Below, piece after piece: positions 1 through 64,000 of a stretch of DNA of 64,000 nucleotides. The stretch lies in IMG/VR virus record IMGVR_UViG_3300045988_174937; one strand, 5' to 3'. The notes below the pieces were generated by a model. That model saw only the letters and a list, made by a program, of their open reading frames with translations. It made no database searches and had not been told where the DNA came from. How positions within the stretch are numbered: position 1 is the first letter of the stretch; the number at the start of each line of letters is the position of its first letter. The DNA comes from a virus. The position numbers were made by a program, and so were the translations under genes.

Positions 1-1
1 T

Positions 2-253
2 AACGCTATGTTCAATTTCGGCCGCGGTTACGGTCATTTGGAAATGGCGCTGTTGGCTTGTCGTATTCCTACCGAAACCGTTACTCCCCAGAAATGGCAG
101 AAAGAATTCCAACTCGGCGTTCGTGGTAAGATGACCAAGACCGAGTGGAAGAACAAACTCAAAGCCAAGGCCCAACAGCTATTTCCGCAATTCAACGTAA
201 CTTTGGCCACTTGCGACGCGATGCTGATTGCGTTGTACGGTAGCCGTCAATAA
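2..253 (+). CDS. RuvC-type Holliday junction resolvase, C-terminal part (5' end lies upstream of the window)
   Basis: The frame is open to the window edge (first in-frame ATG at 8). GRGYG...P.KWQK and the C-terminal TCDAMLIALYG acidic motif resemble phage/lactococcal RuvC-family resolvases. Confidence 0.5.
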   Translation, partial: NAMFNFGRGYGHLEMALLACRIPTETVTPQKWQKEFQLGVRGKMTKTEWKNKLKAKAQQLFPQFNVTLATCDAMLIALYGSRQ

Positions 254-261
254 TCAGCCCT

Positions 262-591
262 ATGGAATTCGTTTGTAAGAACCCCGAGTGCCCGCGCTAC
301 GCCCAGCGCGACTACTATTCATCGGTAAGCGTGGTGATGCGCGATGGCGAGCCGTTCTGTAAGCAATCGCCGTGTCCGGCTTGCGGTAAGATACGTGAAG
401 AAATCAAAAAGGAAACGCCCGCTGACCTCAAGGGCGTCTATTTCGGCCGTTTTAGAGCGATGTCCAAGGAGCAGAAACAGGAATCCCTAAAGCGGCGCTC
501 TCACGAACACTTCAAGAAGCACATCGCTCAGGAACGCCGTGCCAAGTTAGCTGCCGTAAAGGCTGAAGGAAACGCGATGTTTAAGAAATAA
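262..591 (+). CDS. Zinc-ribbon protein, function unknown
   Basis: Two Cys pairs (CKNPEC ... CPAC) followed by a Lys/Arg-rich helical tail. Tight spacing to neighbours. Confidence 0.6.
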   Translation: MEFVCKNPECPRYAQRDYYSSVSVVMRDGEPFCKQSPCPACGKIREEIKKETPADLKGVYFGRFRAMSKEQKQESLKRRSHEHFKKHIAQERRAKLAAVKAEGNAMFKK

Positions 592-605
592 CCACGTTGC
601 GCCGT

Positions 606-1244
606 ATGCGAAAGTCTGTCGAACACCAGTTATTCAGCCAAACTTTTAAGTATCGTATTGGCTTTGTTAATCGTTGCATTGTCATAATTCGTTATTGTAA
701 CGATGAACGACGCGCAGCGGCTTATCGTAATTTGTTGTTCCGGATGATGGGAGCTATTGTAACCAAGAATGTAACAAACTATCTTAGCTTATTGCATGGT
801 TCCAATGCCCCTGATATTCCAACGCGTGACGAGGTTATTGCTGATTGTTATGCAATGTTTAACAAATGTTTAGAGAAATTTGTTATACTAAAAGGGGCCA
901 ATTTCTACTTTTATTTCAATAAATCGATGTCCCGTAACTTCTACACTCTTTACAAGAAGAGTCTGAAGGACCGTCATGGTGACATTTCTGAAGCGTTGAA
1001 CTCCACACACCCAGACCTCCGTACGAGTACTTTGGCTGACGACACCGATATAACCTTTGCGACGTATGGTTTTAACGAAGTGGAGGTCCGAATTTCACGC
1101 TCGCGGTTACATGGCCAGCGAAAATCAGAGTTCTTAGCCGATAACCCGGATATTACACCAGCGATGTACGGCCGAGCGTTGGTGCATATTAAGCAACTTT
1201 TGGCCGATATTAGAAAACAATACGGATATGGAAAGGAAGATTGA
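606..1244 (+). CDS. Sigma-70/ECF-like transcription factor (putative phage sigma factor)
   Basis: Region-2-like DEVIADCYAMFNKCLEKF...FYFYFNKSMSRNFYTLYKK and a C-terminal region-4-like HTH (ITPAMYGRALVHIKQLL). Sample lines are 30-43% GC against ~55% in the flanks. TTG at 597 is an alternative start. Confidence 0.4.
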   Translation: MRKSVEHQLFSQTFKYRIGFVNRCIVIIRYCNDERRAAAYRNLLFRMMGAIVTKNVTNYLSLLHGSNAPDIPTRDEVIADCYAMFNKCLEKFVILKGANFYFYFNKSMSRNFYTLYKKSLKDRHGDISEALNSTHPDLRTSTLADDTDITFATYGFNEVEVRISRSRLHGQRKSEFLADNPDITPAMYGRALVHIKQLLADIRKQYGYGKED

Positions 1245-1551
1245 AATTATCACTACCATTTTGGAAAGCGGTTTTGCCGTTTTGGAGGTTTGGATGTACG
1301 GTAACGACCCGTTGGTGTTCTTGGTAAACAAGTTTACGCCATCGGTGGAATCCAACGTGGCGTCCATCGACTACTGCGAGGTGACGGGTTACGACATTAC
1401 AGCGTTTATACGCTTAGAGTCGGTAGAGATGCACCGAGGAAAGGCGGCCGTGCTGTCGAAACTCGAATCCATCGTACAGAACCAAAAGGCACTGAATTTC
1501 CAGTTTCACAAAAGCGTCAAATGGATTTACTGGACATCGACTCGTGGATAG
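1228..1551 (+). CDS. Hypothetical protein
   Basis: 107-aa ORF overlapping the previous stop by 17 nt. No recognisable motif. Confidence 0.55.
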   Translation: MERKIEIITTILESGFAVLEVWMYGNDPLVFLVNKFTPSVESNVASIDYCEVTGYDITAFIRLESVEMHRGKAAVLSKLESIVQNQKALNFQFHKSVKWIYWTSTRG

Positions 1552-1583
1552 TATCGGTAACAAAATTGTAAAACAAAATCGTC

Positions 1584-3119
1584 ATGGCTTTTCAGCCGTC
1601 GCCCTATCAACAGGCAATATATAACGAGGTAGCTACTACAAACCACAATATCAACGTCAACGCCGTGGCTGGTAGTGGTAAGACTACCACCCTACTCGGC
1701 TGCTTGGAACGCATCCCGCGTGGAAAATCCATCATTTTCATGGCCTTCAATACCTCCATCGTGAAGGAATTGCAGGCCCGTAACCGCCGCCCGAATGTCG
1801 ATATAATGACGTTACATTCTTACGGGTGGCGGTTGTTGTTACGTCGGTACGGCCGCACCGCCAAGATGAACCCGAATAAGTCCATAGCCAAATTGGAGGT
1901 TGTGTTGAAGCACCACGCCCACGACGAGCAGGTACAGGAACTGTTGTTAAGGCGCAAAAAGGGATATCTGATTTACTTAATTCCGAAGATAGTAGACCTT
2001 ATGCGGACGTCGCTTTGTCGTCCTGAAATCGGCGAAATTGAGGCATTGTGTGAGTATCACGATATCGACTGTGACCTGCTGGAAAAACAACTGGCGCTGG
2101 AAACGTTTGCCGAGGGGGCCGCCGACCATTCGCAGTTTGACTTTACCGATATGTTGTACGTCCCGGTGACGGATCCCAGTATTCGCTTCCGTAAGTATGA
2201 GGTGATAATGGTGGACGAGAGCCAGGACATGAGCCTCCTGCAGCACGAGTTGATAAAACGCGCACTGGACCGCCGTTCACGATTGATAACCGTTGGCGAC
2301 CCGCGTCAGGCCATATACGGTTTCGCCGGAGCGGACGCCAACAGTTACTCCCGGTTGGCCGAATTAAACGGTGAAAGCGTGGAAATGCCGTTGTCGGTGT
2401 GCTATCGCTGTGGACGACGTATCGTCGAAGAGGCTGAAAAGATTGTTCCCTACATACGCCCCTACGAACACGCTCATGAGGGAGAGGTCAGCGTCGGTTC
2501 TTTGAACGACATCGAAGACGGCGATTGGATAATATGCCGTAACCTGCGCCCCCTGGTGGAGGTTTACCTGTGGCTGTTGAAAAACAAGATTAAATCACGT
2601 GTCCGCGGTAAGGACATCGGTCGCAGTTTGGTGGATTTGGTAGACAAGACGGGAGCCCGTACTATCGACGAGTTGGAAAAGCTACTTTGGAAAGAAGCCG
2701 ATAAACTGGCCCAGAAACTGCGTGCTAAGGGTTGGAAGAACCCCGACGCGTCGCCGAAGATGGATGAACTCTTGGAGAAAATCGAAGTGTTACGCGCGTT
2801 GGCCGTTGAAGCCGATACGGTAGTAGAACTGCGTGAAATAATCGAGGGAATTTTTACCGACGACCTGGAGGGAATCCTGTTGATGACTATACATAAGTCC
2901 AAGGGTCTTGAAAACGACAACGTGTTCTTTCTGGCCCCGGAACTTATCCCGTCGCGTTTCGCTACACAGCCGTGGCAGTTAGAGCAAGAATCAAACCTGA
3001 AATATGTGGCCATTACACGCGCCAAGAATTCACTAATATACGTTCCCTTAAATCAAGCAAAATATGACACCAGCCAACCATTCAACGGAAGATATCCAAT
3101 CCAAGGTTCACGACGATGA
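1584..3119 (+). CDS. UvrD/PcrA-type superfamily 1 DNA helicase
   Basis: Walker A AGSGKTTT, Walker B VDESQDM, motif III VGDPRQAIYGFAGAD, motif V TIHKSKGLE, motif VI YVAITRAK. Confidence 0.9.
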   Translation: MAFQPSPYQQAIYNEVATTNHNINVNAVAGSGKTTTLLGCLERIPRGKSIIFMAFNTSIVKELQARNRRPNVDIMTLHSYGWRLLLRRYGRTAKMNPNKSIAKLEVVLKHHAHDEQVQELLLRRKKGYLIYLIPKIVDLMRTSLCRPEIGEIEALCEYHDIDCDLLEKQLALETFAEGAADHSQFDFTDMLYVPVTDPSIRFRKYEVIMVDESQDMSLLQHELIKRALDRRSRLITVGDPRQAIYGFAGADANSYSRLAELNGESVEMPLSVCYRCGRRIVEEAEKIVPYIRPYEHAHEGEVSVGSLNDIEDGDWIICRNLRPLVEVYLWLLKNKIKSRVRGKDIGRSLVDLVDKTGARTIDELEKLLWKEADKLAQKLRAKGWKNPDASPKMDELLEKIEVLRALAVEADTVVELREIIEGIFTDDLEGILLMTIHKSKGLENDNVFFLAPELIPSRFATQPWQLEQESNLKYVAITRAKNSLIYVPLNQAKYDTSQPFNGRYPIQGSRR

Positions 3120-3252
3120 ACTCAATAAGGCCGAGGACCGTATTGAGGACCACGAAGAGGAAACCATCGAGCGTCATTTTCCCCGCCGTGCGCCACGCCA
3201 ACGGACACGAGTCCCATCGCCCAAAGAAATCGCCAACGTTTTTAAGAAATGA
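3064..3252 (+). CDS. Small acidic hypothetical protein
   Basis: 62-aa ORF overlapping the helicase 3' end by 56 nt. It uses the window's preferred codons (cgt, gac, gag, atc), whereas the competing frame from 3116 is rich in agg/aga/ata/tta. Confidence 0.45.
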   Translation: MTPANHSTEDIQSKVHDDELNKAEDRIEDHEEETIERHFPRRAPRQRTRVPSPKEIANVFKK

Positions 3253-3268
3253 AAACTTTTTAACAACG

Positions 3269-3664
3269 ATGAAAAATTTATACTACCTTTTGAAACGTAA
3301 CGCCGATAGCGGAAAGCCCGTTTATCACCAATGGCTGCGGTCGGGATTGATAGGCCGCGGGCGTGGCTTTTCGGAATCGTCCGACCCGGACTTCGCGTTC
3401 CGCACCGAAGACCCTATCGAAATCCTGGTACACTACGAATACCTCCGCACGGAAATCCATTCGCCCTACGAGTGGGAGTTGGTGGCCTATATGATGGACG
3501 ACGCCCAGCGTTCGTGGGCGGACCAGAGTCCTGCGGCGGAATACAGAAACGTACTACCGCCAACTGAAAGCATCGAGGCTTGGAAACGCCGTATGGCCTA
3601 CGACCCAGCCCTGATGGAGGTTTACACCGCCAAACTGGATGAACTACGCAAAAACTACGTATAA
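3269..3664 (+). CDS. Hypothetical protein
   Basis: ATG at 3269 (MKNLYYLLKR...) is chosen over the ORF-track start 3116 on codon-usage grounds. Confidence 0.6.
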   Translation: MKNLYYLLKRNADSGKPVYHQWLRSGLIGRGRGFSESSDPDFAFRTEDPIEILVHYEYLRTEIHSPYEWELVAYMMDDAQRSWADQSPAAEYRNVLPPTESIEAWKRRMAYDPALMEVYTAKLDELRKNYV

Positions 3665-4329
3665 TGAAAACTGTTGAAAACTACACGAATCGCGAGTGGT
3701 ATTACCGTGCTGGCTATAAGGTCGCGCGAATCTTCACTACGGGTTGTATGCCTGTTATGGAAGACACGACCGAGAGTTCCGAAATGATGGTCGTCGCCAG
3801 GAATTTCCCCGATTCCCCGAACTCGGTGCTGATTCCCCTGGAAAAGTTTCACGAGCGTTGTTTGTGTCCCGCGACGCTACTGCCGGGAGACCTCGTCGCC
3901 CGATTGAATCACGGCTCGATAGTGCAGATTTACAGGGTGGCTGAAGAGGAATCAGGAGCGGTTCTTTCTTCTGAGACGAAATATAATTTGGTGCCGTTGA
4001 ATTTCGGCGACCTTACACCAACGGGTGGCGAACCTGTCCCCAACGTGGATCCCGTCGTTACCAGCGAAAACGTCATCACGGTATCAGGCGAAACAAAGAC
4101 CATCATGGGTAGTTATTTCAAGTACATTACGGCTCGCCAGCTGGACACGCTCAAGTACGACGCCCTGCGTGAAAACGTTCGGCGAATTGCCGTTAAAATC
4201 AGCGGTTTCCTTAATAAGGACCGTTGGCGTGAGTACACCGCGGACCAGTTCGCTGCGCTGGAAGACATCGATGCGCTTATCAAATCGGCCACCAAAATAA
4301 TCAAAAAAGTAGATGGTGAAGAAGAGTAA
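3664..4329 (+). CDS. Hypothetical protein
   Basis: 221-aa ORF with a TAATG overlap with the previous gene. No motif recognised. Confidence 0.7.
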   Translation: MKTVENYTNREWYYRAGYKVARIFTTGCMPVMEDTTESSEMMVVARNFPDSPNSVLIPLEKFHERCLCPATLLPGDLVARLNHGSIVQIYRVAEEESGAVLSSETKYNLVPLNFGDLTPTGGEPVPNVDPVVTSENVITVSGETKTIMGSYFKYITARQLDTLKYDALRENVRRIAVKISGFLNKDRWREYTADQFAALEDIDALIKSATKIIKKVDGEEE

Positions 4330-4525
4330 GGCGCGGTTCTTCCGCGTGGGGAAGAGGTATCTGTTGCCTGTAGGTACGTCGTTTGTCGTGGTAAAGATAC
4401 GCCCCGAACAGAACACAATGAACGTTCAATTCATCGGTCCTGATTGCTCCACGTCGGGCGTCGAATCGGTTAATTTAGTAAACTACAAGAAAGCGCTCCA
4501 GCGAGGAGAAATTGAAGAAATCTAA
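4313..4525 (+). CDS. Hypothetical protein
   Basis: 70-aa ORF overlapping the previous stop by 17 nt. Confidence 0.5.
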   Translation: MVKKSKARFFRVGKRYLLPVGTSFVVVKIRPEQNTMNVQFIGPDCSTSGVESVNLVNYKKALQRGEIEEI

Positions 4526-4531
4526 CTACCT

Positions 4532-4999
4532 ATGAAATTTACACCTGAAAATATTAATGAACTGCCAGACGACGGCGTATTTGTGTTCGGCTCTAATACC
4601 GACGGCGAACACTGCGGTGGCGCGGCCTACACGGCGATGAAACGTTTTGGCGCCGTCAACGGTCAAGCCGAGGGTCCCCAGGGCCGAAGCTACGCCATCC
4701 CGACGATGGAGTACGTCGAAATCAACGCCGAAGACGAATTCCCGGAATATAATAAAGCAAAGGTTCCGTCCAAGGTGCTTTTGGAGGCGTGTGACCGCTT
4801 CATCCTCTACACCAGCCAACACCCCGAATTGCGTTTCTACGTAACGAAGATTGGTTGCGGAATTGCTGGTTGGAGCGTGGATGAAGTCGCTAAAACGTTT
4901 GCCACGGCCTTGGCGTCGTTTCTGGTTCCACTGCCTGATAATATCGTTTGGCCGCGCGAGTTCTACGAAATACTGCAGAGCCATGGCTTGGTTGGTTAG
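4532..4999 (+). CDS. Conserved phage protein with macro-domain-like glycine loops (function tentative)
   Basis: VFVFGSNTDGEHCGGAA ... GRSYAIPT ... YVTKIGCGIAGW recalls a widespread phage family with macro-like G-rich loops. The CDS is solid; the function is from motif memory only. Confidence 0.5.
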   Translation: MKFTPENINELPDDGVFVFGSNTDGEHCGGAAYTAMKRFGAVNGQAEGPQGRSYAIPTMEYVEINAEDEFPEYNKAKVPSKVLLEACDRFILYTSQHPELRFYVTKIGCGIAGWSVDEVAKTFATALASFLVPLPDNIVWPREFYEILQSHGLVG

Positions 5000-5774
5000 A
5001 CACGCCGTGGAGGGGTACATCCTCACCGACCAGCACCCGATTAGGATAAAAGACCATCGGTTGTTCTTCAGCGAAGCCAAGTCCGTCGCCATTACCCCAG
5101 AGCAGGCCGCCATATTGTTGGATGGCGCCACGCTGGAGAACGGTGAGTACGTCCAACTGCGTTCTTCGTCGATGGTAGCTATCAAGCCCGGATATTATAC
5201 CGCCGATGCCGATGGTACGTTCCACTGGTTTGAACGCCGTCCGTCGTACTACGACGGCCAATGGTACACCACTGACGGCCGTTCGGAGTTGGTCGATAAG
5301 CGCGTACTGGAAGGACGCCTACCGCGCATCCCCACCCCCGACGACCAGTATCCTACGCAGTACGGCCCCAAACAGGCCCATACAGAGTCGTTAATCGGTA
5401 CGGACGTACTACCTGCCCCGGCATCGGCAGAACTCTTGGCACGAGGCTTAAAACCGCGAAAACAACTGGGGTACGTACTGCGCCGTGGACACCATTCGGG
5501 CGTATTACTCACCACCCATCAGCCGCGGGCGTTTGAAGCCCTACGAAACCACCGCTACCAACCAGCGTTTACTTTGGAAGACGTGTTGATGGAATTACTG
5601 ACGTATGGTCGTGTGCGTCTCGAACTGTTGGACGACAACCGCGTGTTGGTAGAAATCGACCAGTCGAAGAACCTATACATCGACCGTAATATCGCCATGG
5701 CGTTATTTGGCGCCCTGCTGTACGCTAATGCGATGTTGCGTAAAGAAGCAGAAATATGGAAAGAGAAGCGATGA
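4983..5774 (+). CDS. Hypothetical protein
   Basis: ATG at 4983 is preferred over 4851, which would overlap the previous CDS by 149 nt. Confidence 0.65.
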   Translation: MAWLVRHAVEGYILTDQHPIRIKDHRLFFSEAKSVAITPEQAAILLDGATLENGEYVQLRSSSMVAIKPGYYTADADGTFHWFERRPSYYDGQWYTTDGRSELVDKRVLEGRLPRIPTPDDQYPTQYGPKQAHTESLIGTDVLPAPASAELLARGLKPRKQLGYVLRRGHHSGVLLTTHQPRAFEALRNHRYQPAFTLEDVLMELLTYGRVRLELLDDNRVLVEIDQSKNLYIDRNIAMALFGALLYANAMLRKEAEIWKEKR

Positions 5775-6313
5775 AATACTACGTCACGTCGGCCGGAACG
5801 GCGACTTACGACGCTATTTTTGCGTTGGCGTGGAAACGAATACAGGCCCTGAATGCCGCACGGGCGTTTGTCGCGGGCGTTGGTGGCGTAAGCTATCGAC
5901 CAGCCAAAATGCTCTGGGCTGGCGGTATCTCCACCGTGGAGTTTACCACCACTCCGCCGTCAGGTTGGCGACGCGACGGTTCACCGTTGGCTAATATGTA
6001 TCGCCCTGACTCTACACCCGAGGGCCGTGCGCTTTACGAACGTATTCAGCGCCTACCACGTGTTGGCCGTAACGAGGTGAACGCCTTGGTGGGTTATACG
6101 GACTATTTCGCTGGATGTCGTGTGGAGGTAGAGGCCAACGTTAAAATCGTTGGCGTTAAGTTCGGTTTCGCCGTGTCGAAGTGGATGGTGGAATCGGGAC
6201 GCGCCAAAATACCCGCCGACTGCACCGAGGTCTCCAAGGAGGCATATGCCGACCTCACAGGCCAGAATATACGGTTGGCGTACAAACGTAAAAAACAACA
6301 GCAGAAGATATGA
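5771..6313 (+). CDS. Hypothetical protein
   Basis: ATGA overlap with the previous stop at 5771-5774. ATG at 5756 is an alternative start. Confidence 0.65.
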   Translation: MKYYVTSAGTATYDAIFALAWKRIQALNAARAFVAGVGGVSYRPAKMLWAGGISTVEFTTTPPSGWRRDGSPLANMYRPDSTPEGRALYERIQRLPRVGRNEVNALVGYTDYFAGCRVEVEANVKIVGVKFGFAVSKWMVESGRAKIPADCTEVSKEAYADLTGQNIRLAYKRKKQQQKI

Positions 6314-6501
6314 GTACCGAGTTGATAGGCGTTGTAGGATTCGTCGTGTTTTTGGTGACGATAGTCCTTGTAATGATAATAGCGTTGGCGGAAGAACGTC
6401 GGAAACGTTCCGCGTCGCGTAAGCGAATCAACGCCCTACGCACCAACCGCCTGCGTTGGCTGTTGTTTAAGGAACGTGAAGAACAAAACCGCAAACGATG
6501 A
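6310..6501 (+). CDS. Small membrane protein
   Basis: Single TM helix LIGVVGFVVFLVTIVLVMIIALA followed by an Arg/Lys-rich tail. ATGA overlap. Confidence 0.6.
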   Translation: MSTELIGVVGFVVFLVTIVLVMIIALAEERRKRSASRKRINALRTNRLRWLLFKEREEQNRKR

Positions 6502-6538
6502 CTAAATTTGATTCCAACAGAAGAATTGGTTGACGATT

Positions 6539-6760
6539 ATGAGCAGTATGAATAAAAAGCGTCGCGGCCCTGCCGTATGTACTACGCCGCGTAACAACGT
6601 GCGGTTGGAACTCCACGAGTTGGAACTTTTGGTGAACACGTTGGAGGTTGAAGCAGGCATCAACCAAGCCGCGGTGGTCTATACCGATATGCAGTATACG
6701 GCCTTGGCGAATAAACTACGCTGGACGTTAGTACGCGAACGAGAACGCACCAAAAGATGA
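6539..6760 (+). CDS. Hypothetical protein
   Basis: ATG at 6539 (TTG at 6530 is possible). Basic N-terminus. Confidence 0.5.
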   Translation: MSSMNKKRRGPAVCTTPRNNVRLELHELELLVNTLEVEAGINQAAVVYTDMQYTALANKLRWTLVRERERTKR

Positions 6761-7077
6761 AATACGAAATCTATAAAACGCGTGACGGGCTCCTGATCCC
6801 TGTACTCTACCCAGAGGACGCGGGTCAGGCGTTTCGCTTAACCGTCCCCGACGCCGTAAAGGTCAGCGAGGGTACAGCGCGTAACACCATCGCCTACGGA
6901 ATAGTCCCTACGCGTATGCGCCGCCAACCGTTTCCCGTCCATAACAACATTTGGCGTGACCGCGAATTGCTTGGCGCTTTGAGCGGTGACCACAACCGCT
7001 GGGCTTTTGTGGATTATCGTAACGAGGTGGCGCCAAAATACCCATTGTCGGCGCTCCATTCTAACGAAGAGCAATAA
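6757..7077 (+). CDS. Hypothetical protein
   Basis: 106-aa ORF with an ATGA overlap. Confidence 0.65.
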   Translation: MKYEIYKTRDGLLIPVLYPEDAGQAFRLTVPDAVKVSEGTARNTIAYGIVPTRMRRQPFPVHNNIWRDRELLGALSGDHNRWAFVDYRNEVAPKYPLSALHSNEEQ

Positions 7078-7136
7078 TCTACAATGGTGTAGAATCCTCC
7101 AAACCATTTATTATTACAAAAATTAACAAGACAAAT

Positions 7137-8378
7137 ATGGCGGAAAGTCCTAACAATCTCGGTATCAACGATGAAATACCAGCCGATGTGGTTGATGCTG
7201 TTGCATGGCGAAAATACCAAGTTCTTCGCCATTCGATAATCGTACGACGTGTATCGGTTACGGCCAGCGACGGAACCAGCATTAACCTTAATTGGTTTCC
7301 TGAAAAGCTACATCGCTCGATAAAACATCTCTCTCCCGAAGAACGCGAAGAAATCGAAGCGCTGTATTCCAAGCGCAAGAAAGTGGTTATGGTCGCCAGC
7401 CGCCAAAAAGCCATCGCTCGGGGTAGTTATATCGCTGGACAAAAGCGTCGTGCTGAAGCCCGTGCCGAATTCGAAAAGCTGAACGCCAGCGACCTATCTC
7501 TGGTCGAAGATATCAAGGAACTACTCGGTAAGATGTTCACCCCCAAGGAGGTTGTACGTATTATGGCCGAAAGCCGTGAATTGGAGATTACCCAGGACTA
7601 CGTACAGGAAATCCTCAAGCGCCATATCACCGATATCGAGAAACGCCGCGAAGAGTTCCGTAACCGTGTACAGGATGTGCGTCTGTATTCGAAGCGTCCT
7701 CGGTTGGAGGAATTGGCGTGGATGTATAGCCAGATGAAACTCCGTTACAAGGCCCTGCGTGGTGTGGAAGCCTACAACGCCATGTTGCGTACTTTGGAGC
7801 AAATACGAAAGGAAGCTGAGGGTGACCAAATCTTCATTAACGGCGCTGTGGACATTAACGTCGAAGCAGAGATACGTATGCACATCCAGGAAACCATCTA
7901 CAAGAGTATTAACCTCAAAGAGATTATCCTGGGACGCGTGGCGGCACGTATGAACTGGAGTCTACCAAAACTCGTTGCTGGACTTCACAACTCGTATTAC
8001 GCCCGCTTCATGCCTACCAACGAAGAGTATGACCCCAAGGCAGAAATGGAATATCCATCATCCATGAACTACGACTTCAACCGCATACAACATGACCACG
8101 CCGTAAGCGGTATTGACGAAGTGGAGGATGTAAAGGCCGAACCCGTTACCGATAACGAACGTACTACAGCCACCGCCATCCGCGACTTGTTCTTGCAACG
8201 TATCAAGCAACAGCGTGATGCTTTGGAAGAACCACGGCGACGTGTTGAAGCAGAAACGGAATTCTGGCGCACAAAGTTTAACAAGACAGCGGGTGACGAC
8301 CACGAATTAACCAAGGAGGAGGGACGTGTACCGCAACATAAGTTTAACAAAAAGCAAAAATCTAAATTCAAGAAGTGA
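7137..8378 (+). CDS. Hypothetical charged/coiled-coil protein (possible DNA-binding)
   Basis: 413 aa with long Lys/Arg/Glu helices. FTPKEVVRIMAESRELEITQDYV looks HTH-like. No secure family. Confidence 0.65.
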   Translation: MAESPNNLGINDEIPADVVDAVAWRKYQVLRHSIIVRRVSVTASDGTSINLNWFPEKLHRSIKHLSPEEREEIEALYSKRKKVVMVASRQKAIARGSYIAGQKRRAEARAEFEKLNASDLSLVEDIKELLGKMFTPKEVVRIMAESRELEITQDYVQEILKRHITDIEKRREEFRNRVQDVRLYSKRPRLEELAWMYSQMKLRYKALRGVEAYNAMLRTLEQIRKEAEGDQIFINGAVDINVEAEIRMHIQETIYKSINLKEIILGRVAARMNWSLPKLVAGLHNSYYARFMPTNEEYDPKAEMEYPSSMNYDFNRIQHDHAVSGIDEVEDVKAEPVTDNERTTATAIRDLFLQRIKQQRDALEEPRRRVEAETEFWRTKFNKTAGDDHELTKEEGRVPQHKFNKKQKSKFKK

Positions 8379-8947
8379 TGGAAATTCAAGAATTCAAGCA
8401 GCGCTGGAACGGCCAGCCCATCGAACTCATCAGCACCGAGGAAGCGTGCGTGTTGGTAAATCTTCAGCGCGAACTGGAGGAGCGTGCGTCGTATGTCGCT
8501 CAAAAGGCCGCGGCCATCGGTTGGCAGGCCTCAAAGGTAGTACCCGTCGCCAACGGCTGGGCCGATCGTACCCGTAACCTGATGTTCGTTGGCGACGACG
8601 TGGCAGGGAAGTTCGTAACTACCCCCACCGAGGTACGTTCGTTTGGCGAATTTCGGCGCGACTTCGAAAACATGATGTACATGCTGCAGACGCGCGTTGA
8701 GGCCTCGGACTACGTGATGGGCGCCATCCGTTCGCTGGGCTTCGACGTTCGTCCCGACACCACGGTGGAGAAGATGACGGCGATGGAAATAGCCGCCGTG
8801 GCGTCGTCCCCTGAGACAGGTGTAGTTCCGGCGTTCGCCAACACGTCAGCGGCCGTGTACATCTCCCTCAGCGAAAAGGACCGTAACGTGCGATTTGTGG
8901 CCGTGGCCGGAGTCGGGTGGTACAAGGTAACGTTCGCCGATCGATAA
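8378..8947 (+). CDS. Hypothetical protein
   Basis: ATG at 8378 shares one base with the previous TGA. GTG at 8375 is an alternative start. Confidence 0.65.
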   Translation: MEIQEFKQRWNGQPIELISTEEACVLVNLQRELEERASYVAQKAAAIGWQASKVVPVANGWADRTRNLMFVGDDVAGKFVTTPTEVRSFGEFRRDFENMMYMLQTRVEASDYVMGAIRSLGFDVRPDTTVEKMTAMEIAAVASSPETGVVPAFANTSAAVYISLSEKDRNVRFVAVAGVGWYKVTFADR

Positions 8948-8965
8948 CGAAAATTCAAGACCAAA

Positions 8966-9511
8966 ATGGACGACAAATCGACATTATTCGCCGCGCTGGT
9001 GTGCGCCTTGGCTATCGTCGTGGCGCTGATCGCGGAACACCGCCCGTCTTTCTTCTGGTGGCGGTATTTGTTCGGGTTGGAGAAAACCAGCCCTGACGAA
9101 ATGGAATGGAACGAGGTGTTACAGCGTATTCGTAAACGCACTCAACGGGCCTTTGAACGCGAACCTGGCTCCAAGGTCCTTTCCAACGGCGTCTACGCTG
9201 AGTACCACGAAGAAGAATACCCTGGCGGCAACTTGCGTCAGGAATTGACACTGTGGCTGAAACGACAAAATATGCTCCAATTCCCGTTCGTGGTGAATAT
9301 CTGTTTACTCGACGGTACGGCTGATATCACGGGCATTGGCGCCAACGAAGCCGACGACTACCAGTGGATGATGGAGCAAATTGGTGCTGAGTCGTGCTAC
9401 GAAATCGCCAAGCGGACGTATATCTGTGAGCAGGGCAGCCACCGCGGCCAAACCGAACGCGCCAAGGTCGAACACGAGTACATCCAGTGGATAGCGCGGA
9501 AATTCATCTAA
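8966..9511 (+). CDS. Hypothetical membrane-anchored protein
   Basis: N-terminal TM helix LFAALVCALAIVVALIA, then a soluble domain. Confidence 0.65.
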   Translation: MDDKSTLFAALVCALAIVVALIAEHRPSFFWWRYLFGLEKTSPDEMEWNEVLQRIRKRTQRAFEREPGSKVLSNGVYAEYHEEEYPGGNLRQELTLWLKRQNMLQFPFVVNICLLDGTADITGIGANEADDYQWMMEQIGAESCYEIAKRTYICEQGSHRGQTERAKVEHEYIQWIARKFI

Positions 9512-9555
9512 CAACGTTACTCCACCAGACGCCGCGAGGCGGTGTAACACTTCTT

Positions 9556-9588
9556 CCCCCAGTAGGCGAGTGCCTGCTGGGGGTTTTG
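9556..9588 (+). terminator. Rho-independent terminator
   Basis: CCCCCAGTAGGC / GCCTGCTGGGGG forms a 12-bp stem (one G-U pair) with a 4-nt loop, followed by TTTTG. Confidence 0.75.
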
Positions 9589-9615
9589 TATAAAATTCGA
9601 TAAATTATCGAAAAA

Positions 9616-9668
9616 GTCGCCAAAATATTTTGTAGATTGGAAAATTCGTATTACCTTTGTAGTGGAAA
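9616..9668 (+). promoter_or_regulatory. Promoter cassette copy 1 (Bacteroidota-type -33 TTTG / -7 TAnnTTTG)
   Basis: TTTG at 9629-9632 lies 19 nt upstream of TACCTTTG at 9652-9659. Palindrome CAAAATATTTTG at 9621-9632. A conserved leader runs to the ATG at 9669. Confidence 0.7.
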
Positions 9669-9881
9669 ATGAAACTAAACTCTGTAAAAATGGACAAGAA
9701 TCGTAAACAACTGGAAGAACGCGCCGCGTGGATGCTGGTTATAATCGTCGTCGTGATAGCTTTCGTTGGCGTCAACTTGGTGTGGTACGGCGAGGGCTTG
9801 ACGAAACTGTGCGGACTGCTCGTTATTGGGTATGGCGGGTATGTGATTAACCGGATTATTGAACGCTTAAACCGTCGGTAG
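9669..9881 (+). CDS. Small membrane protein (two predicted TM helices)
   Basis: AAWMLVIIVVVIAFVGVNLVWYG and LCGLLVIGYGGYVINRII. First gene behind promoter cassette 1. Confidence 0.65.
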   Translation: MKLNSVKMDKNRKQLEERAAWMLVIIVVVIAFVGVNLVWYGEGLTKLCGLLVIGYGGYVINRIIERLNRR

Positions 9882-9885
9882 CCCT

Positions 9886-9993
9886 ATGACGCGTGAAATG
9901 ATTATCGCTGCGGCGTATGCTGCTGGCTGGGATGGTGAAACGCCCAGCGTTACCGAGGCTGAAGCCTATTTGGCCGCCATCGTAAGATTGTAG
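9886..9993 (+). CDS. Possible 35-aa micro-ORF
   Basis: ATG 9886 to TAG 9991-9993 (MTREMIIAAAYAAGWDGETPSVTEAEAYLAAIVRL) fills an otherwise empty gap. It falls below the ORF-track length cutoff. Confidence 0.3.
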   Translation: MTREMIIAAAYAAGWDGETPSVTEAEAYLAAIVRL

Positions 9994-10014
9994 AACCGTA
10001 TTGTGTTTTGAAAA

Positions 10015-10242
10015 ATGGAAAAGAATTACATCGTTAACGATCAAACTCGTTATATCCCGCGGGAAGAACTCGTCCAATTGGAAGAAACCATCTGGTGGGC
10101 TTCGCGCCTCACAAATCCTGATATTATCGTGACTAACACCGATAATTTTGAAGACGTTGACGCTTATCGTTCAGCGGCCCTCCAAGAATTAGCGCGAATT
10201 AACGTGCGCCGTCAAGAACTCTTGAAAATACTATTAGAATAG
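10015..10242 (+). CDS. Hypothetical protein
   Basis: 75-aa ORF in the operon. Confidence 0.6.
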   Translation: MEKNYIVNDQTRYIPREELVQLEETIWWASRLTNPDIIVTNTDNFEDVDAYRSAALQELARINVRRQELLKILLE

Positions 10243-10247
10243 CAAAT

Positions 10248-10574
10248 ATGAAATCCGAGACCCTTAAACAGTTCCTGGCTGAGAAGCGTAAGGCCTACGC
10301 CCAGTCCGCTGAGGCCGTAATGAAGACGTTGGACACGCTTACGCACGTAAGCGGTAACGCGTACTTCGGTTCGGCCGTAATTATCAACATCACCGATCTC
10401 GAAGGCAAAGTCTTAGCCGACGCCGCCATCAACGGCGAGTTCTTCGACGCCTTACGGCCTCACCTCGTTGAGGCGTATCGCCAAACGCTGGCTGAAAAGT
10501 CAATTTTCGCTGAACACAATCTCCGTAAAATGCAATGTATGATCAAGGCCCTCGACCCCGAGCGCTCTAAATAA
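10248..10574 (+). CDS. Hypothetical protein
   Basis: 108-aa ORF, 5 nt after the previous stop. Confidence 0.65.
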   Translation: MKSETLKQFLAEKRKAYAQSAEAVMKTLDTLTHVSGNAYFGSAVIINITDLEGKVLADAAINGEFFDALRPHLVEAYRQTLAEKSIFAEHNLRKMQCMIKALDPERSK

Positions 10575-10585
10575 CCCCCCAAACG

Positions 10586-10915
10586 ATGAATCCTCTGTAC
10601 CGTATCGGCTCCCGCGTGAAGGTTAAGACGTGGCCCGAAATAGCTGAATACGTCGGTGTTGAATACGACGAACGGACGTTCTTGGAGTTGGAAGGCGTGG
10701 TATACGATGACGCCAACGACGACCCTATCGGGTTGTTGGACGAAATGTACGACGCCGCTGGTAAGGGCGAAGACACGTGCCTTATCGTTGGCGGCGATAC
10801 CGAGGACGAGTTCCCGACCTACCACCTGCGTAACCTACGCACAGGCCAGATGGTAGAACGCGAACCACGTGCGCCGTACCAGTTCCGTGATTGGATGTTA
10901 AAACTGACGCGGTGA
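10586..10915 (+). CDS. Hypothetical protein
   Basis: 109-aa acidic ORF. Confidence 0.65.
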   Translation: MNPLYRIGSRVKVKTWPEIAEYVGVEYDERTFLELEGVVYDDANDDPIGLLDEMYDAAGKGEDTCLIVGGDTEDEFPTYHLRNLRTGQMVEREPRAPYQFRDWMLKLTR

Positions 10916-11148
10916 TGACTAAGGACGAAATAATACGCCAAATCGAGGATGTACGTCGTCAACGCGCCAAGACCGAACGCCAGTTGATAGCGCGAGGACG
11001 CGGTTATCCCGTCCACAACGACGCCGAGGTAGAACTCACACTCGATGAGTACCACTACGAGGGTTCTTCGTCACGCAGCGAGGAGCGGCTGTTGGCCCTC
11101 CTGGACGAAGAACGCGCTAAATACACCACCACCCTAACTTATCTGTGA
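10915..11148 (+). CDS. Hypothetical protein
   Basis: ATG at 10915 shares one base with the previous TGA. The ORF-track start 10891 would overlap by 25 nt. Confidence 0.6.
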   Translation: MTKDEIIRQIEDVRRQRAKTERQLIARGRGYPVHNDAEVELTLDEYHYEGSSSRSEERLLALLDEERAKYTTTLTYL

Positions 11149-11149
11149 T

Positions 11150-11632
11150 ATGGCCCGACAACACGGTAAGCGCGACATTCTGTACGACGGCAGTGCCGCG
11201 CTCAAGGAACTTACAGAAAACTACGCCACGATGGATGTAAAGGCGTTCTGTGCTAAATGGGGGCTGTCGATTGCTACAGTTCGCTCGACGGCCTCGCGGA
11301 GGGGTTTACACCGTCTTCGTGGGAAACAGGCTAAAATCGGCACCGCCAACACGAATAAGGGCATTCAGCGTCCCGTGCTGCCGAAGCCCGAGCCTGAAAC
11401 CCCGCCCGCGCCAGCCTACGAACCGCCAAAAGATATGATTCCGCCATCGTTACTTAAACAGGTACGTGGTCGTCGCTTGCGGGCTTGGAAAGAACCCTCG
11501 TCGCGTGCCGAACTCAACACGATGCCTGTACCGTATCCGTTCAGCGAAATCGCCGACGCACCCTACAACCGCGGATTGGATGAAACACCAGAAGAAACGG
11601 GTCGCGTTATAAGACACACCAAAAACCGATAG
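11150..11632 (+). CDS. Hypothetical protein, possible HTH
   Basis: KAFCAKWGLSIATVRSTASRRGL is a helix-turn-helix-like segment, followed by a Pro-rich linker. Confidence 0.6.
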   Translation: MARQHGKRDILYDGSAALKELTENYATMDVKAFCAKWGLSIATVRSTASRRGLHRLRGKQAKIGTANTNKGIQRPVLPKPEPETPPAPAYEPPKDMIPPSLLKQVRGRRLRAWKEPSSRAELNTMPVPYPFSEIADAPYNRGLDETPEETGRVIRHTKNR

Positions 11633-11634
11633 CC

Positions 11635-12186
11635 ATGGACTACAAAGGACGTATATGCCGCCTGATCGTTGACGAATTGCCCGTTGACGCCTACGGAATG
11701 CGGGTGTTGGCCGCGGCACGTGACCTGTGGGCCAAGCAGGGTAAGGTGTGTATTTCAACGGGTCGTGCTTTGGGTGATTCCTTTCCGGTGGTACAGATTA
11801 TTGGCGGCGAACCGATGAACTACCCACAGCGCGTTATCGACGTCGTCACCGAATTGCGCCAAGCTAACCCACGTGTGTGGGTAAAGCTATTCACCGGGTT
11901 CCCCGACACGGAGGCGTTACTGAAAATAGCACCGTTGGTGAATGCTATTTCGGTGACGCTGGCGAGTGTGGATGATGAAAACCACTTCCGGGCTGCGCGT
12001 TTAGGGTTCCGCGACTTTGGTAAAACCAGTATGGAGATACGCTACAACTCCACCACCGGAGAAGACCCTACAGGCCGCGTATTTCCCCAGTATTGGCGGT
12101 TGGTGGATATGGCTCGTGTTGGTGACTATCTGTTGGAATCGACAGCCTGGGTGATGAAATACGCCAACGGAACGTTATTTAACTAA
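11635..12186 (+). CDS. NrdG/QueE-like activase fold lacking the CxxxCxxC cluster (tentative)
   Basis: VVQIIGGEPMNYPQRVIDVVTELRQANPRVWVKLFTGFPDTE parallels T4 NrdG GLTLTGGDPLYPQNREE...WLWTGYKFED, but the N-terminal Cys triad is absent. Confidence 0.4.
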   Translation: MDYKGRICRLIVDELPVDAYGMRVLAAARDLWAKQGKVCISTGRALGDSFPVVQIIGGEPMNYPQRVIDVVTELRQANPRVWVKLFTGFPDTEALLKIAPLVNAISVTLASVDDENHFRAARLGFRDFGKTSMEIRYNSTTGEDPTGRVFPQYWRLVDMARVGDYLLESTAWVMKYANGTLFN

Positions 12187-12201
12187 AATCTCGTAAACGA
12201 T

Positions 12202-12639
12202 ATGGACCAAAAACGTAACTACGACGACCCGCGCCTCAGCGAAGAAATGCGCCGTTACGGGTGTTACACCGTACCCAGCGATGACCCTAAGCACCCGCAC
12301 GACGCTCAAATCTGTCTAACGCCCGAGTTCCTGACCAACACCAAGGGGTACGCCATCACGATGGATATGGGGTTTGGAAAAGAACGTATCAACTCGTGGA
12401 CGCGTAACGCCAACGGCGTACTGGAGTTTCGCCAGTTCCCCGACCGCCTTTACCTCAACGAAACACCTGGTGAGGGTAAGTACACCGCCAACATCACGCT
12501 GACGTGTGAGTGTGGCGAAAATATCTCCCTCACTCACGACCAGGCGCGAATCTTTATGCGTGGCGCGTTTGAGGACCGCTACCTACCCAAGGTTCTGCTG
12601 CGCTGTCCTAAGTGTAACAAAATGCTATTCAAACCGTGA
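12202..12639 (+). CDS. Hypothetical zinc-ribbon protein
   Basis: CECGEN ... CPKCNK cysteine pairs near the C-terminus. Confidence 0.65.
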   Translation: MDQKRNYDDPRLSEEMRRYGCYTVPSDDPKHPHDAQICLTPEFLTNTKGYAITMDMGFGKERINSWTRNANGVLEFRQFPDRLYLNETPGEGKYTANITLTCECGENISLTHDQARIFMRGAFEDRYLPKVLLRCPKCNKMLFKP

Positions 12640-12758
12640 TGAAACCGTTGGTATATATACTTAGGTTGGTGGTCCGTGTGGTCATCAACCTCCTTTATTT
12701 TATGGCTTGGAGTGTAGTTTTGGCGTTATTGGCGATGACGATATATTCGCTTGTGTGA
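12639..12758 (+). CDS. Possible 39-aa hydrophobic micro-protein
   Basis: The ATG overlaps the previous TGA. MKPLVYILRLVVRVVINLLYFMAWSVVLALLAMTIYSLV is almost entirely hydrophobic. Confidence 0.35.
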   Translation: MKPLVYILRLVVRVVINLLYFMAWSVVLALLAMTIYSLV

Positions 12759-12794
12759 CGTTTTGAGGATGTTGGTAAAAAAGTTGAAAAATTT

Positions 12795-12869
12795 TCTCCA
12801 AAATATTTTGTAGATTGGAGAAAAGTTACTAATTTTGCTCTTGGAAAAGAAAACTAAACACTCAAAATT
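12795..12869 (+). promoter_or_regulatory. Promoter cassette copy 2
   Basis: TTTG at 12807-12810 lies 19 nt upstream of TAATTTTG at 12830-12837. Palindrome at 12799-12810. Leader GCTCTTGGAAAAGAA at 12837-12851. Confidence 0.7.
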
Positions 12870-13316
12870 ATGAAAGCAACTATTGAAACTATCCGCGAAA
12901 TTGTAAAGGTTCTGACCGCTGACGAACAGCAACTCCTGAAAGACACCTTCCTCTACGGAGGCTGGGGAGACACCGACTACGAGTTCCTTGACGAAAACGG
13001 CAAGACCGAAACCGTTGGTGCTTGGGGCTACTGCACGAACGACGCCCGTGAGGGTGGACACTTTGCTGGTCGTGTCGTGGCTACGATGTTCCGCTCAATC
13101 TACAAGAAACTCTGTACCGCTAACCGTAACCAGATTGGCGCTCACCTTTCGCACTGTAACGACTGGTGGGGTGATGGTAGCGGTGATATGCTGTTCGTGC
13201 GCTCGGCGTGGGATAAGGCGTGGATGGAATGGGCCAAGGAGCCCATCCAGCCCGCTGAAGAGCCCAAGAACGAGGAGCGCCTGACCGACGCCATCAACGC
13301 TTTCCTCGCCAAGTAA
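12870..13316 (+). CDS. Hypothetical protein (first gene of the cassette-2 unit)
   Basis: 148-aa ORF, Trp/Gly-rich (GGWGDTDYEF, CNDWWGDGSGD). Confidence 0.7.
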   Translation: MKATIETIREIVKVLTADEQQLLKDTFLYGGWGDTDYEFLDENGKTETVGAWGYCTNDAREGGHFAGRVVATMFRSIYKKLCTANRNQIGAHLSHCNDWWGDGSGDMLFVRSAWDKAWMEWAKEPIQPAEEPKNEERLTDAINAFLAK

Positions 13317-13346
13317 AATAGTCAAAACCGCAAAACAAATAGCACG

Positions 13347-14174
13347 ATGAAAACGTACCGTATCAACCAATTCAAGACCAAGGAGGCCGTCATGGACGCC
13401 ATCATCGAGGTCTTCAAACGCCGCGAGGATTGGACCGAAGCCGAGGCCCGCCGTACCGGCATCAATCCCGAACCCACGTTCAAGGCCCAAAAGGCATACG
13501 ACCTGGCGTTCCAATCGATGGGGGGTAATTCGTTCCGGCCGGGTGAATACCAAAAGTCGAAGCGCGAAATGGTCGATTACCTGAACAATATGGAGTCGCT
13601 GTTTCACGACGCCCGCCTGAAATGGTTCCGCTTCTACACCCAGCACACCTACCTCTCCACCGACGCCGGCAAGAGCGAACGTGAAGCCCTCTTGAAAAAG
13701 ATTAACGTTTACAACGCTTCTATCGAGGGGTTGACGAACAATTTCTCCCGCGAATTGCTTGAGTTCCTGGAGAAGAATCGTAACTGCGTCGATTGGCGCG
13801 TGGCGCGGTATAGCGAGGATTCCGTAACGTTCGGGTTGGTGGATGCGGCCGATAATATCGACCAGCAGTCGCTGCTGACGTTTTACATCGATCGCGGCGT
13901 TACCGGCAACGACGAGCCTACGTTGGTAACCTCCATCCAGAATCAGGGGCGCTGGTCGTGTGAAGAGGTCGGACCGCAGTACGTCCGATATGCATGGATG
14001 GGCCTACTGCTGTTGGACGACCGCCTCAAATCGCTTAAAGAGGCGATGATAGGGTACGGGTCCGGCGTGAAGCAGATGACGACTGCCATCAGCACCGCCA
14101 ACGTTCAATTGCGTGAACTCGGGTTGGCGGACTGCGAAGCCCGCTTCGAAGAGTACGAACGCCAAAACTGGTAA
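13347..14174 (+). CDS. Hypothetical protein
   Basis: 275-aa ORF. Confidence 0.7.
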   Translation: MKTYRINQFKTKEAVMDAIIEVFKRREDWTEAEARRTGINPEPTFKAQKAYDLAFQSMGGNSFRPGEYQKSKREMVDYLNNMESLFHDARLKWFRFYTQHTYLSTDAGKSEREALLKKINVYNASIEGLTNNFSRELLEFLEKNRNCVDWRVARYSEDSVTFGLVDAADNIDQQSLLTFYIDRGVTGNDEPTLVTSIQNQGRWSCEEVGPQYVRYAWMGLLLLDDRLKSLKEAMIGYGSGVKQMTTAISTANVQLRELGLADCEARFEEYERQNW

Positions 14175-14177
14175 GCC

Positions 14178-14480
14178 ATGAAACCCAAAAACCTTGTAAA
14201 TCTTTACATCGTCAACGCCGACACCAACAGCGACCTGCGCGATATGCCCGACACCGAACGTCGTATCGTCGAAGAGCGACGGCTGACAATGTCGCGCGAC
14301 CTGCTCCCCGCCCCTAACATCTTCACCCACGTACTTATCAACGGCGAACGGCGCAACGCCATAGCGGTGCAAAACCTTACGCACCGCGAGGCAGCCGAAG
14401 CGTGGTATCGCGTGGGGGTGACGTTCGGCGACTTCAACCCCGATCGCCAGATGTTCGAGAAAGTAGAAATTGAAGTCTAA
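14178..14480 (+). CDS. Hypothetical protein
   Basis: 100-aa ORF. Confidence 0.65.
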   Translation: MKPKNLVNLYIVNADTNSDLRDMPDTERRIVEERRLTMSRDLLPAPNIFTHVLINGERRNAIAVQNLTHREAAEAWYRVGVTFGDFNPDRQMFEKVEIEV

Positions 14481-14499
14481 TCCCCTAATACAACGAATT

Positions 14500-14727
14500 A
14501 TGGCACCTAATCGAGTAACCCGCGCCACGGCCATGGCTACGGCCCGTGACTACGCAAAGAACCATTCCAAGGAGGCTATCCGTGTACAGGTAGCCCTGTA
14601 CCGCGACCAGGTCAAATCACTCAACCGCGCTAAGGCCAACGCCAGTGAAGAAGAAGTTCGTCGGTTGTGTGAACGTATAGCCGACACCCGTGAACTGCTA
14701 CGGGCATTCGAAAGGGAGGCCCAGTAA
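14500..14727 (+). CDS. Hypothetical protein
   Basis: ATG at 14500 is preferred over the TTG at 14470. Confidence 0.55.
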   Translation: MAPNRVTRATAMATARDYAKNHSKEAIRVQVALYRDQVKSLNRAKANASEEEVRRLCERIADTRELLRAFEREAQ

Positions 14728-14766
14728 CCGAATTTCCGTAAACCATTCAAATCATAGTACAACAAA

Positions 14767-15765
14767 ATGGAAACAAACGTAATTACCACCGTGTTCAACG
14801 CCCAGGAGGCGTTACCTATCAACGACGAAGCGCGTATCACCAAGGCCCAGATCCTGTTCCTGTACGCTGCGGCCAATGCCGCCGCTGACCGCCCGAGTAT
14901 CATCTGCGTGGACGAGGGTCCGCTGCCTTTCACTGACGTGGCTGAAGCGGCCCCGCGTTACGGCGAAATCCGTCAATGGCTGGGGACGTTCCTGGACAAC
15001 AACCTGGTATTTCGGGCGATGATGCCTATCGACGACAACGCCACGGTCGTCAGCGAAATCAAGCGTCTGTCGCACGAGTGTACCGACGCCGGGCTGTTGG
15101 AGTTTTGCGTTGACGACGACACGCTCCGCTTTACAGCGCTTGGCGTCGAGGCCATCGAAAAGTACGGCCCGGTGCTGGACGAGGAGTGGCGATTAATCGA
15201 GCGTACCGTGTTGGAGGTCGTCAACGAACGTTACGGCCACTGCGGCATAGGCGTGGAGAAAATCGCTCGCCACGTCCCCACCACCAACCCGCGTGAACTC
15301 TACGGCCAATTCGTGTTGGTGGAACAAGACCTGATGTCCGCTGTGTATCGCCGCACCGACGGCGTACTGTTAGCCAACGTGTTTGGCGTGGGTACGTTCC
15401 TGGTAGAGAAACTGATCGCTTTCAACGTACCGCTGCTGGCTACGTTGGCCGATGAGGGTTGGCTCCGTACCAATCCCGACGGCATCCAGCGAGAGTACCA
15501 CGCGCGTTTCAAGGCTCAGTCGGAGGCGTACCGCCGTGAGCACGGAATCCAAGACCCCGACGAAGAGGAACAACCCGCCGCTGCTACCCACGACAACCCC
15601 ATGGCGGCGTTGGCTGCGATGTTAGGTCGTGAACTGGGGGCCAAGGTGGGGCTGCGCCGTATCGACGTTCCTGCTGACGGTGGCGAGCCCCAGGTGACGG
15701 ACCTGGACGATAAGGTGGCCGACGCCGAAGCGGTGTTGAAAGCCGAGGACAAGCCCGTATCGTAA
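14767..15765 (+). CDS. Hypothetical protein
   Basis: 332-aa ORF with an acidic C-terminus. It is the last gene before the gene-free hub. Confidence 0.7.
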   Translation: METNVITTVFNAQEALPINDEARITKAQILFLYAAANAAADRPSIICVDEGPLPFTDVAEAAPRYGEIRQWLGTFLDNNLVFRAMMPIDDNATVVSEIKRLSHECTDAGLLEFCVDDDTLRFTALGVEAIEKYGPVLDEEWRLIERTVLEVVNERYGHCGIGVEKIARHVPTTNPRELYGQFVLVEQDLMSAVYRRTDGVLLANVFGVGTFLVEKLIAFNVPLLATLADEGWLRTNPDGIQREYHARFKAQSEAYRREHGIQDPDEEEQPAAATHDNPMAALAAMLGRELGAKVGLRRIDVPADGGEPQVTDLDDKVADAEAVLKAEDKPVS

Positions 15766-15789
15766 CGAACCGCGTTTTCTATCTTCACA

Positions 15790-15823
15790 GAGCCACCCTA
15801 AACCCATGGGGTGGCTCATTTTG
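15790..15823 (+). terminator. Rho-independent terminator
   Basis: GAGCCACCC (15790-15798) pairs with GGGTGGCTC (15809-15817), followed by ATTTTG. Confidence 0.7.
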
Positions 15824-15906
15824 TCGTTGTGTGCTGCTGATAATACGTTTTCGGTACACCTGGGTCACCTGCGAGGCGATACGCAGATGCCATGCCGAAA
15901 ATCTGG

Positions 15907-16068
15907 TTGAAGATTTTGACTCCTTTGGCGATTTGCGTAAAACTGCTGTTGGAAGATGTTGTAGAAAAACGATGTTTTGGCGTTTTATTTGTGCTGTTGG
16001 AAGATTTTCACACTCTTGGAAGATTTCCGCGTTATTTTGACGCTCTCCAAGACCTCTGTTGGCGATTT
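15907..16068. repeat. Seven interleaved iteron-like motifs (TTGGAAGATTT type and TTGGCGATTT type)
   Basis: TTG(G)AAGAT(T/G)T at 15907, 15949, 15997 and 16016. TTGGCG(A/T)TTT at 15925, 15977 and 16059. Several are preceded by CTGTTGG. Confidence 0.6.
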
Positions 16069-16170
16069 CCCCCTATGGTTCTCCCCCTTTCTTCCCCCTG
16101 ATGGTTTTTCTCCTCCCCCCACCCCTCTACTTTTCCTTTACCCCCTATAATCCCCCTTCTCCTTACCCCC
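16069..16170. repeat. Polypyrimidine block with eight C4-C6 runs (G-run cluster on the minus strand)
   Basis: About 85% pyrimidine on the + strand. C runs start at 16069, 16083, 16094, 16115, 16122, 16141, 16152 and 16166. Confidence 0.8.
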
Positions 16171-16178
16171 AATTTCCG

Positions 16179-16210
16179 GTGTAAAAGAGAAAAAACACTC
16201 TCTTTTACAC
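16179..16210. repeat. Perfect 12-bp inverted repeat with an 8-nt spacer
   Basis: GTGTAAAAGAGA (16179-16190) and TCTCTTTTACAC (16199-16210). Confidence 0.8.
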
Positions 16211-16345
16211 TTTCCAGGCCCTCACGTGCCCCCGCGCGCGTGCATGCATACATGCGAGAACGCACATGAAAACATCGTCTTTCCAGCACGCCAAAGCACT
16301 GCGTCGAACCGCCAACGTTATTGAGTTCGTAAAACCTACCACGAA

Positions 16346-16600
16346 ATGGAACAAGAAGCTAAACAACATCCCTACATCGGCCATATTGCCCGCAGTATGC
16401 AGCGTATGGCTCATGAATACGCCAAACAGATAATCACACGTCAACTCGACGTCAAGAGTATCACCGTCGGTAGCACCAACGGTTTTGAACTCACGCTGAC
16501 CGATAAGCGCCAACAGCAAACGGCCAAAGTACAACCAGGAGTCAGGCAACTTCGCCTATTTCCAGACGACGGTCAAATGGTAAAATCCGTAACACGATGA
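16346..16600 (+). CDS. Hypothetical protein
   Basis: 84-aa ORF, the first credible CDS after the hub. Confidence 0.55.
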   Translation: MEQEAKQHPYIGHIARSMQRMAHEYAKQIITRQLDVKSITVGSTNGFELTLTDKRQQQTAKVQPGVRQLRLFPDDGQMVKSVTR

Positions 16601-17178
16601 AACGCCTGATTCGTTGGATAATCAATTGGCTCTACGCCGAAGAAATCGCCGCCTTGGTACAAGAGGCCGTCGATGACGAATTCGAAGCCACGTGGCCCGA
16701 AGCGTTTCGCCATCAGCCGGAACACAATTCGGTAATTCCCCAGGAAATCTGGGCCGCGGTAATACTCAACCTGCCAAACCACGCCGAAATCATCCACGGC
16801 CAGTGGATGGATAATACCAACCACATTCATATCTTGACACGAACGGTAAAACTCGCCAACACTACTTACATTCGCGAATTCCAACTCACGATGGACGCCT
16901 ACCGCCTACGTTTGGACCACGCCCATAGTCGTGACGAGATATTCTGCGGCCGATACGCCCACCTGCTCCAAGTACAGATACGGCTGCCGGGCAACTACAA
17001 TTCCCCCAAGGCTGATTACGTGTTGGAATTTTCGCTTATGCAGTACCACCTCGCTGGGCCTGGCGTGGAAGGAGCAGTTCCGTATTGGCGTTGTAACACA
17101 AAACCCGATATTATCCACGCCTTTACCAGCGAGACTTTGGCGGGTATCGAGCGAGGACTAAAACATTTCGAGAAATGA
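16597..17178 (+). CDS. Hypothetical protein
   Basis: 193-aa ORF with an ATGA overlap. Confidence 0.65.
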   Translation: MKRLIRWIINWLYAEEIAALVQEAVDDEFEATWPEAFRHQPEHNSVIPQEIWAAVILNLPNHAEIIHGQWMDNTNHIHILTRTVKLANTTYIREFQLTMDAYRLRLDHAHSRDEIFCGRYAHLLQVQIRLPGNYNSPKADYVLEFSLMQYHLAGPGVEGAVPYWRCNTKPDIIHAFTSETLAGIERGLKHFEK

Positions 17179-17540
17179 GCGAATTCTTTCATACCGGGCG
17201 TTTCTTCCAGCAAGACGCCGAGCGTACCCGCACTGAACAGCTGGAACGCCAAAAGCAAGAACAACGTTATCTGGGTTCAGCCACGCGGCTCCCCGGTATG
17301 CGGTTGTACGAGTTCAATTATAAGACCGGAGAATGTCGGGAGATTGGTACCGAGACCACACTGGAAATAGACGTCACCACAGGGAAACCCGTTACGCGTC
17401 GCGCCGTTAAGGTCCAATACAACCCCGATTGTGTTTATTTACAGGCCCTCAACAACCGTAACGCCATGCGTAAGTTGGTAAAGGCCGGGTACATCAAAAT
17501 GGTGAAACAAGATGGTAAAGGTCCGCACGTCGAAGATTGA
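17175..17540 (+). CDS. Hypothetical protein
   Basis: 121-aa ORF with an ATGA overlap. Confidence 0.65.
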   Translation: MSEFFHTGRFFQQDAERTRTEQLERQKQEQRYLGSATRLPGMRLYEFNYKTGECREIGTETTLEIDVTTGKPVTRRAVKVQYNPDCVYLQALNNRNAMRKLVKAGYIKMVKQDGKGPHVED

Positions 17541-17973
17541 CGAAAAACAACCCGCCGCTCCGGCAAAACGTACTTTGAAGCGGCGTTACAATCCCCAGCG
17601 TAACGCTGATGACGGCGTCGACTACGACGAAGACAATGTCGACGAGGGTTCCGTCATGGGGATGGAAGAATTTCTAACCGAGTTAATAGGTAAATCAAAG
17701 AACAAACGCTTAAACGCCGTTTTCATCGAACTTGGCGATACGTTAATTCCGTATTACATCGTCCAAACCATCGAGAAAGTAACGATGTTTGACGAAGACG
17801 AAGAACGTATGATGTACGGAATCGCCATCAACAAGGACATCGGCGTTGGCGTTGAAGGAGGGAAGAGTGTAGCTGAGTGGTGGTACGACGCCGATATTCG
17901 TGACCGTGCTTACTTGTCACTTCGTCAGCAGTTGGCTGATGCTGGATTGACAATTATAAGACCGCAGGAATAA
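17512..17973 (+). CDS. Hypothetical protein
   Basis: 153-aa ORF overlapping the previous gene by 29 nt. Basic N-terminus and acidic middle. Confidence 0.6.
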   Translation: MVKVRTSKIDEKQPAAPAKRTLKRRYNPQRNADDGVDYDEDNVDEGSVMGMEEFLTELIGKSKNKRLNAVFIELGDTLIPYYIVQTIEKVTMFDEDEERMMYGIAINKDIGVGVEGGKSVAEWWYDADIRDRAYLSLRQQLADAGLTIIRPQE

Positions 17974-18018
17974 AGGTTTAACAACCTCATATTTATCAAC
18001 AATCAAAATTATCGTACA

Positions 18019-18306
18019 ATGAAAGTGCAAGATTTTTACAGTGCGTTGGCCGCCAAGGCTGACACCACCAAGGCCCAGGCGATTGCTTTCGTCCGTGCTC
18101 TGGAAGAGATTCTCACCGAGGAGGTTCGCGACAAGGGCGAAACCGTCGCCATCGGTAAGGTAGGAAAGTTCGTCCAAAAGGACCAGCCGTCACGTATGGC
18201 GCGTAATCCGCAGACGGGCGTTACGGCCCCCACCGAGCCCTACAAGACCATCCAGTTCCGCCCGGCGTACAGTTTCCGCGCCTACGGCAAAAAGGCTAAG
18301 AAATAG
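18019..18306 (+). CDS. HU/IHF-family histone-like DNA-binding protein
   Basis: 95 aa. The ...GKFVQKDQPSRMARNPQTGV...I.F arm motif (RNPQTG) and length are typical of bacterial HU. Confidence 0.85.
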   Translation: MKVQDFYSALAAKADTTKAQAIAFVRALEEILTEEVRDKGETVAIGKVGKFVQKDQPSRMARNPQTGVTAPTEPYKTIQFRPAYSFRAYGKKAKK

Positions 18307-18340
18307 CCCGTAACTGGTAACGCAGTTCGCTTTCGCACGT

Positions 18341-18375
18341 CCGCCAGGGAGGTGGTTTGCCCTGGCGGATTTTTA
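18341..18375 (+). terminator. Rho-independent terminator
   Basis: CCGCCAGGG (18341-18349) pairs with CCCTGGCGG (18360-18368), followed by ATTTTTAG. Confidence 0.75.
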
Positions 18376-18667
18376 GTTACTTTCGCTACAACGTTATAGT
18401 ATCTGAAATGAGGGAACGCCGCTTTACGCCAAGCAACGAAGAGTTAGGTTTTCAGCGAGTGTAGTTTCTTTTCCGACCGCGGTGTTTCCTCTACCATACC
18501 CCAGGCTGGTGGGGTCGGAGTCAGGCCTCCAAACGGTATAAGCCCTGTCGCCAGCAAACAAATTGTCTCCAAGGCAGCAACGCAGACTTCCTCCATAGCG
18601 AGCGCCGGAGCGGAGGAGACAGACTCTACAAGGGGAAGAGTATAAGCGATACGTCGCGCCCCTTGAT
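18376..18667 (+). ncRNA. Candidate structured non-coding RNA upstream of the tRNA (unclassified)
   Basis: About 290 nt with no + strand ORF. GC-rich with repeated GGAG/CTCC blocks and long-range complements, e.g. 18472-18478/18513-18519 and 18564-18570/18615-18621. It abuts the tRNA 5' end. Confidence 0.3.
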
Positions 18668-18738
18668 TGGCCTGTGGTGTAATGGTAACACACCAGATTT
18701 TGGATCTGGCGTTGGAGGTTCGAATCCTTCCGGGCCGA
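18668..18738 (+). tRNA. tRNA-Gln (anticodon UUG)
   Basis: Manual cloverleaf of 71 nt. Acceptor TGGCCTG/CGGGCCG, U8, D stem GTGT/ACAC, anticodon stem CCAGA/TCTGG with loop TTTTGGA. T arm GGAGG-TTCGAAT-CCTTC, discriminator A, CCA not encoded. Confidence 0.85.
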
Positions 18739-18958
18739 CTAAACCCCCAATTAAAACCGCGTGTGGCAGACGTGGCCCGAAAGTCCATGGGTGAGGGGGT
18801 TTTTAAGAAATTTCGTTCGTTAACGTTGTGGCAGTTCGCCCGTGCCGGCAAAGGGAACACCAATAGGAACGGCAACCGACGAGCGCGGGGCGTGAAATAT
18901 CGCCCCGACCTTAAAGTCTTAACAGACTTCCATCAATCAAAGGTTTAATTCACCCCCG

Positions 18959-18996
18959 ACCGCCCCACAGTAGTGATACAGCGAGGCGGTTTTTTA
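18959..18996 (+). terminator. Possible terminator (short stem, long loop)
   Basis: ACCGCC (18959-18964) pairs with GGCGGT (18985-18990), followed by TTTTTT. Confidence 0.4.
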
Positions 18997-19032
18997 ATTT
19001 TACAGCGTTACTTACGAAAAACTTAAAATGAT

Positions 19033-19701
19033 ATGAAACGTTCACCGTACCTTGTAATGGACACTGAAACCGGGGGCCTGGACCCCGCACAGAACCCCAT
19101 AACGTCGTTTGCAGCCGTTGTTTTAGACTTTAACACCCTGAAAGAGGTAGACCGCTGGGAAACCTACGTAAAGCCGTACAATGGTCTCCAAATAACGAAA
19201 GAATCCATTTCTAAGACCATGGTCAATATGGCTGAGGTGAATCGAGGTATGGAGTTGGATGCGTTTATCGAAGCACTGGGGCGGTTCTGTACTCAAAATT
19301 TCTCCGACGCCAAGGGCAAAGAGCAGCGCCGCCTGATAGGTGTGGGTCACAACGTGATGTTCGACGTGGCGATGTTATCGGCGGCGTTTGAATATTCATC
19401 CTATGGACGGAAATACGACCTATTCACCTACATCCAAGAACAGACGCTGGACACGATGTACTTTTCCAAAATGATGTACGGCTTGACGGGCGACGAGAAA
19501 ATGACTCTTGGCGCCACGTGTGAACGCGCGGGGATTATACTTACCGACGCCCATGGCGCGATGAACGACGTGGAAGCCACGGCCGAGTATTTCCGCTATT
19601 GCGTGCGGCGGTTGCGTGCTACGGGTGATATATCATCCGCCACCGAGAAAAAGTCTCGCCGTCGCGGTAACGAGTTCTTCGAGTTCAAGTGCGCCAAGTA
19701 G
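19033..19701 (+). CDS. DnaQ-like DEDDh 3'-5' exonuclease
   Basis: ExoI LVMDTETGGLDP, ExoII GHNVMFDVAML, ExoIII AHGAMNDVEATAE. Confidence 0.75.
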   Translation: MKRSPYLVMDTETGGLDPAQNPITSFAAVVLDFNTLKEVDRWETYVKPYNGLQITKESISKTMVNMAEVNRGMELDAFIEALGRFCTQNFSDAKGKEQRRLIGVGHNVMFDVAMLSAAFEYSSYGRKYDLFTYIQEQTLDTMYFSKMMYGLTGDEKMTLGATCERAGIILTDAHGAMNDVEATAEYFRYCVRRLRATGDISSATEKKSRRRGNEFFEFKCAK

Positions 19702-19748
19702 AAACAGCCAACGTTATACAGTGTGTCTAACAACAAAACTGTACAACG

Positions 19749-20132
19749 ATGAAACAAGAACTTTTCGAAAAAGGCGTCAAGGCGGCCATTGCCGACATCT
19801 TAGAACGTTCGCTTAACAAATGGGTTAGTGTGATGGAACCTGGCGCGTCGTTTGGTGCTATCCTCACTAAGAACGGCATCAGCCCCAAGGTATCGCCGGC
19901 GCTGTTCAAAGTACTTTCCAGCGTGGGTATTATCCAACGCGAAGGCGTGAAGTCAACGATCAGATATCGTTACGTCCCCACCTCCGTCACTATCCCTGAT
20001 CTCGATAAATTGGCGGCGCAGGTTTGGTTGGAGAATCAAGACTACAGCCGCGCGAAACGTGCTACTTCAAGGCAAAAACATGTAACCCCCCCCGTGCGAC
20101 GTCAACCAGAACGGAAAGGCAATTCGCGTTAA
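19749..20132 (+). CDS. Hypothetical protein (probably the N-terminal part of a gene split at a C8 tract)
   Basis: 127-aa ORF. The C8 run at 20086-20093 precedes a short tail of atypical codons. The +1 frame downstream is open and protein-like. Confidence 0.55.
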   Translation: MKQELFEKGVKAAIADILERSLNKWVSVMEPGASFGAILTKNGISPKVSPALFKVLSSVGIIQREGVKSTIRYRYVPTSVTIPDLDKLAAQVWLENQDYSRAKRATSRQKHVTPPVRRQPERKGNSR

Positions 20133-20208
20133 GGGCAACATTCTCCCTCAAATTGGCGATTCGCGTTACATTATCACGGGCGCAGAAGGGCCTATCGAAA
20201 TCATCGAG

Positions 20209-20439
20209 GTGAAGATCGTCACCATTTATCGCGATCCTCACGACGGAAAATACAATTTCGACGTTGTGTATCGTCTGCCTGACACCGAGGGACTGATTAC
20301 GATGGAACGGGTGTTGTTACAAGAACTCCACCTCAAACCGGAAGACATTTTCGCCCATCTCCAGCGCACGATGGTACGTTTCCGCGGTGAGTTGTTTCCA
20401 ACTATAAAACGAGAAACCGTAAAACAAAATGGCAGATAA
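20209..20439 (+). CDS. Hypothetical protein (probably the C-terminal part of the split gene; frame open from 20086)
   Basis: GTG at 20209 is the first start codon. The same frame reads a protein-like sequence (KGNILPQIGDSRYIITGAEGPIEIIE) without any start from 20086. Confidence 0.5.
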   Translation: MKIVTIYRDPHDGKYNFDVVYRLPDTEGLITMERVLLQELHLKPEDIFAHLQRTMVRFRGELFPTIKRETVKQNGR

Positions 20440-20905
20440 CGCACGTGTCGCTCAAACGCCCGAAGAGGTAGAAGCGACAAAACAGTACACCGAAAAGGAC
20501 GAAAACCGCCAACTGGCCTTTTCCAAAGCACTCGAATTGCTTCGTATTTTGTGTAAAGACGCTTTGGAACGGGAAATGATAGCCCAGCGCACTTTCACCC
20601 GTACAGAGGTTGTAAAGAAAACGACGCTGTCGCACCGTAAAGCGTTGGACCTGTTGGAGACGCTTCAGACGTTCGGTTACGTCGATATAATGGACGCCAA
20701 CAAGACAAAATTCTGCTTCACTTTTAACGCCGACGACCGTGCAGCGGTCCATAAGGCCAAGATTATACAGCTGACTACGTTGCTCGGGGCAGCTATCGAG
20801 AGTTACAACTCCGTGCTCTTGAAAGAATACCCCGAAGAGGTGTACCAGCGCGAGACCCTGGAAATGGAACGTTACCTCGCCCAGGCGTTGAATTTGAAGA
20901 GATGA
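20429..20905 (+). CDS. Winged-helix-like protein; candidate small terminase by position only
   Basis: TRTEVVKKTTLSHRKALDLLETLQTFGYV is a wHTH-like segment. The gene lies immediately upstream of the large terminase. Confidence 0.35.
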   Translation: MADNARVAQTPEEVEATKQYTEKDENRQLAFSKALELLRILCKDALEREMIAQRTFTRTEVVKKTTLSHRKALDLLETLQTFGYVDIMDANKTKFCFTFNADDRAAVHKAKIIQLTTLLGAAIESYNSVLLKEYPEEVYQRETLEMERYLAQALNLKR

Positions 20906-20924
20906 GTTTTGTTGTGGACCCGGT

Positions 20925-20959
20925 AACACCCAGAGGGAATCGAGACCCCTTTGGGTGTT
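20925..20959 (+). promoter_or_regulatory. Strong RNA/DNA hairpin 9 nt upstream of the terminase start
   Basis: AACACCCAGAGGG / CCCTTTGGGTGTT forms a 13-bp stem (one G-U pair). There is no U-tract after it. Confidence 0.4.
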
Positions 20960-20967
20960 GCTATTAA

Positions 20968-22659
20968 ATGGCTATTATGATACAACCAGCCCTCCCCCAT
21001 CCTTCATTCGTTGAGCCATCGTATAACCATCGTTTGGCTTGCTTGGAACTTGTAGATGAAATAATACAAGCCATGGATGAACGCGGTCTCAACGAAATGA
21101 TGAATGGCGATGTTCGTGATGTAGATGCCGTTTTCGACGCACTTATGCAGGATACCTACCGCGTTCTATACACAGGCGATATGTCTATTGATTTTCGTCC
21201 CAGATATGAAGAGAATCTATCAGCGGTCGTTGAAGATACCCTACGATGCGCCAATTTGACGTATTTCATCACTTCGGTCATCCCCGATTTTCAACTATCG
21301 TGGCACCACCTGGAGTGGGGAGAGTTAGTACAGCAACACAAGAAATTGTGTATCAATGCTGCTCGTGACCACGGAAAGTCGTTCTATTTCTCCAACGCCT
21401 ACGCCGCGTGGCAGTTATATCGCTATACACGCCCGCGCACAAGGAGTTATTCAAAGCGACCCACGGCGGCTTCGTCTAACCGCGGTTTCTTGTTTTCGTT
21501 CTCTTTACAACAGGGAATCGACCTCATGGAGATTTTGAAGGGGACTATCGAGGAGAATGACATTCTGAAGGAGCGGCTGTTCCCTCAGTCTACGGCCAAC
21601 AGTTGGTCTGCTACCAACATCGTATGTCGTAATGGAGCGCGGTTGACGGTAAAGGGTTTTGGCTCTTCGGTGCGTGGTGCTCACCCGTACTGGATTATCG
21701 TCGATGACGGCTTGAAGGACAACGTCATCTACTCCAGTCTTCAGCGAAATAAGTCCACCGACTATTTCCACTCCGTGATTATGAACATGCTCGTACCCGG
21801 CGGCCAGATTATCGTCGTCGGTACGCCGTTCCACGCCGAGGACCTTTACGGCGACCTCAAGACCAAGAACGGTTGGTTCGTTATCGAGTATCCGGCCATC
21901 TTCCCCGACGGGCGAATCCTTTGGCCCCAGCGCTGGTCGTTCAAGGACCTGATGGATAAAAAGGAGACTCAGGGTTCAATCATCTTCTCGCGTGAGAACC
22001 TTTGCCGCCCGATTACCAACGAGTCGTCAATATTCCCGATGGAAATCCTCACGCGTTCGCTACTGCGGATGGAAAATTACACGTTGGTGGATTCACGCGA
22101 AGAATTCCCTGTTAAGTTCTCCAAGGTGGTGGTCGGGTGTGACTTCGCTATTTCAGCCAACGTCGGCGCCGACTACGCCGTATTCAGCGTGTGGGGTATC
22201 GACGAGTTGACCGACGAACGCTGGTTGTTACACCTCTACCGCGAAAAAGGTGTAAAGTTCTTCGAACAGATGAACGTCCTGCGCCGTATCAACTCCCACT
22301 TCCGGCCTGACCTTATCGTGATGGAGAATAACACATTCCAACAGATATTCGTTGAGACGGCCGACACCGAGGGGATGCCCGTTATCGGTCACACTACGGG
22401 AATTGATAAGTACGACTTGAAAACCGGGTGGCCACACCTCTCAACGCTATTCGAACGTGGCAAAATCCACATTCCAGTGGGCAACGTCTACTCTCAGCAG
22501 GTCAAGGACCTCATATTCCAAGACCTCGGTTCCGTTGCCTTTACCGAAAAGGGGCTGGAGAGCGTCGGCAGTCACGATGATATTTCGTCGTCGTTCTGGT
22601 TGGCCGACTTGGCGGCGTCGCGTATGACCACTGGATTTAAGTTCGATTTGTTAGGATAA
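20968..22659 (+). CDS. terL: Terminase large subunit
   Basis: ATPase motifs DHGKSFYFS, YWIIVDDG and VVGTPFHAEDLY. C-terminal RNase-H-like nuclease acidic residues (VVGCDFA, IVMENN, SHDDISSS). Confidence 0.9.
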   Translation: MAIMIQPALPHPSFVEPSYNHRLACLELVDEIIQAMDERGLNEMMNGDVRDVDAVFDALMQDTYRVLYTGDMSIDFRPRYEENLSAVVEDTLRCANLTYFITSVIPDFQLSWHHLEWGELVQQHKKLCINAARDHGKSFYFSNAYAAWQLYRYTRPRTRSYSKRPTAASSNRGFLFSFSLQQGIDLMEILKGTIEENDILKERLFPQSTANSWSATNIVCRNGARLTVKGFGSSVRGAHPYWIIVDDGLKDNVIYSSLQRNKSTDYFHSVIMNMLVPGGQIIVVGTPFHAEDLYGDLKTKNGWFVIEYPAIFPDGRILWPQRWSFKDLMDKKETQGSIIFSRENLCRPITNESSIFPMEILTRSLLRMENYTLVDSREEFPVKFSKVVVGCDFAISANVGADYAVFSVWGIDELTDERWLLHLYREKGVKFFEQMNVLRRINSHFRPDLIVMENNTFQQIFVETADTEGMPVIGHTTGIDKYDLKTGWPHLSTLFERGKIHIPVGNVYSQQVKDLIFQDLGSVAFTEKGLESVGSHDDISSSFWLADLAASRMTTGFKFDLLG

Positions 22660-22693
22660 CAAGGTTATTTTCGATGAATAAAACATAGAATGT

Positions 22694-23218
22694 ATGGTTG
22701 TTAAATTTAAGAAAGTGCACCCCGAAGCCGTACTGCCGGCGTATGCTCACCCTGACGGTGAGGATAACGGACTGGACCTCGTGGCTGTGGCCGTAAAGGA
22801 AACCGAAGATTACATCGAATACGATACCGGCATCGCCGCTGAAATCCCCAAGGGGTACTGCGGCCTGCTGGTCCCGAATTCGCGTTGTTCGAAAATGGAC
22901 CTGGTGATGTGTAACGCGCCGGGCGTTATCGACCCAGGCTATCGCGGTACGATGCGCGCTCGTTACAAGAAGACGTGGCACTTACCGACGTTAGTCCACA
23001 GGTTCTTCAAGAGCGTCTGCGGATTGCTTTCCAACGTCTTCGGCGAGGTCGCCGGAATGAAGCCTCAAAACGTGAATATGAATACCAAGGAATTCAAGGT
23101 GGGTGACGTTGTGGCCCAGCTGGTCATCGTCCCCGCGCCGTATATCGAAGTGGAGGAAGCCGACACGCTGACGCCCTCGCTGCGTGACGCCGGAGGATTC
23201 GGTTCAACGATTAAATAG
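22694..23218 (+). CDS. dut: Trimeric dUTPase with a ~35-aa insertion
   Basis: Motifs NGLDL, GVIDPGYRG, GDVVAQLVI and C-terminal RDAGGFGST. Extra segment at about 22973-23086 between motifs III and IV. Confidence 0.85.
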   Translation: MVVKFKKVHPEAVLPAYAHPDGEDNGLDLVAVAVKETEDYIEYDTGIAAEIPKGYCGLLVPNSRCSKMDLVMCNAPGVIDPGYRGTMRARYKKTWHLPTLVHRFFKSVCGLLSNVFGEVAGMKPQNVNMNTKEFKVGDVVAQLVIVPAPYIEVEEADTLTPSLRDAGGFGSTIK

Positions 23219-23220
23219 CC

Positions 23221-23817
23221 ATGAAAACGATTCTCTTACACAATCCCGCCAAACAGGACAACGTCGAAGCGATGGCCGACGCGCTGGTAGAGTCGATGCG
23301 TTACGCCAATAGCGCGGTTGATTATCCCGATGTTTCCAAGGCCAAGCCTGATGACGGCGTTCCGGCCGAGTGGTTCTACAAGGCATACGTCGGTACGGCC
23401 CCCACGTCGGAACTCACGGCCATTCTCCAGTACACGCAGCAGCGGATGATCTTTGACCAGATTGGCGAAACGTTCCTCGGTATCGCCCTCACTGAGATGA
23501 AGCACTACGACCGATTAGGCGACTTCATTAACCGTATCGGAGGTAACGTATCGCGACCTGCGTTTTCGGCAGCCAAAGTGGACATTACGACCAAAAGCGC
23601 GGCCGAAGCCGTCCAGATCAACATCCGCGCCGAGCAGGACACCATCGCCGAGTACGAAAAACTCATTCAGCGTATTCAGGCCAACAACCCTACACCAACT
23701 GTGACCTCGGCGTTGGCCATCCAACTTATCAACAAGATTGTCGCCGACGAGCACGTACACGTCCGTCTGTTGGCGGAGTTGGCGCAATCCCTCGGCGAGG
23801 AAGACACTACGTTATGA
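23221..23817 (+). CDS. Ferritin-like (Mn-catalase/CotJC/rubrerythrin-type) four-helix-bundle protein
   Basis: SELTAILQYTQQ ... LTEMKHYDRL ... AEQDTIAEYEKL ... ADEHVHVRLL: paired E / ExxH-like metal-ligand helices. Confidence 0.5.
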   Translation: MKTILLHNPAKQDNVEAMADALVESMRYANSAVDYPDVSKAKPDDGVPAEWFYKAYVGTAPTSELTAILQYTQQRMIFDQIGETFLGIALTEMKHYDRLGDFINRIGGNVSRPAFSAAKVDITTKSAAEAVQINIRAEQDTIAEYEKLIQRIQANNPTPTVTSALAIQLINKIVADEHVHVRLLAELAQSLGEEDTTL

Positions 23818-24104
23818 AAGCCGACCTCCGGAAATATACCTCGCTGTTGTTAGCCGCTGTAAAGCGCATCGAAGCCGAACGCCCAGGAGTCATAGCCTGG
23901 GCGTCTCGTCAAGAACGGTGGTGGGAGTTGTGCGTCAGCGATTACGACCTTTACCGCAGTGAGGAATTTGCGCGCATAAAGAAAACCTATCGCCAGGCGT
24001 TGGCTGTTGCGGGCGGTGGTGAGTTGATATTCTGCTACGCTAAACCTGACGCCGAGCGGCTATACGAATTGGAGTTGAAAGGTAATTTGGTGATGGATTG
24101 TTAA
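23814..24104 (+). CDS. Hypothetical protein
   Basis: 96-aa ORF with an ATGA overlap. Confidence 0.6.
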   Translation: MKADLRKYTSLLLAAVKRIEAERPGVIAWASRQERWWELCVSDYDLYRSEEFARIKKTYRQALAVAGGGELIFCYAKPDAERLYELELKGNLVMDC

Positions 24105-24107
24105 ATT

Positions 24108-24183
24108 TTCGCCAAAATATTTTGTAGATTGTAAAATTCGTATTACCTTTGCTCTTGGAAAAGAATCGTAAAACAAAATCGTT
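24108..24183 (+). promoter_or_regulatory. Promoter cassette copy 3
   Basis: TTTG at 24121-24124 lies 19 nt upstream of TACCTTTG at 24144-24151. Palindrome at 24113-24124. Leader GCTCTTGGAAAAGAA at 24151-24165. Confidence 0.7.
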
Positions 24184-25011
24184 ATGGAAACTACACAAGA
24201 CATCAACTCCATCCTTTCGAAACTGAAGAAACTGCAGCGGCTTTACGAAGGAGCAAAAGCTATCAATTCCGAGGCTGAGGCCGCTAACGCCGCCGCTAAA
24301 ATTCAGAACCTCCTCACCCAGTACAACCTTTCGATGGCCGATTTGGACTCGGTAGCCGATGACTCACAGAAAAGTAGCGTGACGGAGGACCAATTGGATG
24401 ACCGTTGGTCACGTAAGACTGGCGGCGCATGGGACCAACTCCTGTTGTATGGAATTTGTAAGTACAATTTCTGCTACACAATAGTCAGCCAAAAACATAC
24501 GAGCCGAATTACAAGCGGCGGCAGGCTTGTTTACGAGGTGCGTCGTAAATTCATCGTAATTGGCGAGCAACAGAACATCGAGGTTGTTAAGTGGCTATTC
24601 GCCGTATTATCTCGGCAATTGTACGAACTCTCCAAGAAGCGTTACAAGGAGTATTTGGCCGACGATTCACAGGCGTTGATTCGGTCGTTTACGGGCGAAA
24701 AGCGCATGTCTCCAGCCAAGTTCCATCGTTCGTATCTGGCGGGAGCGGCCAAAGGTGTTCAGGACCGCCTCAAGGAGGAGCGTGACCGCGAACTCCAGGC
24801 TCAAGTGCAGGTCAACGCGCTGGTGCTTCGTACGGACCAGAAATTGAACGATTACGTGGCCGAGAATTACAAGGACTTACGCTCGTCGCGTCCGATGCAT
24901 ATAGGCAGTGGCCACGCTATGGCGATGGGGCGTGAAGATGGCCGCAAGGTTAATATAACCCGCGGCGGTATCGCTGTTTCGAATACCAACCCTAACCAGA
25001 TAGCGCAATGA
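24184..25011 (+). CDS. DUF2786-like domain protein
   Basis: The N-terminal ILSKLKKLQRLYEGAKAINSEAEAANAAAKIQNLLTQYNLS matches the KI.KLLALAES..NE.EA..A...A..L pattern of DUF2786 phage/plasmid proteins. Confidence 0.5.
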   Translation: METTQDINSILSKLKKLQRLYEGAKAINSEAEAANAAAKIQNLLTQYNLSMADLDSVADDSQKSSVTEDQLDDRWSRKTGGAWDQLLLYGICKYNFCYTIVSQKHTSRITSGGRLVYEVRRKFIVIGEQQNIEVVKWLFAVLSRQLYELSKKRYKEYLADDSQALIRSFTGEKRMSPAKFHRSYLAGAAKGVQDRLKEERDRELQAQVQVNALVLRTDQKLNDYVAENYKDLRSSRPMHIGSGHAMAMGREDGRKVNITRGGIAVSNTNPNQIAQ

Positions 25012-26000
25012 AAATAAACCTCGTATTTGACGGGAATTTCCTGTACCATCTGTCGTTCTCGATATTTTCGACGTACTACCGCAACGAAGACCTCTGTGAG
25101 GTCTTGGACGACCGCGAAAAGCGCCAGGTTCTGATACGTAAATGCGTGATGAACCTGTGCGCCGCGGTACGGCGATTTGGTGATGACGTAAACCGCGTGG
25201 TGGTAGTCATCGACTCCCACTCGTGGCGACGCGAGGTGTACGACGACTACAAGTACGCCCTCACGCGGGTGAAGGAACCGTGGAGCGACGCATTTGTAGA
25301 GGTCCTGGGTGAATTTGAAGCGTTATTGCGTAAACGCGGGTTAATCGTTACCCGCGTACCGGGTGCTGAGGGTGACGACCTGATGATGTTGTGGGCTTTC
25401 GCACTGGACGAACTCCCCGACGAAGAAACCGTAATACTCACAGCCGATAGCGATATTCGCCAGTTGATAACGCCAACGATTTCGGTCTTCAACTACAACT
25501 CCAAGTTCATGAAATTCTACGTCTTTCCGGGGAAAGATGGTTTTTGGAACGAACGCTTGGATGCCGATATCCAGGTCCTCACAACCGAGGCGCTGGAGGT
25601 CTTGCTGTATAAGGTGCTGATGGGGGATAAGTCGGATAATATCCCCAAGGTACGGCGCGGATTTGGTGATAAGGCGTTCAACCGTTTTATCGACGCGTTG
25701 AAGGGGGAACTGAACGGGCGTCTGCCGTCACCGACTGTATTCCAGGAGTACAGTTATACGAAGATGGCGTTGTGGATTCAATCCAAGTTCGAGAAATTTC
25801 TGGGTGCGCCGCTGAGTACCGAAGAAATTGGGCAAATTCTGTTCAACGTCAAGTTGACTTGGCTGTCGCCGTCGGTTTACGGCCCACGTCAGGAAGAACT
25901 GTTAATAGCGATGGCCGAGGAAATAGCCAACACGAAGGATTCGTACAACTATAAAAAGGCGTACACGCTTGAAGACTTCTACGGAATGTTAATAAAGTGA
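25008..26000 (+). CDS. 5'-3' exonuclease / flap endonuclease (PIN-FEN family)
   Basis: Acidic clusters LVFDGNF, VVVIDSHSWRREVYDDYK, GAEGDDLM and TADSDIRQL, plus an H3TH-like MGDKSDNIPKV. Confidence 0.75.
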   Translation: MKINLVFDGNFLYHLSFSIFSTYYRNEDLCEVLDDREKRQVLIRKCVMNLCAAVRRFGDDVNRVVVVIDSHSWRREVYDDYKYALTRVKEPWSDAFVEVLGEFEALLRKRGLIVTRVPGAEGDDLMMLWAFALDELPDEETVILTADSDIRQLITPTISVFNYNSKFMKFYVFPGKDGFWNERLDADIQVLTTEALEVLLYKVLMGDKSDNIPKVRRGFGDKAFNRFIDALKGELNGRLPSPTVFQEYSYTKMALWIQSKFEKFLGAPLSTEEIGQILFNVKLTWLSPSVYGPRQEELLIAMAEEIANTKDSYNYKKAYTLEDFYGMLIK

Positions 26001-26020
26001 TTAACCAAAGATAAGACGCT

Positions 26021-26221
26021 ATGAAAAAGTGGATGTGGATTCTGATTATCGCGGTGGTCTTGACGATTGCTGCGGTAGTTTACGCCCATGAGGCGAAGAT
26101 TATCCACACGCTGGTGGCTATCCTCTCGTTTGTGGCGGGAGTGGTGGCTCACTGGGCGTGGGGCAAATACGTGGCCGCCAAGGCCGTTAAACAGGTAAGT
26201 GGCGATGGAAAACATTCGTGA
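26021..26221 (+). CDS. Small membrane protein
   Basis: Two hydrophobic helices (WMWILIIAVVLTIAAVVYA, LVAILSFVAGVVAHWAW). Confidence 0.6.
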   Translation: MKKWMWILIIAVVLTIAAVVYAHEAKIIHTLVAILSFVAGVVAHWAWGKYVAAKAVKQVSGDGKHS

Positions 26222-26879
26222 CATCATCCTCGGTGCTCGGGCTGAACGCCAGGAGCACATGCTGAAAGGATTCGCCCCGGTGGCCGACGAAACCGAGAGC
26301 GACAAGGTTGAAAAGGGCGATAACGTCTTCGAGAAGATGGCCGACGCCATCGAGAAGTCGTGTTCCGACGACGCCGAAGAAGCCCTCCAGGCCGAAATCG
26401 AAAAGTCGGACATCATGAACGCCATCAGCGGTTACGATTCCAACATCAAGTTCGGTAAACTGGGTAAGGAAATCAAGGCCAAACTCAAGGCCGATGTCCT
26501 TCCGTCGCTTAACGCCAAACTGCAGGTACTCTCGGCTGAAATCGAGAGCAAACTTGAGGATTGTGGCGGCGTACCTACCGAAAGCGTTCCCGCGTGGTGG
26601 ACATCCGAAATCAAGATGGAATTGCCGTTCCGTATCTTCAGCTGGAAAGACCGCGATTGCAGTCCCGGTCCTCAACTGGCTGGCACGCTTGTCGGTGAGG
26701 AAAAGGAGAACCCGGTTACTCCCGAAATGTGCCGTTGCCGCGAGGAGTACAACGAAAAGGTACGCGAATACGCCAATGTGGCTACTGACGTCAAGGCGTG
26801 TGAAATCCTCGAGACCAATCTTTCCGACAACGAACGCTACCAGCTGTCACCTCGTCAGCTGACGGTGTTCGGGTTTTAG
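26199..26879 (+). CDS. Hypothetical acidic protein
   Basis: 226-aa ORF overlapping the previous gene by 23 nt. Confidence 0.65.
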   Translation: MAMENIRDIILGARAERQEHMLKGFAPVADETESDKVEKGDNVFEKMADAIEKSCSDDAEEALQAEIEKSDIMNAISGYDSNIKFGKLGKEIKAKLKADVLPSLNAKLQVLSAEIESKLEDCGGVPTESVPAWWTSEIKMELPFRIFSWKDRDCSPGPQLAGTLVGEEKENPVTPEMCRCREEYNEKVREYANVATDVKACEILETNLSDNERYQLSPRQLTVFGF

Positions 26880-26919
26880 TTTCTTTTCTGTTTCCATTTT
26901 GTTAGGTAGTTAGGACAGC

Positions 26920-26957
26920 GGCCCCGATTCGTAAGCGTTTCGGGGCCAAAGTTTTTA
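26920..26957 (+). terminator. Rho-independent terminator
   Basis: GGCCCCGA (26920-26927) pairs with TCGGGGCC (26940-26947), followed by AAAGTTTTTAA. Confidence 0.65.
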
Positions 26958-26962
26958 ACCGT

Positions 26963-27277
26963 ATGAACGCATGGAGATATTTCAAAATAGGTGACATCGT
27001 GACGGACCCCGAGGTGTGGGGCCGGACGACTTTTGTAATACGCTCGTTTCACGGCAACGACTACTGCCCATTAATCGCTGCAGAGTCCCTGAAACCAATC
27101 CGCGGTAAACGCATAAGGGTAAACCTCGGCGTACCTGAAACGCGACTTGTAAACGCCCCAAAACGTCCGTTGATGAAGATTGCGGATGATACGTTACGGA
27201 GGTTGGTCGGAAAAAGCACGGAAGCACGGCGTGAATTGTTAATTAGAACTTATCGTAAGCAAAATGGCGACATTTGA
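26963..27277 (+). CDS. Hypothetical protein
   Basis: 104-aa ORF. Confidence 0.6.
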   Translation: MNAWRYFKIGDIVTDPEVWGRTTFVIRSFHGNDYCPLIAAESLKPIRGKRIRVNLGVPETRLVNAPKRPLMKIADDTLRRLVGKSTEARRELLIRTYRKQNGDI

Positions 27278-28274
27278 CCATTACCCCTGGGCTGATAAAC
27301 TACCTGCTGCCACACTTGACGTCAGCGAGGAGCACTATCACGATTTCTTCCGGACTATGTTTGAGCGTCAGATGATATGGAAGCGGCGGTTCCTGGACCA
27401 GAAGCCGCGTCCGTGGACTGATGACCCCATATTACGCGACTACAAATTCACCAACGTATATCGCGAACTGGACCGTAATTCACAGTGGCAGATACGCAAC
27501 ATCCTCCTGGACGACGAACTGACGTTGACGAATATGGTATGGAAGATGATGGTGTTCCGGTATTTCAACAATCCCCCGACGTTTGAATACGCACGTGAAA
27601 AGTACGGCTGGGGTGCAGGTATTCCGGATTACAACCAGTACGACGAGAAGACTTTTGCTGAAATGGTAGCGTCGTATCGGTTGTCGGGGCATAACCCCTT
27701 CACTACGGCTTATCTTATCAACTCGATGGCTGCGCCCGGTAAGACACGCGATGAATGTTACACAGGAACGGTCGTTCCTACGTTACATCGCCGTTTGTAT
27801 GAGCTGATGCGCGTTGTATTAACGGCAAAAACCCCTGAGGACATTATTCAGTTCCTAAGAACACTTCCAGCGTCAGCGGCGTTTATCGCTCATGAGTTCT
27901 ATCAGGATTTCACCTATATACCGCGCTACACTTATCGTCGTTTTATGCGCTTTACCCAGGATGACTACACTAACGTGGGTCCAGGTGCATCAACAGGATT
28001 ACGTTTGATATTTCCATCACTAAAATGTCAAGTAGATGGTATATATCGCCTGCGCGACGAAGCCGCAAAAGCGTTGTCTGTTTATGGAGATTTCCCTTAT
28101 CTGCACTGGCACAAACTGGAGAACGGGTACTACACTACACCGAATGGCGAATTAACGCTTCACCAAGTAGAGATGTGGTTGTGTGAGTATCAAAAGTATT
28201 GGAAAGTCAAAATCGGCCAAGGAAAGCAGCGGAGCCTTTTCCAGCCGCATACAAAAAGTGATGCATTTCAATGA
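27264..28274 (+). CDS. Candidate aGPT-Pplase-like (amino-acid:DNA transferase family) DNA base hypermodification enzyme
   Basis: The N-terminal ERQMIWKRRFLDQKPRPWTDDPILRDYKFTNVYRELDRNSQW matches my recollection of the PWT.D.IL...F.NVYRE.DR signature of this all-alpha family. Not verified by search. GC is lower than the flanks. Confidence 0.4.
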   Translation: MATFDHYPWADKLPAATLDVSEEHYHDFFRTMFERQMIWKRRFLDQKPRPWTDDPILRDYKFTNVYRELDRNSQWQIRNILLDDELTLTNMVWKMMVFRYFNNPPTFEYAREKYGWGAGIPDYNQYDEKTFAEMVASYRLSGHNPFTTAYLINSMAAPGKTRDECYTGTVVPTLHRRLYELMRVVLTAKTPEDIIQFLRTLPASAAFIAHEFYQDFTYIPRYTYRRFMRFTQDDYTNVGPGASTGLRLIFPSLKCQVDGIYRLRDEAAKALSVYGDFPYLHWHKLENGYYTTPNGELTLHQVEMWLCEYQKYWKVKIGQGKQRSLFQPHTKSDAFQ

Positions 28275-28594
28275 TAACGTTCCATCGACCAATAGAGGTG
28301 AAAGAATTCATGGGTATTGATTTTCAGTCTTTGGCTGAAGACCTTACTACGAGTGCCGCTAAACTTTGTGTTATAGGCACTTTTATTACTCCAATGACCG
28401 TTGATGAGGTTAAGATATTCAAACGGTTGTTGGAGTATATTCGTTTTGATGGCGAGTGGCAGGGAGCCTATGATGACCAGACCGATTATTACTACTGGAA
28501 TGGCCGAACGATTGTTATTTGGGGCGATATCGCAAACCAGGCGTTGATTTTGCAGCGCAATCAACGAAACGACGTTTTGGCATTCTTCCCCTAA
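28271..28594 (+). CDS. Hypothetical protein
   Basis: 107-aa AT-richer ORF with an ATGA overlap. Confidence 0.55.
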   Translation: MITFHRPIEVKEFMGIDFQSLAEDLTTSAAKLCVIGTFITPMTVDEVKIFKRLLEYIRFDGEWQGAYDDQTDYYYWNGRTIVIWGDIANQALILQRNQRNDVLAFFP

Positions 28595-28615
28595 CACCAA
28601 TTATAGCAAAGCAAA

Positions 28616-30397
28616 TTGGATAATATCATGCTCGGCATAAAAGAAAGACTCGAAATGGTGGACCGCGCTCAGCAGACATTAGCAGTACGCAAGTCGTTAC
28701 TGCTGGAAAGTGCTATGCGCAGCGATAATCCGTCCGACATAATCAAAGCCGCCCAAATATTCAACCAGCAATCTAAGCCTGGAAATTCGGCTCCGCGGGC
28801 GTACTTGATTGACCCCCTGGAGTTCAACTCATTTTTGGGATATAAGGATAAGCCGTTTTCGCTTTCGTACGAAACGTTGCGCCGGATGAGCCGTACCCCC
28901 ATCATCAACTCGATTATCAAGACCCGTAAGAACCAGATAGCCGACTTCGCTGAACCGCAGGCCGACCGCTATTCGACGGGTTTTGTTATTCGGCGTAAAC
29001 CCAAGTTCGGCCAGGAGCAGAAGATGGACACGCAGGACCGCAAAATTGCGTCTTCCATCACCGACTTCATCCTCAACTGTGGTGATACCGCTACATGGGG
29101 CGGCGACGAGTTTGACGAGTTCATCCGTAAGATTGTGGACGACTCGCTGACGTTCGACCAGATGACGTTTGAGTGTATTCGTAACCGCCGCGGCAAACTG
29201 GTCCGCTTCCAGGCGGTTGATGCCGCTACGTTCCGTCTGGCGGAATCGTATTTCGACGGCGAGTACAACAACCCCTACTTTGAGGGAGCGATGATGGACG
29301 ACCGCCAGAACTGGGGACCCAAGGTCGATGGCTATTATCCGGCCTACGTCCAGGTGTACCAAACGGCCAAGGTAGCGCAGTTCTACCCCTGGGAGTTGTG
29401 CTTCGGCATCCGCAACCCAACCACGTCGATTTACGCCAATGGGTACGGAAACTCGGAGTTGGAAGAATTAATCAACGTCGTAACATCGATGCTTTGGGGC
29501 GACGAGTACAACCGCCGCTTCTTCTCGCAGGGTTCGGCCCCGAAAGGTCTTCTGCGTATCAAAGGTAACGTGAACGAGGCTTCGTTACAGCAGTTCAAGC
29601 AGCAGTGGCAAGCCATGATATCGGGCGTTATGCAGTCGTGGAAGACGCCCGTCGTTGAGGGTGATATCGACTGGGTTGACCTCCAGAAGAACAACCGCGA
29701 TATGGAGTACAACTCGTGGATGGAATACCTGATTAAAATCGCCTGTGCGGTGTTCTGTATCGACCCTACAGAAATCGGCTGGGATATTTCGCGTTCCAAC
29801 GGAAGCGGCCTAACGTTCGGCGACGGCCAAAAGCAGCGCATGGAGCAGTCGAAGGACAAGGGCCTTTACCCGATGCTGAAATTCATCCAGCGTAAGGTTA
29901 ACAAGTTCATCGTCGAGCAAATCAACCCCGACTTCGAATTCGTATTCATGGGCCTCAACGGAATGACCATTTCTGAGGAGCTGGATATGGACATCAAACG
30001 CCTCCAGGCTTTCCAGACCGTGGATGAAATTCGCGAGAAATGGGACCTCCCGGCTATCGGCGAAGAAAAGGGCGGCGATACTATCGAAAACTCCGTTATT
30101 CAGCAAGCCATCAGCGCCAAACAGCAACAACAGCAACAGGCCGCGATGGGCGGTATGGGCATGGGCGGAGGCAATCCGTTCGAAGAGGCCGCGGGTATGG
30201 GTATGGAGGGCGGAGGCCCCGCTGACCAGCCTGTGGCCGGAGGCGACGGCGAAGAAGACGCCGCCGCTCAGCCGGGAAACCCGTTCGACCTTTACGCCGA
30301 GGGTGACCAAGAAGAAACCATGAAGGCACGCGAGTCTAACCCCCTCGTGGCTGCATTCGACGAATACTTACAAAAAGCAATACACCATGACGAGTAA
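28616..30397 (+). CDS. Portal protein
   Basis: 593 aa. The core ...GYGNSELEELINVVTSMLWGDEYNRRFFSQGSAPKGLLRIKGNV..LQQFKQQW is portal-like. Q/G/M-rich acidic C-terminal tail. TTG at 28616 or ATG at 28628. Confidence 0.7.
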   Translation: MDNIMLGIKERLEMVDRAQQTLAVRKSLLLESAMRSDNPSDIIKAAQIFNQQSKPGNSAPRAYLIDPLEFNSFLGYKDKPFSLSYETLRRMSRTPIINSIIKTRKNQIADFAEPQADRYSTGFVIRRKPKFGQEQKMDTQDRKIASSITDFILNCGDTATWGGDEFDEFIRKIVDDSLTFDQMTFECIRNRRGKLVRFQAVDAATFRLAESYFDGEYNNPYFEGAMMDDRQNWGPKVDGYYPAYVQVYQTAKVAQFYPWELCFGIRNPTTSIYANGYGNSELEELINVVTSMLWGDEYNRRFFSQGSAPKGLLRIKGNVNEASLQQFKQQWQAMISGVMQSWKTPVVEGDIDWVDLQKNNRDMEYNSWMEYLIKIACAVFCIDPTEIGWDISRSNGSGLTFGDGQKQRMEQSKDKGLYPMLKFIQRKVNKFIVEQINPDFEFVFMGLNGMTISEELDMDIKRLQAFQTVDEIREKWDLPAIGEEKGGDTIENSVIQQAISAKQQQQQQAAMGGMGMGGGNPFEEAAGMGMEGGGPADQPVAGGDGEEDAAAQPGNPFDLYAEGDQEETMKARESNPLVAAFDEYLQKAIHHDE

Positions 30398-30644
30398 CGA
30401 GAAAAACACCGCGCCTATTGTCCAGTTGCTGGCTGACGCTATGCCGAAACCGATTGTTGACGCCTCGGGTGGCGACGTTATCTACCGCGGCTACGCGCCT
30501 ATCGGTACGGGTCAAGGCGAGGCCGGGTGGCGCATCGAACGGGAAACCACCGCCGACGGTATCACCATCACCGAGTATCCCCAGGGGGATATGAGTTACA
30601 ATTTCGTGTGGGACGACCGCAAGACCTACGTATATTCACGCTAA
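30387..30644 (+). CDS. Hypothetical small virion-module protein
   Basis: 85-aa ORF (…GWRIERETTADGITITEYPQGDMSYNFVWDDRKTYVYSR). Confidence 0.6.
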   Translation: MTSNEKNTAPIVQLLADAMPKPIVDASGGDVIYRGYAPIGTGQGEAGWRIERETTADGITITEYPQGDMSYNFVWDDRKTYVYSR

Positions 30645-30655
30645 CAAAGTTCAAA

Positions 30656-32293
30656 ATGGCAACTATTGACGTCGGAACTGTAGCAGGTATTTCCATCGGC
30701 ACGACGCCTCCGTCGAACCCGGCGATTATCTGGTACGATACTACCGACAAACTCCACAAAAGTTACGATGCCTCGCTCGGGCAGTGGGTTCCGATGTCGC
30801 AGGCAATTGTGACCCAGATAAACGACTTCAACGACCTTATCAATAAGGCCAATCTCCCCGGCGGTTTACCTATCGCGGCGTTCTACAACGTCCTGAAGCG
30901 TGACTCCGACCCGTTCTGGAGCACCATGGTGTGGGTAGTAGGCCAAACACGTATTCAGTACGTCGATAAGCAAAACAACATCATCGTCGAAGACCTCGCG
31001 GGTCAGGGTACGACCACGCAATACGTTGCTTCGACGAACTATTTCTTCGATAATATCGTGGCGACTTTCGACCAGAAGACGTCACAACTCAATTTCGATT
31101 TTCAACAGTTGGCTGATAACCCGGCATTGGCCGACGTGTTGTACGGTATGCGGGTTGTTAATGATAACCCCACGCTGGTTAAGCGCACTGTGAAGTCGTT
31201 ACTTTCGACGTCACCCAAGAACTCGTTAGGATTCGTAAACGGTTTGTTCTTTGACTTTGGCGCGGCGATGAGCGGCATTATCGTTTCCGAGCAAGCCAAC
31301 GATACCCAGGTAGTCGGGTACAAGCAGTACACGGCCGATTATGCCGCGATGGATAAAACATTCCAGGAGGTTCAGAGAATCATCAACGACTGGCAAAACG
31401 GCTCGCAACAGATGATCTTCAGCGCCCGGCTGATTGAGGTGAATCCTGTTACGGCTACTATTGCCGCACCGCAAGACCTTACTACGACCGACGATTTGAA
31501 AATGGCGCTCAACAAGATTCAAGGCTGGTACAACCGCTTGAAACTGGCTACCGGAATGAGCCTGTCGTCGGCGTATAAAGCTGATCCCGCCACCAAGGGT
31601 GTTATGCCTGCTGGCGGCGATCCTGTTGAAAAAGCCATCGCGCTGCTTCACCAAGCCATTTTGGATGTCGATTTTTCGCAGTACGGCGATTCCAGTAACA
31701 TCAAGATAGGCGGTTCACAAGACGACTTCCCTGACATACCTTATATGTCTTTTATCGACGTTGAAGGTTCGGTTCGTCAAGCGTTTGAGGTAGTGTGGAG
31801 TGCGTTGGGTAATATCATTACGGGTGACGATACTGGCGAAATACTGAAGAAACTCGTTGTTTCGTCTTCCATATTCGAGCGCAACGTGCTGAAAAGCCAC
31901 TTGGCCAGAGGTATTGTTGGCGGCTTCGACGATTACAGCATTCTGTCTGGCGGCAGTACTTACAACGTCGAGTTGGGGAAGCGCTATTTTTACACTTTGA
32001 ATGCGTCGGAAATTTCTTCATCGACTTGGACTCTTAATTTGGGTACGCTTACCAACCCGTCGGCGTTGGAGGCATACACACAAGAAAGTGTCGGCGGAAC
32101 TATCGAAGTGCTCGTCTATTGTAATGTCGCTAACGGCCAGACTCTGCGTGTTGTTGACGGTAATGGCATTAAGGCGAATTACAATATGTCGCAAAAGGGG
32201 TATTATCTTCTCACGGCTTGGGCTACGCAGTTTATATCCCGAAGCAGTCTTGGTTTTGAGTGTTTCATCACGCGGCCGGAATATTTAGGATAG
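30656..32293 (+). CDS. Fibre-like virion structural protein
   Basis: ATG at 30656 (MATIDVGTVAGISIGTTPPSNPAIIWYDTTDKLHKSYD..). The P..N..IIWYDT N-terminus is typical of phage fibre/whisker proteins. The ORF-track start 30527 overlaps the previous gene. Confidence 0.5.
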   Translation: MATIDVGTVAGISIGTTPPSNPAIIWYDTTDKLHKSYDASLGQWVPMSQAIVTQINDFNDLINKANLPGGLPIAAFYNVLKRDSDPFWSTMVWVVGQTRIQYVDKQNNIIVEDLAGQGTTTQYVASTNYFFDNIVATFDQKTSQLNFDFQQLADNPALADVLYGMRVVNDNPTLVKRTVKSLLSTSPKNSLGFVNGLFFDFGAAMSGIIVSEQANDTQVVGYKQYTADYAAMDKTFQEVQRIINDWQNGSQQMIFSARLIEVNPVTATIAAPQDLTTTDDLKMALNKIQGWYNRLKLATGMSLSSAYKADPATKGVMPAGGDPVEKAIALLHQAILDVDFSQYGDSSNIKIGGSQDDFPDIPYMSFIDVEGSVRQAFEVVWSALGNIITGDDTGEILKKLVVSSSIFERNVLKSHLARGIVGGFDDYSILSGGSTYNVELGKRYFYTLNASEISSSTWTLNLGTLTNPSALEAYTQESVGGTIEVLVYCNVANGQTLRVVDGNGIKANYNMSQKGYYLLTAWATQFISRSSLGFECFITRPEYLG

Positions 32294-32294
32294 T

Positions 32295-32864
32295 ATGTGT
32301 AAGGTGGTCTATTTAACATCGCGGCGTTTTAACGCTGAAGCACGGCGCTTCATCCAAGCGCTGGCTGAAGAATTACGTCGCCGACGTATCGAAGTGGTGG
32401 TTGGCAACGCTTACGATGTTTGGAACTACTTCAGACCCCATCGAACTTATGGTATCGCGTTGGCGATTGACTTTTTCACCGACCGTAAGGACGGTTGCAG
32501 TTTAACACTAAACCAGGTTTGTCCGGCGTTGACGCGCGACTTCGCCTACAACCTTTCAAACCACTATGACCTCTTAACGCCTCAAATCCGTTGGCGGTCG
32601 TTCTCGTTTGTTGATTCGTACGATCCTCAGTGGTATCGTTTCTTCAATCGTGTAAGTGCCGAGGTGAAACTCATTATCTACCCGGCTACGCTTACCAACG
32701 AGGGAGACATGGATGCTTACAAAAGCGCTCAGCCCGATATTATAAAGGCGTTCGCTGACGAAATATTGAGGTGTCTTCGCTCTAATTACGATTCCCACGC
32801 GTATGCCCGTTCCGCTAAGGCCGCGCGCATACGTATTAACGAAAGAATGAAACGCAATGGCTGA
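32295..32864 (+). CDS. Amidase_3-like fold protein, apparently lacking canonical zinc ligands (tentative)
   Basis: The topology matches MurNAc-L-Ala amidases (..ALAIDFF.., ..VKLIIYPATLTNEGDMDAY.., ..IIKAFADEILRCL), but the N-terminal HGG and the SiH.N motifs are not conserved. Confidence 0.3.
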   Translation: MCKVVYLTSRRFNAEARRFIQALAEELRRRRIEVVVGNAYDVWNYFRPHRTYGIALAIDFFTDRKDGCSLTLNQVCPALTRDFAYNLSNHYDLLTPQIRWRSFSFVDSYDPQWYRFFNRVSAEVKLIIYPATLTNEGDMDAYKSAQPDIIKAFADEILRCLRSNYDSHAYARSAKAARIRINERMKRNG

Positions 32865-33357
32865 CGGACTTTTCATGACCACCATCTTCCCTGTAATTTC
32901 GCTTCTATTCGGGGCGGGCGGTATTGGCTACGCCATTGTGGCGCGTATGTTGGACCGTAAGAAATACGCCCAAGAGGTGCGGTGTAGCCAGGCCGACGCC
33001 GACCTGAAAGGCGAGGAGTTTTGGAAAGGGAGATATGATACCTTAATGACGGAACTCGACAAGAAGGAATCGTGGTGGAAGGAACGGTATGATAACCTGT
33101 ACCAGGAGGTTCAAAACGAACGTAAGTTGTCTAACGAGATGATGACTAACTTTCGCAATGAACTCAACAAGATTCGCGAGGAATACGAGGCGCAACGCCA
33201 GGCAGACCGTGATAAGTACAACCGCCTGATGGAAGAGTTCCGCGCTCAGGAGTATGCAGCTAACCAGGCGGCCGAAGATTACAAGAAGCGCATCAACGAA
33301 CTCGAAGCGTCCATAGTGGCTTACGAGGATATGATTAAAAGCGGCAAAAGGTCATGA
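32857..33357 (+). CDS. N-terminally anchored coiled-coil membrane protein (holin/i-spanin-like)
   Basis: TM helix IFPVISLLFGAGGIGYAIVA, then ~130 aa of charged heptad-like sequence. Confidence 0.4.
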   Translation: MADGLFMTTIFPVISLLFGAGGIGYAIVARMLDRKKYAQEVRCSQADADLKGEEFWKGRYDTLMTELDKKESWWKERYDNLYQEVQNERKLSNEMMTNFRNELNKIREEYEAQRQADRDKYNRLMEEFRAQEYAANQAAEDYKKRINELEASIVAYEDMIKSGKRS

Positions 33358-33911
33358 AGACGGCGGCATCCATAATTATCGTTGTAGCGGCCCTAATTTT
33401 CGCGTTCTTTCTGGGGCGGAGCAGTTATACCCCTGAACCCCCTAAAGTCGTTGAAAAGTGGCTGACAAAGTACGACACGGTCGAATACCGTGACACGGTT
33501 AAGATTCCCGTTCCGCAGGTTATCGTCCGTGATACCACGATATACCTGCCAGGCGAAATCGACACCGCTGCCTTGCTGGCCGACTACCTGGCCCGAAAGG
33601 AATATCCCCTCGACTTTTCCAACGACAGTATCGGCGAGTTCCGGGTCGATATCACCGTCCAGCGCAACGCCCTTACAGAGGCTGTATCACACGTCAAACC
33701 GCTCATCCGTGTTCATGAGGTTGAACGCACGATTATCGACAAGCAAATTCCCTTTATACAAGGTTATGCCCAAATAGGAACCTCCGTGGATTTTGGCACA
33801 CAAAAGTTTTCCGCCGGAGCCGATTTCCGTCAACGGTTTTTGGTCGGCGCGTCAGCTATAAGAGTTAATGACCAATGGGGGTACACATTAGATTTTGGCA
33901 TAAAATTTTAA
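33354..33911 (+). CDS. N-terminally anchored membrane/periplasmic protein
   Basis: TM/signal-like AASIIIVVAALIFAFFLG with no lipobox Cys. ATGA overlap. Confidence 0.5.
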   Translation: MKTAASIIIVVAALIFAFFLGRSSYTPEPPKVVEKWLTKYDTVEYRDTVKIPVPQVIVRDTTIYLPGEIDTAALLADYLARKEYPLDFSNDSIGEFRVDITVQRNALTEAVSHVKPLIRVHEVERTIIDKQIPFIQGYAQIGTSVDFGTQKFSAGADFRQRFLVGASAIRVNDQWGYTLDFGIKF

Positions 33912-33914
33912 CAA

Positions 33915-33983
33915 TTCTCTTGGCAGTTTGGAGAAAATTTACTACCTTTGTATTGGAAATGAAACTTATAAACCTATAAAGTC
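33915..33983 (+). promoter_or_regulatory. Promoter cassette copy 4 (degenerate: -7 box and leader kept, palindrome lost)
   Basis: TACCTTTG at 33943-33950 and a TATTGGAAATGAAAC leader. The nearest TTTG (33927-33930) is only 12 nt upstream. Confidence 0.5.
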
Positions 33984-36059
33984 ATGAAAGAAATTATCAA
34001 CTACGGCGAAGCACGTCGTCAACAAATTCTGAAAGGTTTTACCAACATCGAAGAGTGTATCGAGGAAGCGCCGATTGAAAAAGCGCGTCACGGTGTTTAC
34101 GCCGATAACGCTCAGAACCGCCGTCTGCAGCGCGTGGGCCAGGAGTATGGTCACGCCGCTCAGGAAAAGCCTGAGGCAGGCCAGGAAGAGGGTGGTGTAC
34201 CGGAGGGCAACGTAAGTCTCCAGAACCACGCTCGTCAGGCTTCAGAAGAGGCCCTCGTAAAGGTGGCCAACGACCCGTCGGCCGACGCTGAGATGCGTAA
34301 GGTAGCCACGGCTGAGCTGGAGCGTCGTGGCGTAAACGTTCGCGCCAAGAACAAGAAAGGCGACCAGTCGCTCCGTAATGGTTTGGCTGACGGCGACGCC
34401 AAGTCGGCTTCGACGTTCGAAGCCATGGGCTTCCGTCAGATGGACGACGAGGACCTGGCTCAGTACGCCGGAGTTGAAGACGCCGCTCACGCTTTCATCA
34501 AGCAGGTTGGCGGTGACGAAGACGGCTTTGACCTGGTAGTTACCAAGACCAGCGAGGGTTACCGTGTGGACAAATACCCCTATGCTGACGTGGACAATTT
34601 TGAGTCCGTGACGGTCAAGAAAATCGAGGATGTCGAGGGAGCCGCTTCTAAATTTGGTGACCCCGATGCTAAGGGTGGAAAGGCTGATGCCAAGTCGCTG
34701 GTCGACAGTTTCTACTCTGCCATGGAGGATGAGGGAGATTTCGACGCTAAGTCGTTCAAATCCTATGTGAAGGAAAAGGGCGGCAAAGTCGTTAAAGAAC
34801 TGGCTGCGGCCATCGGTAACTTACCCAGCGAGACGATGTCGAGTGACCCCGATGATGAGGAAATCGCCGCTGAAATCGAATCGATGTTCAAAGAGGCGGG
34901 GATGCGCGTTCCTCGCGAAGTCAAGAAAGAACTTGATAAACTCCAAGGTTCCGCTGAGGGCGTTGTGGATAAATGGAACGCTTATCTCGAAGAAGAGGAC
35001 GGTGGCGAAGATTTTGCCGATTCTCTCCAGTCGCTGGTTGATAAAAAGAGCGACGCCAAGGTAATCAAGGAACTTGCCGAAGCGTTCCGCAATCTTCCGG
35101 CAGAGACGATGTCCAGCGACCCGGATGACGGTGAGATTGCCGACGAAATCGCCAACATGTTCGAAGAGGCTGGGGTTACACTTTCGAAGAAAGGTCAGGC
35201 CGCTCTTGACAAGATGCGCGATGATTCCGACTACGAAGAAAACGCCGACGACGCCGGGGAACTGGTACGCAGTTTCGACGATATGGCCGAAAACGATACC
35301 GATTTCGATTCCGCAGGATTCAAGTCGTTCGTCAAGAAGAAAGGCGACGCCGCCGCCATCAAAGCACTTGCCCGGTATATTCGGGAAAATCCCCTGGGTG
35401 GTAACATGGAAAGCGAACTCGATGACGACGAGATTGCTGAGGTTATCGAAAACATGTATGCCGAGGCTGGCGTAAAGGTATCTGAGGATGGTCACAAGGA
35501 ACTCGACGCTTTGCGCGGTGGCCAGAAAGAAAGCGATACCAAGCAAGCCGAAAAGGCTGAGCGGGCCAAGAAAGCCGCTGCAGCCGATAAGACTTCTAAG
35601 GCAAAAGGCGCCAAACTGGACGCTACTCTGAAAACCGTTGAGTCGGTGGACAAGATGGTGAAAGATGTCTTCAACGAAGACAACTCGAAGAAATTCCTCA
35701 AGAATTTTCTGAAAGACCCTGAAGCACATGCCAAGGTCCTGTCCCAGCGCATAAAGTCGGGCGACAAGAAGACTGCTGCTGACGCTCAGTATGTTGCTAA
35801 CCGTATTGCCGGCATTATCATGGACCCCGTGTCTCGCAGTCGCGGCGAGGGCGTTGGTCAGGAAATCGGCAATCATCCGGAGTTGAAGAAATTTATCGAT
35901 GCAAACGATGAGGCTAACAACATCAAGTGGAATCAGTTCGGCATGGACAAAGAGGAATCTCGGAGGTTGTTCGACGAGAAGAGGAAGAAGATGGATGCCG
36001 CACGCAAGGGATTTGTAAGCAAGTTCCTTGAGATTTACGGCGGTAACAAAGAGGAGTAA
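33984..36059 (+). CDS. Acidic repeat-containing virion/internal protein (scaffold or ejected protein candidate)
   Basis: 691 aa. N-terminal EKAR..G.YADNAQNRRLQRVG motif, a HEAT-like segment, three ~90-aa tandem repeats (nt 34689-35522) and a Lys-rich C-terminal part. Confidence 0.6.
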   Translation: MKEIINYGEARRQQILKGFTNIEECIEEAPIEKARHGVYADNAQNRRLQRVGQEYGHAAQEKPEAGQEEGGVPEGNVSLQNHARQASEEALVKVANDPSADAEMRKVATAELERRGVNVRAKNKKGDQSLRNGLADGDAKSASTFEAMGFRQMDDEDLAQYAGVEDAAHAFIKQVGGDEDGFDLVVTKTSEGYRVDKYPYADVDNFESVTVKKIEDVEGAASKFGDPDAKGGKADAKSLVDSFYSAMEDEGDFDAKSFKSYVKEKGGKVVKELAAAIGNLPSETMSSDPDDEEIAAEIESMFKEAGMRVPREVKKELDKLQGSAEGVVDKWNAYLEEEDGGEDFADSLQSLVDKKSDAKVIKELAEAFRNLPAETMSSDPDDGEIADEIANMFEEAGVTLSKKGQAALDKMRDDSDYEENADDAGELVRSFDDMAENDTDFDSAGFKSFVKKKGDAAAIKALARYIRENPLGGNMESELDDDEIAEVIENMYAEAGVKVSEDGHKELDALRGGQKESDTKQAEKAERAKKAAAADKTSKAKGAKLDATLKTVESVDKMVKDVFNEDNSKKFLKNFLKDPEAHAKVLSQRIKSGDKKTAADAQYVANRIAGIIMDPVSRSRGEGVGQEIGNHPELKKFIDANDEANNIKWNQFGMDKEESRRLFDEKRKKMDAARKGFVSKFLEIYGGNKEE

Positions 36060-36277
36060 TGCCTTACAACGCCAAACATACGCATTTTCTTCCGTCACCG
36101 TTCCCCACCGTTACTCAGTACGAAGACCGATTTATACGGGAATGGAACGCTAATAACGCCGCAGCGCTTGGTGATGTACTAAAATACATCGCCGACGCTA
36201 CGGCTGTGGCGGTTAAAGAATTAAAGGAAGATGGACCAAAGAAAAATAATTTGGGCCGTGTCGGCAGCGAAGGCTGA
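36059..36277 (+). CDS. Hypothetical small protein ending in NNLGRVGSEG
   Basis: 72-aa ORF with a TAATG overlap. The C-terminus repeats the LGRVG motif. Confidence 0.5.
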   Translation: MPYNAKHTHFLPSPFPTVTQYEDRFIREWNANNAAALGDVLKYIADATAVAVKELKEDGPKKNNLGRVGSEG

Positions 36278-36743
36278 GAAGATTTGGCATATCGGCACAA
36301 CAATCGCTGCTAACAGCGCGTTGAAGGAAACGCCGCCTTACCCTGTACGAGTCATCGTTCGCGTGAAGGATGATAGGGGGAGGGTGAGGTATAACATCGG
36401 TACGCTATCACGCGTCAGTGATGGTAAGTGTGAGGTGAATTTGTTCCCCAATGGTGCGCCGATTACAGCGTCGTTAGGGGTTAACGAAGAGGTTCGCCTC
36501 TGGCCTGATATCGATTGGTTTTGGAAAAAGATGTTTGACGAAGAAGCCATCAAGATAAAAGACTTTTCTGAACTCACCAAGTACCGAGCTGTTATCGTCA
36601 AGTTGGGGAACGCTGAAAACGGGTTTTGTTATAAGCCTGGAAAAGTTGTTGCAATTACCGATAAGAGCGTTGAAATCGACCTTAACAACGGTAGAATTGC
36701 CGTTAAACACGGCCACGAATCACGAGTAAGATTATGGGAGTAG
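36231..36743 (+). CDS. Hypothetical protein with an internal duplication
   Basis: Two ~50-aa beta-rich halves, each ending in VRLW. Overlaps the previous ORF by 47 nt. Confidence 0.55.
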   Translation: MDQRKIIWAVSAAKAEKIWHIGTTIAANSALKETPPYPVRVIVRVKDDRGRVRYNIGTLSRVSDGKCEVNLFPNGAPITASLGVNEEVRLWPDIDWFWKKMFDEEAIKIKDFSELTKYRAVIVKLGNAENGFCYKPGKVVAITDKSVEIDLNNGRIAVKHGHESRVRLWE

Positions 36744-37300
36744 TAGATGAAGTGACGAGGGTATTTCACGAAGCTAATCGATACCGCCACGACCACTTGC
36801 GTAAAGCCATAGGTGCTTTTGAGGGAAGCCTCACCGACGGCGATGCGCTGGAGAAGGCCCGTTCGAAGACAGGGCGGTACGCCAACACGGCCAAGAATCG
36901 GAAATTAGGGCGCGTCGGAATGCCGTATGAAAAGAAATCACGCTTCCCCGCGCCTCATCAGCGTCGAGATTCCGAGCACCGTCAAGAAGGTACGTATATT
37001 CGTACACTTACGGTGGGTGATGGCGCTGAAGCAGTCGAAATAGCCGACGATGGCGTTGCTCGTAACGATTTTTACGATAATCAAGAAGTCGGTAAATACG
37101 CCAAGCGTCATTATGAAAAAGTGAAAAACGGCGACAAGGTTCGTTATGACGGCAAGGTGAAAACCGTTTACGCAACCAAAGAATTGACTGAAAACGGCAT
37201 TACAACGCAGTACGTTCAATTTGTAGGCAGACCGTCGTATAGCGGTGCGCCACGTGGTACAGGTAAGTGGGTTCCGCGAAAAGACGTCGAGAAACTATGA
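36734..37300 (+). CDS. Hypothetical head-module protein with an EKAR..G.YANTAKNRKLGRVG motif
   Basis: 188-aa ORF. Motif at nt 36872-36931. Confidence 0.6.
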   Translation: MGVVDEVTRVFHEANRYRHDHLRKAIGAFEGSLTDGDALEKARSKTGRYANTAKNRKLGRVGMPYEKKSRFPAPHQRRDSEHRQEGTYIRTLTVGDGAEAVEIADDGVARNDFYDNQEVGKYAKRHYEKVKNGDKVRYDGKVKTVYATKELTENGITTQYVQFVGRPSYSGAPRGTGKWVPRKDVEKL

Positions 37301-38229
37301 TTTTCAACAACCGCCAAATAGACGACATGGTCGGTATTCTCCGGCGCTGGCAGTACCTGTTCGTTGCCAAGCACGTCGGACTGGACTTTCTGACCCAGTC
37401 GGAGATCGACATCTTGGTGGCGTCAGGGGTCAACGTCGATAAGTACAAGAACACGAAAGGCATCATCGAACACGCTTTTCTGTTCGGTATCTTGGCTGAG
37501 GCACTCGGCGATCAACGCGCCAAGAAGATGAATTACAAGCAATTTCTCCAGTTCCTGAAGTCGGGAAATTTCGTACCGCTCACCGAGCAGGAGGAAAACG
37601 CGCTCAACTACCTCAAGAACCGCGCCTATACCGACATCACGTCGCTCGGCAACCGTATCGTTACCGGAACACGGAACGCCATCCTCAAATCGAATTTCCG
37701 TCAGCAATCGGTAATACGTCAGCAAATCAAAGACAAGGCTATTCAAGCCGTTCAACTCCGTAAGGGAGCCCGGTATATAGCCAGCGAACTCGGAAACCTT
37801 ACCCAAGACTGGGGACGCGATTGGCTGCGTATTGCGTACTACCTCCTGCACGAAGCCTACAACGTGGGCCGCTCTGAAAGTATTTTCAAGCAACACGGGC
37901 CTGACGCCAAAGTGTATTTCGACGTCTATCCAGGCGCGTGCGCTAAGTGCCGGGAGTTGTACTTAGAAGACCCCGAGGACCCTACCTCGAAACCGAAACT
38001 GTTCCGTTTGGCGGACCTTATCGCTAACGGTAACAACATCGGTCGTAAGGCGGCAGAGTGGCTCCCTACGATTAACCCGACGCACCCCTACTGCCGTTGT
38101 ACGATTAATTACGTTCCTGACGGCTTTGATTGGGACCCCGCAACTCGCGCTTTCACCAAGCCCGTCAAACGCCAGTTTAAGGACCCAAAGTTAAAGAACT
38201 TGAAACTTAACATTAAAGTTACCAAATAA
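37297..38229 (+). CDS. Mu F / SPP1 gp7-like minor head (head morphogenesis) protein
   Basis: C-terminal INPTHPYCRCTINYVP signature. ATG at 37297 forms an ATGA overlap with the previous stop. Confidence 0.65.
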   Translation: MIFNNRQIDDMVGILRRWQYLFVAKHVGLDFLTQSEIDILVASGVNVDKYKNTKGIIEHAFLFGILAEALGDQRAKKMNYKQFLQFLKSGNFVPLTEQEENALNYLKNRAYTDITSLGNRIVTGTRNAILKSNFRQQSVIRQQIKDKAIQAVQLRKGARYIASELGNLTQDWGRDWLRIAYYLLHEAYNVGRSESIFKQHGPDAKVYFDVYPGACAKCRELYLEDPEDPTSKPKLFRLADLIANGNNIGRKAAEWLPTINPTHPYCRCTINYVPDGFDWDPATRAFTKPVKRQFKDPKLKNLKLNIKVTK

Positions 38230-39185
38230 TGAAAAACAAAATCGTACAAGACCCCCCGTTCACTATCCAGGTCGAGCCAACTGAGGGGTGTAACCTGGGA
38301 TGTTCGTTTTGCGGTTTGCGCGGTATGCGTGAAAAAGGTACCAAACCGTGGCTCTTTATGACGCTTGAAACTGCTGAGCGTATTGCGTCGGAAGTGGCTC
38401 GCGTGGGGTGGAAATGTAAAATCGTGTTTGCTATGCATGGCGAACCTACGTTAAACCCTAAGTTGGTTGATATTATCGGCGTGTTTCGTAAGTATTTGCC
38501 GAAAACCGTTTTTCACATGTACACTAACGGCTATGGCATCAACCGCACAGATGATACGGCGGCTTATCTCGACCGTCTGTTCGAAGCAGGAATCAACGAC
38601 ATTTTGGTCGATTGCTATACTGCCAAGGGGGACTGGAATTTTGTGGATAAAATCGACATTGAAAAGTACAACGTCACGGCCCTTGAACCTGGCGTTCCGT
38701 ACTATCTCCCCAAGCAGGGGCGTCGTATTTTGCTGTTGCCGCCACTTACCGAGGATGACATCAACAAAGGAACGCGTCGTCTGGCTAACCACTGCGGCGC
38801 GGCGTTCCCGCTCGACGACTCATTCAACAACAAACGCTGTACTTTCCCGTTCCGCGAACTGGATGTACGTTGGAACGGCCAGGTGTGCCTGTGCTGTGAC
38901 GACTTCCGCGGCGAGTATCCTATCGCCAATATCCACGATATGCCTATCGAAGACCTCTGGAATCATCCGCGCTTCCACGCTGCCCGCGTGATGCTGTACA
39001 ACAACGACCGTCGGTTCCGTCCGTGCCAGGGTTGTACACACGTCAGCGTCCGCGTCGGTTTCCTGCCTGATAAGATGGGCAAGAAAACGCTCCCGCCTAT
39101 CACGCCGGAAATTCGCCGTATGGCTGAGGACGTATCGAAGGACGGCCCCTGCGCCGAGATTTACAAACGGCCATGGGAAAAATAA
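38229..39185 (+). CDS. Radical SAM enzyme with a SPASM/twitch-type C-terminal Cys-rich domain
   Basis: EPTEGCNLGCSFCG (CxxxCxxC), GEPTLNP, then CTFPFRELDVRWNGQVCLCCDDF...IEDLWNHPRF...CQGC auxiliary-cluster motif. Confidence 0.75.
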   Translation: MKNKIVQDPPFTIQVEPTEGCNLGCSFCGLRGMREKGTKPWLFMTLETAERIASEVARVGWKCKIVFAMHGEPTLNPKLVDIIGVFRKYLPKTVFHMYTNGYGINRTDDTAAYLDRLFEAGINDILVDCYTAKGDWNFVDKIDIEKYNVTALEPGVPYYLPKQGRRILLLPPLTEDDINKGTRRLANHCGAAFPLDDSFNNKRCTFPFRELDVRWNGQVCLCCDDFRGEYPIANIHDMPIEDLWNHPRFHAARVMLYNNDRRFRPCQGCTHVSVRVGFLPDKMGKKTLPPITPEIRRMAEDVSKDGPCAEIYKRPWEK

Positions 39186-39853
39186 AGTACCTCTGTGTCG
39201 AGCCGCACGCAGGTGACCTCCTGATGAGCGCTTGTCACGTTTTAGTAGCACCCGAATATGACGTTCGGGTGCTTACTGTAGATAGCGACCCAAAACGCGT
39301 CGAGGAACAGCGCCAACTGTGTGATTTTCTTGGTATAGCTATGGACTATCTGGACCTGGAGTTAGAAGATGTCCGTTGTAGCAATTTTCAGAGCCAATGT
39401 AGGGATTTAAGCTATGAAGCGGTCTATACGTATCTTCGGAATAAATACGACTCTGACGGGCTTAATTTCGCTGAACAAACGCTTCGCGATTATTTGCGTA
39501 AGTTTATGCGCCGCAACCCCGGTTACACGTTACTGGCGCCTCTCGGTGCAGGACACCCGTTCAACCAGTTTATCCACGATACGGTATATGACACGGCGTC
39601 CAGCGCGGAATATTATCGCGACTTCCCTTATTCGTATGCATCGCGAGGCCGTGAACAAGTACGCGTGCAATGTTATAACAGCGAAAACCTACTGATGAAA
39701 CGCCGGGTATCGTGCGACGATATGTTTGACGTTAAGTGGGAGTTGGTTATACGGTTTTATCCTTCGTTGGAAGCCACTATGGATAAATACCAGCGTTTTA
39801 TAGAGCAGAACCCGCCCGAGGAAATATGGTACGAGGGTGAATTACCGTTTTGA
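39173..39853 (+). CDS. PIG-L/LmbE-family deacetylase-like protein
   Basis: LCVEPHAGDLLMS (H-x-x-D as in HPDD) and a later GAGHPFNQFIHD His motif. Confidence 0.45.
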   Translation: MGKIKYLCVEPHAGDLLMSACHVLVAPEYDVRVLTVDSDPKRVEEQRQLCDFLGIAMDYLDLELEDVRCSNFQSQCRDLSYEAVYTYLRNKYDSDGLNFAEQTLRDYLRKFMRRNPGYTLLAPLGAGHPFNQFIHDTVYDTASSAEYYRDFPYSYASRGREQVRVQCYNSENLLMKRRVSCDDMFDVKWELVIRFYPSLEATMDKYQRFIEQNPPEEIWYEGELPF

Positions 39854-39909
39854 CGTTGTGTTCACGTTTTCACAAGTATATCAAACGTGTAAACCTAAAA
39901 TTGCAAAAT

Positions 39910-41337
39910 ATGAAAGTTCTTATTGGTGAATTTGTAATGAGCCCTTACGGAGGCATCGCTGCCTATGTAACGGAGATAATTAAAGGGTTCAAATCTCTGG
40001 GGTGTGATGTCGACTTGTTTCGGCTTTCCCCCAGTAAGATAACCCAAAAGGCGTATGACGCTAAATGTGCTGAGTTGAAATCTGGCGATTATAAGTATAA
40101 GTCGTCGTCGGGTTTTGAATACGACGCAAATGTTGGCTATTGGTGCAACAGCATAGAGGGCTACATGCTTCCGCCCTCTAACCGAATTCCGGTCTACGAA
40201 GAGGGGGCGCTCGAACAGTGGCATAAATTGGCGGACACGGCGGATATCGTTCTATGGAATTTCCTTCCTACGCATAACCGCGCCTGGGAGGGTAAAAACG
40301 GACAGCCGTTCGATTATTGGTACAAATTCTTCGACTTGCCGTCCAGTGTATCACAGGTGTATATCGTGCATGATATTTCGCCTGACAAACGCAATACATA
40401 TCTTTCTGTGCTAAAGGACAAGATTCTGTTCTTGGCCGTTGCTCACCTTGTGGGATACAAATGCTGTGAGAATATCGGCATACCGCGCTCTTTGCTTCTC
40501 AATCCACGCTTTCTTGACGAGAAGAAGAGCCCGGCTACGCCGATGAAGTCGCGCGAGGTGGATTTCTTTGCAGGGCACATTTTCAAGCCAGTTAAGCACT
40601 TGGAAGAGTACATTCGCGCTATTCCGTACATTAACGCCAAGAAGCAGCACACATGTTGGTTGGCGGGTGCAGGAATCGAACAGAACTACATGACGGCTCC
40701 GGTGAAAATTAAGCCGCGATACATATGCTCTAAAACCTATGATCCCGACTTGGACCCGGCCCTTGAGGGTAAGGTTACTATTTGGAACCGGGCCTTGGAA
40801 TGCGGCATGGAGTACTTTGGGCTGTTGAGTGTTAGCCAGGTAAGCGACGTGCTGGATAACGCTAAGTTTGCCATTGACCCGCAATACAGCCCGTATGGTT
40901 CGCTTCATGGCCGTACTCACATAAATGGGTTCATCATCGAAGCACTTGTCCATGGTACATATCCCGTAATACGAGATTATCGTGGCATTACGCCGGAAAG
41001 TCTTACAGTTGAAGACCCGATTTTCGACGTAATGGAAAAGATAGCCATTCCCTGGGATGCGACCCCAAAACAGTTTGCTCAGATGTTAAAAGACGCTTTG
41101 CGTATGGACCCTGAAAAGTACCTCGCTGATACGGACCATAATTACAAAGTGGCTTTGGAATTGTTTAACGCTCGCGCCAATGCTGAAGAAATAATTCGTA
41201 TTTGTAAGGGCGGGAAGAAATATGTCAACAAACACCTGGAATGTGGCGAAGATTCTCCAGAGGTGCAAAAGAGTACCAATAAGATGATGGAAGAATTTTT
41301 CCACATACCACTGCCTCTCAAATGGGAGAACAAGTAA
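39910..41337 (+). CDS. GT-B fold glycosyltransferase (GT4-like)
   Basis: N-terminal MKVLIGEFVMSPYGGIAAYVTEIIKGFKSLGCDVDLF and C-terminal HINGFIIEALVHGTYPVI (E..G...EA...G.PV-like). ATG at 39910 is preferred over 39850. Confidence 0.55.
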   Translation: MKVLIGEFVMSPYGGIAAYVTEIIKGFKSLGCDVDLFRLSPSKITQKAYDAKCAELKSGDYKYKSSSGFEYDANVGYWCNSIEGYMLPPSNRIPVYEEGALEQWHKLADTADIVLWNFLPTHNRAWEGKNGQPFDYWYKFFDLPSSVSQVYIVHDISPDKRNTYLSVLKDKILFLAVAHLVGYKCCENIGIPRSLLLNPRFLDEKKSPATPMKSREVDFFAGHIFKPVKHLEEYIRAIPYINAKKQHTCWLAGAGIEQNYMTAPVKIKPRYICSKTYDPDLDPALEGKVTIWNRALECGMEYFGLLSVSQVSDVLDNAKFAIDPQYSPYGSLHGRTHINGFIIEALVHGTYPVIRDYRGITPESLTVEDPIFDVMEKIAIPWDATPKQFAQMLKDALRMDPEKYLADTDHNYKVALELFNARANAEEIIRICKGGKKYVNKHLECGEDSPEVQKSTNKMMEEFFHIPLPLKWENK

Positions 41338-41339
41338 CA

Positions 41340-41372
41340 ACAGGGGATGCTTTCGAGGCATCCCCTGTTTGT
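41340..41372 (+). terminator. Rho-independent terminator
   Basis: ACAGGGGATGC (41340-41350) pairs with GCATCCCCTGT (41358-41368) as a perfect 11-bp stem, followed by TTTG. Confidence 0.8.
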
Positions 41373-41404
41373 ATGCCAAATATAAGTTTACAAATGCTTA
41401 TTTT

Positions 41405-43159
41405 ATGGTAGAACAATTTGAAAAAGCGAAGCACAACGTCGGCGACCACCACCCTACCCAGCCGTGGGTGTGGACGGAATACAAGCCTGGCAAATTCGAT
41501 TGGCGTCACGAGAAAAAGAACGCTAAACCCAAGCCCAGCGCCGATACTGGCAAAGAGTCGGGTAATTCGGGTCCTGTGACGAGTCTTGAAGCGTGGGCCA
41601 AGAAGACCAGCGACGATAACCTTTTGAAGGTTGTTAACAACCCTAAAGGCAGCGCCCAGTTGCGGCATATTGCCTACAACGAGTTGAAATCTCGTAACGC
41701 CGATATGTCGCAGGTGGACACCAGCGGAACGCTGTCCACGTTGCTGAAGATGACTACTCAACAGGACCCTGTTGCGCCTACCACCACCGGAGCCAAGGTG
41801 GACATCAACGACGGCGAGGGCGGTAACGACGATGGCGAAATCGTCGAAGACTGGTTCCTCAACCCTGAGGACCCGCGCATTCAGAAAAAGTTCAACAAAC
41901 TCCAGAGCCGTCAAGACCGTATCGCTTACGACCGCTTCGTCTATGCGATGAAGAAAAAGGACCCCGATTACGAACCGCCCGTTGAGGTCATGTACGACCT
42001 GAACCGCCAGTATCTGGAGTTCCTCGATAACAAGGAGCAGCGGTTCATGATATCGGCTGGCGGTGCAGGTATCGGTAAATCTTACGGTTTCAAGAAGATT
42101 GCCGAACTGCTCAACAAGCGTCCGTTCGACGCTGAAACCGACTCTCCGGGTGACGGCGACTATGACTACGTTGAACTCGGCGATATCAACTCCAAGAAGC
42201 AACTGCTGGGCGTACTGAAAGCCCACAACGGTAAGATTCTTCTGTTCGACGATACCGATTCCGTTATCACCCGCACCGACCTGGCTTCTATCATGAAGAA
42301 AGCCACCGCCGCTTCAGGTAAGCGCGTGGTCGGCGACCCGGAGGACGTCAAGTCGAATTTCGTATTCACGGGCCGTATCATTATCATGACCAACAAGGAC
42401 CTCGTGAATCTTTCGAAGAACGAGGACACTAAGGCCATCATTTCGCGTGCTACGCTGACGTCGGAGGTATATCTTACCGTCGATGAAACTATCGAGGTTC
42501 TGAAGGACCGCTACGAGGAAATGGACATCCCCCAGCAGCCGCACCTCGAAGACCCCGAAGAGGACAAGAAGGAGCGCAAGGAGCTGTACGACCTTATCGT
42601 CAAGAATAAGAACAAAATCGACCCCGCTAAGTTTACCACCCGTACCTTTGGAACCATCCTGTCGGAGAAGCGTTCTACCGACCGTTCTAACAGGATGGCC
42701 AAGATAGGCGGTGAGTGGACCAACCTCATCGGCGATAAGCAAAAGGAGTGGGAGCGGGCCGCAGTACGTGCACTGACGAAAGGATTCGTGTACGAGGCCA
42801 TCCAGCCCGTCGAAACCTCCGACGAGATAGCCAAGGCTGAAGCGCTGCTCGACTCCGCAGAATCGCTCGAAAAGGCCGATTTTACCGAAAAGCAGCGTGA
42901 GCGTCTTGCCGACAAAAAGGAGGCTCTCCCTGACGGTTCGTTCCCGATTCGTAACAAGTCCGACCTGAAGAACGCCATCCGTCTGGCCGGCAACGCCAAG
43001 AATCCTGAACGCGCCCGGCGTTGGATTAAACGCCGCGCCAAATCGCTCGGTGCCGAGGATATGATTCCCGATACGTGGAAAGCCCGTGCCACGGACCTCG
43101 GTGCATTACCCGCCGACGATATGTCGATTGAAAAAGCAGAAACCCTTTTGTTCGGATAG
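41405..43159 (+). CDS. AAA+/P-loop ATPase domain protein in the virion module
   Basis: Walker A SAGGAGIGKSYG, Walker B KILLFDDTD, sensor-like IIIMTN. N-terminal HEAT-like LLKVVNNPKGSAQLRHIAYNELKSR. ATG at 41405 is preferred over TTG at 41369. Confidence 0.6.
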   Translation: MVEQFEKAKHNVGDHHPTQPWVWTEYKPGKFDWRHEKKNAKPKPSADTGKESGNSGPVTSLEAWAKKTSDDNLLKVVNNPKGSAQLRHIAYNELKSRNADMSQVDTSGTLSTLLKMTTQQDPVAPTTTGAKVDINDGEGGNDDGEIVEDWFLNPEDPRIQKKFNKLQSRQDRIAYDRFVYAMKKKDPDYEPPVEVMYDLNRQYLEFLDNKEQRFMISAGGAGIGKSYGFKKIAELLNKRPFDAETDSPGDGDYDYVELGDINSKKQLLGVLKAHNGKILLFDDTDSVITRTDLASIMKKATAASGKRVVGDPEDVKSNFVFTGRIIIMTNKDLVNLSKNEDTKAIISRATLTSEVYLTVDETIEVLKDRYEEMDIPQQPHLEDPEEDKKERKELYDLIVKNKNKIDPAKFTTRTFGTILSEKRSTDRSNRMAKIGGEWTNLIGDKQKEWERAAVRALTKGFVYEAIQPVETSDEIAKAEALLDSAESLEKADFTEKQRERLADKKEALPDGSFPIRNKSDLKNAIRLAGNAKNPERARRWIKRRAKSLGAEDMIPDTWKARATDLGALPADDMSIEKAETLLFG

Positions 43160-43162
43160 TTT

Positions 43163-45544
43163 ATGGACGAACTGAGAAAAGCGCTGGAAACTTTCGCCCT
43201 CCGTAATGCCGAGGGCGATGTTTCTGACGCCGTATTGGAGAAAGCCTGTGAAGCGTACAAGGCCCGTTCCGAGTTCGTCGATGACTACGAGTACAGCCTG
43301 TATGTAACCAAGTCGTTGTACGACCATCTCCACGGCGTTGAACAGGACCCGGATATCGTAAAGGCTATCATGCCTGGTCAGACTAAGGTAGTCAATGGCG
43401 TGGTGTACATTTGGACGCTTACACCAAACGCCAAAACTACCTACGACTGGCGTGTGTACAAGAATCCTCAAGGCATACCTGTTGGAAAAGGGGCTTTTCG
43501 TTCCAAAGTCATGTTGGCTCAACAGGAAAAGGAGGTGAATGAAATGTTCCCCGCCGACCCCTCGCAGCTGACCTTTGTACAGAAATTAGGCGGTTCCACG
43601 GGAGCCGTCCTGATGAAGGATGCCAAGGGCCGCGAATTTGTCGTCAAGAGTTCAAAGAACACCAATCGCGGTCACGTTGCGGCAGAGTACTACGCCGCGC
43701 AGGTGTACAGTCTCTTGGGGTTGGACACGCCGGACTATGAGTTGTATGACGACGGCACCGACCTGACGCTTATCTCGAATTACATGCGTGGTATGTCCGA
43801 ACCCCAGGTTAAGGACTATGACGCCATGGCTAAAGGTTTTGTTGTTGACGCCTTTCTGGCCAACTGGGATGTCTATCAGAACGACAACTGCCTGGTAGAT
43901 GCGGCAGGAAAGGTTTACCGCGTCGATAATGGCAGTGCGTTCAATTACCGGGCACAAGGAGCCAAAAAACCGTTCAACGACCAAATCGACTGGGACGGCA
44001 TGGTACGCTACAATCCCAGTATCATAGCCAACCTCAAGCCACAGGATTTTATTGACCAGATTGACGCGCTTAAAGCCCGTAAAGAAGAAATTCTGGCATT
44101 TTTCGACGCTGGAAGATTGGCGTCGAAGCCTAAGATGCGTGCCATAATCGAGGCCCGATTCAAGGACCTGGACCGCATCCGCGGGTACTACGAGGTTGAG
44201 TTGCGCCGCACCACGCGCCAAGTTAAACCTCGGACGCTGAAATCTCAAGCGGATATGTACCGCGAATTTACAGAGGACGAGGTGAACGATTTTTGGCAGA
44301 ATCAGGACGGTGGCGCCTACTATCGAAAATTACAAAGACACGGCGGAGATACCGGGTGGGAGTTGCTTTCCACCATTTGTGCCGCTCGTGGTTTTGATGC
44401 TCGCCCCGATGTCGTTGACGACGCTGCGTTCTGGGCCAAGGCGGCTTCGGCTAAGTATCATATGTTCCGCGGCGTTGCCCCGCGTGGAAGCGACAAAAAC
44501 TACTTTGCCGACGACTTCAAATACAACGACGCCTGCTATTATGGAACTGTTGGTATCTACGGCGAGGGAATTTATTTTCACGTCAACGACTCCAGCAACG
44601 CCGACCGCACTCCTTCGGGATACAAAAAGACTTCGGCATACCATAACGTACTCGGATACGCTGGCGCTGGCGCCGTTATTGAGGCGTGTCTCGAGGACGA
44701 CGCCAAGGTCATAACCGTCGCGGACGCCATGGAGGAGGTCAGGCAGTTGGCTGCTGGTAACTCAGCAGCACTGAAAGCCGCACAGGCCGAACTCGACAAC
44801 GCTAAGGCCGAATATGACCGTGTCAGCGACGAACTCGAAAACCTTACCGATAACACCAAGAAGCAGGTTAAGTCCAGTATGCACTGGGACGATGCTTCGT
44901 ATATCGACATTCCGTTGCAGATTGACCAAATAATCGACTGGGGTGCTATCGACGATGACGGCAACCCGGCGTACATGAAATTCGACGACTTCATGGACAA
45001 CCACCTCCGTGGCTGGGTCACCGCTAACGGCGGCACTATCACGGAAAAGGGTAACGGTACGGGCGATTACGTTATCAAGATGCCGAATACGGCGGAACGG
45101 TTCGTGTTCTCGCGCTATCGGTACGAGAACGACGCCATCAAGCGCAAGAACGGTTTCGCCCGCCCTTACAACTACCCCGTTCGCCAGTTCAAGGAATGGA
45201 TTATGCGCGAGCACTACGGTAAAATCGAGGACGCTGTGGAAGAAGCCGTTAACAACCTCGGCGACGAAATCAAGCGTCTTCAGGGAGAGCAGCGTAAAGC
45301 GTACACCGTTTATCAGGATAAGCGCGATGCGGTGAGCAAAATCAACGTAACCTCTGTTGGCGACCCTGATAAGGATATCTATGCCGCTATTTACAAAAGC
45401 GTTCATGAGGGCCACGATAAGGAACCGTTGGGAGTTTATGCCGCTTTGAAAGGATACGACGCTCTCATCCAACCCAACGGTAACTACTGTGGTAACTCCT
45501 TCATGATTGTGCTGAACCGCTCGAAAATCATTACTCGAAAATAG
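43163..45544 (+). CDS. Polyvalent protein: atypical protein-kinase-like domain + ADP-ribosyltransferase-like domain
   Basis: Kinase-like KLGGSTGAVLMKDAKGREFVVK ... DAFLANWDVYQNDNCLVD ... YRVDNGSAF (nt ~43565-44062). ART/PARP-like MFRGV ... GIYGEGIYFHV ... SAY ... GAVIEACL (nt ~44345-44722). Confidence 0.55.
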   Translation: MDELRKALETFALRNAEGDVSDAVLEKACEAYKARSEFVDDYEYSLYVTKSLYDHLHGVEQDPDIVKAIMPGQTKVVNGVVYIWTLTPNAKTTYDWRVYKNPQGIPVGKGAFRSKVMLAQQEKEVNEMFPADPSQLTFVQKLGGSTGAVLMKDAKGREFVVKSSKNTNRGHVAAEYYAAQVYSLLGLDTPDYELYDDGTDLTLISNYMRGMSEPQVKDYDAMAKGFVVDAFLANWDVYQNDNCLVDAAGKVYRVDNGSAFNYRAQGAKKPFNDQIDWDGMVRYNPSIIANLKPQDFIDQIDALKARKEEILAFFDAGRLASKPKMRAIIEARFKDLDRIRGYYEVELRRTTRQVKPRTLKSQADMYREFTEDEVNDFWQNQDGGAYYRKLQRHGGDTGWELLSTICAARGFDARPDVVDDAAFWAKAASAKYHMFRGVAPRGSDKNYFADDFKYNDACYYGTVGIYGEGIYFHVNDSSNADRTPSGYKKTSAYHNVLGYAGAGAVIEACLEDDAKVITVADAMEEVRQLAAGNSAALKAAQAELDNAKAEYDRVSDELENLTDNTKKQVKSSMHWDDASYIDIPLQIDQIIDWGAIDDDGNPAYMKFDDFMDNHLRGWVTANGGTITEKGNGTGDYVIKMPNTAERFVFSRYRYENDAIKRKNGFARPYNYPVRQFKEWIMREHYGKIEDAVEEAVNNLGDEIKRLQGEQRKAYTVYQDKRDAVSKINVTSVGDPDKDIYAAIYKSVHEGHDKEPLGVYAALKGYDALIQPNGNYCGNSFMIVLNRSKIITRK

Positions 45545-45545
45545 T

Positions 45546-45962
45546 ATGAAAAAGAAACCACAATACGGTATATCGCGCATGCGGACAACCTCGGTTGTTG
45601 GCGGTATGGCGTCGCCGTATGTAAATCTTAAACAACCCTCGGAGTTGATACCGTTCAAAGGCGATTTGCCGATGCTGAACGATATTGACGCCATAAAGTT
45701 TCGTGATACTATTCGCGAGACGCTATCGTTGGACGAGTTGAGTCCTCTGTTCCAGCGTGTGGCCATGGAGGGTCATCGTATCGCAATTATGGAGGACGGG
45801 TTCACGCGTTACCTCCGGAAGCAAGGTATTACGCCTGGCGAATTTGTAAAATTAAGCAACTCCGATAAATCGGATTACTTGCTGGATTGGATGAACATGA
45901 ACTCAATCAGTTTGGAATCGCTTAAAATTACAGTACACCATGGCGAACATTACGTACAATAA
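45546..45962 (+). CDS. Hypothetical protein
   Basis: 138-aa ORF. Confidence 0.6.
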   Translation: MKKKPQYGISRMRTTSVVGGMASPYVNLKQPSELIPFKGDLPMLNDIDAIKFRDTIRETLSLDELSPLFQRVAMEGHRIAIMEDGFTRYLRKQGITPGEFVKLSNSDKSDYLLDWMNMNSISLESLKITVHHGEHYVQ

Positions 45963-46464
45963 TCCTTCGGCATTCGCGATTAACGACACCGTGAAGGACC
46001 TTATCAGCCGCGTGGCTGACGCTACTAAAAACCCCGACGTCGTTATCACTTCGACGTTGCGTACTCCTGAAGCCCAGGCCAAGGCCATGGCCGATAACCT
46101 TTACGCCGGCAAGCGTATTCGTTACCGCGCTCCGGGTGCGGCCGTCACCAAGGTATTCGACGACAACTGCAAGAAAATGGCCCGTTCCGAGGTTGAGAAA
46201 CTGATGGTGGCTGAAATCGAACGTCAGGCCGCCATGGGTCAGCGCGTATCGCTTCATTGCACGACGGAAGAGTTGTATCGCCAGTGTAACATCATCGACC
46301 TGTCGATTGTGCGAATGAAGAATCCGCGTGACTTCACCAACGCGTTGGCCAACGAGGAAAAGTGCCGCAAGATTATCACGCCGCTGAGCGACGTAAAGTA
46401 CGCCAGCGCCAAGGTATCTGTAGACGCCAACGAACCCGCGTTGCACGTTGAAATTATGGCGTGA
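45940..46464 (+). CDS. Peptidase M15-like (VanY / L-Ala-D-Glu peptidase-type) cell-wall hydrolase, tentative
   Basis: ITSTLRTPEAQ, VSLHC...IIDLS and EPALHVEI fit the SxH..D...H zinc-ligand order of the M15 fold. Confidence 0.45.
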   Translation: MANITYNNPSAFAINDTVKDLISRVADATKNPDVVITSTLRTPEAQAKAMADNLYAGKRIRYRAPGAAVTKVFDDNCKKMARSEVEKLMVAEIERQAAMGQRVSLHCTTEELYRQCNIIDLSIVRMKNPRDFTNALANEEKCRKIITPLSDVKYASAKVSVDANEPALHVEIMA

Positions 46465-46500
46465 CAATTATAAGTTTGTAAATTTATAAATCATAACAAT

Positions 46501-48270
46501 ATGCCTACTTTTATTGACATGTCGAACCTGACGAAGCGTTCGACCCTTACCGGAAACGAGGAGTTTCAGGTATCTGCCACCGAAAAGGTGACGTCCCAGC
46601 AGATTGCTGACTTAGCAAGTAGTGGACTTAATGTTTATACTGTATCTGAAAGTGAATTTCAGAATCAAAAGATAGATGCTTCACGTGTAGAGGAACTTAA
46701 AAAGTCTGAATTAGTATTATTTCCTAACGAGGGAAGCTATACACCTTATTTTAAGGTTTCAGTAGATGACAGTAAAGCATATTTTATAACAGGAAATATA
46801 CCTATTAATTCACAAGGCCAACCTGGACTTAATAATGGAGAAGAGCCTCCTTTTGAGCAGATTCAAACTGTGATGGTTGAAGTTGACCTTACTACTTATG
46901 ATATAACAATACAGCCTTATCCTGTTATAAGTAAGAGTTGGTTTAAGGGAGATGTCTCAGTTATAGAAATTACAGACTTTGCCATTCCCTCAGTTAATAT
47001 TACTAAGGATGGTCAGAGTTTCTTATTCTATGCCAATGATGCCAGCAACATCCCTAATAACAATCATGGAGCTGCTTCATTTGTAGGTGTAGCCATTGCA
47101 AGTTCTATCTTCATAACCGGAGACCAAAGATTGCTGTATTATATGATGGTAGATACAGCAAAGGCTATGTTTTATACAGGGTATGCAAATCTGGAAGATG
47201 ATACTGTAACATGGAGTGATACTCCAGTTACTCGCTTAGGACAAGCCGTACAGGTTACTGCCTTTACTGAAGGCGCATTATCGGCATTGCTTTATAGCTA
47301 CAAACCGGGTGATTTTATACCGTTTTACACGGGTAACGTTACTGCTTCTACGGCTAATCAATTCCCTGAGTCAGGCATTTTCAATGGCTTTATCTCCATG
47401 GGTAGCAACGAAGGAGATTATTTCCAAATCTTTGCTTTCAAGACAGGTTCTCCCAATGCTTACATTGGAGCTTGTATTGGTAGTACCACAAGGTGGACCC
47501 AGATAGGAGGGGGCTCAAGTAATCTTATTGTCGTAGCAGATGCAGAAAATGTAGGAGAGGTAGTAGCTGCATACAAAGGATTTGAGGGTTCGAATAAATA
47601 TGGAGTATCAGTACCTATCTACATAGAAGCCACGTCCAATATTTATGATGAACTACCAGCTATAATGGATCAGAGCTTTACAAAAGATGAATCTACTATA
47701 TGCGGATATGCCCAATATGTCTACGACGGAGGAGATTATTATCACATAGGGTTAAGCCTGCTTATATATCCATCAAGTGGAGATCGTCCCAAATATAGAG
47801 CGGAGCTTGTTGTAAACAACAGCGGGGAAGTAGTTAGCAGTAGTCTTACCCCTATTGGCAGTGCACATGCTCCCATCCCGGGATTCACTAAAATTACTTC
47901 CTTGGCTGGTCAAACTGACTACTCCCTCACAAAAGGATCTATGGGCGTTATTAACTTTAGCATTGAGGTAAATGCGTTGACCACAATGTTTATAGAAGCA
48001 GAGGTCCGATCATCTGCTGCTATATCTGCTGATGTCAGATCTGTGTGTATCCCTGTCTCTTTCTTCAATCCTAAAGAAGGTGCCACACTCATGGATTTGA
48101 ATACTCGTACTTTAGCTTCTGGAACCAATATTGCTCAAGTTAAGCTAAATGTTGCTTCTGTTGTCACAGGAGCTAATGGTGTACAGGGATTAAATTGTGT
48201 AGTTACTTCGAACAATCTTGCAAATCCCTCTGATATTCTAAGAATAAAGGCTGTATATGCCAATATCTAA
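46501..48270 (+). CDS. Tail fibre / receptor-binding protein (mosaic)
   Basis: 589 aa. The first ~40 codons are at ~50% GC and the rest at ~30-35% GC. It has its own TAAGTTTG -7-like box (46471-46478) and a terminator. Confidence 0.5.
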   Translation: MPTFIDMSNLTKRSTLTGNEEFQVSATEKVTSQQIADLASSGLNVYTVSESEFQNQKIDASRVEELKKSELVLFPNEGSYTPYFKVSVDDSKAYFITGNIPINSQGQPGLNNGEEPPFEQIQTVMVEVDLTTYDITIQPYPVISKSWFKGDVSVIEITDFAIPSVNITKDGQSFLFYANDASNIPNNNHGAASFVGVAIASSIFITGDQRLLYYMMVDTAKAMFYTGYANLEDDTVTWSDTPVTRLGQAVQVTAFTEGALSALLYSYKPGDFIPFYTGNVTASTANQFPESGIFNGFISMGSNEGDYFQIFAFKTGSPNAYIGACIGSTTRWTQIGGGSSNLIVVADAENVGEVVAAYKGFEGSNKYGVSVPIYIEATSNIYDELPAIMDQSFTKDESTICGYAQYVYDGGDYYHIGLSLLIYPSSGDRPKYRAELVVNNSGEVVSSSLTPIGSAHAPIPGFTKITSLAGQTDYSLTKGSMGVINFSIEVNALTTMFIEAEVRSSAAISADVRSVCIPVSFFNPKEGATLMDLNTRTLASGTNIAQVKLNVASVVTGANGVQGLNCVVTSNNLANPSDILRIKAVYANI

Positions 48271-48271
48271 G

Positions 48272-48297
48272 AAAATCCCCCAGTTACGGGGATTTTG
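48272..48297 (+). terminator. Rho-independent terminator
   Basis: AAAATCCCC / GGGGATTTT stem with a 7-nt loop and a trailing T-run. Confidence 0.7.
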
Positions 48298-48377
48298 TTA
48301 ATGGGGCGCGTTTGGGCCCACGTCAACACGATTCGCCATTACAAATATAACGCTGATAACAGTACACTATCGTAAAC

Positions 48378-49937
48378 ATGTTTAAGGACGATAAATTCAA
48401 TTTCTGGTGTCCCATCGGACGCATCGAGAAGGCCACCGACGAAGCGGGAGAACCCGTTATGCGTATCGGCGGTATTGCCTCTACTATGGATAAGGACGCC
48501 GACGGAGAGTATTTGGACCCCTCGGGGTTTGACGTCGAGCCGCTGAAGAACTCCGGAATGGTCAACTGGCACCACCAGGCCAAGAACTCTCCAGCCGCTA
48601 TCATTGGCGAACCGTCGAAAGTAGAACTGCGACCCGAGGGTCTTTGGATAGAAAGCGACCTTTACGCTTCGTCCCCTATGGCCAACGAGGTCTATGAATT
48701 GGCCAAAACCCTCGAAGAGGACAGTAAGACGCGCCGCCTGGGGTATTCCATCGAGGGAAAGGTTCTGAAGCGTGGTTCTAACGACAAGAAATCGCCTCTT
48801 TACAACAAAATCGTCAAGGCTGTTATTACGGGTGTCGCCGTAACACACATGCCCAAAAACCCGCATACGTTCGTTAACATCATCAAAGGTCAGGTGGACG
48901 CTGACGGTATTGAGGTTGAATTGGAGGAAGAGGACGATAACACCGAAGAGCGTGGTGGTAAAACCGAGAAAAAGGCTCTGACTACAGAGTCTGGTGCGGC
49001 GTTGGTTCCGGAGTCAGTTGATGGCCAGCCGAAGAAAACGTTTTCCAAATCTTCCGTCATGGAAGCTATCTTCCGCGATATTCCAAATATTACAATACCG
49101 AATGCGCACGAAGTGTATACACTAATCAAAAATATATCGGTTATGAACAAACGCAAATCCATCACTTCCGAGGACATCGAGAAGGCATACGATGCTCTGG
49201 GGCTCACGCCCGAGGGTAAGGCTTCCGGTGCTGAAGACGTGCAGAAAGGTGACGACGCCGACGGTCAGATGGGTAAGGAAGACGAAACCCATGACGACGA
49301 ACCGCGTCACAATGCCGCCAACATGCGTAACGCTAAGGCTGGCGAGAAGGAGGAATCCGAAGAGGAGACCGAGGACGATGACGAGGGCTTCGAGCAGTGC
49401 GACAAGAACGGCGCCAAGATGAAAAAGGGTGGCAAGATGAAGAAAGGCGGCGATGTCGACCTCCTGAAAGCCATTCAGGACGTTGGTAACGATTTCAAGT
49501 CGTACATCAAAGCCACGGCCGTCTTGGTGAACGATCTTCGCCAGAAACGCGCTGAGGACGCTAAGCGTATCGCCGAACTGGAGAACATCATCAAGGGCCA
49601 GACCGATGTCATCGAGGGCTTCGCTACCAAACTGGAACGCTACGGCAGCGAGGTGCCGCGTCCGAAGTCGCTGCGCTCGGCTACGGTTATCGACCGTGCG
49701 TTTGCTAAGGGCGCCGGCAAGGGTGACATCGAAAAGGGCGGCGATACCGCTCGCATCTCGCTCCGCGAGAACCCCCGCGCCGTTGCTTCGTTGCTCGACC
49801 AGGCGTCGTTCGCTAAGGGCTACGACAAGGAGTACGGCGATGCACTTTTGGCGTTTGAGGCACGTCCCGGTGACGGTCTCCCCAAGAACATCATCGCTCG
49901 TCTCAAGGCCGAGACCGGGTACGAGGTAGTAGAGTAA
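48378..49937 (+). CDS. Prohead protease fused to a scaffold-like acidic/coiled-coil C-terminal region
   Basis: N-terminal ~170 aa resemble HK97-family prohead proteases (GIASTMDKDADGEYLDPSGF..NWHHQ..GYSIEGKV). Charged helical C-terminus. Lies directly upstream of the capsid gene. Confidence 0.55.
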   Translation: MFKDDKFNFWCPIGRIEKATDEAGEPVMRIGGIASTMDKDADGEYLDPSGFDVEPLKNSGMVNWHHQAKNSPAAIIGEPSKVELRPEGLWIESDLYASSPMANEVYELAKTLEEDSKTRRLGYSIEGKVLKRGSNDKKSPLYNKIVKAVITGVAVTHMPKNPHTFVNIIKGQVDADGIEVELEEEDDNTEERGGKTEKKALTTESGAALVPESVDGQPKKTFSKSSVMEAIFRDIPNITIPNAHEVYTLIKNISVMNKRKSITSEDIEKAYDALGLTPEGKASGAEDVQKGDDADGQMGKEDETHDDEPRHNAANMRNAKAGEKEESEEETEDDDEGFEQCDKNGAKMKKGGKMKKGGDVDLLKAIQDVGNDFKSYIKATAVLVNDLRQKRAEDAKRIAELENIIKGQTDVIEGFATKLERYGSEVPRPKSLRSATVIDRAFAKGAGKGDIEKGGDTARISLRENPRAVASLLDQASFAKGYDKEYGDALLAFEARPGDGLPKNIIARLKAETGYEVVE

Positions 49938-49977
49938 ACACCCAAACAATTTTCCATAACATAATCAATTCCAAACC

Positions 49978-51465
49978 ATGGACAGACTTTCTATCAATCT
50001 CGCCGACTATGGCATCCAAGCGCGTGGTGCTCAGTACGGCTCGTCCAGCCAGGAAGAGGTCGCTATGCTGAACAAAGCCCTCGAAGCAACCGACATCACG
50101 GGTCGTCAGACGACGAACCTTACCGATGCCTCGGGTGCTCCGCTGAAGGTGGAGTCGCTGGAGCGTACTCTGAAACACCTGACGTTCCGCGAGAGCGACA
50201 TCGTTCTCTGGAAGAACCTGCCGAAAAAGGCCGCCTACAACACCGTTGAGGAGTACAACCAGCTGGCATCGTATGGTGCTGACCGCGGTGGCTTCACCAA
50301 CGAGGGCGAACTCCCCGACGAGGAGGACTCGATCTACATCCGCCGGGCTCAGCTGGTGAAATACCTCGGCGTCACCAAGTCGGTTACGCACCAGATGACC
50401 CTCGTCAACACGATGGTGGGCAACATCATGGAGCGCACCATCAAGGACGGTACGCTGTGGATTCTCCGCAAGCTGAACAAGTCGCTGTATTTCGGCAACT
50501 CGGACATCATCCCGCAGGAGTTCAACGGTCTTCTGGCTCAGCAGTTGCAGTCGGACGCATGGAGTGGCCTCGACGCCTACCTCAACTCCGAAAACGTTAT
50601 CGACCTGCGCGGTCGTGGCCTGACCGAGGACCCCATCGAGACCGCCGCCAACTCGATTGTCGAGAACTACGGCCTCGGCACGGAGCTGTACGCTCCCCCT
50701 GCCGTGCTGTCGGACTTCGTCAAAACGTTCTACGGCAACAAGTTCATCCAGCCCAACACCGCCCAGACCAGCGCCGGTATCATGGGTCAGCGCGTTCAGG
50801 CGTTCGACTCGCAGTTCGGCCGCATCGGCCTCAACTACGACGTCTTCTTCAAGAAGGCACCGTTCAAGATGGCTGGCGCTCAGTCCACGCATCCCAAGTC
50901 GCCCGCCGCTCCCGTATGGGACCCTGCTGCTGCGGCTACGGTTGTGGCTGACACGACGACCTCGAAATTCAACTCGGAGGATGCCGGCAACTACGTTTAC
51001 GCCATCGCGGCTATCAACCGCCACGGCGAGTCGTCGCTGGTAGTCAACGAGACCCCGGTTGCCGTAACGGCAGGCTCGGCCGTCGACCTCAAGTTCTCGA
51101 TTACCGACAACGCTCACCCGGCTACGGGCTATCGCATTTACCGCACGAAGAAAGGCGGTACCAAGGACAGCAAGTTCTACCCGATTTTCGACATCTCGGT
51201 GGCTGAGCTGAAACTTGGCTATGCAGGCGCTGCCGGCGACCTGTGCCGTGACAACAACTATTTCCTGCCCGACTGCGACCAGGCGTTCCTGGTACAGTTC
51301 GACAACGAGGTCATCGAGTTCGCTCAGCTGGCCCCGCTGATGAAGATGGACCTGGCGATTCTGTCGCCCGCGTACCGCTTCATGGTGCTGCTGTACGGTA
51401 CGCCGTTCCTGTACGCTCCGAAGAAGATGGTTCGCCTCATCAACATCGGCCGCGCTTCCAACTAA
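49978..51465 (+). CDS. Major capsid protein
   Basis: 495 aa, positioned after the protease/scaffold and followed by a very strong terminator. Contains an Ig/FN3-like segment. Confidence 0.6.
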   Translation: MDRLSINLADYGIQARGAQYGSSSQEEVAMLNKALEATDITGRQTTNLTDASGAPLKVESLERTLKHLTFRESDIVLWKNLPKKAAYNTVEEYNQLASYGADRGGFTNEGELPDEEDSIYIRRAQLVKYLGVTKSVTHQMTLVNTMVGNIMERTIKDGTLWILRKLNKSLYFGNSDIIPQEFNGLLAQQLQSDAWSGLDAYLNSENVIDLRGRGLTEDPIETAANSIVENYGLGTELYAPPAVLSDFVKTFYGNKFIQPNTAQTSAGIMGQRVQAFDSQFGRIGLNYDVFFKKAPFKMAGAQSTHPKSPAAPVWDPAAAATVVADTTTSKFNSEDAGNYVYAIAAINRHGESSLVVNETPVAVTAGSAVDLKFSITDNAHPATGYRIYRTKKGGTKDSKFYPIFDISVAELKLGYAGAAGDLCRDNNYFLPDCDQAFLVQFDNEVIEFAQLAPLMKMDLAILSPAYRFMVLLYGTPFLYAPKKMVRLINIGRASN

Positions 51466-51487
51466 CGCAACAATCGTTCAACCGAGA

Positions 51488-51521
51488 AACAGGGGTGGGG
51501 GTAGCCCCGCTCCTGTTTTTC
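51488..51521 (+). terminator. Rho-independent terminator
   Basis: AACAGGGGTGGGG / CCCCGCTCCTGTT forms a 13-bp stem (two G-U pairs) with a 4-nt loop, followed by TTTC. Confidence 0.8.
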
Positions 51522-51536
51522 ATTAAATCGTAAACC

Positions 51537-51911
51537 ATGAAACTGAAAACCAGTAATGCGTCCCTGTATGGTTCGCGCCTTACCGTTCCTGTTGACGGTA
51601 CTATTCAAATCGACCGCAACGGCGAAATCAACGTATCCGAAGTCTGTGCTCGTCATCTGCTGACGCTCCCCGAGTGGCTGGCCGTTGGTGAGGGCGTAAA
51701 GGAAGACGCCGCTCCGGCCGCTGAAACCGCCGAGGACCAGGACAAGGCAATCATCGACCAGATTCGTGCCATGTCGCTCGAAGAGATGCTCGAGACCGCC
51801 GCCGAGGCTGAATACCCCGAGGACGAGTACAAGAAATTCAAGAAGAACTCCAAATTGATGGCAGCCTATCTGGTAAAGAAATACAAGGCCGCTGTCGCCG
51901 TCGAGGAGTAG
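51537..51911 (+). CDS. Hypothetical head-associated protein
   Basis: 124-aa ORF after the capsid terminator, with an acidic middle. Confidence 0.6.
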   Translation: MKLKTSNASLYGSRLTVPVDGTIQIDRNGEINVSEVCARHLLTLPEWLAVGEGVKEDAAPAAETAEDQDKAIIDQIRAMSLEEMLETAAEAEYPEDEYKKFKKNSKLMAAYLVKKYKAAVAVEE

Positions 51912-51951
51912 TTTCCTCGTCTTACCGTTACGACTCGCAAAACAGACCAAA

Positions 51952-52746
51952 ATGACTCTTCAATTAGACATCCTCTACAACAAGAACGAGGGCCTCGTGA
52001 TAAGTCCTTCGGAGTTGACCGAAAACTACCTTTTCGGCATTCCGATGTGTTCGCCCGACGGCCAGCGGGTTTCGGAGTCTTCCATCAAGACCCAGATCAA
52101 GGTAGCCCAGGCCCGCGTTGAACACCTCCTTTCTATCAAACTCAAGAAGCAGGTCATTGAGGAGAGCCGCGACTACATTCGCGAAGAGTGGAACAACTGG
52201 GGTTTCGTTCGTGCGATGTACCCCGTGGTCTGTATTCATTCGTTGTGCGGTTTCATCAATTCTGTAATGCAGACCCGCTACCCCTCGGAGTGGTTATCTA
52301 TCAAGAAGATTGCTTCGGTAGCCGTGTATCGTAACATTTCGCTGATTCCCAACTCAGGCAGCGGAAAGGGCGCCATCATGACGCAGAATTCGTACGTTTA
52401 CAACGGTATCGCTCCTAACTTAGGGTGGTTTGGTCAAAAGTACATCCCGAACTACTGGCGACTGAAATACGTCACCGGATGGGACGAAATACCCGCCGAC
52501 CTGCTGGACTTTATATCTAAGTTGGCGTCGTTGAACGTTCTGGCGGTTCTGGGTGATGTACTATACGGCGTGGGCATGTCGTCAGTGAGTATTTCACTTG
52601 ACGGGGTGTCGCAGAACACGCCGTTGACACGTTCGGCGCAGGGCGGCCTTTTCGGCGGCCGCATCAAACAATACCTCGACGAACTGAACCAACAGTTGCC
52701 GAATTTGAAGAACCAGTACCGCGGTATAGCTTTTGAAGTCTTATAA
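51952..52746 (+). CDS. Virion structural protein (head-tail connector/completion candidate by position)
   Basis: 264-aa ORF between the capsid and sheath genes. Confidence 0.55.
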   Translation: MTLQLDILYNKNEGLVISPSELTENYLFGIPMCSPDGQRVSESSIKTQIKVAQARVEHLLSIKLKKQVIEESRDYIREEWNNWGFVRAMYPVVCIHSLCGFINSVMQTRYPSEWLSIKKIASVAVYRNISLIPNSGSGKGAIMTQNSYVYNGIAPNLGWFGQKYIPNYWRLKYVTGWDEIPADLLDFISKLASLNVLAVLGDVLYGVGMSSVSISLDGVSQNTPLTRSAQGGLFGGRIKQYLDELNQQLPNLKNQYRGIAFEVL

Positions 52747-53579
52747 TGGCCAAGAAACAACCCATATTGAGTGTCTCGCTCGTCGATACCCCACCCGTGA
52801 GCCTGACCCCCGCACAACCGGGGCGTCCGGCCGTGGGATGGGATGTCGGGCGTTTTGAACGCCTTATTTACGACCAGGGGTATGACGCCTACATCGACCG
52901 CGCTATGCGTTGCCCGTGCGTCGATAAGACCAGCGGCCAGGCGTCGTCCACGTGTCAAAATTGCTACGGGCGTGGATGGTTCTTCGTCAATCGCCGCGAG
53001 ACGCGCCTCATCGCCCAGACCATGGGCAACCGCCGTAAGTACGAAGAGTGGAGTGAACTCAACATCGGTACGGCGGCTATCACCGCTCGCGCCGTGGACC
53101 GTATGGGATTCATGGACCGCGTGGTGTTGCTGGATTTGGAGGGCTATTTCTCTGAGATATTGCGGCCTACTATTTACCGTAACGAACTGTTCGCCTATCC
53201 GGTGTATGAACCACTGGAGGTAACGGACATCTTCCTCCACGTGGCCGACGGTGAACCGTTGCGGCCGCTTACCACAGCTGAGTTCCGTTTGGATAAGAAC
53301 AGGGTCGTTTTCAGCAAGGATTTAATCGGCATGGTAGAAAGTAACGACCCGAACGCTAAAGTCGGTAATTTGACCATTTCTATTCGTTACAAGCACTATC
53401 CTGTATATCACATAATCGACGTTGACCGCGAACTCATGCAGGTACGCGAGGGAAAACCTTGCGCCACGCGGCGTGAAGCGTTGACGGCGATGCCTGTAAA
53501 GGTAGTTGGCCGCAAGGCCGAGTATGTGTTCCCGCCCATGCGCTACGGTGATGTTCCGTACGATAACACCGTGAAATAA
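52746..53579 (+). CDS. Virion structural protein (by position)
   Basis: 277-aa ORF with a TAATG overlap. Confidence 0.55.
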   Translation: MAKKQPILSVSLVDTPPVSLTPAQPGRPAVGWDVGRFERLIYDQGYDAYIDRAMRCPCVDKTSGQASSTCQNCYGRGWFFVNRRETRLIAQTMGNRRKYEEWSELNIGTAAITARAVDRMGFMDRVVLLDLEGYFSEILRPTIYRNELFAYPVYEPLEVTDIFLHVADGEPLRPLTTAEFRLDKNRVVFSKDLIGMVESNDPNAKVGNLTISIRYKHYPVYHIIDVDRELMQVREGKPCATRREALTAMPVKVVGRKAEYVFPPMRYGDVPYDNTVK

Positions 53580-54382
53580 TGGCACGGCCAATCAACATAG
53601 ACGTTAGTGGTTTAGGCGCTCAGTTTGGTCTCACACAGGCCCAGATAGACGACCTAACCGAACTCTGTGTTCAAGCCGTAACGGCTGCTGTGTACGCTAA
53701 CTGGCAAGCACTGGCCAAGCAGGGGCTGAATTCCACGCGCCCCGAGTACCTCCAAAATCTTAACATTATCGACCGCGGCCGTTTCGCCAAGTCGATTGTC
53801 CTGACAGGGGAATTACCTGTGATGCTGGAGGCCGGGGCAACCCCTTTCGACCAGAAGGAGTATTTCCAGCGGTCATCGCGAGTCCGTCACACTGTACCCG
53901 TACTGCGTAAGGACGGCACGGTACTACGTCCTGGCGGCGATTGGTACTTGACCGTTCCGTTCCGTCACGGTACGCCAGGCACGGTGGGTCAGGCAGGATT
54001 TTCTGACGAAATGCCTAAAGAGGTTTACGACGTGGTCCGCACGTTCGTAACCGGGCAGCGGCTACGCGCCTCACAGATTCCTACGCCGTACAACATCCCG
54101 ACGGAGCGTCGGGCCATAGCCGCAACAGACCGTTCGCCTGCCTATGCGGCTTATTTGCGTAAGCACTCCATCTACGAGGGCATCACCAAGCAGACAGGCG
54201 TTTACGCACGTACGACCCAGAATATGTATGTTTCGTTCCGACGCGCTTCGAAGAACAGCGACCCGCTCAGCTGGATATTCCCGGGGCTGACGGCAAGGCG
54301 GTTCTCCGACAAGGCCATCGACCAAACAGACATCGAAACCATAGTACACAACGAATCGGTAAACTTTTTGGAGAACTTATGA
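53579..54382 (+). CDS. Virion structural protein (by position)
   Basis: 267-aa ORF with a TAATG overlap. Confidence 0.55.
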   Translation: MARPINIDVSGLGAQFGLTQAQIDDLTELCVQAVTAAVYANWQALAKQGLNSTRPEYLQNLNIIDRGRFAKSIVLTGELPVMLEAGATPFDQKEYFQRSSRVRHTVPVLRKDGTVLRPGGDWYLTVPFRHGTPGTVGQAGFSDEMPKEVYDVVRTFVTGQRLRASQIPTPYNIPTERRAIAATDRSPAYAAYLRKHSIYEGITKQTGVYARTTQNMYVSFRRASKNSDPLSWIFPGLTARRFSDKAIDQTDIETIVHNESVNFLENL

Positions 54383-55083
54383 AAGTAGATGCACTGATAC
54401 TCCCCGAGGTGATTATCGCCCGCGTATTGACAGCCATCGTGAAGATGATACGCGACGATATCGCGTTAGCCACGCCGCAAGAAGTCCGGAACACTATCCT
54501 CTTCCAGCTGCTTGGCGAGAACGAAGACGGCCACCCCATCCACATGAACGCCTACAACTATTTCCGTCAGGCGGTCAAGATATTCTCTAATCCGGCGAAT
54601 TTAGAGGTCCACCTGGGATACAACGCCCAGGTCACGACCGCCCTGGCCGTTCACATCATTTTGCCTGGCGAACAAGCCGCTAACGCCCCTCTGGGTGAAG
54701 GGCAGGAGTGGGATGCTGAGGCCGACCAGTTCATGTACACGCAGTGGATGGATGCGCAGTATCAAATTCTCATCACGTCGGATAACGCCTCCGAGGCCAT
54801 GATAGCCTACAACGTACTCAAAGCCATGCTGCTGATGTACGCCCCGAATCTCGACTTGGTAGGTTTACGCATCCCGCGAGTATCGGGTGGCGATATTATC
54901 CTTCAACAGGACATAATTCCGCCAACGGTATTCCACAAAGCCCTCACGCTGGCGTTCAAATACGAGGTCACTGTTCCAACAAGATTGCGCTCCCAAGTCG
55001 TAAAGGCCATCAGCTACAATTATAACATTTGCGACCCGTTTAGCGGTGAAGTGATAATCCCGGGCGACGGTAAAACCGAATAA
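54379..55083 (+). CDS. Virion structural protein (tail completion candidate by position)
   Basis: 234-aa ORF with an ATGA overlap. Confidence 0.55.
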   Translation: MKVDALILPEVIIARVLTAIVKMIRDDIALATPQEVRNTILFQLLGENEDGHPIHMNAYNYFRQAVKIFSNPANLEVHLGYNAQVTTALAVHIILPGEQAANAPLGEGQEWDAEADQFMYTQWMDAQYQILITSDNASEAMIAYNVLKAMLLMYAPNLDLVGLRIPRVSGGDIILQQDIIPPTVFHKALTLAFKYEVTVPTRLRSQVVKAISYNYNICDPFSGEVIIPGDGKTE

Positions 55084-55110
55084 AACCAAACTTTCTAAAC
55101 ATATAACATT

Positions 55111-56796
55111 ATGAGTACTGTGGTAACGATGAATGGCAAAACCTACGTTGAGCCGGGTTCGTACGCAATCACTGTCTACCAGCCTACTTCGGTAGTCAAC
55201 GTGGCCTCGTTTGGCCGCGTCATGATTATCGACACGGGCCTCTCTCAGGAGAAGGCAGGCGACGCGACGTACGAGTTCGCTGGCGGCGCGGGTATTGCCG
55301 GCGTTGACGCTTCCGGGCGCAAGGCCATTTACGCTTTCGAGAATTTCGAAGACTTCTCAGACTTCATGGGCGGCGGCATGATTACCGACCTGGCGCAGAA
55401 ACTGTTTACGCCGATTGACGGTTCGCTGGGTACGCCGCGCCTGTACTACACCCGTGCGGCCGCTACCGTTCCGGCGAAACTTACCATCGGCAGCGGTAAC
55501 AACAGCATCGTCCTTACGTGCTTGAATGAGGGTGTTGTGGGTAACGGTATCGCCGAGGGTGATATGAGCGAACTGTCGAACGGTACGCTGGAGAACCTGA
55601 AGGTCGGCTATGCCCTGGCCATTAAGGCGGGTGTTGATGATACGTCGAAGTTTATCGCTACGATTTATCGCGGTAACTACCGCGGTACGGACGCCGCAGG
55701 CGAACCTTACGGCACCTACACGCTGGCGCAGGCTTATGGCGAGATGGTGGCCCAGTCGGGTGAGATTGGCACCTACGACGAACTCTACAACTGGCTCATC
55801 ACTTCGTCGATGGTTATGGCCAATTTCCGTCCTGCTAAGGGTTCGGCGTTTGTAGGTACTACGGCTATTGAGGCCATGGAACCGACGGCGTTTGCTGGTG
55901 GAACGACCTCTTATCAGGGCTCTAAGGGCGAGAACGAGTACTACCCCGACGTGTTGGAGGCTATCCGCGAACTGGAGGTTACGTTCTTCCTGTGTACGGA
56001 CTACGGCGTGGTGAACGGAACCAAGGCTTCTTCGAATGGTAAACTGTTTACGTTCCTGAAGAACGACGCCAAGTTCGACGAGTTTATGTTCGTGGCTGGT
56101 GGCGAGGGTAAGACCGACCTGCTCACTACCAATACCGTTACGCAGACTTCGCAGGCGCTGGCCGTTCACTACAACGACGAAAAGGTAATAATCGTCCACG
56201 GTTCGCCGACGGTGGCTCGCAAGGACGGCAACGGAACCAAGAACCTGCCGTCGATTTACCTGGCTGCCGCTATCATGGGCCTGAATGCCGGTATGGCCGC
56301 TCAGACGCCCGTTACGTTCAAGCGTGTAGGATACGACGCCTACGCCTACGACCTTACGTTTAGCGAGCGTGTTAAGGCTCTTCAGGCTGGTATTATGCAC
56401 GTCCGCGAGGTTTCAGGTTACTACCGCGTCAACCAGGGTATCACGTCGCTTCAAAACAACAAGCAAACCATCGCCGAAGACGGCCAAACGTTCGAGTTGT
56501 CGATTGCCCTCATCAAGGCTCAACTCAACAAGGAGCTGATTCTCGACGCCCAGACGCGCTTTACCGGCAACACGGCTGCCCAGGCTTCGCCTAACACCGT
56601 GAAGGACTTCACTGAAACCAAACTGACGTCGCTCGTGGCTAAGGTTGGTGACGACAACCTGATTATCTCGTGGAAGAACGTGAAAGTTTCGGCCAAGAAC
56701 GGCGACTACAAGGTCACGTATGACTTTGTCCCGAACGTTCCGGTTAACAAGACGTTCTTCGTCGGGAACATGCTCGACTATGTGTTTAACTCGTAA
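55111..56796 (+). CDS. Contractile tail sheath protein
   Basis: 561 aa. N-terminal YVEPGSYAITVYQ...VMIIDTG and C-terminal GIMHVREVSGYYRVNQGITS are sheath-like. A tube-sized gene follows. Confidence 0.7.
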   Translation: MSTVVTMNGKTYVEPGSYAITVYQPTSVVNVASFGRVMIIDTGLSQEKAGDATYEFAGGAGIAGVDASGRKAIYAFENFEDFSDFMGGGMITDLAQKLFTPIDGSLGTPRLYYTRAAATVPAKLTIGSGNNSIVLTCLNEGVVGNGIAEGDMSELSNGTLENLKVGYALAIKAGVDDTSKFIATIYRGNYRGTDAAGEPYGTYTLAQAYGEMVAQSGEIGTYDELYNWLITSSMVMANFRPAKGSAFVGTTAIEAMEPTAFAGGTTSYQGSKGENEYYPDVLEAIRELEVTFFLCTDYGVVNGTKASSNGKLFTFLKNDAKFDEFMFVAGGEGKTDLLTTNTVTQTSQALAVHYNDEKVIIVHGSPTVARKDGNGTKNLPSIYLAAAIMGLNAGMAAQTPVTFKRVGYDAYAYDLTFSERVKALQAGIMHVREVSGYYRVNQGITSLQNNKQTIAEDGQTFELSIALIKAQLNKELILDAQTRFTGNTAAQASPNTVKDFTETKLTSLVAKVGDDNLIISWKNVKVSAKNGDYKVTYDFVPNVPVNKTFFVGNMLDYVFNS

Positions 56797-56815
56797 TTAA
56801 AGAAAGGAGCGATAT

Positions 56816-57316
56816 ATGTCGAATAAAAGAGTTATGACTGCGCCGCTTGCGATTATCCGCATCAACAGCGTCGCCGTCGGTAAGATGAAGAATGTTCGCG
56901 TGACGGAGAACATCCGCCGCGGGCGTGTCGTGGGCCTCGGTAGTCTCACTCCCAGTGAGGTTCCGGCGGTGGAGTGGAGCGGGTCGCTGAGTTGCAGTTC
57001 GTACTCCATCAATTTCAACCGCCTGGCCAACGTATCTAAGAAAGGCACTTTCCGCCAGACCACCAGCGTCGAAGAGTGGGCCAACGCCATCCTGCTTCAG
57101 GAGGAGGGCCTGGAGTTCGCTATTCAGCGTAAGGTGAAGGACGGGGAAATCGACCCCGAAACGGGACTCGTAAAGGCTACCTATGAAACGTTCGCCCTGG
57201 TAAAGGGGGCGTTCGCTACGCGCGAGGGCTTCGACATCCAGGAGGGGCAAATCTCTGGTCGCGATACCGAGTTCGAGTACATCACCCCAATCCTCTTTGA
57301 CGGTATCAGCGAGTAG
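56816..57316 (+). CDS. Tail tube protein
   Basis: 166 aa directly after the sheath gene. It is the only gene with a clear AAGGAG Shine-Dalgarno-like box (56804-56809). Confidence 0.6.
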   Translation: MSNKRVMTAPLAIIRINSVAVGKMKNVRVTENIRRGRVVGLGSLTPSEVPAVEWSGSLSCSSYSINFNRLANVSKKGTFRQTTSVEEWANAILLQEEGLEFAIQRKVKDGEIDPETGLVKATYETFALVKGAFATREGFDIQEGQISGRDTEFEYITPILFDGISE

Positions 57317-57344
57317 AACCGCGTTGTGTACCAACACCAAGTAT

Positions 57345-57381
57345 AAAGAGAGTGCTACGAAAGACCCGTGGCGCTCTCTTT
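57345..57381 (+). terminator. Hairpin / partial terminator after the tube gene
   Basis: AAAGAGAGTGC pairs with GCGCTCTCTTT (one G-U pair), followed by ATTGTT. Confidence 0.4.
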
Positions 57382-57406
57382 ATTGTTAAACAAAATAGTC
57401 CTAAAA

Positions 57407-57820
57407 ATGGAAGATTACAAGAAACAACTCTCCGAGGTGAAAGCGGTAGAGTTCCGGGGTGCAAAACTCAACGTCAAGTTCCCGAACGTCGGCGAGATGA
57501 TTGACATCGAGAACCTCAAAACCGCGTATTCCGGCGGCCGTTACGGTGTTATGCTGGCCAGCGGCGTGAAGAGTATGATTTATGCCGTGGACGTTATCGA
57601 CGCCATGGCATTTATCGAAATCAAACTCAAGGCCGTCCGCAATATGCTGAACATCCCCGAGAGCCAGTCGATGATGAGCGTTGATTCGGCGCTGGCGTCG
57701 GAACTCACGGCGTGGTACAAGCAGCAGATTGCTCCGTGGTACAACTCGATGATGTCGAAACTGTATGAGGCAGGAAACGCTCAGCCGTCTCTCAACGCCA
57801 AAGGCGGAGCCGACGCTTAA
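57407..57820 (+). CDS. Tail assembly chaperone (by position)
   Basis: 137-aa ORF between the tube and tape measure genes. ATG at 57407 is preferred over GTG at 57368. Confidence 0.5.
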   Translation: MEDYKKQLSEVKAVEFRGAKLNVKFPNVGEMIDIENLKTAYSGGRYGVMLASGVKSMIYAVDVIDAMAFIEIKLKAVRNMLNIPESQSMMSVDSALASELTAWYKQQIAPWYNSMMSKLYEAGNAQPSLNAKGGADA

Positions 57821-58100
57821 CGACACGTTGGACCAGAGCGTCACGCGGTGGCTGACGCGGTTCCCGCTCGACCTTTGGTGGCGAAGAAAACACGGCGTAT
57901 CCTTCGGGTCGCCGCAACACCGGGCGATGAGTTTCTTTGACCAGTTACATGAGTACCGCGAAGAGGTATTATTGCAACGTATGGCGCGTGAAAAACAAGA
58001 GCGTGAAGCCATGGGTGATGATTACGATTCGCGGGTTTTACAACTGAGCCAGGAAGAAATCGACGAGGACTACGACAGTATCAACTTGGATGACTTTTAA
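57765..58100 (+). CDS. Second tail-chaperone-region ORF overlapping the first in the +1 frame
   Basis: 111-aa ORF. Its frame is open from 57753 and overlaps the previous ORF by 56 nt. Confidence 0.45.
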   Translation: MRQETLSRLSTPKAEPTLNDTLDQSVTRWLTRFPLDLWWRRKHGVSFGSPQHRAMSFFDQLHEYREEVLLQRMAREKQEREAMGDDYDSRVLQLSQEEIDEDYDSINLDDF

Positions 58101-58111
58101 CGCAGATAACA

Positions 58112-60187
58112 ATGGCCGAAAGGGACATAACAGTTAATATCAACGGTAACGGTTCTGGAGGTACTGGCGCACCTGCTACGCCTCCAGAACCGCCCACTAC
58201 GGGAGGTGGTGATGCGCGGTTGAGTGCGTCAGTTTCAGACCTCGTAAGCGAACTCCGCAGTGCGTTATCGCAGGGCGGCGGCCCGATGTTCGGCCAAAGC
58301 GGTTTCAAAGGTTATCTCGACGACGTTGGCCGCAGTATCGTTACCCAGCGGCAGGCTGAAATCCGAAATCGCTTCGACTTGGAGCGTGAGGTGAACAGCG
58401 GCCGTTACATGGATGAAGTGGCGAAACTCGACGCTGAACGTGAAGCGCGGGTCGGCCGCTATTCTTTTGCGCCCGACGGTACGCTGTTTAACCCCGAGGG
58501 GAAACCGCTGCCGTCCGGTAAAACTATCGCCCAGGACCTCGATGCGTGGTATAATCCACGCCTGCAGGCCATAGACCAGCAATACGGAGGAATTGACGAG
58601 CGTTTAGCTTCCGAGGAAACCAGTGAGCGGGCCGCGGTAGAACGCGAAATGGTGGACGCTCTACGGACCGTTGCGGAGGAATTGCGGAAGGAGTCACGTG
58701 AGAAGTCTTCCGGTGGTGAAGATTCTTACATAGGGCGGTTACGTCTTCAGCGAAAAGAACTCGTTGACGACATGGAACGTGCCGTCTCTGAAGATGACTA
58801 CATGGTGGCCCGTAAACGTTTACAGGAATTCGACCAACGTCAGTCGGCTGCCGGTAATGGCGATATCTTTGAAAACGTCACAAACGCCCGTCTTGCCACT
58901 TCCGGCGCCGGTATGATAACCTCAGCCGCCAGCGGAAATCTTACAGGGATGGGGATTGGTGCCGCTGGTTTAGGAGCCGCGGCTTTGGGTGTTCCGCTTG
59001 TAGGTATTATCGCCGGAGCGGTTATTGCCGCCATAGGACAGACTGTCATAGCTACCACAAACCGCATTGAGTCGATGGGCGATATCGCTTCGATTCGCGG
59101 TATTTGGGGCGGCAATACCGGCAACGCTGCTTTGCGTAACGCTACGGCCACTGTGATTAACGCTCGTACCCAGGGAGTCTATGGTGAAGAGATAACCCGT
59201 AAGCAACTGGGATTAGAAGACGCCGAGTTCATGCAACGGGCGTTGGCGCTTATGACTACATCCGGCGTGTTAGCCAACTGGGAGAACCGAACGTTCTACA
59301 GTTACGCAAACGAAAGCCAGTTCAATCTGCGTGAAGGCAGTATATCTCAGGCCTCTCGTTACGACCGCTACGGATTGGAATCCAATACTGCTATCGCCCG
59401 GTTGGCTTACGAATTGGAACGCCTCAACGATGAAGGCATCAATACAGGCATAGGCGGTGACTTGGGGTACATTCGCATGCAGGAACGCTTTGATATTCAA
59501 CAACAGTTGATGGGGCGTTACTATTCCGTGTACAACCGACCGAGTTACGAAGTCGCCAACGCAACCCAAGCGGCGTATTCGGCCGCTATGGACCCGCGCT
59601 TCATTCAGGATGGTCGCCTGGGGGATGTTATCGCTAAGTTAGATTCGGCGCTTGGAAATCCGAGTGGTGAGAATATGCAGGCTATTTCGTTTGACGCCTT
59701 GCGTACTTACGGAGCAGAATACGGGTTGGATAAGCTACCGAACCAGCTGTTGACCCACGTCCTCAGGAGCCCGCAGAGTTTCGGCCTCAGTGAGACGGAA
59801 CGAAATTCCATGATTATTCGCCGTATAGCGGACATGGCCAATGTACGTGAAGAAGACCGTGGAGATATGAGTGCGCTGATGGGGAATATGGCGTTCATGG
59901 ATATATTGAACCAGGTATTCCCCGGTATGAGTATCGAGGAGTTGGCCCAAACCATTCCAGGTCTCGCCACAGGCGAAACAACACGCCAGTATGCCCGCTC
60001 ACGCCAAACCATGCGCCAAGAGGCTACCGAATCACACTACCGAATGTCGCAGAACGTAAGCGATTACGCCGGGTTCCGCACGTCGCTTGGTAAACTCTTA
60101 ACCGCTACCGAAGAGTTCGCTACTCAGTTAGGTAGTACGCTGGCGAACTACAACATAGAAGAAAACGAGGTTCATCCAGGTGAGTAA
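58112..60187 (+). CDS. Tape measure protein
   Basis: 691 aa, positioned after the chaperones. Gly/Ala-rich hydrophobic block GMGIGAAGLGAAALGVPLVGIIAGAVIAAIG with helical flanks. Confidence 0.65.
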   Translation: MAERDITVNINGNGSGGTGAPATPPEPPTTGGGDARLSASVSDLVSELRSALSQGGGPMFGQSGFKGYLDDVGRSIVTQRQAEIRNRFDLEREVNSGRYMDEVAKLDAEREARVGRYSFAPDGTLFNPEGKPLPSGKTIAQDLDAWYNPRLQAIDQQYGGIDERLASEETSERAAVEREMVDALRTVAEELRKESREKSSGGEDSYIGRLRLQRKELVDDMERAVSEDDYMVARKRLQEFDQRQSAAGNGDIFENVTNARLATSGAGMITSAASGNLTGMGIGAAGLGAAALGVPLVGIIAGAVIAAIGQTVIATTNRIESMGDIASIRGIWGGNTGNAALRNATATVINARTQGVYGEEITRKQLGLEDAEFMQRALALMTTSGVLANWENRTFYSYANESQFNLREGSISQASRYDRYGLESNTAIARLAYELERLNDEGINTGIGGDLGYIRMQERFDIQQQLMGRYYSVYNRPSYEVANATQAAYSAAMDPRFIQDGRLGDVIAKLDSALGNPSGENMQAISFDALRTYGAEYGLDKLPNQLLTHVLRSPQSFGLSETERNSMIIRRIADMANVREEDRGDMSALMGNMAFMDILNQVFPGMSIEELAQTIPGLATGETTRQYARSRQTMRQEATESHYRMSQNVSDYAGFRTSLGKLLTATEEFATQLGSTLANYNIEENEVHPGE

Positions 60188-61482
60188 TGGTTAAAGTTAC
60201 AGGATACATCGACATCATCCACGACCAGAAGAGCGTGGTAACAATGAAGGACTTCATTGCCTTCTATCACATTGACGAGATAACCCCTGAAAAGTTATTC
60301 GACGATAATCGTGATAATATATTGGCGGCTATGTCGTTGGCTGATAAGTACACCTACATGTTCGAACACGGGTTGACCGGAGTTTTGGACACACTTACGG
60401 CCGATAAACTGGACCCTGAAATGGCGTTGCCCCGATTCGCCAAAATACGGGTTTATTACACCAACATTCGCCAGGAGAACGTCATCTACATCAGCAACGT
60501 AAAGGCCAAGATAACTAACTACGCCAAGTGGGCTGACGAGCAATTGCTGGCCATAACGGACTCAAACGGATTCCGGAGCGAGGGTAACGTCGTAACGAAG
60601 GAATATCGTAAGATGGCCCCTAACATTCGTGTGTGCGGATGGTTTAAGGCGTTAGAGTTCGCCAACAACGAACGCGAAGATGCTGCTAAGACATCGGCCT
60701 TGCGCGATATATCGCGCTTCATCGGTTCGATGTCCGTTAATACTACCAAAAACGGCGGCAACTTTACTTTCAGTGTGCCTCATGTGGCGATTGAAAATGC
60801 CGTAAAGAGCGACTACTACAGTACGCGCGGTAACTACGTTGTTGGAGCGGAAATAGAGGACAAATCGTATTACAAAACTACTTTTGCTGACGATTCTGAG
60901 CGGAACGAAGATGACTATTTTAACTGGCTTATTTCGCCAAACGATTTAATCTTCTTGCGCTTTGAAAAGACAGTTGAAGAAATCAACGACGACCTAAACA
61001 ACCGTACTGGAGAACCGCAACTCCGGGGCGACGTATGGGATATGATTGGGCTGGTAGATTCCGTATCAATATCGACCGACGCCCAGGGGGTATCATCGAA
61101 TGTTACGGTGAAAGGCCGGGATTTGATGAAACTACTGATTGACGACGGTTCGTTTTTCTTCCCTGTTGCCATGGACTTGGGAGCCCGTGAATTGTTCTCG
61201 AATACGTCAGGTATTTCCGTAACTGGCGGAGGTGACGGTCTGGGCGTTATAAATTGCAAGAACGCCGTCAACCGCCTTTTAGGACGAAACGTCAGTGGTG
61301 TTATATTACCTTTCATGGGTAATATGTACACGCTGGAATTTGTACTCAAAGAAGTCATCAACTGGCTGTCGAACATAGCCATAGTACCGGACTATATTTT
61401 CAACCCCTGGGAAGACGACCGTACTACGATGGTGGACATCGAACCGCCTGCCCCGGAAGACCCTAAAAAGAACGTGAAATGA
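60187..61482 (+). CDS. Distal tail / baseplate hub-region protein (by position)
   Basis: 431-aa ORF with a TAATG overlap with the tape measure gene. Confidence 0.5.
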   Translation: MVKVTGYIDIIHDQKSVVTMKDFIAFYHIDEITPEKLFDDNRDNILAAMSLADKYTYMFEHGLTGVLDTLTADKLDPEMALPRFAKIRVYYTNIRQENVIYISNVKAKITNYAKWADEQLLAITDSNGFRSEGNVVTKEYRKMAPNIRVCGWFKALEFANNEREDAAKTSALRDISRFIGSMSVNTTKNGGNFTFSVPHVAIENAVKSDYYSTRGNYVVGAEIEDKSYYKTTFADDSERNEDDYFNWLISPNDLIFLRFEKTVEEINDDLNNRTGEPQLRGDVWDMIGLVDSVSISTDAQGVSSNVTVKGRDLMKLLIDDGSFFFPVAMDLGARELFSNTSGISVTGGGDGLGVINCKNAVNRLLGRNVSGVILPFMGNMYTLEFVLKEVINWLSNIAIVPDYIFNPWEDDRTTMVDIEPPAPEDPKKNVK

Positions 61483-63365
61483 GTATCGGAACCGGACTTG
61501 TACGCAGAGCAGACCAAAAGAAGAACGAGTTCTGGGCCTTTAAGACCTGGGACCCCGAATGGTGTGTGTACGGTCAATCGCCGTCATCACCGCTTCAAAT
61601 AACATCCATTGTCGGCAACAGAACGTTATCCATCGACGGCAAGAAGACGCGAAAATTTCATCAAGGACTGGATATATCCATGCCCGTGGGAACCTACATC
61701 CGTGCACCGCAGTATTGCAAGTGTGTTCGTATAAGTCGTACCCCCGACGCACCGTCAGGAAACTACGTCTCGATAGTAATTCCAGCGTGGTGGTTTGGCG
61801 ATTCGGGTCCTTTTGGTCAATTTCACACCAATAACCTGTTCAATAACGCTCTTTACCGTAACGACTGGGCCGAACAGGCGATAGCTTCCTACGCTTACGC
61901 CACGGTGCGTTTTATGCACCTGAGTAGTATAGCCAACATCAACGAGGGCGAATGGTTAGAACCTGGTCAAATCATAGGCCGCTCGGGAAACACCGGGCGT
62001 TCTACAGGACCGCACCTTCATTTGGATTGCGCTGCGTTTGGCGATTGGCTTAACCCTGCGCAGATGATGAGCAAGTGTTATTTTTCGATATCAAAGAAAG
62101 AATATGCACCCGCCATCAACCCCTACGACCGACGTCGGTTTACTACCGATGTAGGTTCCAAGCCTGTGCCGAATTATCAGTGGATAGGAGACTTCCAGCG
62201 GTACAACAAAATCGACGTACCGTTTGACCCCAAGGATACAGAACCTATTGTACCTGAGGTAAAACTGGAAAACTTACAGGCAAGCCAACGCCTGGCGCCT
62301 GGCATATGGCAAATCGTCAAACTAATTATAGACGAAAACGTCGCCAACCGACAGGTCTTCGACGGTACTATCACCAATCAAACCGGGTCGCTGCTGAATT
62401 GGTTTAACAAGGTATGTCAGGAGCCGTTCGTTGAATTTATGGGCGAAACGTTTGGCGACCAGTATTACTTTATTGCTCGTCGCCCGCCGTTCGACCATTT
62501 AAGCGTACTTCGGGCGTATAACTACGCTATTGGCGGCAGTGGTTTGTATCACGTCGTGTCGAAAGAGCAGGTTGTCGAAACAAGTTTCACTCAAAGCGTG
62601 TCGAACGCCTATTCGTGGTATTATCTACGGCCGCGAGTTTCGTTCGGAGGCAACAGCAATACGACGTATTACATTCCTGCGGTGTTCTTTCCTGAAATGG
62701 CGGCGTTGTTTGGCTCCAGGGCTTGTCACGTTCAGAGTAACTACTACAACACCGTGAACGACGGCGAAGCCGATATCGACAACGCCAACGAAAAGATAAG
62801 CAAGGGTGCGCGGAGTAACTTTTCGCAGTCGTATCTGCAGATGATGCTCGATTTGAAATTCCTAATCGAAACGACCATATATCTGCCGTTCACGCGCCAG
62901 GGGACCATCACGCTGTACGGATACCGCCAAATTAAACGCGGTATGTGGATTCACTTTGCGCCGACGGACGAGATGTATTACGTTGACGCCGTGACGAACA
63001 CATTCCAGAGCGTCGGCAATCGGGTTTTCCGCTCCACCACGCTTCAGGTTTCACGGGGTATGAAAGTATCCCTGATTGATAAGCGGCGCCGACTGATAGC
63101 CGGAAGCACGAGCCTAACGGACAGAGGTGTTGAGGGCTTCGACTGGGAACGGGCTTCGTACCACGGGTATTTCGGCATTGTAGATTTTGGGGATATATCC
63201 GAGGGACATGACTATCCTGACAAGTGGGACGGCCTAATAGACGGCTCTACTACGTTCAACGAATGTATATCCGACATCAAGATTAACCAAATGGTGTTGA
63301 ACGAACTCTGTAAAAAGGTGGGATTTTTACCAAACGACACAAACAATGGAAACAAAGGAATTTAG
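61479..63365 (+). CDS. Baseplate/tail-tip protein with an N-terminal M23 (LytM-type) peptidase domain
   Basis: HQGLDISMPVGTYIRAP ... GNTGRSTGPHLHLD zinc-metallopeptidase M23 motifs. Confidence 0.7.
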   Translation: MSIGTGLVRRADQKKNEFWAFKTWDPEWCVYGQSPSSPLQITSIVGNRTLSIDGKKTRKFHQGLDISMPVGTYIRAPQYCKCVRISRTPDAPSGNYVSIVIPAWWFGDSGPFGQFHTNNLFNNALYRNDWAEQAIASYAYATVRFMHLSSIANINEGEWLEPGQIIGRSGNTGRSTGPHLHLDCAAFGDWLNPAQMMSKCYFSISKKEYAPAINPYDRRRFTTDVGSKPVPNYQWIGDFQRYNKIDVPFDPKDTEPIVPEVKLENLQASQRLAPGIWQIVKLIIDENVANRQVFDGTITNQTGSLLNWFNKVCQEPFVEFMGETFGDQYYFIARRPPFDHLSVLRAYNYAIGGSGLYHVVSKEQVVETSFTQSVSNAYSWYYLRPRVSFGGNSNTTYYIPAVFFPEMAALFGSRACHVQSNYYNTVNDGEADIDNANEKISKGARSNFSQSYLQMMLDLKFLIETTIYLPFTRQGTITLYGYRQIKRGMWIHFAPTDEMYYVDAVTNTFQSVGNRVFRSTTLQVSRGMKVSLIDKRRRLIAGSTSLTDRGVEGFDWERASYHGYFGIVDFGDISEGHDYPDKWDGLIDGSTTFNECISDIKINQMVLNELCKKVGFLPNDTNNGNKGI

Positions 63366-64000
63366 GCGTTCTTCAGCACCTTTTGGCGTACAAATGAACC
63401 GTGCCTATATGGGGTCCGGCGGCATTGGTTATATCGTCATACCTGAGGGAGGAGAGAACCGGGAACTGTACATACAGAACTGCATGAGGACCAACACGGT
63501 ATCTATCCAAGGCGGCCCTGGTCGTTCGATATACAACAACGTCCCCATCCCTCCGGCGGTTCTCGAAACGGTTGAATTCCCGATATCAATTGACGAGTTC
63601 GGAACCCCTATCGTTTGGATTCTCGACGAATATACCCAGTGGCCTATCGTCGTCAATTCGCTTGACCTACGAAAGTTTAACCAACAGCAGTACGGCCAGC
63701 GGACGATGCGTAAAGAGTCGAACGGCGTTATTGCCGAGGTCAAGACCGACGCTTCTCAGGGTATCATCGACATTTACGTGGACGGAACGGAGGATACTCC
63801 AGCGGAAATAAATATTCGCGTTCAGTCAGCGAACGTCGATTCAAAGGTAAATATTATCTCCGATTCTGACATCATCGTTTCTGGCGACAAAAACGTCGAA
63901 ATAACATCCGCAGCACGTATCACAGCTCATATTGTAAATGGAGTAGATACCGAGGCTGGAATCGAGGTAATTCTCCAGGATGACGAACTGCAATATACCA
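63346..64000 (+). CDS. Baseplate-region structural protein, 3' end beyond the window
   Basis: I translated this frame by hand from ATG 63346 (or 63394) to the window end with no stop. It is absent from the ORF track because it has no stop in the window. Confidence 0.55.
   Translation, partial: METKEFRRSSAPFGVQMNRAYMGSGGIGYIVIPEGGENRELYIQNCMRTNTVSIQGGPGRSIYNNVPIPPAVLETVEFPISIDEFGTPIVWILDEYTQWPIVVNSLDLRKFNQQQYGQRTMRKESNGVIAEVKTDASQGIIDIYVDGTEDTPAEINIRVQSANVDSKVNIISDSDIIVSGDKNVEITSAARITAHIVNGVDTEAGIEVILQDDELQYT

Follow-up and report, generated by a model that had tools for sequence, protein, structure and literature searches.

A phased C-run array bracketed by convergent repeats: a candidate replication origin in a gut Bacteroidota phage

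Background

In phage SPP1, the replication origin lies within the organizer gene and AT-rich DNA is found beside the repeats of oriL; the central regions of iteron plasmid and satellite origins (SaPI/PICI ori, RepA-type) are AT-rich as well, and in phage lambda a palindrome stands beside an AT-rich tract. To our knowledge, no C-run/TATAAT array has been described for SPP1 oriL. The lambda ori is located inside gene O (PMC7466680) and is activated by transcription. For the phages of gut Bacteroidota and Clostridia, which are mostly metagenomic contigs, replication origins are almost unknown.

The locus described here belongs to a gut Bacteroidota phage, contains no gene and lies in a window of 64 kb (the whole stretch of DNA that was analysed). 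It resembles lambdoid origins in that direct repeats of the kind that initiators bind stand immediately beside a strand-asymmetric central element, and it resembles iteron plasmid and satellite origins in that the repeats flank a putative central unwinding region, with a candidate cognate initiator encoded adjacent. It differs from the lambdoid origins in lying outside any gene, in being bracketed by convergent repeats, in its host phylum and in the lack of sequence similarity to lambda; its centre is formed by a phased C-run array (44% AT) instead of an AT-rich tract. No sequence common to this locus and the iteron plasmid and satellite origins was found, and the searchable literature contains no description of the motif, including among the G-quadruplex or iteron phage origins.

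Results

A gene-free region between two operons

The region is located between an intrinsic terminator (15790–15823, + strand) and the next operon. The terminator, an 11-bp stem followed by a T-run, closes the upstream operon with its gene for a 332-aa protein and is the left boundary of the region, outside the core module. The sequence of its stem differs among relatives while the pairing is kept, and in five relatives it is missing and a different terminator-like hairpin is found instead.

All of the elements that a first-pass annotation of this DNA had listed for the region were recovered in place, and they are extreme for the 64-kb window; the terminator that it had named on the left was detected too. 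Its view that the region contains no gene also stood, as all three frames of the + strand are closed, with a longest open stretch of 61 aa; a protein-coding region is ruled out by this closure of every frame. A conserved coding frame was also looked for in homologues, and the first comparison set, 16 sequences made up of the window and 15 relatives, showed many indels and no common frame. Compared with the window sequence, the core is conserved no more highly than the neighbouring genes. A megablast search with the region and a tblastn search with the flanking proteins gave no match among cultured phages; all known members of the group come from metagenomes.

An inflection of cumulative skew, proposed earlier as a check, was not seen: there is no persistent one in the 64 kb, and the GC skew has only a local dip at 15–18 kb (about 35 kb of the genome lie outside the window). 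With all genes on a single strand, skew is not an informative measure in this DNA.

Convergent repeats around a central element

The repeat zone (15900–16068, + strand) contains, within 160 nt, three direct repeats of the TTGGCG type and four of the TTG(G)AAGAT type, namely TTGGCG[AT]TTT at 15925, 15977 and 16059, and TTG(G)AAGAT[TG]T at 15907, 15949, 15997 and 16016. The seven iterons first reported are thus all present. As a set they do not extend to the phage group: TTGGAAGAT, which occurs nowhere else in the 64 kb on either strand, is almost private to the window, and TTGGCG alone is common to the whole group. A Poisson estimate puts the chance of at least three TTGGCG within 140 nt at 4.5e-4. 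Among relatives the zone has a mosaic make-up and can in part be replaced, its left "iteron" half being missing in 5 of the 16 first-compared sequences, and other phage families carry unrelated repeats at the same position upstream of the array.

TTGGCG is kept in 26 of 26 versions, with 67 copies to the left of the C-tract and none to the right, whereas CGCCAA has 39 copies to the right of the array and three to the left across the same versions. The orientation of these repeats is therefore convergent about the central element. Two inverted CGCCAA copies at 16289 and 16310, overlooked in the first-pass annotation, make up the right-hand inverted repeats of the window (16285–16326, + strand). 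The second is contained in a 17-mer, CGCCAACGTTATTGAGT (16310–16326), which is invariant in all 16 first-compared sequences; in a distant clade of the group the 17-mer differs at two positions, and [CT]CAACGTTATTGAG is kept.

The C-run array

The array (16069–16170, + strand) is composed of 51% C, 35% T, 9% A and 5% G, and its C4–6 runs start, as had been noted, at 16069, 16083, 16094, 16115, 16122, 16141, 16152 and 16166, with a modal run-to-run spacing of 11 nt. Eight runs of at least four C thus fall within 110 nt, whereas no cluster of G runs in the window exceeds three. The reported pyrimidine richness is also extreme, since no other 102-nt stretch of the window has as many pyrimidines as 16067–16168 (86%). 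The phased array terminates in CCCCCTATAATCCCCC, and a conserved core, ACCCCCTATAATCCCCC, is located at 16140–16156. The AT content of the array is 44%, and AT-richness is confined to the TATAAT island and, downstream of the array, the hairpin zone (61% AT). No Watson-Crick structure is predicted in the array for either strand. The C-rich strand is the coding strand of the neighbouring genes, the array/TATAAT element is single-copy in the window, and the array is kept in the distant clade of the phage group.

The tract had also been read as prone to form G-quadruplexes on the minus strand. No other part of the window has as strong a G4Hunter signal (-2.0, with the G runs on the minus strand), which is what G4/i-motif-prone tracts would give; unlike such tracts, however, the module conserves phasing and motif order and not G4 geometry. 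The loops between the C runs of the window are 9, 6, 16, 1, 15, 6 and 9 nt, so that a four-run motif is absent at loops of up to 12 nt, and the canonical motif (G3+ N1-7)x4 was rejected for want of four runs with loops of 1–7 nt. Canonical G4 motifs are found in only about 10 of the 27 family representatives, and the G-quadruplex was accordingly dropped as a conserved feature.

The hairpin and the alternating tract

Downstream of the array, the segment 16173–16210 consists of TTTCCGGTG and then a 12-bp inverted repeat, the arms of which (16179–16190 and 16199–16210) are perfectly complementary, in agreement with the first-pass annotation. The hairpin (16179–16210) comes with AAAAGAGAAAAAA and has an invariant 8-nt loop, AAARACAC. 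DNA folding gave z-scores of -4.3 and -3.8, and in the registered alignment 94% of the cells pair and 9 of the 14 pairs have changed on both sides, a result equalled by none of 500 shuffles. Other non-coding versions of the module have an inverted repeat of 8–13 bp, 10–35 nt after the array.

The GC-rich alternating segment (16223–16256) consists of CACGTG (16223–16228), CCCC and a 24-nt alternating pyrimidine-purine tract (16233–16256), all as annotated before. This tract is the longest of its kind in the window, the runner-up having 15 nt; it includes 8 nt of pure CG and, at the level of sequence only, agrees with the Z-DNA criterion. Within the phage group the segment is variable in sequence and is longer in relatives, and in most other families the array is followed by a GC-rich alternating tract that is 7–13 nt long (for example, GCGCGCGCG and GCGTGTGCGCG).

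Searches for known RNA and promoter signals were negative. With Rfam 15, the only match in the window at the gathering score was the tRNA, and none at E <= 1 was found in 15700–16450. The Bacteroides sigma-A consensus (TTTG-N19-21-TAnnTTTG) has three exact copies elsewhere in the window and none in 15766–16345, where the closest sequence, at 15820, departs from it at one position and is missing from several relatives.

The same module in unrelated phages

The C-tract, the inverted repeat and the alternating tract had been listed as separate oddities. Comparison shows them to be parts of one conserved composite module with a fixed order: a phased C-run array ending in CCCCCTATAATCCCCC, a hairpin or purine run, and a GC-rich alternating sequence. 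In the window the array, the upstream repeats, the hairpin and the alternating tract are arranged as in other families, and the module is a stand-alone, non-coding version with TTGGCG on its left and inverted CGCCAA on its right. In the distant clade of the phage group, where the neighbouring 193-aa protein is 42–44% identical, the module persists.

Arrays ending in CCCCTATAATCCCC were found in at least 25 phage or prophage families with unrelated flanks (the viral scan with the bare 14-mer gave many chance matches and was filtered by context). TATAAT is nearly invariant across these families, and in most of them genes on the C-rich strand begin 70–500 nt downstream. In bacterial genomes the strict two-part pattern was matched in three species only, and an instance in Alloprevotella (L182) has no obvious phage context. 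A blastn search of cultured phages with the module of another family (L135) matched only unannotated faecal contigs.

In about 11 families, the array is located inside an ORF of 189–349 aa, in replication-initiator, replisome-organizer or DnaD-like genes. Five array-bearing families (L108, L081, L177/L169, L139 and L158) match replication-type PHROGs, namely phrog_270 (5.6e-26), phrog_13246 (replisome organizer, 2.9e-27), phrog_1408, phrog_8489 (DnaD-like, 7.6e-32) and phrog_678 (O-like). A Ruminiclostridium prophage carries the array in a DnaD-like ORF, which lies between SSB and a DnaC-like loader. In phages of 55–59 kb, a non-coding module follows genes for an O-like initiator and a DnaB-like helicase (1.6e-63), and about 1 kb with at least 15 ACGACTAT repeats is found downstream of it.

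Where the array is coding, it is translated as PYNPP or PPIIPP, and both frames are used even within one protein family, for one and the same stretch of 77 nt. That the array does nothing beyond encoding a Pro-rich linker is countered by these two frames and by a control, the replisome organizer of FP_Brigit, which has a Pro-rich linker without the array. For one initiator family, 19 loci were retrieved by C-terminal protein similarity alone; identity among them is 92% in the array, 81% in the coding domain and about 61% in the repeat zone. The upstream repeats of these loci are wholly different from phage to phage, and the left edge of the array coincides exactly with mosaic breakpoints.

The 332-aa protein and the neighbouring genes

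The gene for the 332-aa protein (14767–15765, + strand) is always found directly upstream of the module, and the protein is confined to this phage group. It has no match in Pfam or PHROG, and a profile search against PDB sequences was also empty. In an AlphaFold2 model, residues 5–148 (pLDDT 85–95) form helices, a beta-hairpin and a long helix. Foldseek gave no significant match (all E > 0.2), and its top matches are nearly all winged-helix proteins; in the model, then, the N-terminal domain looks winged-helix-like. This protein is the candidate cognate DNA-binding or initiator protein.

Among the ten nearest ORFs, PHROG and Pfam recognised an HU-like protein and an exonuclease only, and the flanking ORFs have no residual similarity to initiator domains. 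The nearest replication-type genes encode the HU-like protein (18019), a DEDDh exonuclease (19033) and a helicase (1584), and the window contains no recognisable initiator gene. TerL is encoded 4.6 kb downstream of the region.

Discussion

The region as a replication origin

A replication origin had been the first choice of the first-pass annotation, which held a packaging region or a regulator hub to be equally possible. The first choice is favoured by the comparison, because many phages that are unrelated to one another carry the C-run/TATAAT module in or beside initiator genes and have iterons immediately before it. In the phage studied here, the convergent repeats, the covarying hairpin, the persistence of the module in the distant clade, the winged-helix-like protein encoded upstream, and the HU-like and DEDDh exonuclease genes downstream also speak for an origin. 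The equal standing of the alternatives was too generous, as the module lies beside a small-terminase gene in one or two families only. Based on this association and on analogy, we consider the region to be probably (at roughly 60%) an iteron-type replication origin, or at least a region controlling replication initiation.

The phage initiator, possibly the winged-helix-like 332-aa protein, would bind on both sides, at the left-hand TTGGCG repeats and at their inverted CGCCAA counterparts on the right. These repeats would bracket the array with its CCCCCTATAATCCCCC, the conserved hairpin and the GC-rich alternating tract, and this central element would take the place of the AT-rich tract of lambda as the probable site of duplex opening and of helicase or primer loading. 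Its pyrimidine strand is predicted to have no secondary structure, and the G-rich complement could stabilise the open state. As in lambda, transcription from the upstream operon may help to activate the origin.

In common with iteron-type origins, the repeats are clustered by the presumed opening site. An adjacent AT-rich unwinding element is not found: the position fits, but the composition does not. The unlikeness of a central element of 44% AT to classical unwinding elements, and a repeat zone that is variable and partly lost, count against an origin. On the same side stand the lack of a persistent GC-skew inflection, a core conserved no more highly than its neighbouring genes, a fold match of the 332-aa protein that falls short of significance, the one or two families with the module just before a small-terminase-like gene, and the Alloprevotella instance. 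The region must also hold, or pass on, transcription into the downstream operon, so that a promoter or leader role would be hard to tell apart from that of an origin.

The other carriers of the module extend the likeness to described systems. As in the lambdoid phages, many of them would have the whole origin within the initiator gene, midway along it in an inter-domain linker, with the repeats translated; the N-terminal part and the iterons can be exchanged and the C-terminal part is conserved, and transcription through the origin may contribute. Likeness to the SPP1 oriL or G38P-type origins is seen in the carrier genes, which match replisome-organizer or DnaD-like PHROGs and stand beside DnaC-like or DnaB-like genes, although the FP_Brigit organizer lacks the array. 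The L181 carriers resemble small integrative elements, their layout being int ... module ... terS, and in this respect recall satellite origins.

A more tentative proposal, to which we would give clearly less than even odds, concerns the array itself. With its invariant CCCCCTATAATCCCCC core, it may be a portable and undescribed opening or loading element that replaces the AT-rich unwinding element, is common to phages whose hosts belong to two or more phyla (Clostridia and Bacteroidota), and is kept in initiator genes, in either frame, by selection at the DNA level. The pyrimidine strand, being free of structure, could be the one on which the helicase is loaded; the CCCCCTA repeats could act as primase start sites yielding G-rich, tightly bound primers; and a folded G-rich strand could hold the bubble open.

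Other explanations

It is unlikely that the region functions instead as a promoter and 5' leader, or as a regulatory hub, for the downstream operon (from an 84-aa gene to the HU-like gene), with TATAAT as a -10-like element and the hairpin and the 17-mer as RNA or operator signals. The region does lie between a terminator and a co-oriented operon that has no canonical Bacteroides promoter, the putative leader RNA folds (z = -2.9), and both the near-invariance of TATAAT and the start of genes on the C-rich strand shortly downstream in most families would suit a promoter. The host, however, belongs to the Bacteroidota, and the sigma-A consensus that is perfect at three other places in the window is absent here; the spacing of TATAAT from any -35-like hexamer, judged by eye, ranges from 13 to 21 nt, and there is no Rfam match. 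A class of promoters would moreover be expected to recur, whereas this element is single-copy in the window, and in about 11 families the module is in mid-ORF. Because the lambda ori is activated by transcription, a promoter here would in any case be compatible with an origin. A role of the array as a rut site, C-rich, G-poor and unstructured, which would back up the intrinsic terminator as a Rho-dependent terminator or insulator, suits its composition (51% C, 5% G, zero predicted structure) and its place directly after the end of an operon. We regard it as highly improbable, as the array is translated within an ORF in many families, where Rho could not load, and as the invariant TATAAT, the flanking repeats and the hairpin would be left unexplained.

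The array might also be the remnant of an inter-domain linker from a decayed initiator gene, or a stretch that merely promotes module exchange, in either case with no present function in cis. The closed frames in a place where the array is coding elsewhere, the breakpoints at its left edge and the replaceable left half all agree with this. We nevertheless think it quite improbable, because neutral relics would not retain covariation: the array, the covarying hairpin, the invariant loop and the convergent repeats are kept across clades that differ by 20–40% in neighbouring genes, and the flanking ORFs show no trace of initiator domains. A role in packaging or as a genome terminus, such as a pac or cos site or a terminal-repeat boundary, is very improbable. 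TerL is close by, the module of L181, and possibly that of L176/L144, is just upstream of a small-terminase-like gene, and the array is the end point of several IMG/VR contigs, one of which carries a fused adapter there; but breaks at clusters of C/G homopolymers are an expected artefact of sequencing and assembly, contigs of this phage group begin at various other places, and most instances of the module are in replication genes and not in packaging genes.

Conclusion

If the region is an origin, the module would provide a short DNA signature that marks the origin, the initiator gene and the repeats, so that origins in these phages could be annotated directly from sequence. It would also raise the question of how such an origin is opened, with a C-rich, strand-asymmetric and helically phased array where textbooks put an AT-rich tract. 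The module accounts for the assembly breaks seen at this site, and it would represent a case of DNA-level selection overriding protein coding, and of initiator specificity modules that are swapped at a fixed junction. Finally, it could be of use in designing replicons from phages for gut bacteria that resist genetic manipulation.

Structure of the gene-free region

Sequence re-reading of the gene-free region at 15830-16345 agreed exactly with its description in the first-pass annotation. All seven of the repeats described there as iterons were recovered by motif search on the plus strand (TTG(G)AAGAT[TG]T at 15907, 15949, 15997 and 16016, and TTGGCG[AT]TTT at 15925, 15977 and 16059), a run search of the same strand returned eight C4-6 runs within 16069-16170, the arms of the 12-bp inverted repeat are perfect, the 24-nt alternating tract is present at 16233-16256, and the terminator at 15790-15823 was detected computationally. 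The reported lack of an ORF also holds: none of the three plus-strand frames stays open through the C-tract, and the longest open stretch is 61 aa. The repeat TTGGAAGAT is confined to the region, with no further copy anywhere in the 64 kb, whichever strand is read. Elsewhere in the window, runs of at least four G reach at most three per 110 nt, against the eight C4-6 runs of the C-tract; positions 16067-16168 form the most pyrimidine-rich 102-nt stretch of the window (86%), and the alternating tract is the longest, the second-longest being 15 nt. The TTGGCG/CGCCAA hexamer is itself over-represented 4-6 times genome-wide (66 and 91 plus-strand copies versus about 16 expected for each).

As single-stranded DNA, the 12-bp inverted repeat folds far better than shuffled sequences (z = -4.3 and -3.8). 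Neither strand of the C-run array, which is 51% C and 44% AT and thus not AT-rich, has Watson-Crick structure (200 of 200 shuffles fold equally well or better), and the array shows strong strand asymmetry and helical phasing. The suggested G-quadruplex is not supported as the conserved feature, a canonical G-quadruplex being absent in the window phage and not kept across families. A known ncRNA was rejected, as no Rfam family matched the region.

Variation within the phage group

The comparison covered 26 distinct versions of the region, related sequences that are not independent observations; some came from a clade in which identity of the neighbouring 193-aa protein falls to 42-44%. The region is non-coding in all 26; the conserved coding frame in related phages that was named earlier as a refutation is therefore absent. 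It is mosaic, with a length of about 394 to 580 nt, and the left half is replaceable: several relatives are without the terminator and most of the "iterons", and have in their place a segment of approximately 80 nt that bears another terminator-like hairpin. All versions keep one to three TTGGCG repeats in the left part, a C-rich tract with ACCCCCTATAATCCCCC (CCCCTATATCCCC in one subtype) and, in the right part, TT[CT]CGGTG with a hairpin, a Pu-Py-rich segment and [CT]CAACGTTATTGAG. TTGGCG is found in 67 copies left of the array versus none right of it, and inverted CGCCAA in 39 copies right versus three left. The hairpin stem varies by subtype (AGAGA/TCTCT, AGAAT/ATTCT, GAGAC/GTCTC and AACAC/GTGTT) around an invariant 8-nt loop, AAARACAC. 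An alignment registered on the loop, whose construction took the stem into account, has 94% of its cells paired and changes on both sides in nine of 14 pairs; this level was reached by none of 500 shuffles, slid controls gave only 39-68%, and the covariation is not an alignment artefact, because the alignment has no internal gaps. Measured against the window, conservation of the core roughly equals that of the genes on either side and does not exceed it. In the first ~70 nt after the gene for the upstream 332-aa protein, the terminator hairpin of one collected locus, L021, has its inner stem and loop in the opposite orientation to that of another, L019 (GCCGCCCCCATCAATCAGGAGCGGC versus GCCGCTCCTGATTGATGGGGACGGC), which looks like a hairpin-mediated inversion.

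A module shared by many phage families

Judged from sequence comparison, the C-tract, the hairpin and the alternating tract are parts of one widespread module. A first scan of IMG/VR with CCCCTATAATCCCC returned many chance matches, from which at least about fifty differ in that the 14-mer terminates a phased C-run array, typically TTCCCCCCTTTCTTCCCCCTCTTTCCCCTACAACCCCTATTACCCCCTATAATCCCCC. When the scan was repeated with the upstream runs as anchor and the TATAAT part left free, the same families were recovered, and CCCCCTATAATCCCCC was retained in almost all of them. With the array set aside, the flanks represent at least 25 unrelated families of 34% to 62% GC; these and the other family counts from collection scans are lower bounds. 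Among bacterial genomes, the strict pattern occurs in three: Ruminiclostridium, Oscillibacter and Alloprevotella. The conserved order is C5, T.CAA or ACA, C4-5, 8-13 nt and C5 TATAAT C5, with a run-to-run spacing whose mode is 11 nt, followed 3' by a purine run or an 8-13 bp hairpin and then by a GC-rich alternating tract, e.g. GCGCGCGCG or GCGTGTGCGCG.

A high-GC subfamily (loci L184-L187, L237, L242 and L271) has CCCATACCC in place of TATAAT and continues with CGCGCGCGTAAGG, which relatives of the window phage (L001-L006 types) carry as well, as ACGCGCGTAAGG. At the Alloprevotella locus (L182, from MAG JBHAFF010000026.1; around 4467-4531 of the locus), 11 copies of AAGCAAA precede the array, and the chromosomal neighbours are an esterase, a MazG-like gene and a THUMP methyltransferase, with no obvious phage genes. 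Six IMG/VR contigs (L076, L086, L125, L128, L156 and L159) end in or beside the array, and in L125 a Nextera adapter is fused 20 nt 5' of the core; such ends may be either real ends of the DNA or breaks that arose in sequencing or assembly where C/G runs occur.

The module in replication-initiator genes

In at least about 11 families, the array lies within a long ORF, where it encodes the linker joining the N- and C-terminal parts of the protein in one of two frames, ...PYNPP... or ...PPIIPP.... Five of these families match replication-type PHROGs, namely phrog_270, phrog_13246 (replisome organizer), phrog_1408, phrog_8489 and 5708 (DnaD-like loader) and phrog_678 (O-like). A second class, of at least 17 loci, has the 16-mer core only, followed by GGGGG, in the same two frames of initiator-like ORFs. 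The carrier ORF of a Ruminiclostridium prophage is DnaD-like (phrog_186) and has SSB on one side and a DnaC-like loader on the other, which is where Faecalibacterium phage FP_Brigit has its replisome organizer. The homologous FP_Brigit protein has a Pro-rich linker in mixed codons and no array; because this linker is Pro-rich yet array-free, the array is not a by-product of proline coding.

In an unbiased set of 19 loci, retrieved solely because their C-terminal protein domains are similar, the array, purine run and GC tract were present in 19 of 19. The repeats immediately upstream differ wholly between phages (GTTACAGTAAC, 6-8 copies; AGTCACGGTGA, 4-7; GACGTCAA, 7; further, TTCAAACGGA, 4; GTCAGACGAAT, 4; TCTTACAGTAAGAC, 5) and are translated into repeat peptides. 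Over 67 pairs, identity is 92% in the array, 81% in the coding domain and 61% in the repeat zone. In two families of 55-59 kb phages, a non-coding module lies 3' of genes for an O-like initiator and a DnaB-like helicase (1.6e-63). At L135 (+550 to +950 from the core) and L175 (+550 to +870), at least 15 copies of ACGACTAT(T/C) occupy a gene-free stretch of ~1 kb 3' of the array; copies also occur just 5' of the array in these families.

In lambdoid origins, the iterons and the central tract next to them lie midway along the initiator gene, and extra iterons lengthen the protein (PMC7466680); the carrier genes have the same architecture. By association and analogy, on which the functional statements throughout are based, the module is tied to replication initiation. 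Iteron-type origins, and origins within initiator genes, are well known. In the open-access literature, however, we could not find a description of the conserved C-run/TATAAT module, of its spread over two or more host phyla and many families of initiators, of its DNA-level conservation in two reading frames, or of its standing in the place of the AT-rich tract; an earlier account of any of these may exist elsewhere.

Genome and host

All long ORFs of the window are on the plus strand. Similarity searches found no similar cultured phage; the relatives come from metagenomes, as contigs of 95-101 kb, many of them sampled from the human gut. Because the genes lack Shine-Dalgarno sequences, three near-identical canonical Bacteroides promoters (TTTG-N19-TAnnTTTG; CGCCAAAATATTTTGTAGATTG...TAnnTTTG) lie on the plus strand at 9629-9659, 12807-12837 and 24121-24151, and the major capsid protein is nearest to those of Bacteroides thetaiotaomicron phages (49% identity), the host is very probably a member of the Bacteroidota. 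No such promoter occurs beyond 24.2 kb of the window, and late genes must therefore use another transcription route. Each of the three is followed by a CTCTTGGAAAAGAA-like sequence resembling the TTGGAAGAT repeat. A motif, (T)CGTAAAAC, recurs ~8-15 nt 5' of many start codons without Shine-Dalgarno sequences, in A-rich leaders (e.g. 1584, 16346, 20429, 24184, 48378 and 51537), and may be a phage-specific signal for translation initiation.

Upstream of the region is a block of small unknown genes; downstream, an operon runs on towards the genes for an HU-like protein, tRNA-Gln and a DEDDh exonuclease, with TerL, portal and head genes further on. A 730-nt gene-free stretch (18307-19032) contains the tRNA-Gln (18668-18739) and two terminator-like hairpins; in two blocks, 18536-18700 and 18800-18950, identity to the distant clade is 81-93%, above that of most genes, and these blocks could be non-coding RNAs. 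TerL (20968-22659) has 563 aa, versus 842-904 aa with a Hom_end_hint (intein) domain in the distant clade (L051, L052, L055 and L060), and NUMOD3 homing-endonuclease-like genes are inserted 5' of the exonuclease gene in L052, L055 and L058.

Function of the region

A promoter or leader is an unlikely identity for the region, the host-type promoter consensus being absent from it and the element being single-copy in the window and mid-gene in many families; such a role need not conflict with an origin, since transcription activates the lambda ori. A relic or recombination linker, which would account for the mosaic junctions but leaves the hairpin covariation and oriented repeats unexplained, is less likely again. 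Packaging, earlier thought equally possible, now seems very improbable: a small-terminase gene lies 3' of the module in one or two families only (L181; possibly L176/L144), and although some contigs end at the array, difficulty in sequencing C/G runs would account for such ends equally well. The least probable of these identities is a Rho loading site, which the composition of the C-tract fits but the translated arrays do not.

The replication-origin reading of the first-pass annotation is favoured, with the module recurring in initiator genes and repeats lying directly upstream. The window region is a stand-alone, non-coding form of the module, with its own repeats on the left (TTGGCG and private TTGGAAGAT copies) and inverted copies on the right, and a replication origin (probability about 0.6) is its best explanation. 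Skew analysis is not decisive, because the window spans only about two thirds of the genome. The adjacent 332-aa protein (14767-15765, plus strand), which is confined to this phage group, is a candidate initiator; its N-terminal 145 residues are confidently modelled as helices and a beta-hairpin, and winged-helix proteins dominate its Foldseek list, with no significant match. The recurring CCCCCTA is a possible primase start, presumably in keeping with the preferences of Firmicutes DnaG. In such an origin, the convergent repeats would be bound by the initiator, and DNA opening and the loading of helicase or primer would take place at the central array, hairpin and GC tract.

Follow-up and report, generated by a model that had tools for sequence, protein, structure and literature searches.

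A radical SAM, LmbE-like and glycosyltransferase cassette among the head genes of a gut Bacteroidales phage: a candidate DNA hypermodification module

Introduction

Three enzyme genes are situated among the head genes of a gut Bacteroidales phage of the proposed 'Gratiaviridae', and it was of interest to determine what they might modify. An earlier note on this DNA had suggested that the phage installs an amino sugar on virion proteins, on its own DNA or on a component of the host envelope. Of these acceptors the phage's own DNA is the best supported, because of a replacement of the glycosyltransferase by a TAGT protein, insertions of DNA methylases, and the hmU-pathway genes of the phage. On a wholly computational basis, there is an even chance that the cassette serves for post-replicative hypermodification of DNA, by which the hmU DNA of the phage gets a tailored sugar. 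If true, a tailored sugar on hydroxymethyl-uracil DNA would be a DNA modification that has not yet been described.

Layout and base composition of the cassette

The features of the locus are listed below, with positions in the window (the whole 64,000-nt stretch of DNA that was analysed).

37267..38229, + strand: MuF-like minor head protein (phrog_595, 2.6e-5); conserved 5' anchor of the slot
38229..39185, + strand: radical SAM enzyme (rSAM), 318 aa, with a BtrN-like twitch/partial-SPASM auxiliary-cluster domain (Pfam, NCBIfam and PDB matches)
39173..39853, + strand: LmbE/PIG-L-fold protein (p2), 226 aa, with degenerate catalytic motifs (AF2 model, Foldseek, family profile)
39910..41337, + strand: GT-B fold, GT4-like glycosyltransferase (p3), 475 aa (AF2 model, Foldseek, motifs)
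41339..41369, no strand: GC-rich hairpin, 12-bp perfect stem and 7-nt loop, at the 3' end of the GT-B gene
41369..43159, + strand: conserved P-loop/AAA ATPase-like protein, 596 aa (Walker A GGAGIGKS; phrog_1250, 1.5e-11); 3' anchor of the slot

The three enzyme genes reported previously are borne out by ORFs in a single orientation. Their placement in a head-morphogenesis module, directly 3' of a MuF-like gene, also stands: they lie between the portal (28616-30397) and MCP (49978-51465) genes, and the MuF match is weak (0.0049 to Phage_Mu_F for the L001 orthologue). This MuF-like gene served as the anchor for the survey of the slot across the lineage. All three genes had been described as translationally coupled. 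The MuF-like stop codon overlaps the rSAM start (TAATG), coupling these two genes, and the rSAM gene and p2 overlap by 13 nt, but p3 (start ATG at 39910) is set apart from p2 by a 56-nt spacer. The ATPase-like gene, which corresponds to the 'AAA-family ATPase' described by Benler et al. (PMC8008677), is treated as context, and its membership of the pathway is not part of the claim made here.

A strong terminator had been placed at 41340-41372. A perfect-stem hairpin was indeed found, but it lacks a T-tract on the + strand; only on the - strand did the scan pick it up. It occurs in the window and in loci L008, L010 and L031, and within this clade it is specific to slots that hold GT-B; another hairpin, AT-rich, was observed in loci with TAGT. 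The cassette had also been described as low in G+C. The line sampled for that purpose (39901-39960) does have a G+C content of 38.3%, but the dip is marginal overall (48.7% for the cassette vs 51.5% for the window, which places it at the 6th percentile among windows of 3.1 kb). At 52.5%, the rSAM gene is not reduced; lower G+C (47-48%) and lower GC3 are confined to p2 and p3.

Family assignments of the three proteins

The radical SAM/SPASM identity of the first protein is confirmed. Its Pfam matches to Radical_SAM (3.5e-14) and SPASM (2.8e-12) both exceed the gathering scores, and it carries CNLGCSFC and conserved C-terminal cysteines. NCBIfam gave a twitch-domain rSAM match (6.7e-10); no equivalog exceeded its cut-off. 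Among PDB sequences, BtrN (4m7s, 3.7e-12) matched best, with an alignment that spans the core (12-127) as well as the auxiliary domain (199-276). Cysteines C21/C25/C28 and C189/C204/C222/C223/C266/C269 are invariant in 24/24 family sequences; C204/C222/C266/C269 line up with the four cysteines of the auxiliary-cluster domain of BtrN. The dN/dS of the gene is 0.03.

Pfam, PHROGs, NCBIfam and PDB sequence searches recognised no family for p2 or p3 themselves. The HMM comparison proposed for the trio gave the rSAM protein matches above gathering and left the p2 and p3 of the window unmatched by Pfam. Structure prediction and fold searches, also proposed, yielded an LmbE fold for p2 and a GT-B fold for p3. 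The family assignments of all three genes hold at the fold or superfamily level.

Profile searches identified 218 relatives of p2, and weak PIG-L Pfam matches were observed in 40 of 50 family members. The top Foldseek PDB match of the p2 model (pLDDT 91.1) was the LmbE-family teicoplanin deacetylase 2xad (5.9e-8, TMq 0.59). The LmbE fold supports part of the earlier assignment to PIG-L/LmbE deacetylases, but the HxxD...H pattern cited for it is a degenerate version of the catalytic motif. The motifs read PHAGD and GHPFN in the window's clade and PHSDD and GHPFH elsewhere in the family, so that Gly stands for the general-base Asp and Asn for one metal-ligand His. Judged from these residues, p2 is probably a pseudo-deacetylase that has lost catalytic activity. 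Its dN/dS (0.16 vs 0.03-0.08 in its neighbours) indicates that it is under purifying selection.

The p3 protein has 330 relatives at approximately 50% identity, and its GT-B fold (AF2 pLDDT 88.9, pTM 0.89) and GT4-like motifs, YGGI..LG.EV (N-terminal) and GF.IEAM..G.YPV (C-terminal), agree with the signatures reported for it before. Every family-invariant residue is kept in the window. Foldseek matches in the PDB were PimA (4e-11), T4 alpha-glucosyltransferase (AGT) with HMU-DNA (1e-10 to 5e-9), MshA and BshA (each near 1e-10) and the protein O-GlcNAc transferases SdgB and GtfA. The highest TMq values (0.54-0.57) were those of T4 AGT bound to HMU-containing DNA, to which p3 has no detectable sequence similarity. 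In BFVD, the nearest viral models outside its own family were a 'DNA alpha-glucosyltransferase' and glycosyltransferases of Bacillus phage SP-15. The thymine of SP-15 is glycosylated and hypermodified. PimA and BshA are also structural neighbours of validated phage DNA glycosyltransferases (PMC13326640). Relatives of p3 were named automatically by JGI as 'glycosyltransferase involved in cell wall biosynthesis'. The p3 protein is not basic (pI 6.4; family median 8.6) and p2 is acidic (pI 4.9), both of which were counted against a DNA target.

The slot in related loci

Of 95 complete related 'Gratiaviridae' loci, 94 have an LmbE-like gene and a glycosyltransferase gene in this slot, a count that, like the other co-occurrence statistics given here, is phylogenetically non-independent, since the surveyed loci represent one phage lineage (and some are a single contig stored in two collections). 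The filled slots include those of relatives with 34% G+C. The cassette is not a recent insertion, and the earlier description of it as 'wedged' into the head module does not hold. In this neighbourhood survey, of the kind suggested in the note, rSAM is missing from 35 of the 48 canonical-LmbE loci; it is optional in the family.

It is apparent that the glycosyltransferase itself can be exchanged. In 39 of the 95 complete slots (45 loci with partial ones added), GT-B gives way, at exactly the same position, to a protein of the TAGT family (full-length profile match to PF20691, E = 3.7e-13). TAGT proteins are a family of DNA-base glycosyltransferases. In T-even phages, the T6 TAGT and the T4 beta-glucosyltransferase, a GT-B enzyme, occupy syntenic positions (PMC13390438). 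Canonical LmbE motifs accompany GT-B in 48/48 complete loci, and degenerate motifs were found in 39/39 complete TAGT loci, where further LmbE catalytic residues are gone (PQAGD, SQAGD, NPFN, QPFN). N6/N4 DNA methyltransferases are present within the cassette in L001/L041 (2.4e-18) and in L040 (5.3e-48). They share only 24% identity, occupy separate positions in separate sublineages, and are unrelated enzymes inserted independently.

These comparisons bear on whether the cassette is a remnant that is being lost in the window's clade, its degenerate LmbE-like gene marking a pathway that no longer works. The loss of p2 catalytic residues, taken further in the TAGT sister loci, the raised dN/dS of p2 and the lower GC3 of p2 and p3 would all suit such decay. 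However, the dN/dS values of p2 and rSAM indicate purifying selection, ORFs are intact in every locus surveyed, p3 retains all of its family-invariant residues, and the glycosyltransferase slot has been refilled with TAGT rather than deleted. Decay is, therefore, extremely unlikely.

An envelope target is unlikely. The three proteins would in that case remodel a surface glycan of the Bacteroidales host, such as capsule or LPS, late in infection, blocking superinfection. Host-capsule modification was proposed by Benler et al. (2021; PMC8008677) for the 'Gratiaviridae' trio of glycosyltransferase, ATPase and kinase, and the cassette adjoins the AAA ATPase and HipA-like kinase noted there. Expression would be late, the GT4 and LmbE families usually belong to cell-envelope, thiol or glycolipid pathways, and the JGI name of p3 relatives is in keeping with such a role. 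The ATPase and kinase genes nevertheless remain in L034, the locus without the cassette, and so do not form an obligate unit with it. In addition, TAGT replacement and DNA methylase insertion are hard to fit to a surface-glycan pathway, the slot contains no flippase, polyprenyl-phosphate transferase or membrane protein, and no family match marks any of the trio as membrane or secreted.

Genes for hydroxymethyl-uracil and DNA modification

A closed genome of 97.6 kb, near-identical to the window, was the source of the ThyA homolog and other context genes. The ThyA homolog (405 aa) adjoins the DNA polymerase, and its pyrimidine-specificity position is occupied by Asn. In the PDB it is best matched by the hydroxymethylase MilA, and its best phage relatives are those of SP8 (1e-45), SP10 (gp188, 1.6e-46) and an M6-like 'deoxyuridylate hydroxymethyltransferase'; it could still be an ordinary thymidylate synthase. 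A YfbR-like HD 5'-deoxynucleotidase is encoded as well. Two further genes are situated in the window.

22694..23218, + strand: dUTPase/dCTP-deaminase-like protein (Pfam dUTPase 1.6e-9, DCD 4.3e-5); pyrimidine pool manipulation
27264..28274, + strand: clade-1 aGPT-Pplase homolog of the M6 gp55/SP10 gp186C type (Pfam HMUDK_hel 3.5e-50; SP10 gp186C 1.5e-27; MP1412_14 9.5e-21)

The aGPT-Pplase homolog matches 453 phage records, mostly ViI-, M6- and SP10-like. Clade-1 aGPT-Pplases mark phages that hypermodify thymidine. Neither a 5-hmdU DNA kinase (5-HMUDK) nor a clade-2 amino-acid:DNA transferase (AADT) was detectable in the closed genome, so the canonical route of thymidine hypermodification is incomplete; an M6-type rSAM probe gave no match.

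The aGPT-Pplase gene adjoins the portal gene, within the 'structural' region, and position in the late region is thus not diagnostic in this lineage. This weakens the case for virion protein glycosylation, in which the glycosyltransferase would act on capsid or other head proteins at assembly and the LmbE-like and rSAM proteins would tailor the glycan or the protein. Glycosylation of virion proteins has been reported in some mycobacteriophages. Such a role is consistent with the location of the cassette between portal and MCP, its coupling to the MuF-like head gene, the matches of p3 to SdgB and GtfA, and the frequency of peptides among rSAM/SPASM substrates. It is made improbable by the TAGT swap, the methylase insertions and the nearest rSAM structure, which is the sugar/cyclitol dehydrogenase BtrN and not a peptide maturase.

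The best structural matches (BtrN for rSAM, MshA and BshA among those of p3, an LmbE-family antibiotic deacetylase for p2) could also suggest auxiliary metabolism, with the trio making an aminoglycoside-, mycothiol- or bacillithiol-like GlcN conjugate by the BtrM/BtrD/BtrN logic. A small-molecule product is very unlikely, however: no 2-deoxy-scyllo-inosose synthase, aminotransferase or other aminoglycoside or thiol pathway gene was found in the closed genome, rSAM is so often missing from canonical loci, the deacetylase is degenerate in the window, and TAGT replacement does not fit.

Proposed pathway

If DNA is the acceptor, the following steps may be envisaged. By homology, the ThyA-type dUMP hydroxymethylase would make 5-hydroxymethyl-dUMP, with the dUTPase/DCD-like and HD 5'-deoxynucleotidase enzymes assisting the supply, and hmU would enter the DNA. 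The p3 protein, a GT-B enzyme by fold, would then attach a sugar, taken from a nucleotide sugar, to hmU in duplex DNA at its hydroxymethyl group, in the manner of T4 AGT on hmC. Across most of the family, an N-acetyl group would next be removed by an active metallo-deacetylase of the LmbE type, and a cationic amino sugar would remain, as the universal GT4-plus-LmbE pairing suggests; in the window's clade, p2 probably performs no deacetylation and is perhaps a partner of rSAM. By analogy to BtrN, rSAM would tailor the attached sugar, most likely by oxidation of a secondary alcohol to a ketone or by epimerisation. The product would shield the packaged genome from host nucleases.

The earlier proposal that a GT4 enzyme transfers GlcNAc and an LmbE enzyme then removes the acetyl group fits the wider family, with its canonical loci, but probably not the window. 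Because p2 is without the general-base Asp and one metal-ligand His, deacetylation is doubtful in this phage, and with it the amino-sugar product. It counts against a DNA target that the cassette is in a late structural operon, coupled to a MuF-like head gene, which would suit a virion-protein or host-envelope target as well. The GT4 and LmbE pairs known so far have small molecules, lipids or glycopeptides as their substrates, and none is known to act on DNA.

Comparison with known systems

T-even glucosylation (T4 alpha-GT and beta-GT, T6 TAGT, on 5-hydroxymethylcytosine) shares with the proposed pathway a ThyA-family hydroxymethylase and a post-replicative GT-B enzyme. T4 AGT bound to DNA is among the top structural matches of p3, and GT-B and TAGT interchange at one syntenic position, as T4 beta-GT and T6 TAGT do. 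The base probably differs, since Asn at the ThyA specificity position points to hmU here, rather than hmC. In addition, p3 has GT4-like motifs and no detectable sequence similarity to T4 AGT, the genes lie in a late structural operon, and an LmbE-like protein and a radical SAM enzyme, which T-even systems do not have, are attached.

Thymidine hypermodification in SP10, PhiW-14, ViI, M6 and PaMx11 (Lee et al. 2018, 2021; PMC5889632, PMC8989533) has in common a dUMP-hydroxymethylase-type ThyA adjoining the polymerase and a clade-1 aGPT-Pplase, and M6 gp53 is a precedent for radical SAM action on a substituent linked to DNA. In the phage studied here, however, no 5-HMUDK or clade-2 AADT was detected in the closed genome, the rSAM is BtrN-like (twitch) rather than SPL-like, the M6-type probe being unmatched, and the substituent would be a sugar, not an amino acid.

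With the GT4 and LmbE pairs (MshA/MshB, BshA/BshB, PIG-A/PIG-L, BtrM/BtrD, teicoplanin GT/Orf2*) the cassette shares the pairing of folds: p3 resembles MshA, BshA and PimA, p2 the teicoplanin deacetylase, and BtrN is the closest solved structure to rSAM. Canonical LmbE is strictly co-inherited with GT-B in the phage family. It differs in that the probable acceptor is DNA, that the LmbE-like protein of the window has no general base and one metal ligand fewer, and that rSAM is optional and no other aminoglycoside or thiol genes are present.

The phage has in common with the 'Gratiaviridae' of Benler et al. (2021; PMC8008677) DnaG, DnaE, SF1/SF2 helicases, SbcCD, RecA and a ferritin-like gene, as well as a glycosyltransferase, AAA ATPase and HipA-like kinase between portal and MCP. 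That study makes no mention of an rSAM, an LmbE-like gene, a ThyA homolog, aGPT-Pplase, TAGT or DNA hypermodification. The earlier statement that no described phage system has this trio in a capsid module is therefore supported as regards the rSAM and LmbE-like genes, but the glycosyltransferase at the locus had already been noted there. The evidence presented here favours DNA over the host-capsule modification proposed by those authors.

Organization of the cassette

Three co-oriented genes occupy the slot between the MuF-like gene (37267-38229) and the gene for a P-loop ATPase:

38229-39185, + strand: predicted radical SAM enzyme (p1), 318 aa; Pfam and BtrN alignment
39173-39853, + strand: predicted LmbE-fold protein (p2), 226 aa; AlphaFold model, Foldseek and weak Pfam matches in relatives
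39910-41337, + strand: predicted GT-B glycosyltransferase (p3), 475 aa; AlphaFold model, Foldseek and motifs

The earlier note had described these genes as a translationally coupled cassette of lower G+C content, ending at the strongest terminator in the window. The MuF-like and radical SAM (rSAM) genes overlap, as do those for p1 and p2, but 56 nt separate p2 from p3. A hairpin with a 12-bp stem is present at 41339-41369, but lacks a T-tract on its 3′ side on the + strand and is restricted to the window's version of the slot. The genes for p2 and p3 are indeed lower in GC and GC3; the rSAM gene, however, stands at 52.5%, and the overall dip is small (48.7% for the cassette versus 51.5% for the window, the 6th percentile of same-sized windows).

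Further upstream, 33984-36059 encodes a strongly acidic protein of 691 aa with about three internal repeats of about 100 aa (…SFKSYVKEKGGKVVKELAAAIGNLPSETMSSDPDDEEIAAEIE…), probably a scaffold-like or internal head protein.

The radical SAM protein

The earlier assignment of p1 as a radical SAM/SPASM protein was borne out by Pfam, with scores above the gathering cut-offs for both Radical_SAM (PF04055; 3.5e-14, 53.8 bits, cut-off 29.5) and SPASM (PF13186; 2.8e-12, 47.2 bits, cut-off 21.5). The [4Fe-4S]/SAM motif C21-x3-C25-x2-C28 was invariant in 24 of 24 distinct family sequences. By both motif and Pfam score, p1 belongs to the radical SAM superfamily. It is under strong constraint (dN/dS 0.03).

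The auxiliary-cluster domain can be specified further. A full SPASM domain has a seven-cysteine motif (CX9-15GX4C...CX2CX5CX3C...C) and two clusters; a twitch domain of the BtrN type has four ligands and one cluster. Six further cysteines of p1 were invariant among the 24 sequences, and four of these (C204, C222, C266 and C269) match the four cysteines of the BtrN auxiliary-cluster domain in the alignment; C189 and C223 lie outside that set. The CX2CX5CX3C part is reduced to CX2C in p1, and the domain is therefore twitch-like rather than full SPASM. These features point to a twitch-type or partial-SPASM enzyme.

BtrN was the closest solved structure in a sequence search of the PDB (E = 3.7e-12, 49 bits), with an alignment restricted to two regions, the core and the auxiliary-cluster domain. 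No NCBIfam equivalog reached its cut-off with p1, and neither a DOI synthase nor an aminotransferase was found in the closed genome. Orthology with BtrN thus fails, there being no equivalog-level similarity and no 2-deoxystreptamine pathway context. p1 is not a member of the BtrN (2-deoxy-scyllo-inosamine dehydrogenase) group, but its mode of action may be BtrN-like.

A ferritin/rubrerythrin-like protein (Ferritin, 7.7e-10) is encoded at 23221-23817, directly 3′ of a dUTPase/DCD-like gene (22694-23218). Ferritin-like enzymes were treated as oxidative-stress helpers by Benler et al. (PMC8008677); this one could also assist an oxygen-sensitive Fe-S radical SAM enzyme.

The LmbE-like protein

Neither p2 nor p3 of the window gave a match in Pfam, PHROGs, NCBIfam, PDB phmmer or profile-versus-PDB searches, and their identities were resolved only by structure prediction and by Pfam scans of individual family members. 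One profile iteration retrieved 218 relatives of p2, and a deep search retrieved 330 of p3 at about 50% identity; in both cases they lie mostly on metagenomic contigs of 90-130 kb. An AlphaFold model of p2, built on a deep alignment (pLDDT 91.1), had as its top Foldseek match 2xad, an LmbE-family teicoplanin deacetylase (E = 5.9e-8, TMq 0.59). This was the sole LmbE-family match, the remainder being generic Rossmann folds. Weak matches to PIG-L (PF02585) were observed in 40 of 50 relatives (best 2.2e-4); window p2 itself gave nothing at E <= 1 and did not reach the gathering threshold. The model has an LmbE Rossmann-like fold. An 'LmbE' label has already been assigned automatically to relatives of p2 (NCBI TPA record; JGI).

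Catalytic residues are a separate matter. The motifs PHSDD and GHPFH were present in 44 of 50 aligned relatives. In the LmbE motif H-P/A-D-D, as known from MshB and BshB, metal is bound by the His and the second Asp, with the first Asp serving as general base; in the motif H-x-D/x-H of these enzymes, the second His is a metal ligand. The window clade has PHAGD and GHPFN, so that Gly replaces the general-base Asp and Asn replaces the His that is the third metal ligand. Window p2 accordingly lacks the catalytic motifs of LmbE deacetylases. The earlier proposal of a PIG-L/LmbE-type deacetylase therefore holds for the fold but not for the Pfam threshold or the catalytic motifs, and, judging from its sequence, window p2 probably has no deacetylase activity. 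The dN/dS of p2 (0.16) is above that of its neighbours (0.03-0.08) but, being far under 1, indicates that the gene is not decaying.

An LmbE-like gene has been reported in the literature in Campylobacter phages, and the 'BtrN protein' of such a phage is 23% identical to p1. The gene beside this BtrN-like gene is no relative of p2 (hhalign probability 0.1%), and the cluster was rejected as an analogue. The locus concerned, in Campylobacter phage vB_CjeM_WX1 (109957-122903; L046 among the loci retrieved for comparison), encodes, besides an amidinotransferase and an aminotransferase, four radical SAM proteins, of which one is annotated BtrN; though unrelated to the cassette, it is an unexplained multi-rSAM phage locus in its own right.

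The glycosyltransferase

The AlphaFold model of p3, also built on a deep alignment (pLDDT 88.9, pTM 0.89), matched 347 PDB structures at E <= 1e-3, foremost PimA, T4 AGT (alpha-glucosyltransferase), MshA and BshA. PimA had the lowest E value, and the highest TMq (0.54-0.57) was obtained with 1y6f, 1y8z and 1y6g, which are T4 AGT with HMU-containing DNA; these values equal or exceed those for GT4 enzymes. The nearest viral models outside the family were a 'DNA alpha-glucosyltransferase' and two glycosyltransferases of Bacillus phage SP-15. The model has a two-Rossmann GT-B fold. This fold and the GT4-like motifs found at both ends of p3 agree with the GT4-like character proposed earlier, although window p3 has no match to Pfam Glycos_transf_1 or Glyco_transf_4; in relatives, weak matches were seen to PF13439 (on P0092, precomputed) and to PF00534 (0.0086, on locus L001).

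Every family-invariant residue is retained in window p3. In the EX7E motif the second Glu (E344, in '...GFIIEAM..G.YPV') is invariant in the family, and the first position is Thr or His. Window p3 is not basic (pI 6.4, versus a family median of 8.6), and protein charge was set aside as uninformative as a proxy for DNA binding.

Variation of the slot in related phages

The earlier note had proposed surveying the gene neighbourhoods of related phages for the cassette. Two sets of loci were used, one anchored on the MuF-like gene, and hence independent of the presence of the cassette, and one anchored on the p2 family. The slot was defined as the genes flanked by those for the MuF-like protein and the ATPase, and 95 complete slots were classified.

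Gene content of the 95 complete slots. Counts are of loci of one lineage, some of which duplicate one contig, and for these reasons are not independent events. TAGT, the glycosyltransferase family found in place of GT-B in sister loci.
Slot content; loci; p2 motifs; rSAM present
rSAM + LmbE-like + TAGT; 39/95; degenerate; 39/39
LmbE-like + GT-B; 48/95; canonical (PHSDD; GHPFH/GHPMH; second motif unmatched in 2 loci); 13/48
rSAM + LmbE-like + GT-B (window type); 7/95; degenerate; 7/7
Empty (L034); 1/95; no p2; no rSAM

It is apparent that the slot is occupied in 94 of 95 relatives. These include genomes of 34% GC, and with the GC dip only at the 6th percentile, a recent low-GC island was ruled out. 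Within this one lineage, with its partly duplicate loci, degenerate LmbE motifs occur at every TAGT locus and every canonical LmbE has a GT-B partner. The p2 proteins of the TAGT loci carry yet more substitutions at the His positions that remain (PQAGD, SQAGD, NPFN, QPFN). TAGT is a family of DNA-base glycosyltransferases; a direct check confirmed its assignment here, with a full-length profile match to PF20691 (E = 3.7e-13). In different sublineages, two distinct N6/N4 DNA methyltransferases that share 24% identity are inserted at two separate positions of the cassette.

In some relatives, extra genes lie between those for p2 and p3. They were rejected as pathway enzymes, being, by motif only, GIY-YIG-type homing endonucleases with NUMOD3-like repeats; they lie at L038:11626-12360, L152:5234-6004, L153:5300-6004 and about 10 more loci, where they separate the LmbE-like gene from the GT-B gene and at times also lie 5′ of the LmbE-like gene.

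In all relatives, even L034 with its empty slot, two proteins are encoded 3′ of the cassette position, and Pfam recognizes neither. One is a P-loop protein of 596 aa (41369-43159; Walker A GGAGIGKS at residue 231; phrog_1250), and the other, of 793 aa (43163-45544), has a kinase-like DxxxxN...DNG motif. On the other side of the slot, the MuF-like ORFs of L022-L028 and L041-L043 are 566-711 aa long, versus 320 aa in the window, owing to a long C-terminal extension; by analogy with MuF-toxin fusions, the extension is possibly a polymorphic domain with a cargo or effector role.

Record IMGVR_UViG_3300029572_000001 (199 kb; loci L020, L044, L059, L070, L084, L117, L123, L145 and L151) carries the entire phage region twice, in non-identical copies, and is probably an assembly concatenating two related genomes. 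A 39-kb contig of GC 34% in a Sulfuricurvum sp. MAG (DZBD01000005.1; L153) places a phage of this lineage, carrying genes for MuF, LmbE, homing endonuclease, GT-B, ATPase and kinase, in a sulfidic-cave Campylobacterota bin; either this is a binning artefact or the lineage reaches past gut Bacteroidales.

Phage lineage

The genome was closed with a near-identical 97.6-kb contig (L031, L060, L088, L104, L128). It encodes a DnaG-type primase, a split DnaE polymerase, SF1 and SF2 helicases, RecA, SbcCD and a ferritin-like protein, with the glycosyltransferase, P-loop ATPase and large kinase-like protein between portal (28616-30397) and MCP (49978-51465). The proposed 'Gratiaviridae' (Benler et al. 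2021, PMC8008677), with Bacteroides and Parabacteroides as predicted hosts, have DnaG, DnaE, SF1/SF2 helicases, SbcCD, RecA and ferritin-like enzymes, and a GT, an AAA ATPase and a HipA-like kinase between portal and MCP. On gene content, the window phage appears to fit this family. Benler et al. named the counterparts of the 596- and 793-aa proteins 'AAA ATPase' and 'HipA-family kinase'; the HipA-like assignment, taken from that paper, was not reproduced by Pfam on the window.

Among isolates, the nearest TerL proteins are those of Bacteroides phages DAC/SJC (37% identity). No match to the cassette (megablast), or to p3 or TAGT (tblastn), was found among 50,697 records of isolated phages. A small ORF at L128:4439-4750 gave a weak BACON-domain match (8.9e-4), which fits a Bacteroidota host.

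Candidate genes for hydroxymethyl-uracil

A 405-aa ThyA homolog with Asn at the uracil/cytosine specificity position is encoded directly upstream of the polymerase; its best PDB match is the hydroxymethylase MilA, and its closest phage relatives are from SP8, SP10 and M6-like phages. A clade-1 aGPT-Pplase (27264-28274; HMUDK_hel 3.5e-50; SP10 gp186C 1.5e-27) adjoins the portal gene, and the dUTPase/DCD-like protein is also encoded. Upstream of the window start, in the near-identical genome, DnaE is split into ORFs of 564 and 682 aa (L104:5985-11011), immediately followed by a YfbR-like HD 5′-deoxynucleotidase (L088:955-1764). Taken together, the ThyA homolog, aGPT-Pplase, dUTPase/DCD-like protein and 5′-deoxynucleotidase are read as a signature of hydroxymethyl-uracil (hmU) DNA.

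No 5-hmdU DNA kinase was found in the closed genome with SP10 gp186N and MP1412_13 as probes, Walker-A scans or Pfam, nor any clade-2 amino-acid:DNA transferase (AADT) by phmmer or Pfam. The 596-aa P-loop protein has no similarity to known 5-HMUDKs.

Target of the cassette

DNA is the most likely target, with about an even chance of being so, because of the TAGT swap, the twice-inserted DNA methylases, the structural neighbours of p3, which include DNA glycosyltransferases, and the hmU-DNA signature. Validated phage DNA glycosyltransferases share PimA and BshA as structural neighbours (PMC13326640). Other acceptors would fit as well, given that the cassette lies in the late operon and is translationally coupled to a head gene; glycosylation of the host envelope and that of virion proteins are each, to the same degree, considered unlikely. 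Since the aGPT-Pplase gene itself lies beside the portal gene, a position in the 'structural' region is no argument against a DNA role in this lineage. Against the phage's own hmU-DNA as acceptor stand the undetected kinase and clade-2 AADT, the non-basic window p3, and comparative evidence that is sequence- and model-based and comes wholly from one lineage.

A more specific version of the DNA proposal is put forward tentatively, as possible rather than probable. This widespread family of phages of human-gut Bacteroidales would replace thymine with hmU and add a hexosamine-type sugar; LmbE would de-N-acetylate this to a cationic amino sugar in most members, and a BtrN-like rSAM enzyme would oxidize or epimerize it on DNA in many. 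If true, this would be aminoglycoside-style sugar tailoring on a DNA polymer; an LmbE deacetylase and a BtrN-type radical SAM enzyme would each be seen acting on DNA for the first time. The swappable module (GT-B or TAGT) would diversify the glycan in an arms race with host nucleases.

Implications and comparison with known systems

Hydroxymethyl-pyrimidine glycosylation and thymidine hypermodification are both already known. If DNA is the target, hmU carrying amino-sugar or keto-sugar adducts would represent a new chemical class of phage DNA hypermodification, and the LmbE deacetylase and twitch-domain radical SAM enzyme would be two enzyme types that are not known to act on DNA. Because of such a modification, the DNA of abundant human-gut phages might then be under-represented or mis-sequenced in viromes. 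The GT of the 'Gratiaviridae' was noticed by Benler et al. (2021; PMC8008677), who suggested host-capsule modification; their paper makes no reference to hypermodification, to thymidylate synthase or to a radical SAM enzyme. A DNA target would call for their hypothesis to be reinterpreted.

In the searchable literature, no account was found in which a BtrN-like rSAM enzyme and an LmbE-type protein form one conserved modular unit with a GT-B or TAGT, in which such a unit is linked to an hmU genome, or which describes the active-versus-degenerate LmbE series or lineages with and without rSAM. The view of the earlier note that no such phage system is described is only partly right: the GT of this family had been seen before and the LmbE-like gene labelled automatically. 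GT-B versus TAGT at one position, active versus degenerate LmbE, and rSAM present versus absent offer natural experiments for enzymology, and new DNA glycosyltransferases and on-DNA sugar-tailoring enzymes are possible tools for DNA labelling and epigenetic sequencing.

The thymidine-hypermodifying phages of Lee et al. are characterized by a 5-HMUDK kinase and an aGPT-Pplase/AADT alongside a dUMP hydroxymethylase. In the closed genome, the hydroxymethylase-type ThyA and clade-1 aGPT-Pplase (M6 gp55 type) are present, and kinase and clade-2 AADT are undetected; the genome is possibly a useful case for the role of clade 1. The model of p3 resembles T4 AGT-type DNA glycosyltransferases in structure, and a similar action on DNA is proposed. 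In T-even phages, the TAGT of T6 is syntenic with the GT-B beta-glucosyltransferase of T4 (PMC13390438), an exchange of GT-B and TAGT at one position that is the same kind of swap as that observed in the slot described here.

Follow-up and report, generated by a model that had tools for sequence, protein, structure and literature searches.

By a 2021 count, only two phage protein kinases have been characterised, gp0.7 of T7 and Stk of 933W (PMC8008677). A 'HipA-family kinase domain protein' has also been described in the 'Gratiaviridae', gut phages with genomes of 99.8-107 kb in the published table (Benler et al. 2021, Microbiome 9:78; PMC8008677). In all kinase-bearing Gratiaviridae, genes for a glycosyltransferase, an AAA-family ATPase and the kinase follow one another in this order between the portal and capsid genes. 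The published proposal is that the kinase acts late and brings about superinfection immunity through envelope modification (PMC8008677). HHpred matches the same gene family to HipA at 99%, which suggests remote homology (PMC8008677). A second point of reference is the kinase of polyvalent proteins, a Ser/Thr/Tyr kinase core without the C-lobe, whose conserved catalytic pair, His..Asp, comes with an insert and whose last N-lobe strand bears a Gln (PMC5512222).

We analysed a window of 64,000 nucleotides of viral DNA that carries a locus of the Gratiaviridae kind. A complete ORF on the plus strand (43163-45544; ATG start, 793 aa plus stop) is present as a sequence-only reading of the window had listed it, together with every motif string quoted there. 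That reading did not include the published kinase or the envelope-based role proposed for it. Two plus-strand genes precede the ORF in the published order. The first (39850-41337, 495 aa) occupies the place of the glycosyltransferase and has a syntenic counterpart of 483 aa in L003; it has no Pfam or PDB sequence match, and the glycosyltransferase label is not borne out by its sequence. The second (41369-43159, 596 aa) encodes a P-loop/AAA-type ATPase with the Walker A motif GGAGIGKS, a weak AAA_30 match (E = 0.032), a match to phrog_1250 (1.5e-11) and a syntenic 631-aa counterpart in L003. The 793-aa ORF is packed tightly against its neighbours, with gaps of 3 nt upstream and 1 nt downstream.

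The wider interval is bounded upstream by the portal gene (28616-30397, plus strand; phrog_12, E = 1.9e-44) and downstream by a plus-strand block (48378-51465) of prohead protease (48378-49937) and major capsid protein (MCP; 49978-51465), recognised through phrog_1028 (3.4e-33), phrog_752 (1.2e-87) and SU10_MCP. The MCP is closest to those of Bacteroides phages, with 49% identity to the MCPs of phages DAC19-23. This placement between portal and protease/MCP is conserved, being kept in a homologue with 39% identity. The gene had been described as lying among head genes downstream of MuF; the head-gene setting is correct, but a Pfam search finds no MuF domain in any ORF of the portal-to-MCP interval. 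Because the interval also encodes non-structural enzymes, namely a radical SAM/SPASM protein, a glycosyltransferase-like protein and the ATPase, position alone is no proof of packaging.

The protein has 208 full-length homologues of ~790 aa each, all unannotated, and family members lie on contigs of 96-100.5 kb. NCBI, IMG, ENA and Logan all contain the exact 793-aa sequence under the name 'hypothetical protein', and the contigs that carry it reach ~99.8 kb. It matches no PHROG family, and we found no cultured phage or relative that carries the gene. The resemblance to the Gratiaviridae extends from the place of the gene, directly after the glycosyltransferase and AAA ATPase genes and between portal and MCP, to ~100-kb genomes from human-gut metagenomes, contractile tails, Bacteroides and Parabacteroides, and a remotely HipA-like kinase domain. 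Judged by gene order, genome size and habitat, the protein is almost certainly the Gratiaviridae 'HipA-family kinase domain protein', and its kinase is therefore already known.

A confident AlphaFold2 (AF2) model (mean pLDDT 88) confirms the kinase that had been proposed from sequence: residues ~128-345 (43544-44197, plus strand), also delimited by profile search and conservation, are modelled as an atypical protein-kinase-like domain with an intact catalytic apparatus. When the full-length model is compared with the PDB using Foldseek, the best 50 matches are all protein-kinase-like folds (E from 8e-5, probability 1.00), headed by the amicoumacin kinase AmiN (8e-5) and including the Src family, PI3K-gamma and Vps34. 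Against BFVD, Foldseek returns numerous kinases of viruses, along with a protein labelled 'PI3K/PI4K catalytic domain'.

The active-site elements appear in the expected order on the plus strand. A Gly-rich loop, G143-G-S-T-G-A148, and the strand-3 lysine K162 (43589-43648) fall within KLGGSTGAVLMKDAKGREFVVK (residues 141-162), and the string AAEYYAAQ includes E175. The catalytic loop D229..N234-W-D236..D241-N242, contained in DAFLANWDVYQNDNCLVD (residues 229-246), is followed by the metal-binding R253-x-D255-N-G257, the DFG equivalent, which overlaps VDNGSAF (residues 254-260); together they span 43847-43933. With PKA serving only as a ruler, K162 corresponds to K72, N242 to N171 and D255 to D184, and E91 is matched as well. 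Among 35 family members, the most distant at 38% identity, these motifs vary little or not at all. They are also retained across 107 independent modules from other proteins: K162 in 103, E175 in 104, D236 in 101, N242 in 103 and D255 in 103, with GGSTGA kept in 92-102 and each residue of the catalytic loop and of R253-x-D255-N-G257 in 98-104. As sequence patterns, the kinase motifs are thus far beyond chance.

Curated families place this kinase only at a distance. HipA_C and HipA_2 are the only Pfam families matched recurrently, the former by 14 of the 35 family members (best E 0.0042) and the latter by 7 of 30 modules (best E 1.7e-5), both below the gathering cut-offs. On the kinase segment itself HipA_2 scores 14.6 bits against a Pfam cut-off of 27, a value that the best relative (P0163, 22.8 bits) does not reach either. 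PI3_PI4_kinase (PF00454) is matched by 3 of the 30 modules, again below the Pfam cut-off (best E 0.025); APH and PI3_PI4_kinase appear as Pfam matches in single members. The best PDB sequence match of the module profile is a choline kinase (E = 0.12). The profile searches that had been suggested for both domains thus yield sub-threshold HipA_C, HipA_2 and PI3_PI4_kinase matches, but no ART-PolyVal match on the 793-aa protein and no curated threshold passed. Neither HipA_N nor Couple_hipA matches the 793-aa protein, and the flanking genes are the ATPase and small ORFs, with no HipB-type antitoxin among them. The domain is nearest to HipA and PI3/4-kinase, and we predict an active kinase as part of the joint explanation developed below, to which we give about an even chance.

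A profile search for the kinase family gathers 5,777 representatives, mostly through the kinase module; the family has no Pfam model, and the module passes no curated Pfam cut-off. The company that the module keeps points to the virion. In 45 sampled independent proteins, 24 carry a head-protein fusion: Phage_Mu_F in 15, a portal domain in 8 and Phage_min_cap2 in 1. The same 45 proteins contain ART (11), NUDIX (5), 2H/LigT (2) and RelA_SpoT (1) partners. In P0195 the domain order is portal, NUDIX, kinase and Alt-type ART; Alt-type ART domains adjoin the kinase module in other proteins too, and BFVD contains a further portal fusion (A0A6J5S481). Such head-protein fusions of related modules suggest delivery into the host with the DNA and, on this basis, a packaged and injected effector is plausible. 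Head delivery also draws support from the placement between portal and MCP and from the C-terminal half of the second domain, which in compact homologues matches phrog_16619, 'minor head protein'. Against packaging stands the 793-aa protein itself, in which neither a MuF nor a portal domain is present; nor was a MuF gene found nearby.

The published proposal accounts for the same locus in another way. On this view the kinase would not be passed on to the next host. Acting at a late stage in the cell that makes the phage, and jointly with its glycosyltransferase and AAA ATPase neighbours, it would change the envelope or capsule and so give temporary immunity to superinfection by other phages (Benler et al. 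2021). The glycosyltransferase-ATPase-kinase order in all kinase-bearing Gratiaviridae (PMC8008677) argues for this, as does its preservation both here and in the 39%-identity homologue. The tight packing of the three genes suggests that they are co-expressed, and the missing MuF or portal fusion fits a protein that stays behind. However, more than half of the 45 sampled module proteins contain a head-incorporated partner (MuF, portal or minor capsid protein 2), often together with Alt-type ARTs or NUDIX domains, a hallmark of injected effectors. Late expression, too, is just what one would predict for a packaged protein, T4 Alt being an example (PMC5512222, PMC9503650), and sequence searches do not bear out the neighbour's identity as a glycosyltransferase. 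We regard superinfection immunity as an unlikely role, albeit one of the two strongest competitors of the explanation favoured below.

Downstream of the kinase lies a second, split domain. In its N-terminal half (residues ~385-520; 44315-44722, plus strand), delimited by alignments A3 and A7, PDB profile matches and hhalign, strand 1 carries R436-G437 and is followed by the motif G467-E-G-I-Y471-F-H; next come a helix whose last residue is Y499 and then strands 3 and 4. Its C-terminal half (residues 755-793; 45425-45541, plus strand), recognised by co-occurrence with the first, contains the A760-A-L-K-G764-Y-D766 strand and the N778-S-F780-MIVL-N785-R786 strand, which is the equivalent of ART strand 5 and has no Glu. 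The two halves always co-occur, and in P0175, P0163 and the compact homologues only a short stretch separates them; they are one domain, split by an insertion of ~230 residues between strands 4 and 5. The extent given in the sequence-only reading, ~395-520, omitted the C-terminal part.

The lineage-specific insertion (residues ~521-754; 44723-45424, plus strand), modelled with pLDDT mostly above 85, is made up of a bundle of helices, a small alpha/beta unit with W593, G623-G624 and P641, and a long hairpin of helices. It is missing or short (~60-95 aa) in the repeats of P0175, in P0163 and in the compact homologues P0266-P0282. At the other end of the protein, residues 1-125 (43163-43537, plus strand) form a family-specific domain in which, by DSSP of the model, a small beta-hairpin unit (PGQTKVV..YIWT..YDWRV) comes after three helices. 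This N-terminal domain is limited to family members, and the neighbouring genes lack it.

The split domain had been read as an ADP-ribosyltransferase (ART)-like domain from MFRGV (434-438, with R436), GIYGEGIYFHV (464-474, with Y471), SAY (491-493) and GAVIEACL (503-510, with E507). Part of that reading stands: no lineage varies at R436, G469, Y471 or Y499 (alignments A3 and A7), and profile matches below threshold are to PARP and diphtheria-toxin proteins only. The proposed catalytic Glu does not stand. The residue, which is number 507 and not ~518, sits on the third strand of the domain and varies among E, S, D, M, L and K in family members, and the true strand-5 position is S779-F780; E507 is thus rejected as the catalytic Glu. 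In most lineages the strand-5 position is Tyr or Phe, with Glu, Asp or Gln only sporadic (P0149, P0154, P0175 repeats 2-4, P0274). Because E507 is not the catalytic Glu and strand 5 has none, the dual kinase and ADP-ribosyltransferase activity claimed for the protein is not established. The macro-like gene at 4532, proposed as a matching eraser, gives no macro-domain signal.

Which superfamily the split domain belongs to is suggested by remote comparisons. Two independent profiles searched against 177,635 PDB sequences gave 26 and 27 matches, all of them catalytic domains of tankyrase or the diphtheria-toxin family, at E of 0.15 or more. In hhalign the domain scores 61-69% with tankyrase-2 and as much as 56% with a segment of 7rb4, against controls in which shuffles stay at or below 0.7% and the kinase profile at 0.2-0.4%; PARP1 reaches 4-9%, and PARPs align with the N-terminal half only. 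In the tankyrase-2 alignment R436 falls on the triad His and Y471 on the triad Tyr, and in the compact homologues the Tyr-to-Tyr spacing equals that aligned in tankyrase. The order of secondary structures in the model (strand 1, helix, strand 2, helix, strands 3 and 4, then 5 to 7) is that of the ART core. From these weakly supportive sequence comparisons we tentatively assign the split domain as ART-superfamily-like, of PARP or diphtheria-toxin type, a component of the Gratiaviridae kinase protein that would have gone previously unnoticed.

Two better-known ART groups were considered and set aside. Membership in ART-PolyVal (PF18760, H-Y-D) is ruled out by the lack of a Pfam match on the 793-aa protein and by an hhalign value of 0.3% to a genuine ART-PolyVal domain (P0172). 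The Alt/VIP2 R-S-E group is ruled out likewise, with no match to PF03496, no STS or ExE motif, and 0.5% in hhalign to the Alt-type domains of relatives. P0175 does match Pfam ART-PolyVal at 2.3e-5 (25.6 bits against a cut-off of 31.2) and PARP at 2.4e-3, and its single repeats match ART-PolyVal at E 0.04-0.05.

A second competitor, which we also doubt, allows the protein a single activity: the split domain would be a novel or unrelated fold that regulates, targets or capsid-anchors the kinase, with a PARP-like motif that arose by convergence. The domain meets no curated threshold of Pfam, NCBIfam or PHROG, its C-terminal half does not align to PARPs, and strand 5 carries no conserved catalytic acid. 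Its family-wide invariants in the C-terminal half include D766 and N785-R786, which are not classical ART motifs; G764 is invariant in all lineages as well. Structure comparison, proposed earlier as a check on both domains, matched the kinase folds. Among the best 50 PDB matches of the full-length model, a list filled by kinase-like folds, there is no ART, and the isolated fragment 376-531, a partial domain that lacks the three C-terminal strands and has lost its beta structure, returned only noise (best E = 0.25). A convergent motif would nevertheless have to explain why two profiles pull only H-Y-E-clade ART catalytic domains out of the whole PDB set, why hhalign gives 50-70% to two different ART templates, and why R436 and Y471 land exactly on the triad His and Tyr with the spacing preserved. 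The Glu, Asp or Gln found at the strand-5 position in some lineages also speaks against it.

Least probable, at a small fraction of the chance we give the favoured explanation, is that the kinase acts on a small molecule, lipid or glycan, perhaps inactivating a host antiviral metabolite or signal while the NAD+/ADPr-like pocket of the second domain binds the same or a related nucleotide: AmiN, PI3K-gamma and Vps34 among the top structural matches, the choline kinase match, the single-member APH and PI3_PI4_kinase matches and the NUDIX, 2H/LigT and RelA_SpoT partners typical of nucleotide-centred conflicts would fit, but HipA-type protein kinases are the most frequent family-level affinity (HHpred 99%; PMC8008677), Src-family and other protein kinases score equally well in Foldseek, and none of the kinase similarities tells substrates apart.

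The explanation that we favour, with confidence evenly balanced, is a late-expressed, head-delivered effector of a 'Gratiaviridae'-type Bacteroides myophage, in which an N-terminal domain, a kinase, an ART-like domain and an insertion are combined, so that one protein carries two effector-type domains (the kinase and the putative ART-like domain). The 793-aa protein would be made together with the head proteins, be built into the capsid and enter the next host with the DNA. There the kinase, presumably of Ser/Thr type, would phosphorylate host proteins and so promote host takeover or blunt defences, much as HipA acts on aminoacyl-tRNA synthetases and T7 gp0.7 on RNA polymerase and RNases. The PARP-like domain, akin to the NAD+-binding core of PARP- and diphtheria-toxin-type enzymes, would most likely bind NAD+ or an ADP-ribose-containing ligand or substrate; any NAD+-dependent chemistry would be at most that of a Glu-less mono-ADP-ribosyltransferase. 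Mono-ART PARPs without the Glu exist as H-Y-I, H-Y-L and H-Y-Y types.

Few phage protein kinases are characterised, yet this module is extremely widespread without passing a curated Pfam cut-off. Its MuF and portal fusions beside ARTs, NUDIX and RelA/SpoT tie it to the capsid, and this link offers a concrete and testable alternative to the published guess at its role, for a family of Bacteroides phages that is common in the human gut. A bolder version, which we think improbable, holds that the split Arg-Tyr-aromatic domain is an unrecognised Glu-less ART branch coupled to a head-delivered kinase, and that the module marks injected kinases as a major overlooked takeover route. If its first part were true, phosphorylation of host targets at the very start of infection would be linked with NAD+/ADP-ribose sensing or with an ADP-ribosylation that needs no Glu; the second part builds on 5,777 representative clusters of the module, which is often fused to MuF or portal proteins. 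Members of the proposed branch would stand alone in actinobacterial elements and form tandem repeats in giant phage proteins, and the one described here would be broken up by an insertion. Should the split domain truly handle NAD+ or ADP-ribose, an unusual Arg-Tyr-aromatic branch would be added to the ART superfamily, and kinase and ART-like chemistry would be combined in one injected protein; should it not, the finding reduces to the already published kinase annotation.

Compared with known systems, the protein is a relative rather than a copy of each. With the HipA family it shares the protein-kinase-like fold and an atypical catalytic loop, but the module is set apart by its signature (GGSTGA, NWD, DN, R-x-DNG) and is housed in phage head-associated multidomain proteins. 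PI3K-gamma and Vps34 match at the level of the fold, whereas the DRHxxN catalytic loop of PI3K/PI4K is absent here and reads NWD..DN; the module's motifs resemble those of type II PI4K. Identity with the polyvalent-protein kinase of Iyer et al. 2017 is ruled out by a catalytic loop without His (A-N-W-D) and by the lack of a conserved Gln on strand 201-206; the Pfam family of that kinase is also not among the 25 most frequent families listed for family members and modules.

With PARP, tankyrase and diphtheria toxin (H-Y-E), the split domain would share its secondary-structure order, the strand-1 x-[RH]-G and the G-x-G-I-Y-F donor-site motif followed by a second Tyr. It differs in having Arg for the triad His and Ser-Phe at the position of the catalytic Glu, in its own invariants D766 and N785-R786 and the 230-residue insertion, and in reaching no significant sequence or structure score. 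The Gratiaviridae description (PMC8008677) annotates the kinase domain only, and mentions neither the split PARP-like domain nor the module's wide spread and its MuF, portal and ART fusions. Polyvalent proteins, MuF- or portal-fused effectors and the T4 Alt paradigm (PMC5512222, PMC9503650) differ from the 793-aa protein in that it lacks a MuF, portal or metallopeptidase domain and its ART-like domain is neither of the H-Y-D ART-PolyVal nor of the R-S-E Alt/VIP2 type. It resembles them in joining several effector-type domains in one late polypeptide from the head-gene region, and in carrying the kinase module that elsewhere is truly fused to MuF, portal and ART domains, with ARTs as the commonest partners.

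The open reading frame at 43163-45544 (+) begins with ATG and encodes 793 residues; in the ORF listing, 3 nt separate it from the upstream gene and 1 nt from the downstream gene. All of the motifs quoted in the sequence-only reading, which had proposed a packaged and injected protein combining kinase-like and ADP-ribosyltransferase-like (ART-like) domains, are found in its sequence. As a single query, the protein gave no significant match in Pfam, PHROGs, or PDB sequences, and a nucleotide search among cultured phages returned no match. The exact sequence is present in NCBI, IMG, ENA, and Logan, labeled "hypothetical protein." Its 208 full-length homologues (~790 aa) are metagenomic, lie on contigs of ~96-100 kb, and carry no annotation. 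Searched against PDB sequences, a full-length family profile recovered coiled-coil noise only.

We aligned 35 family members with identities down to 38% and found that the invariant residues fall in three clusters along the protein. One covers the kinase motifs (K162, E175, D229, N234, D241, D246, R253, and G257) and another the "FRG ... GxGIYxH" region (R436, G437, G469, Y471, and H473). The third, which was unexpected, occupies the last 40 residues (G757, A760, A761, K763, G764, D766, G773, N774, N785, and R786). An AlphaFold2 model built from this alignment has a mean pLDDT of 88. The N-terminal domain is family-specific and does not recur in the neighboring genes; the idea of a capsid-targeting module common to it and those genes was rejected (all E > 0.09).

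When the model was compared to the PDB with Foldseek, the best 50 matches were all protein-kinase-like folds, among them the amicoumacin kinase AmiN (8e-5), Src-family kinases, PI3K-gamma, RNase L, and Vps34. In BFVD, one full-length family member matched (3e-63), and the remaining matches hit the kinase module within a portal fusion, within giant proteins of Gordonia and Mycobacterium phages that are labeled "ADP-ribosyltransferase," within a "PI3K/PI4K catalytic domain" protein of a halovirus, and within many kinases of giant viruses. An exhaustive profile search retrieved 5,777 representative proteins at E ≤ 1e-3 and 3,208 at E ≤ 1e-10, with most matches confined to positions ~128-340 and located within proteins of 600-3,400 aa. 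The kinase family is very large and has no Pfam model.

Across 107 independent kinase modules, the catalytic set is nearly invariant. GGSTGA is retained in 92-102 of them, K162 in 103, E175 in 104, D229 in 103, N234 in 104, D236 in 101, D241 in 98, N242 in 103, R253 in 100, and D255 in 103. A statistically weak greedy profile alignment (P = 0.017) to what we take to be the PKA sequence and its landmark residues, which served as a ruler only, places K162, E175, N242, and D255 opposite K72, E91, N171, and D184. Just three family-level Pfam affinities recur, all under curated cut-offs: HipA_C in 14 of the 35 family members, HipA_2 in 7 of 30 modules (best E = 1.7e-5), and PI3_PI4_kinase in 3 of 30. 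The best PDB sequence match is choline kinase (E = 0.12). By motifs and model, this region is therefore an active-looking, atypical protein-kinase-like domain nearest to HipA and the PI3/4-kinases. The fold matches and near-invariant catalytic residues show that the kinase call was correct, but this domain is already in the literature. In a homologue with 59% identity (P0015), NNWSAYAPDHSLVD replaces ANWDVYQNDNCLVD at alignment columns ~270-300 and RINLGG replaces RVDNGS; this lineage, with its degenerate kinase motifs, may be a pseudokinase variant. The module also occurs in tandem, with five copies in P0140 (3,416 aa) and three in P0150 (3,130 aa), both giant proteins.

Sub-profile mapping showed that residues ~380-530 and 751-793 always occur together in the relatives retrieved. 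The spacer between them is only ~60-95 residues in two of these relatives, P0175 and P0163; it is equally short in a set of 17 compact homologues of 220-390 aa that stand alone, such as that of Nocardia brevicatena. The two halves thus make up one domain, which in the target is interrupted by a lineage-specific insertion, residues 521-754. The domain's family-wide invariants are R436, G469, Y471, Y499, G764, D766, N785, and R786. Besides four tandem copies of this split PARP-like domain, P0175 itself contains an Alt-type ART. At the N-termini of the compact homologues P0271, P0275, P0276, and P0278 we observed a conserved "W-x-E-S-x-H-P-R-x-x-x-G-R-F" motif, with a weaker form in P0274; it could mark proteins of actinobacterial phages or elements for processing or incorporation.

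Over its repeats, P0175 gave sub-threshold Pfam matches to ART-PolyVal (2.3e-5; 25.6 bits versus a cut-off of 31.2) and PARP (2.4e-3). A profile of the insert-excised domain matched 26 PDB sequences, all of them tankyrase PARP domains, at "GMFGAGIYFAENSSKS" (E = 0.15-0.6). A second, independent profile, built from the compact homologues, matched 27 (E of at least 0.5), comprising 26 tankyrases and 7rb4, a diphtheria-toxin-family C domain that aligned over ~94 positions from "HVYRGVS." With hhalign, the sequence that we presume to be tankyrase-2 scored 61-69%, pairing MFRG with LFHG and GEGIYFH with GAGIYFA, and the real 7rb4 segment scored up to 56%. Among the controls, no shuffled sequence (20 per comparison) exceeded 0.7%, the reversed sequence reached 6%, and the kinase profile gave 0.2-0.4%. 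Secondary structure elements in the model follow the ART-core order: strand 432-438, a helix, strand 470-474, helix 491-500, strands 504-510 and 516-518, the insertion, and strands 767-770, 779-783, and 789-792.

The ART-like domain reached no curated threshold anywhere. Insert-excised constructs and the P0175 repeats yielded only ART-PolyVal (E = 0.04-0.05) and PARP (0.17) in Pfam and nothing in NCBIfam; hhalign to PARP1 gave just 4-9%, and the C-terminal half did not align to PARPs. Residues 376-531 folded alone gave only Foldseek noise (Lrp family, E of at least 0.25), from a model that lacked the C-terminal partner strands and lost its β-strands. The OspC3 and CopC rows for this fragment (E = 4-6) are not evidence. 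Assignment of the split domain to the ART-PolyVal or Alt type is rejected (hhalign < 1%).

E507, which had been named as the catalytic glutamate, is rejected, as it is not conserved in the family alignment. The strand-5 position corresponds to S779-F780; most lineages have Tyr or Phe there, and Glu, Asp, or Gln turn up only sporadically. Mono-ART PARPs that lack the glutamate do exist. Overall, the split domain probably adopts an ART-superfamily fold. That it transfers ADP-ribose is doubtful, and NAD+/ADP-ribose binding or target recognition seems more likely. The ART reading is new and plausible from the profile and hhalign signals, but it is unproven and its catalytic residue was wrongly assigned. 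Neither Pfam nor PDB sequences yielded a match that would back the macro-like reading of the gene at 4532-4999 (+), which has no hit in either and falls in phrog_2072, a PHROG of unknown function (E = 3.7e-31).

The published kinase belongs to the "Gratiaviridae," a group of Bacteroides and Parabacteroides phages that have contractile tails and ~100-107 kb genomes and come from human-gut metagenomes (Benler et al. 2021, Microbiome 9:78; PMC8008677). Its gene lies between portal and major capsid protein (MCP), directly preceded by genes for an AAA ATPase and a glycosyltransferase. Benler et al. suggested that it acts late, conferring immunity to superinfection by modifying the envelope; a second domain and packaging go unmentioned (PMC8008677). 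We found no functional follow-up of this kinase in the literature. Searches for packaged kinases of MuF, portal, or HipA type gave nothing relevant beyond that study and the Iyer/Aravind papers.

A Pfam scan covered 45 independent proteins carrying the kinase module. Phage_Mu_F is present in 15, portal families in 8, and Phage_min_cap2 in 1. Other partners are ADPrib_exo_Tox (8), NUDIX (5), ART (PF01129; 2), 2H/LigT (2), ART-PolyVal (1), and RelA_SpoT, InPase, and SAM lyase (1 each). One relative, P0195, runs portal, NUDIX, kinase, Alt-type ART, and the module sits upstream of a C-terminal Alt-type ART in Pseudomonas phage Dolphis gp117 and E. coli phage ECML-606-1 gp47. Fusion to MuF or portal is the accepted mark of effectors that are packaged in the head and injected (PMC5512222, PMC9503650), and the fusions of module relatives therefore lend packaging real, if indirect, support. 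The target itself has no MuF or portal domain. It had been placed downstream of MuF, but the ten ORFs between portal and target contain no MuF Pfam match, and a large search with a 691-aa MuF candidate (33984-36059 (+)) was saturated by unannotated, near-identical copies and so gave no information. Also counter to packaging, the portal-to-MCP interval holds a radical-SAM/SPASM enzyme and the glycosyltransferase/ATPase pair. Backed by the module's fusion partners, the proposal that the target is a packaged effector competes reasonably with the published hypothesis.

The radical SAM and SPASM-domain enzyme (38229-39185 (+); Pfam 3.5e-14 and 2.8e-12) lies midway between portal and capsid, and such a peptide- or protein-modifying maturase is unusual within a head-gene region. 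Just ahead of it, the ORF at 37267-38229 (+) has a weak "head maturation protease" PHROG match (2.6e-5), besides the strong prohead protease at 48378-49937. The 691-aa protein shares an N-terminal module of ~120 aa with the ATPase at 41369-43159 (31% identity, E = 1e-6) and a "Y-x-[DN]-[NT]-x-x-N-R-[RK]-L-x-R-V-G" motif with a 188-aa protein (36734-37300 (+)); these common elements may serve assembly or targeting. Near-identical versions of the 691-aa protein occur by the hundreds, on ~97 kb contigs, so the phage is very common. Two genes downstream of the target, a 174-aa gene (45940-46464 (+)) is syntenic with a Peptidase_M15_3 gene (12745-13185) at L003, the locus of a homologue with 39% identity, which suggests a cell-wall peptidase in the same gene block.

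As a kind of protein already known, the target would be a head-associated multidomain phage effector. The portal occupies 28616-30397; the protease and MCP together span 48378-51465. The nearest matches of the MCP come from Bacteroides phages (49% identity), and gene order is preserved at L003. A 495-aa gene (39850-41337 (+)) takes the position of the published glycosyltransferase, a call that Pfam and PDB sequence searches did not reproduce. The position of the AAA ATPase is taken by a 596-aa gene (41369-43159 (+)) with the Walker A motif GGAGIGKS, a weak AAA_30 match (E = 0.032), and membership in phrog_1250; PDB sequence searches of these two genes gave no informative match. In its gene arrangement, the window exactly matches the Gratiaviridae locus (PMC8008677).
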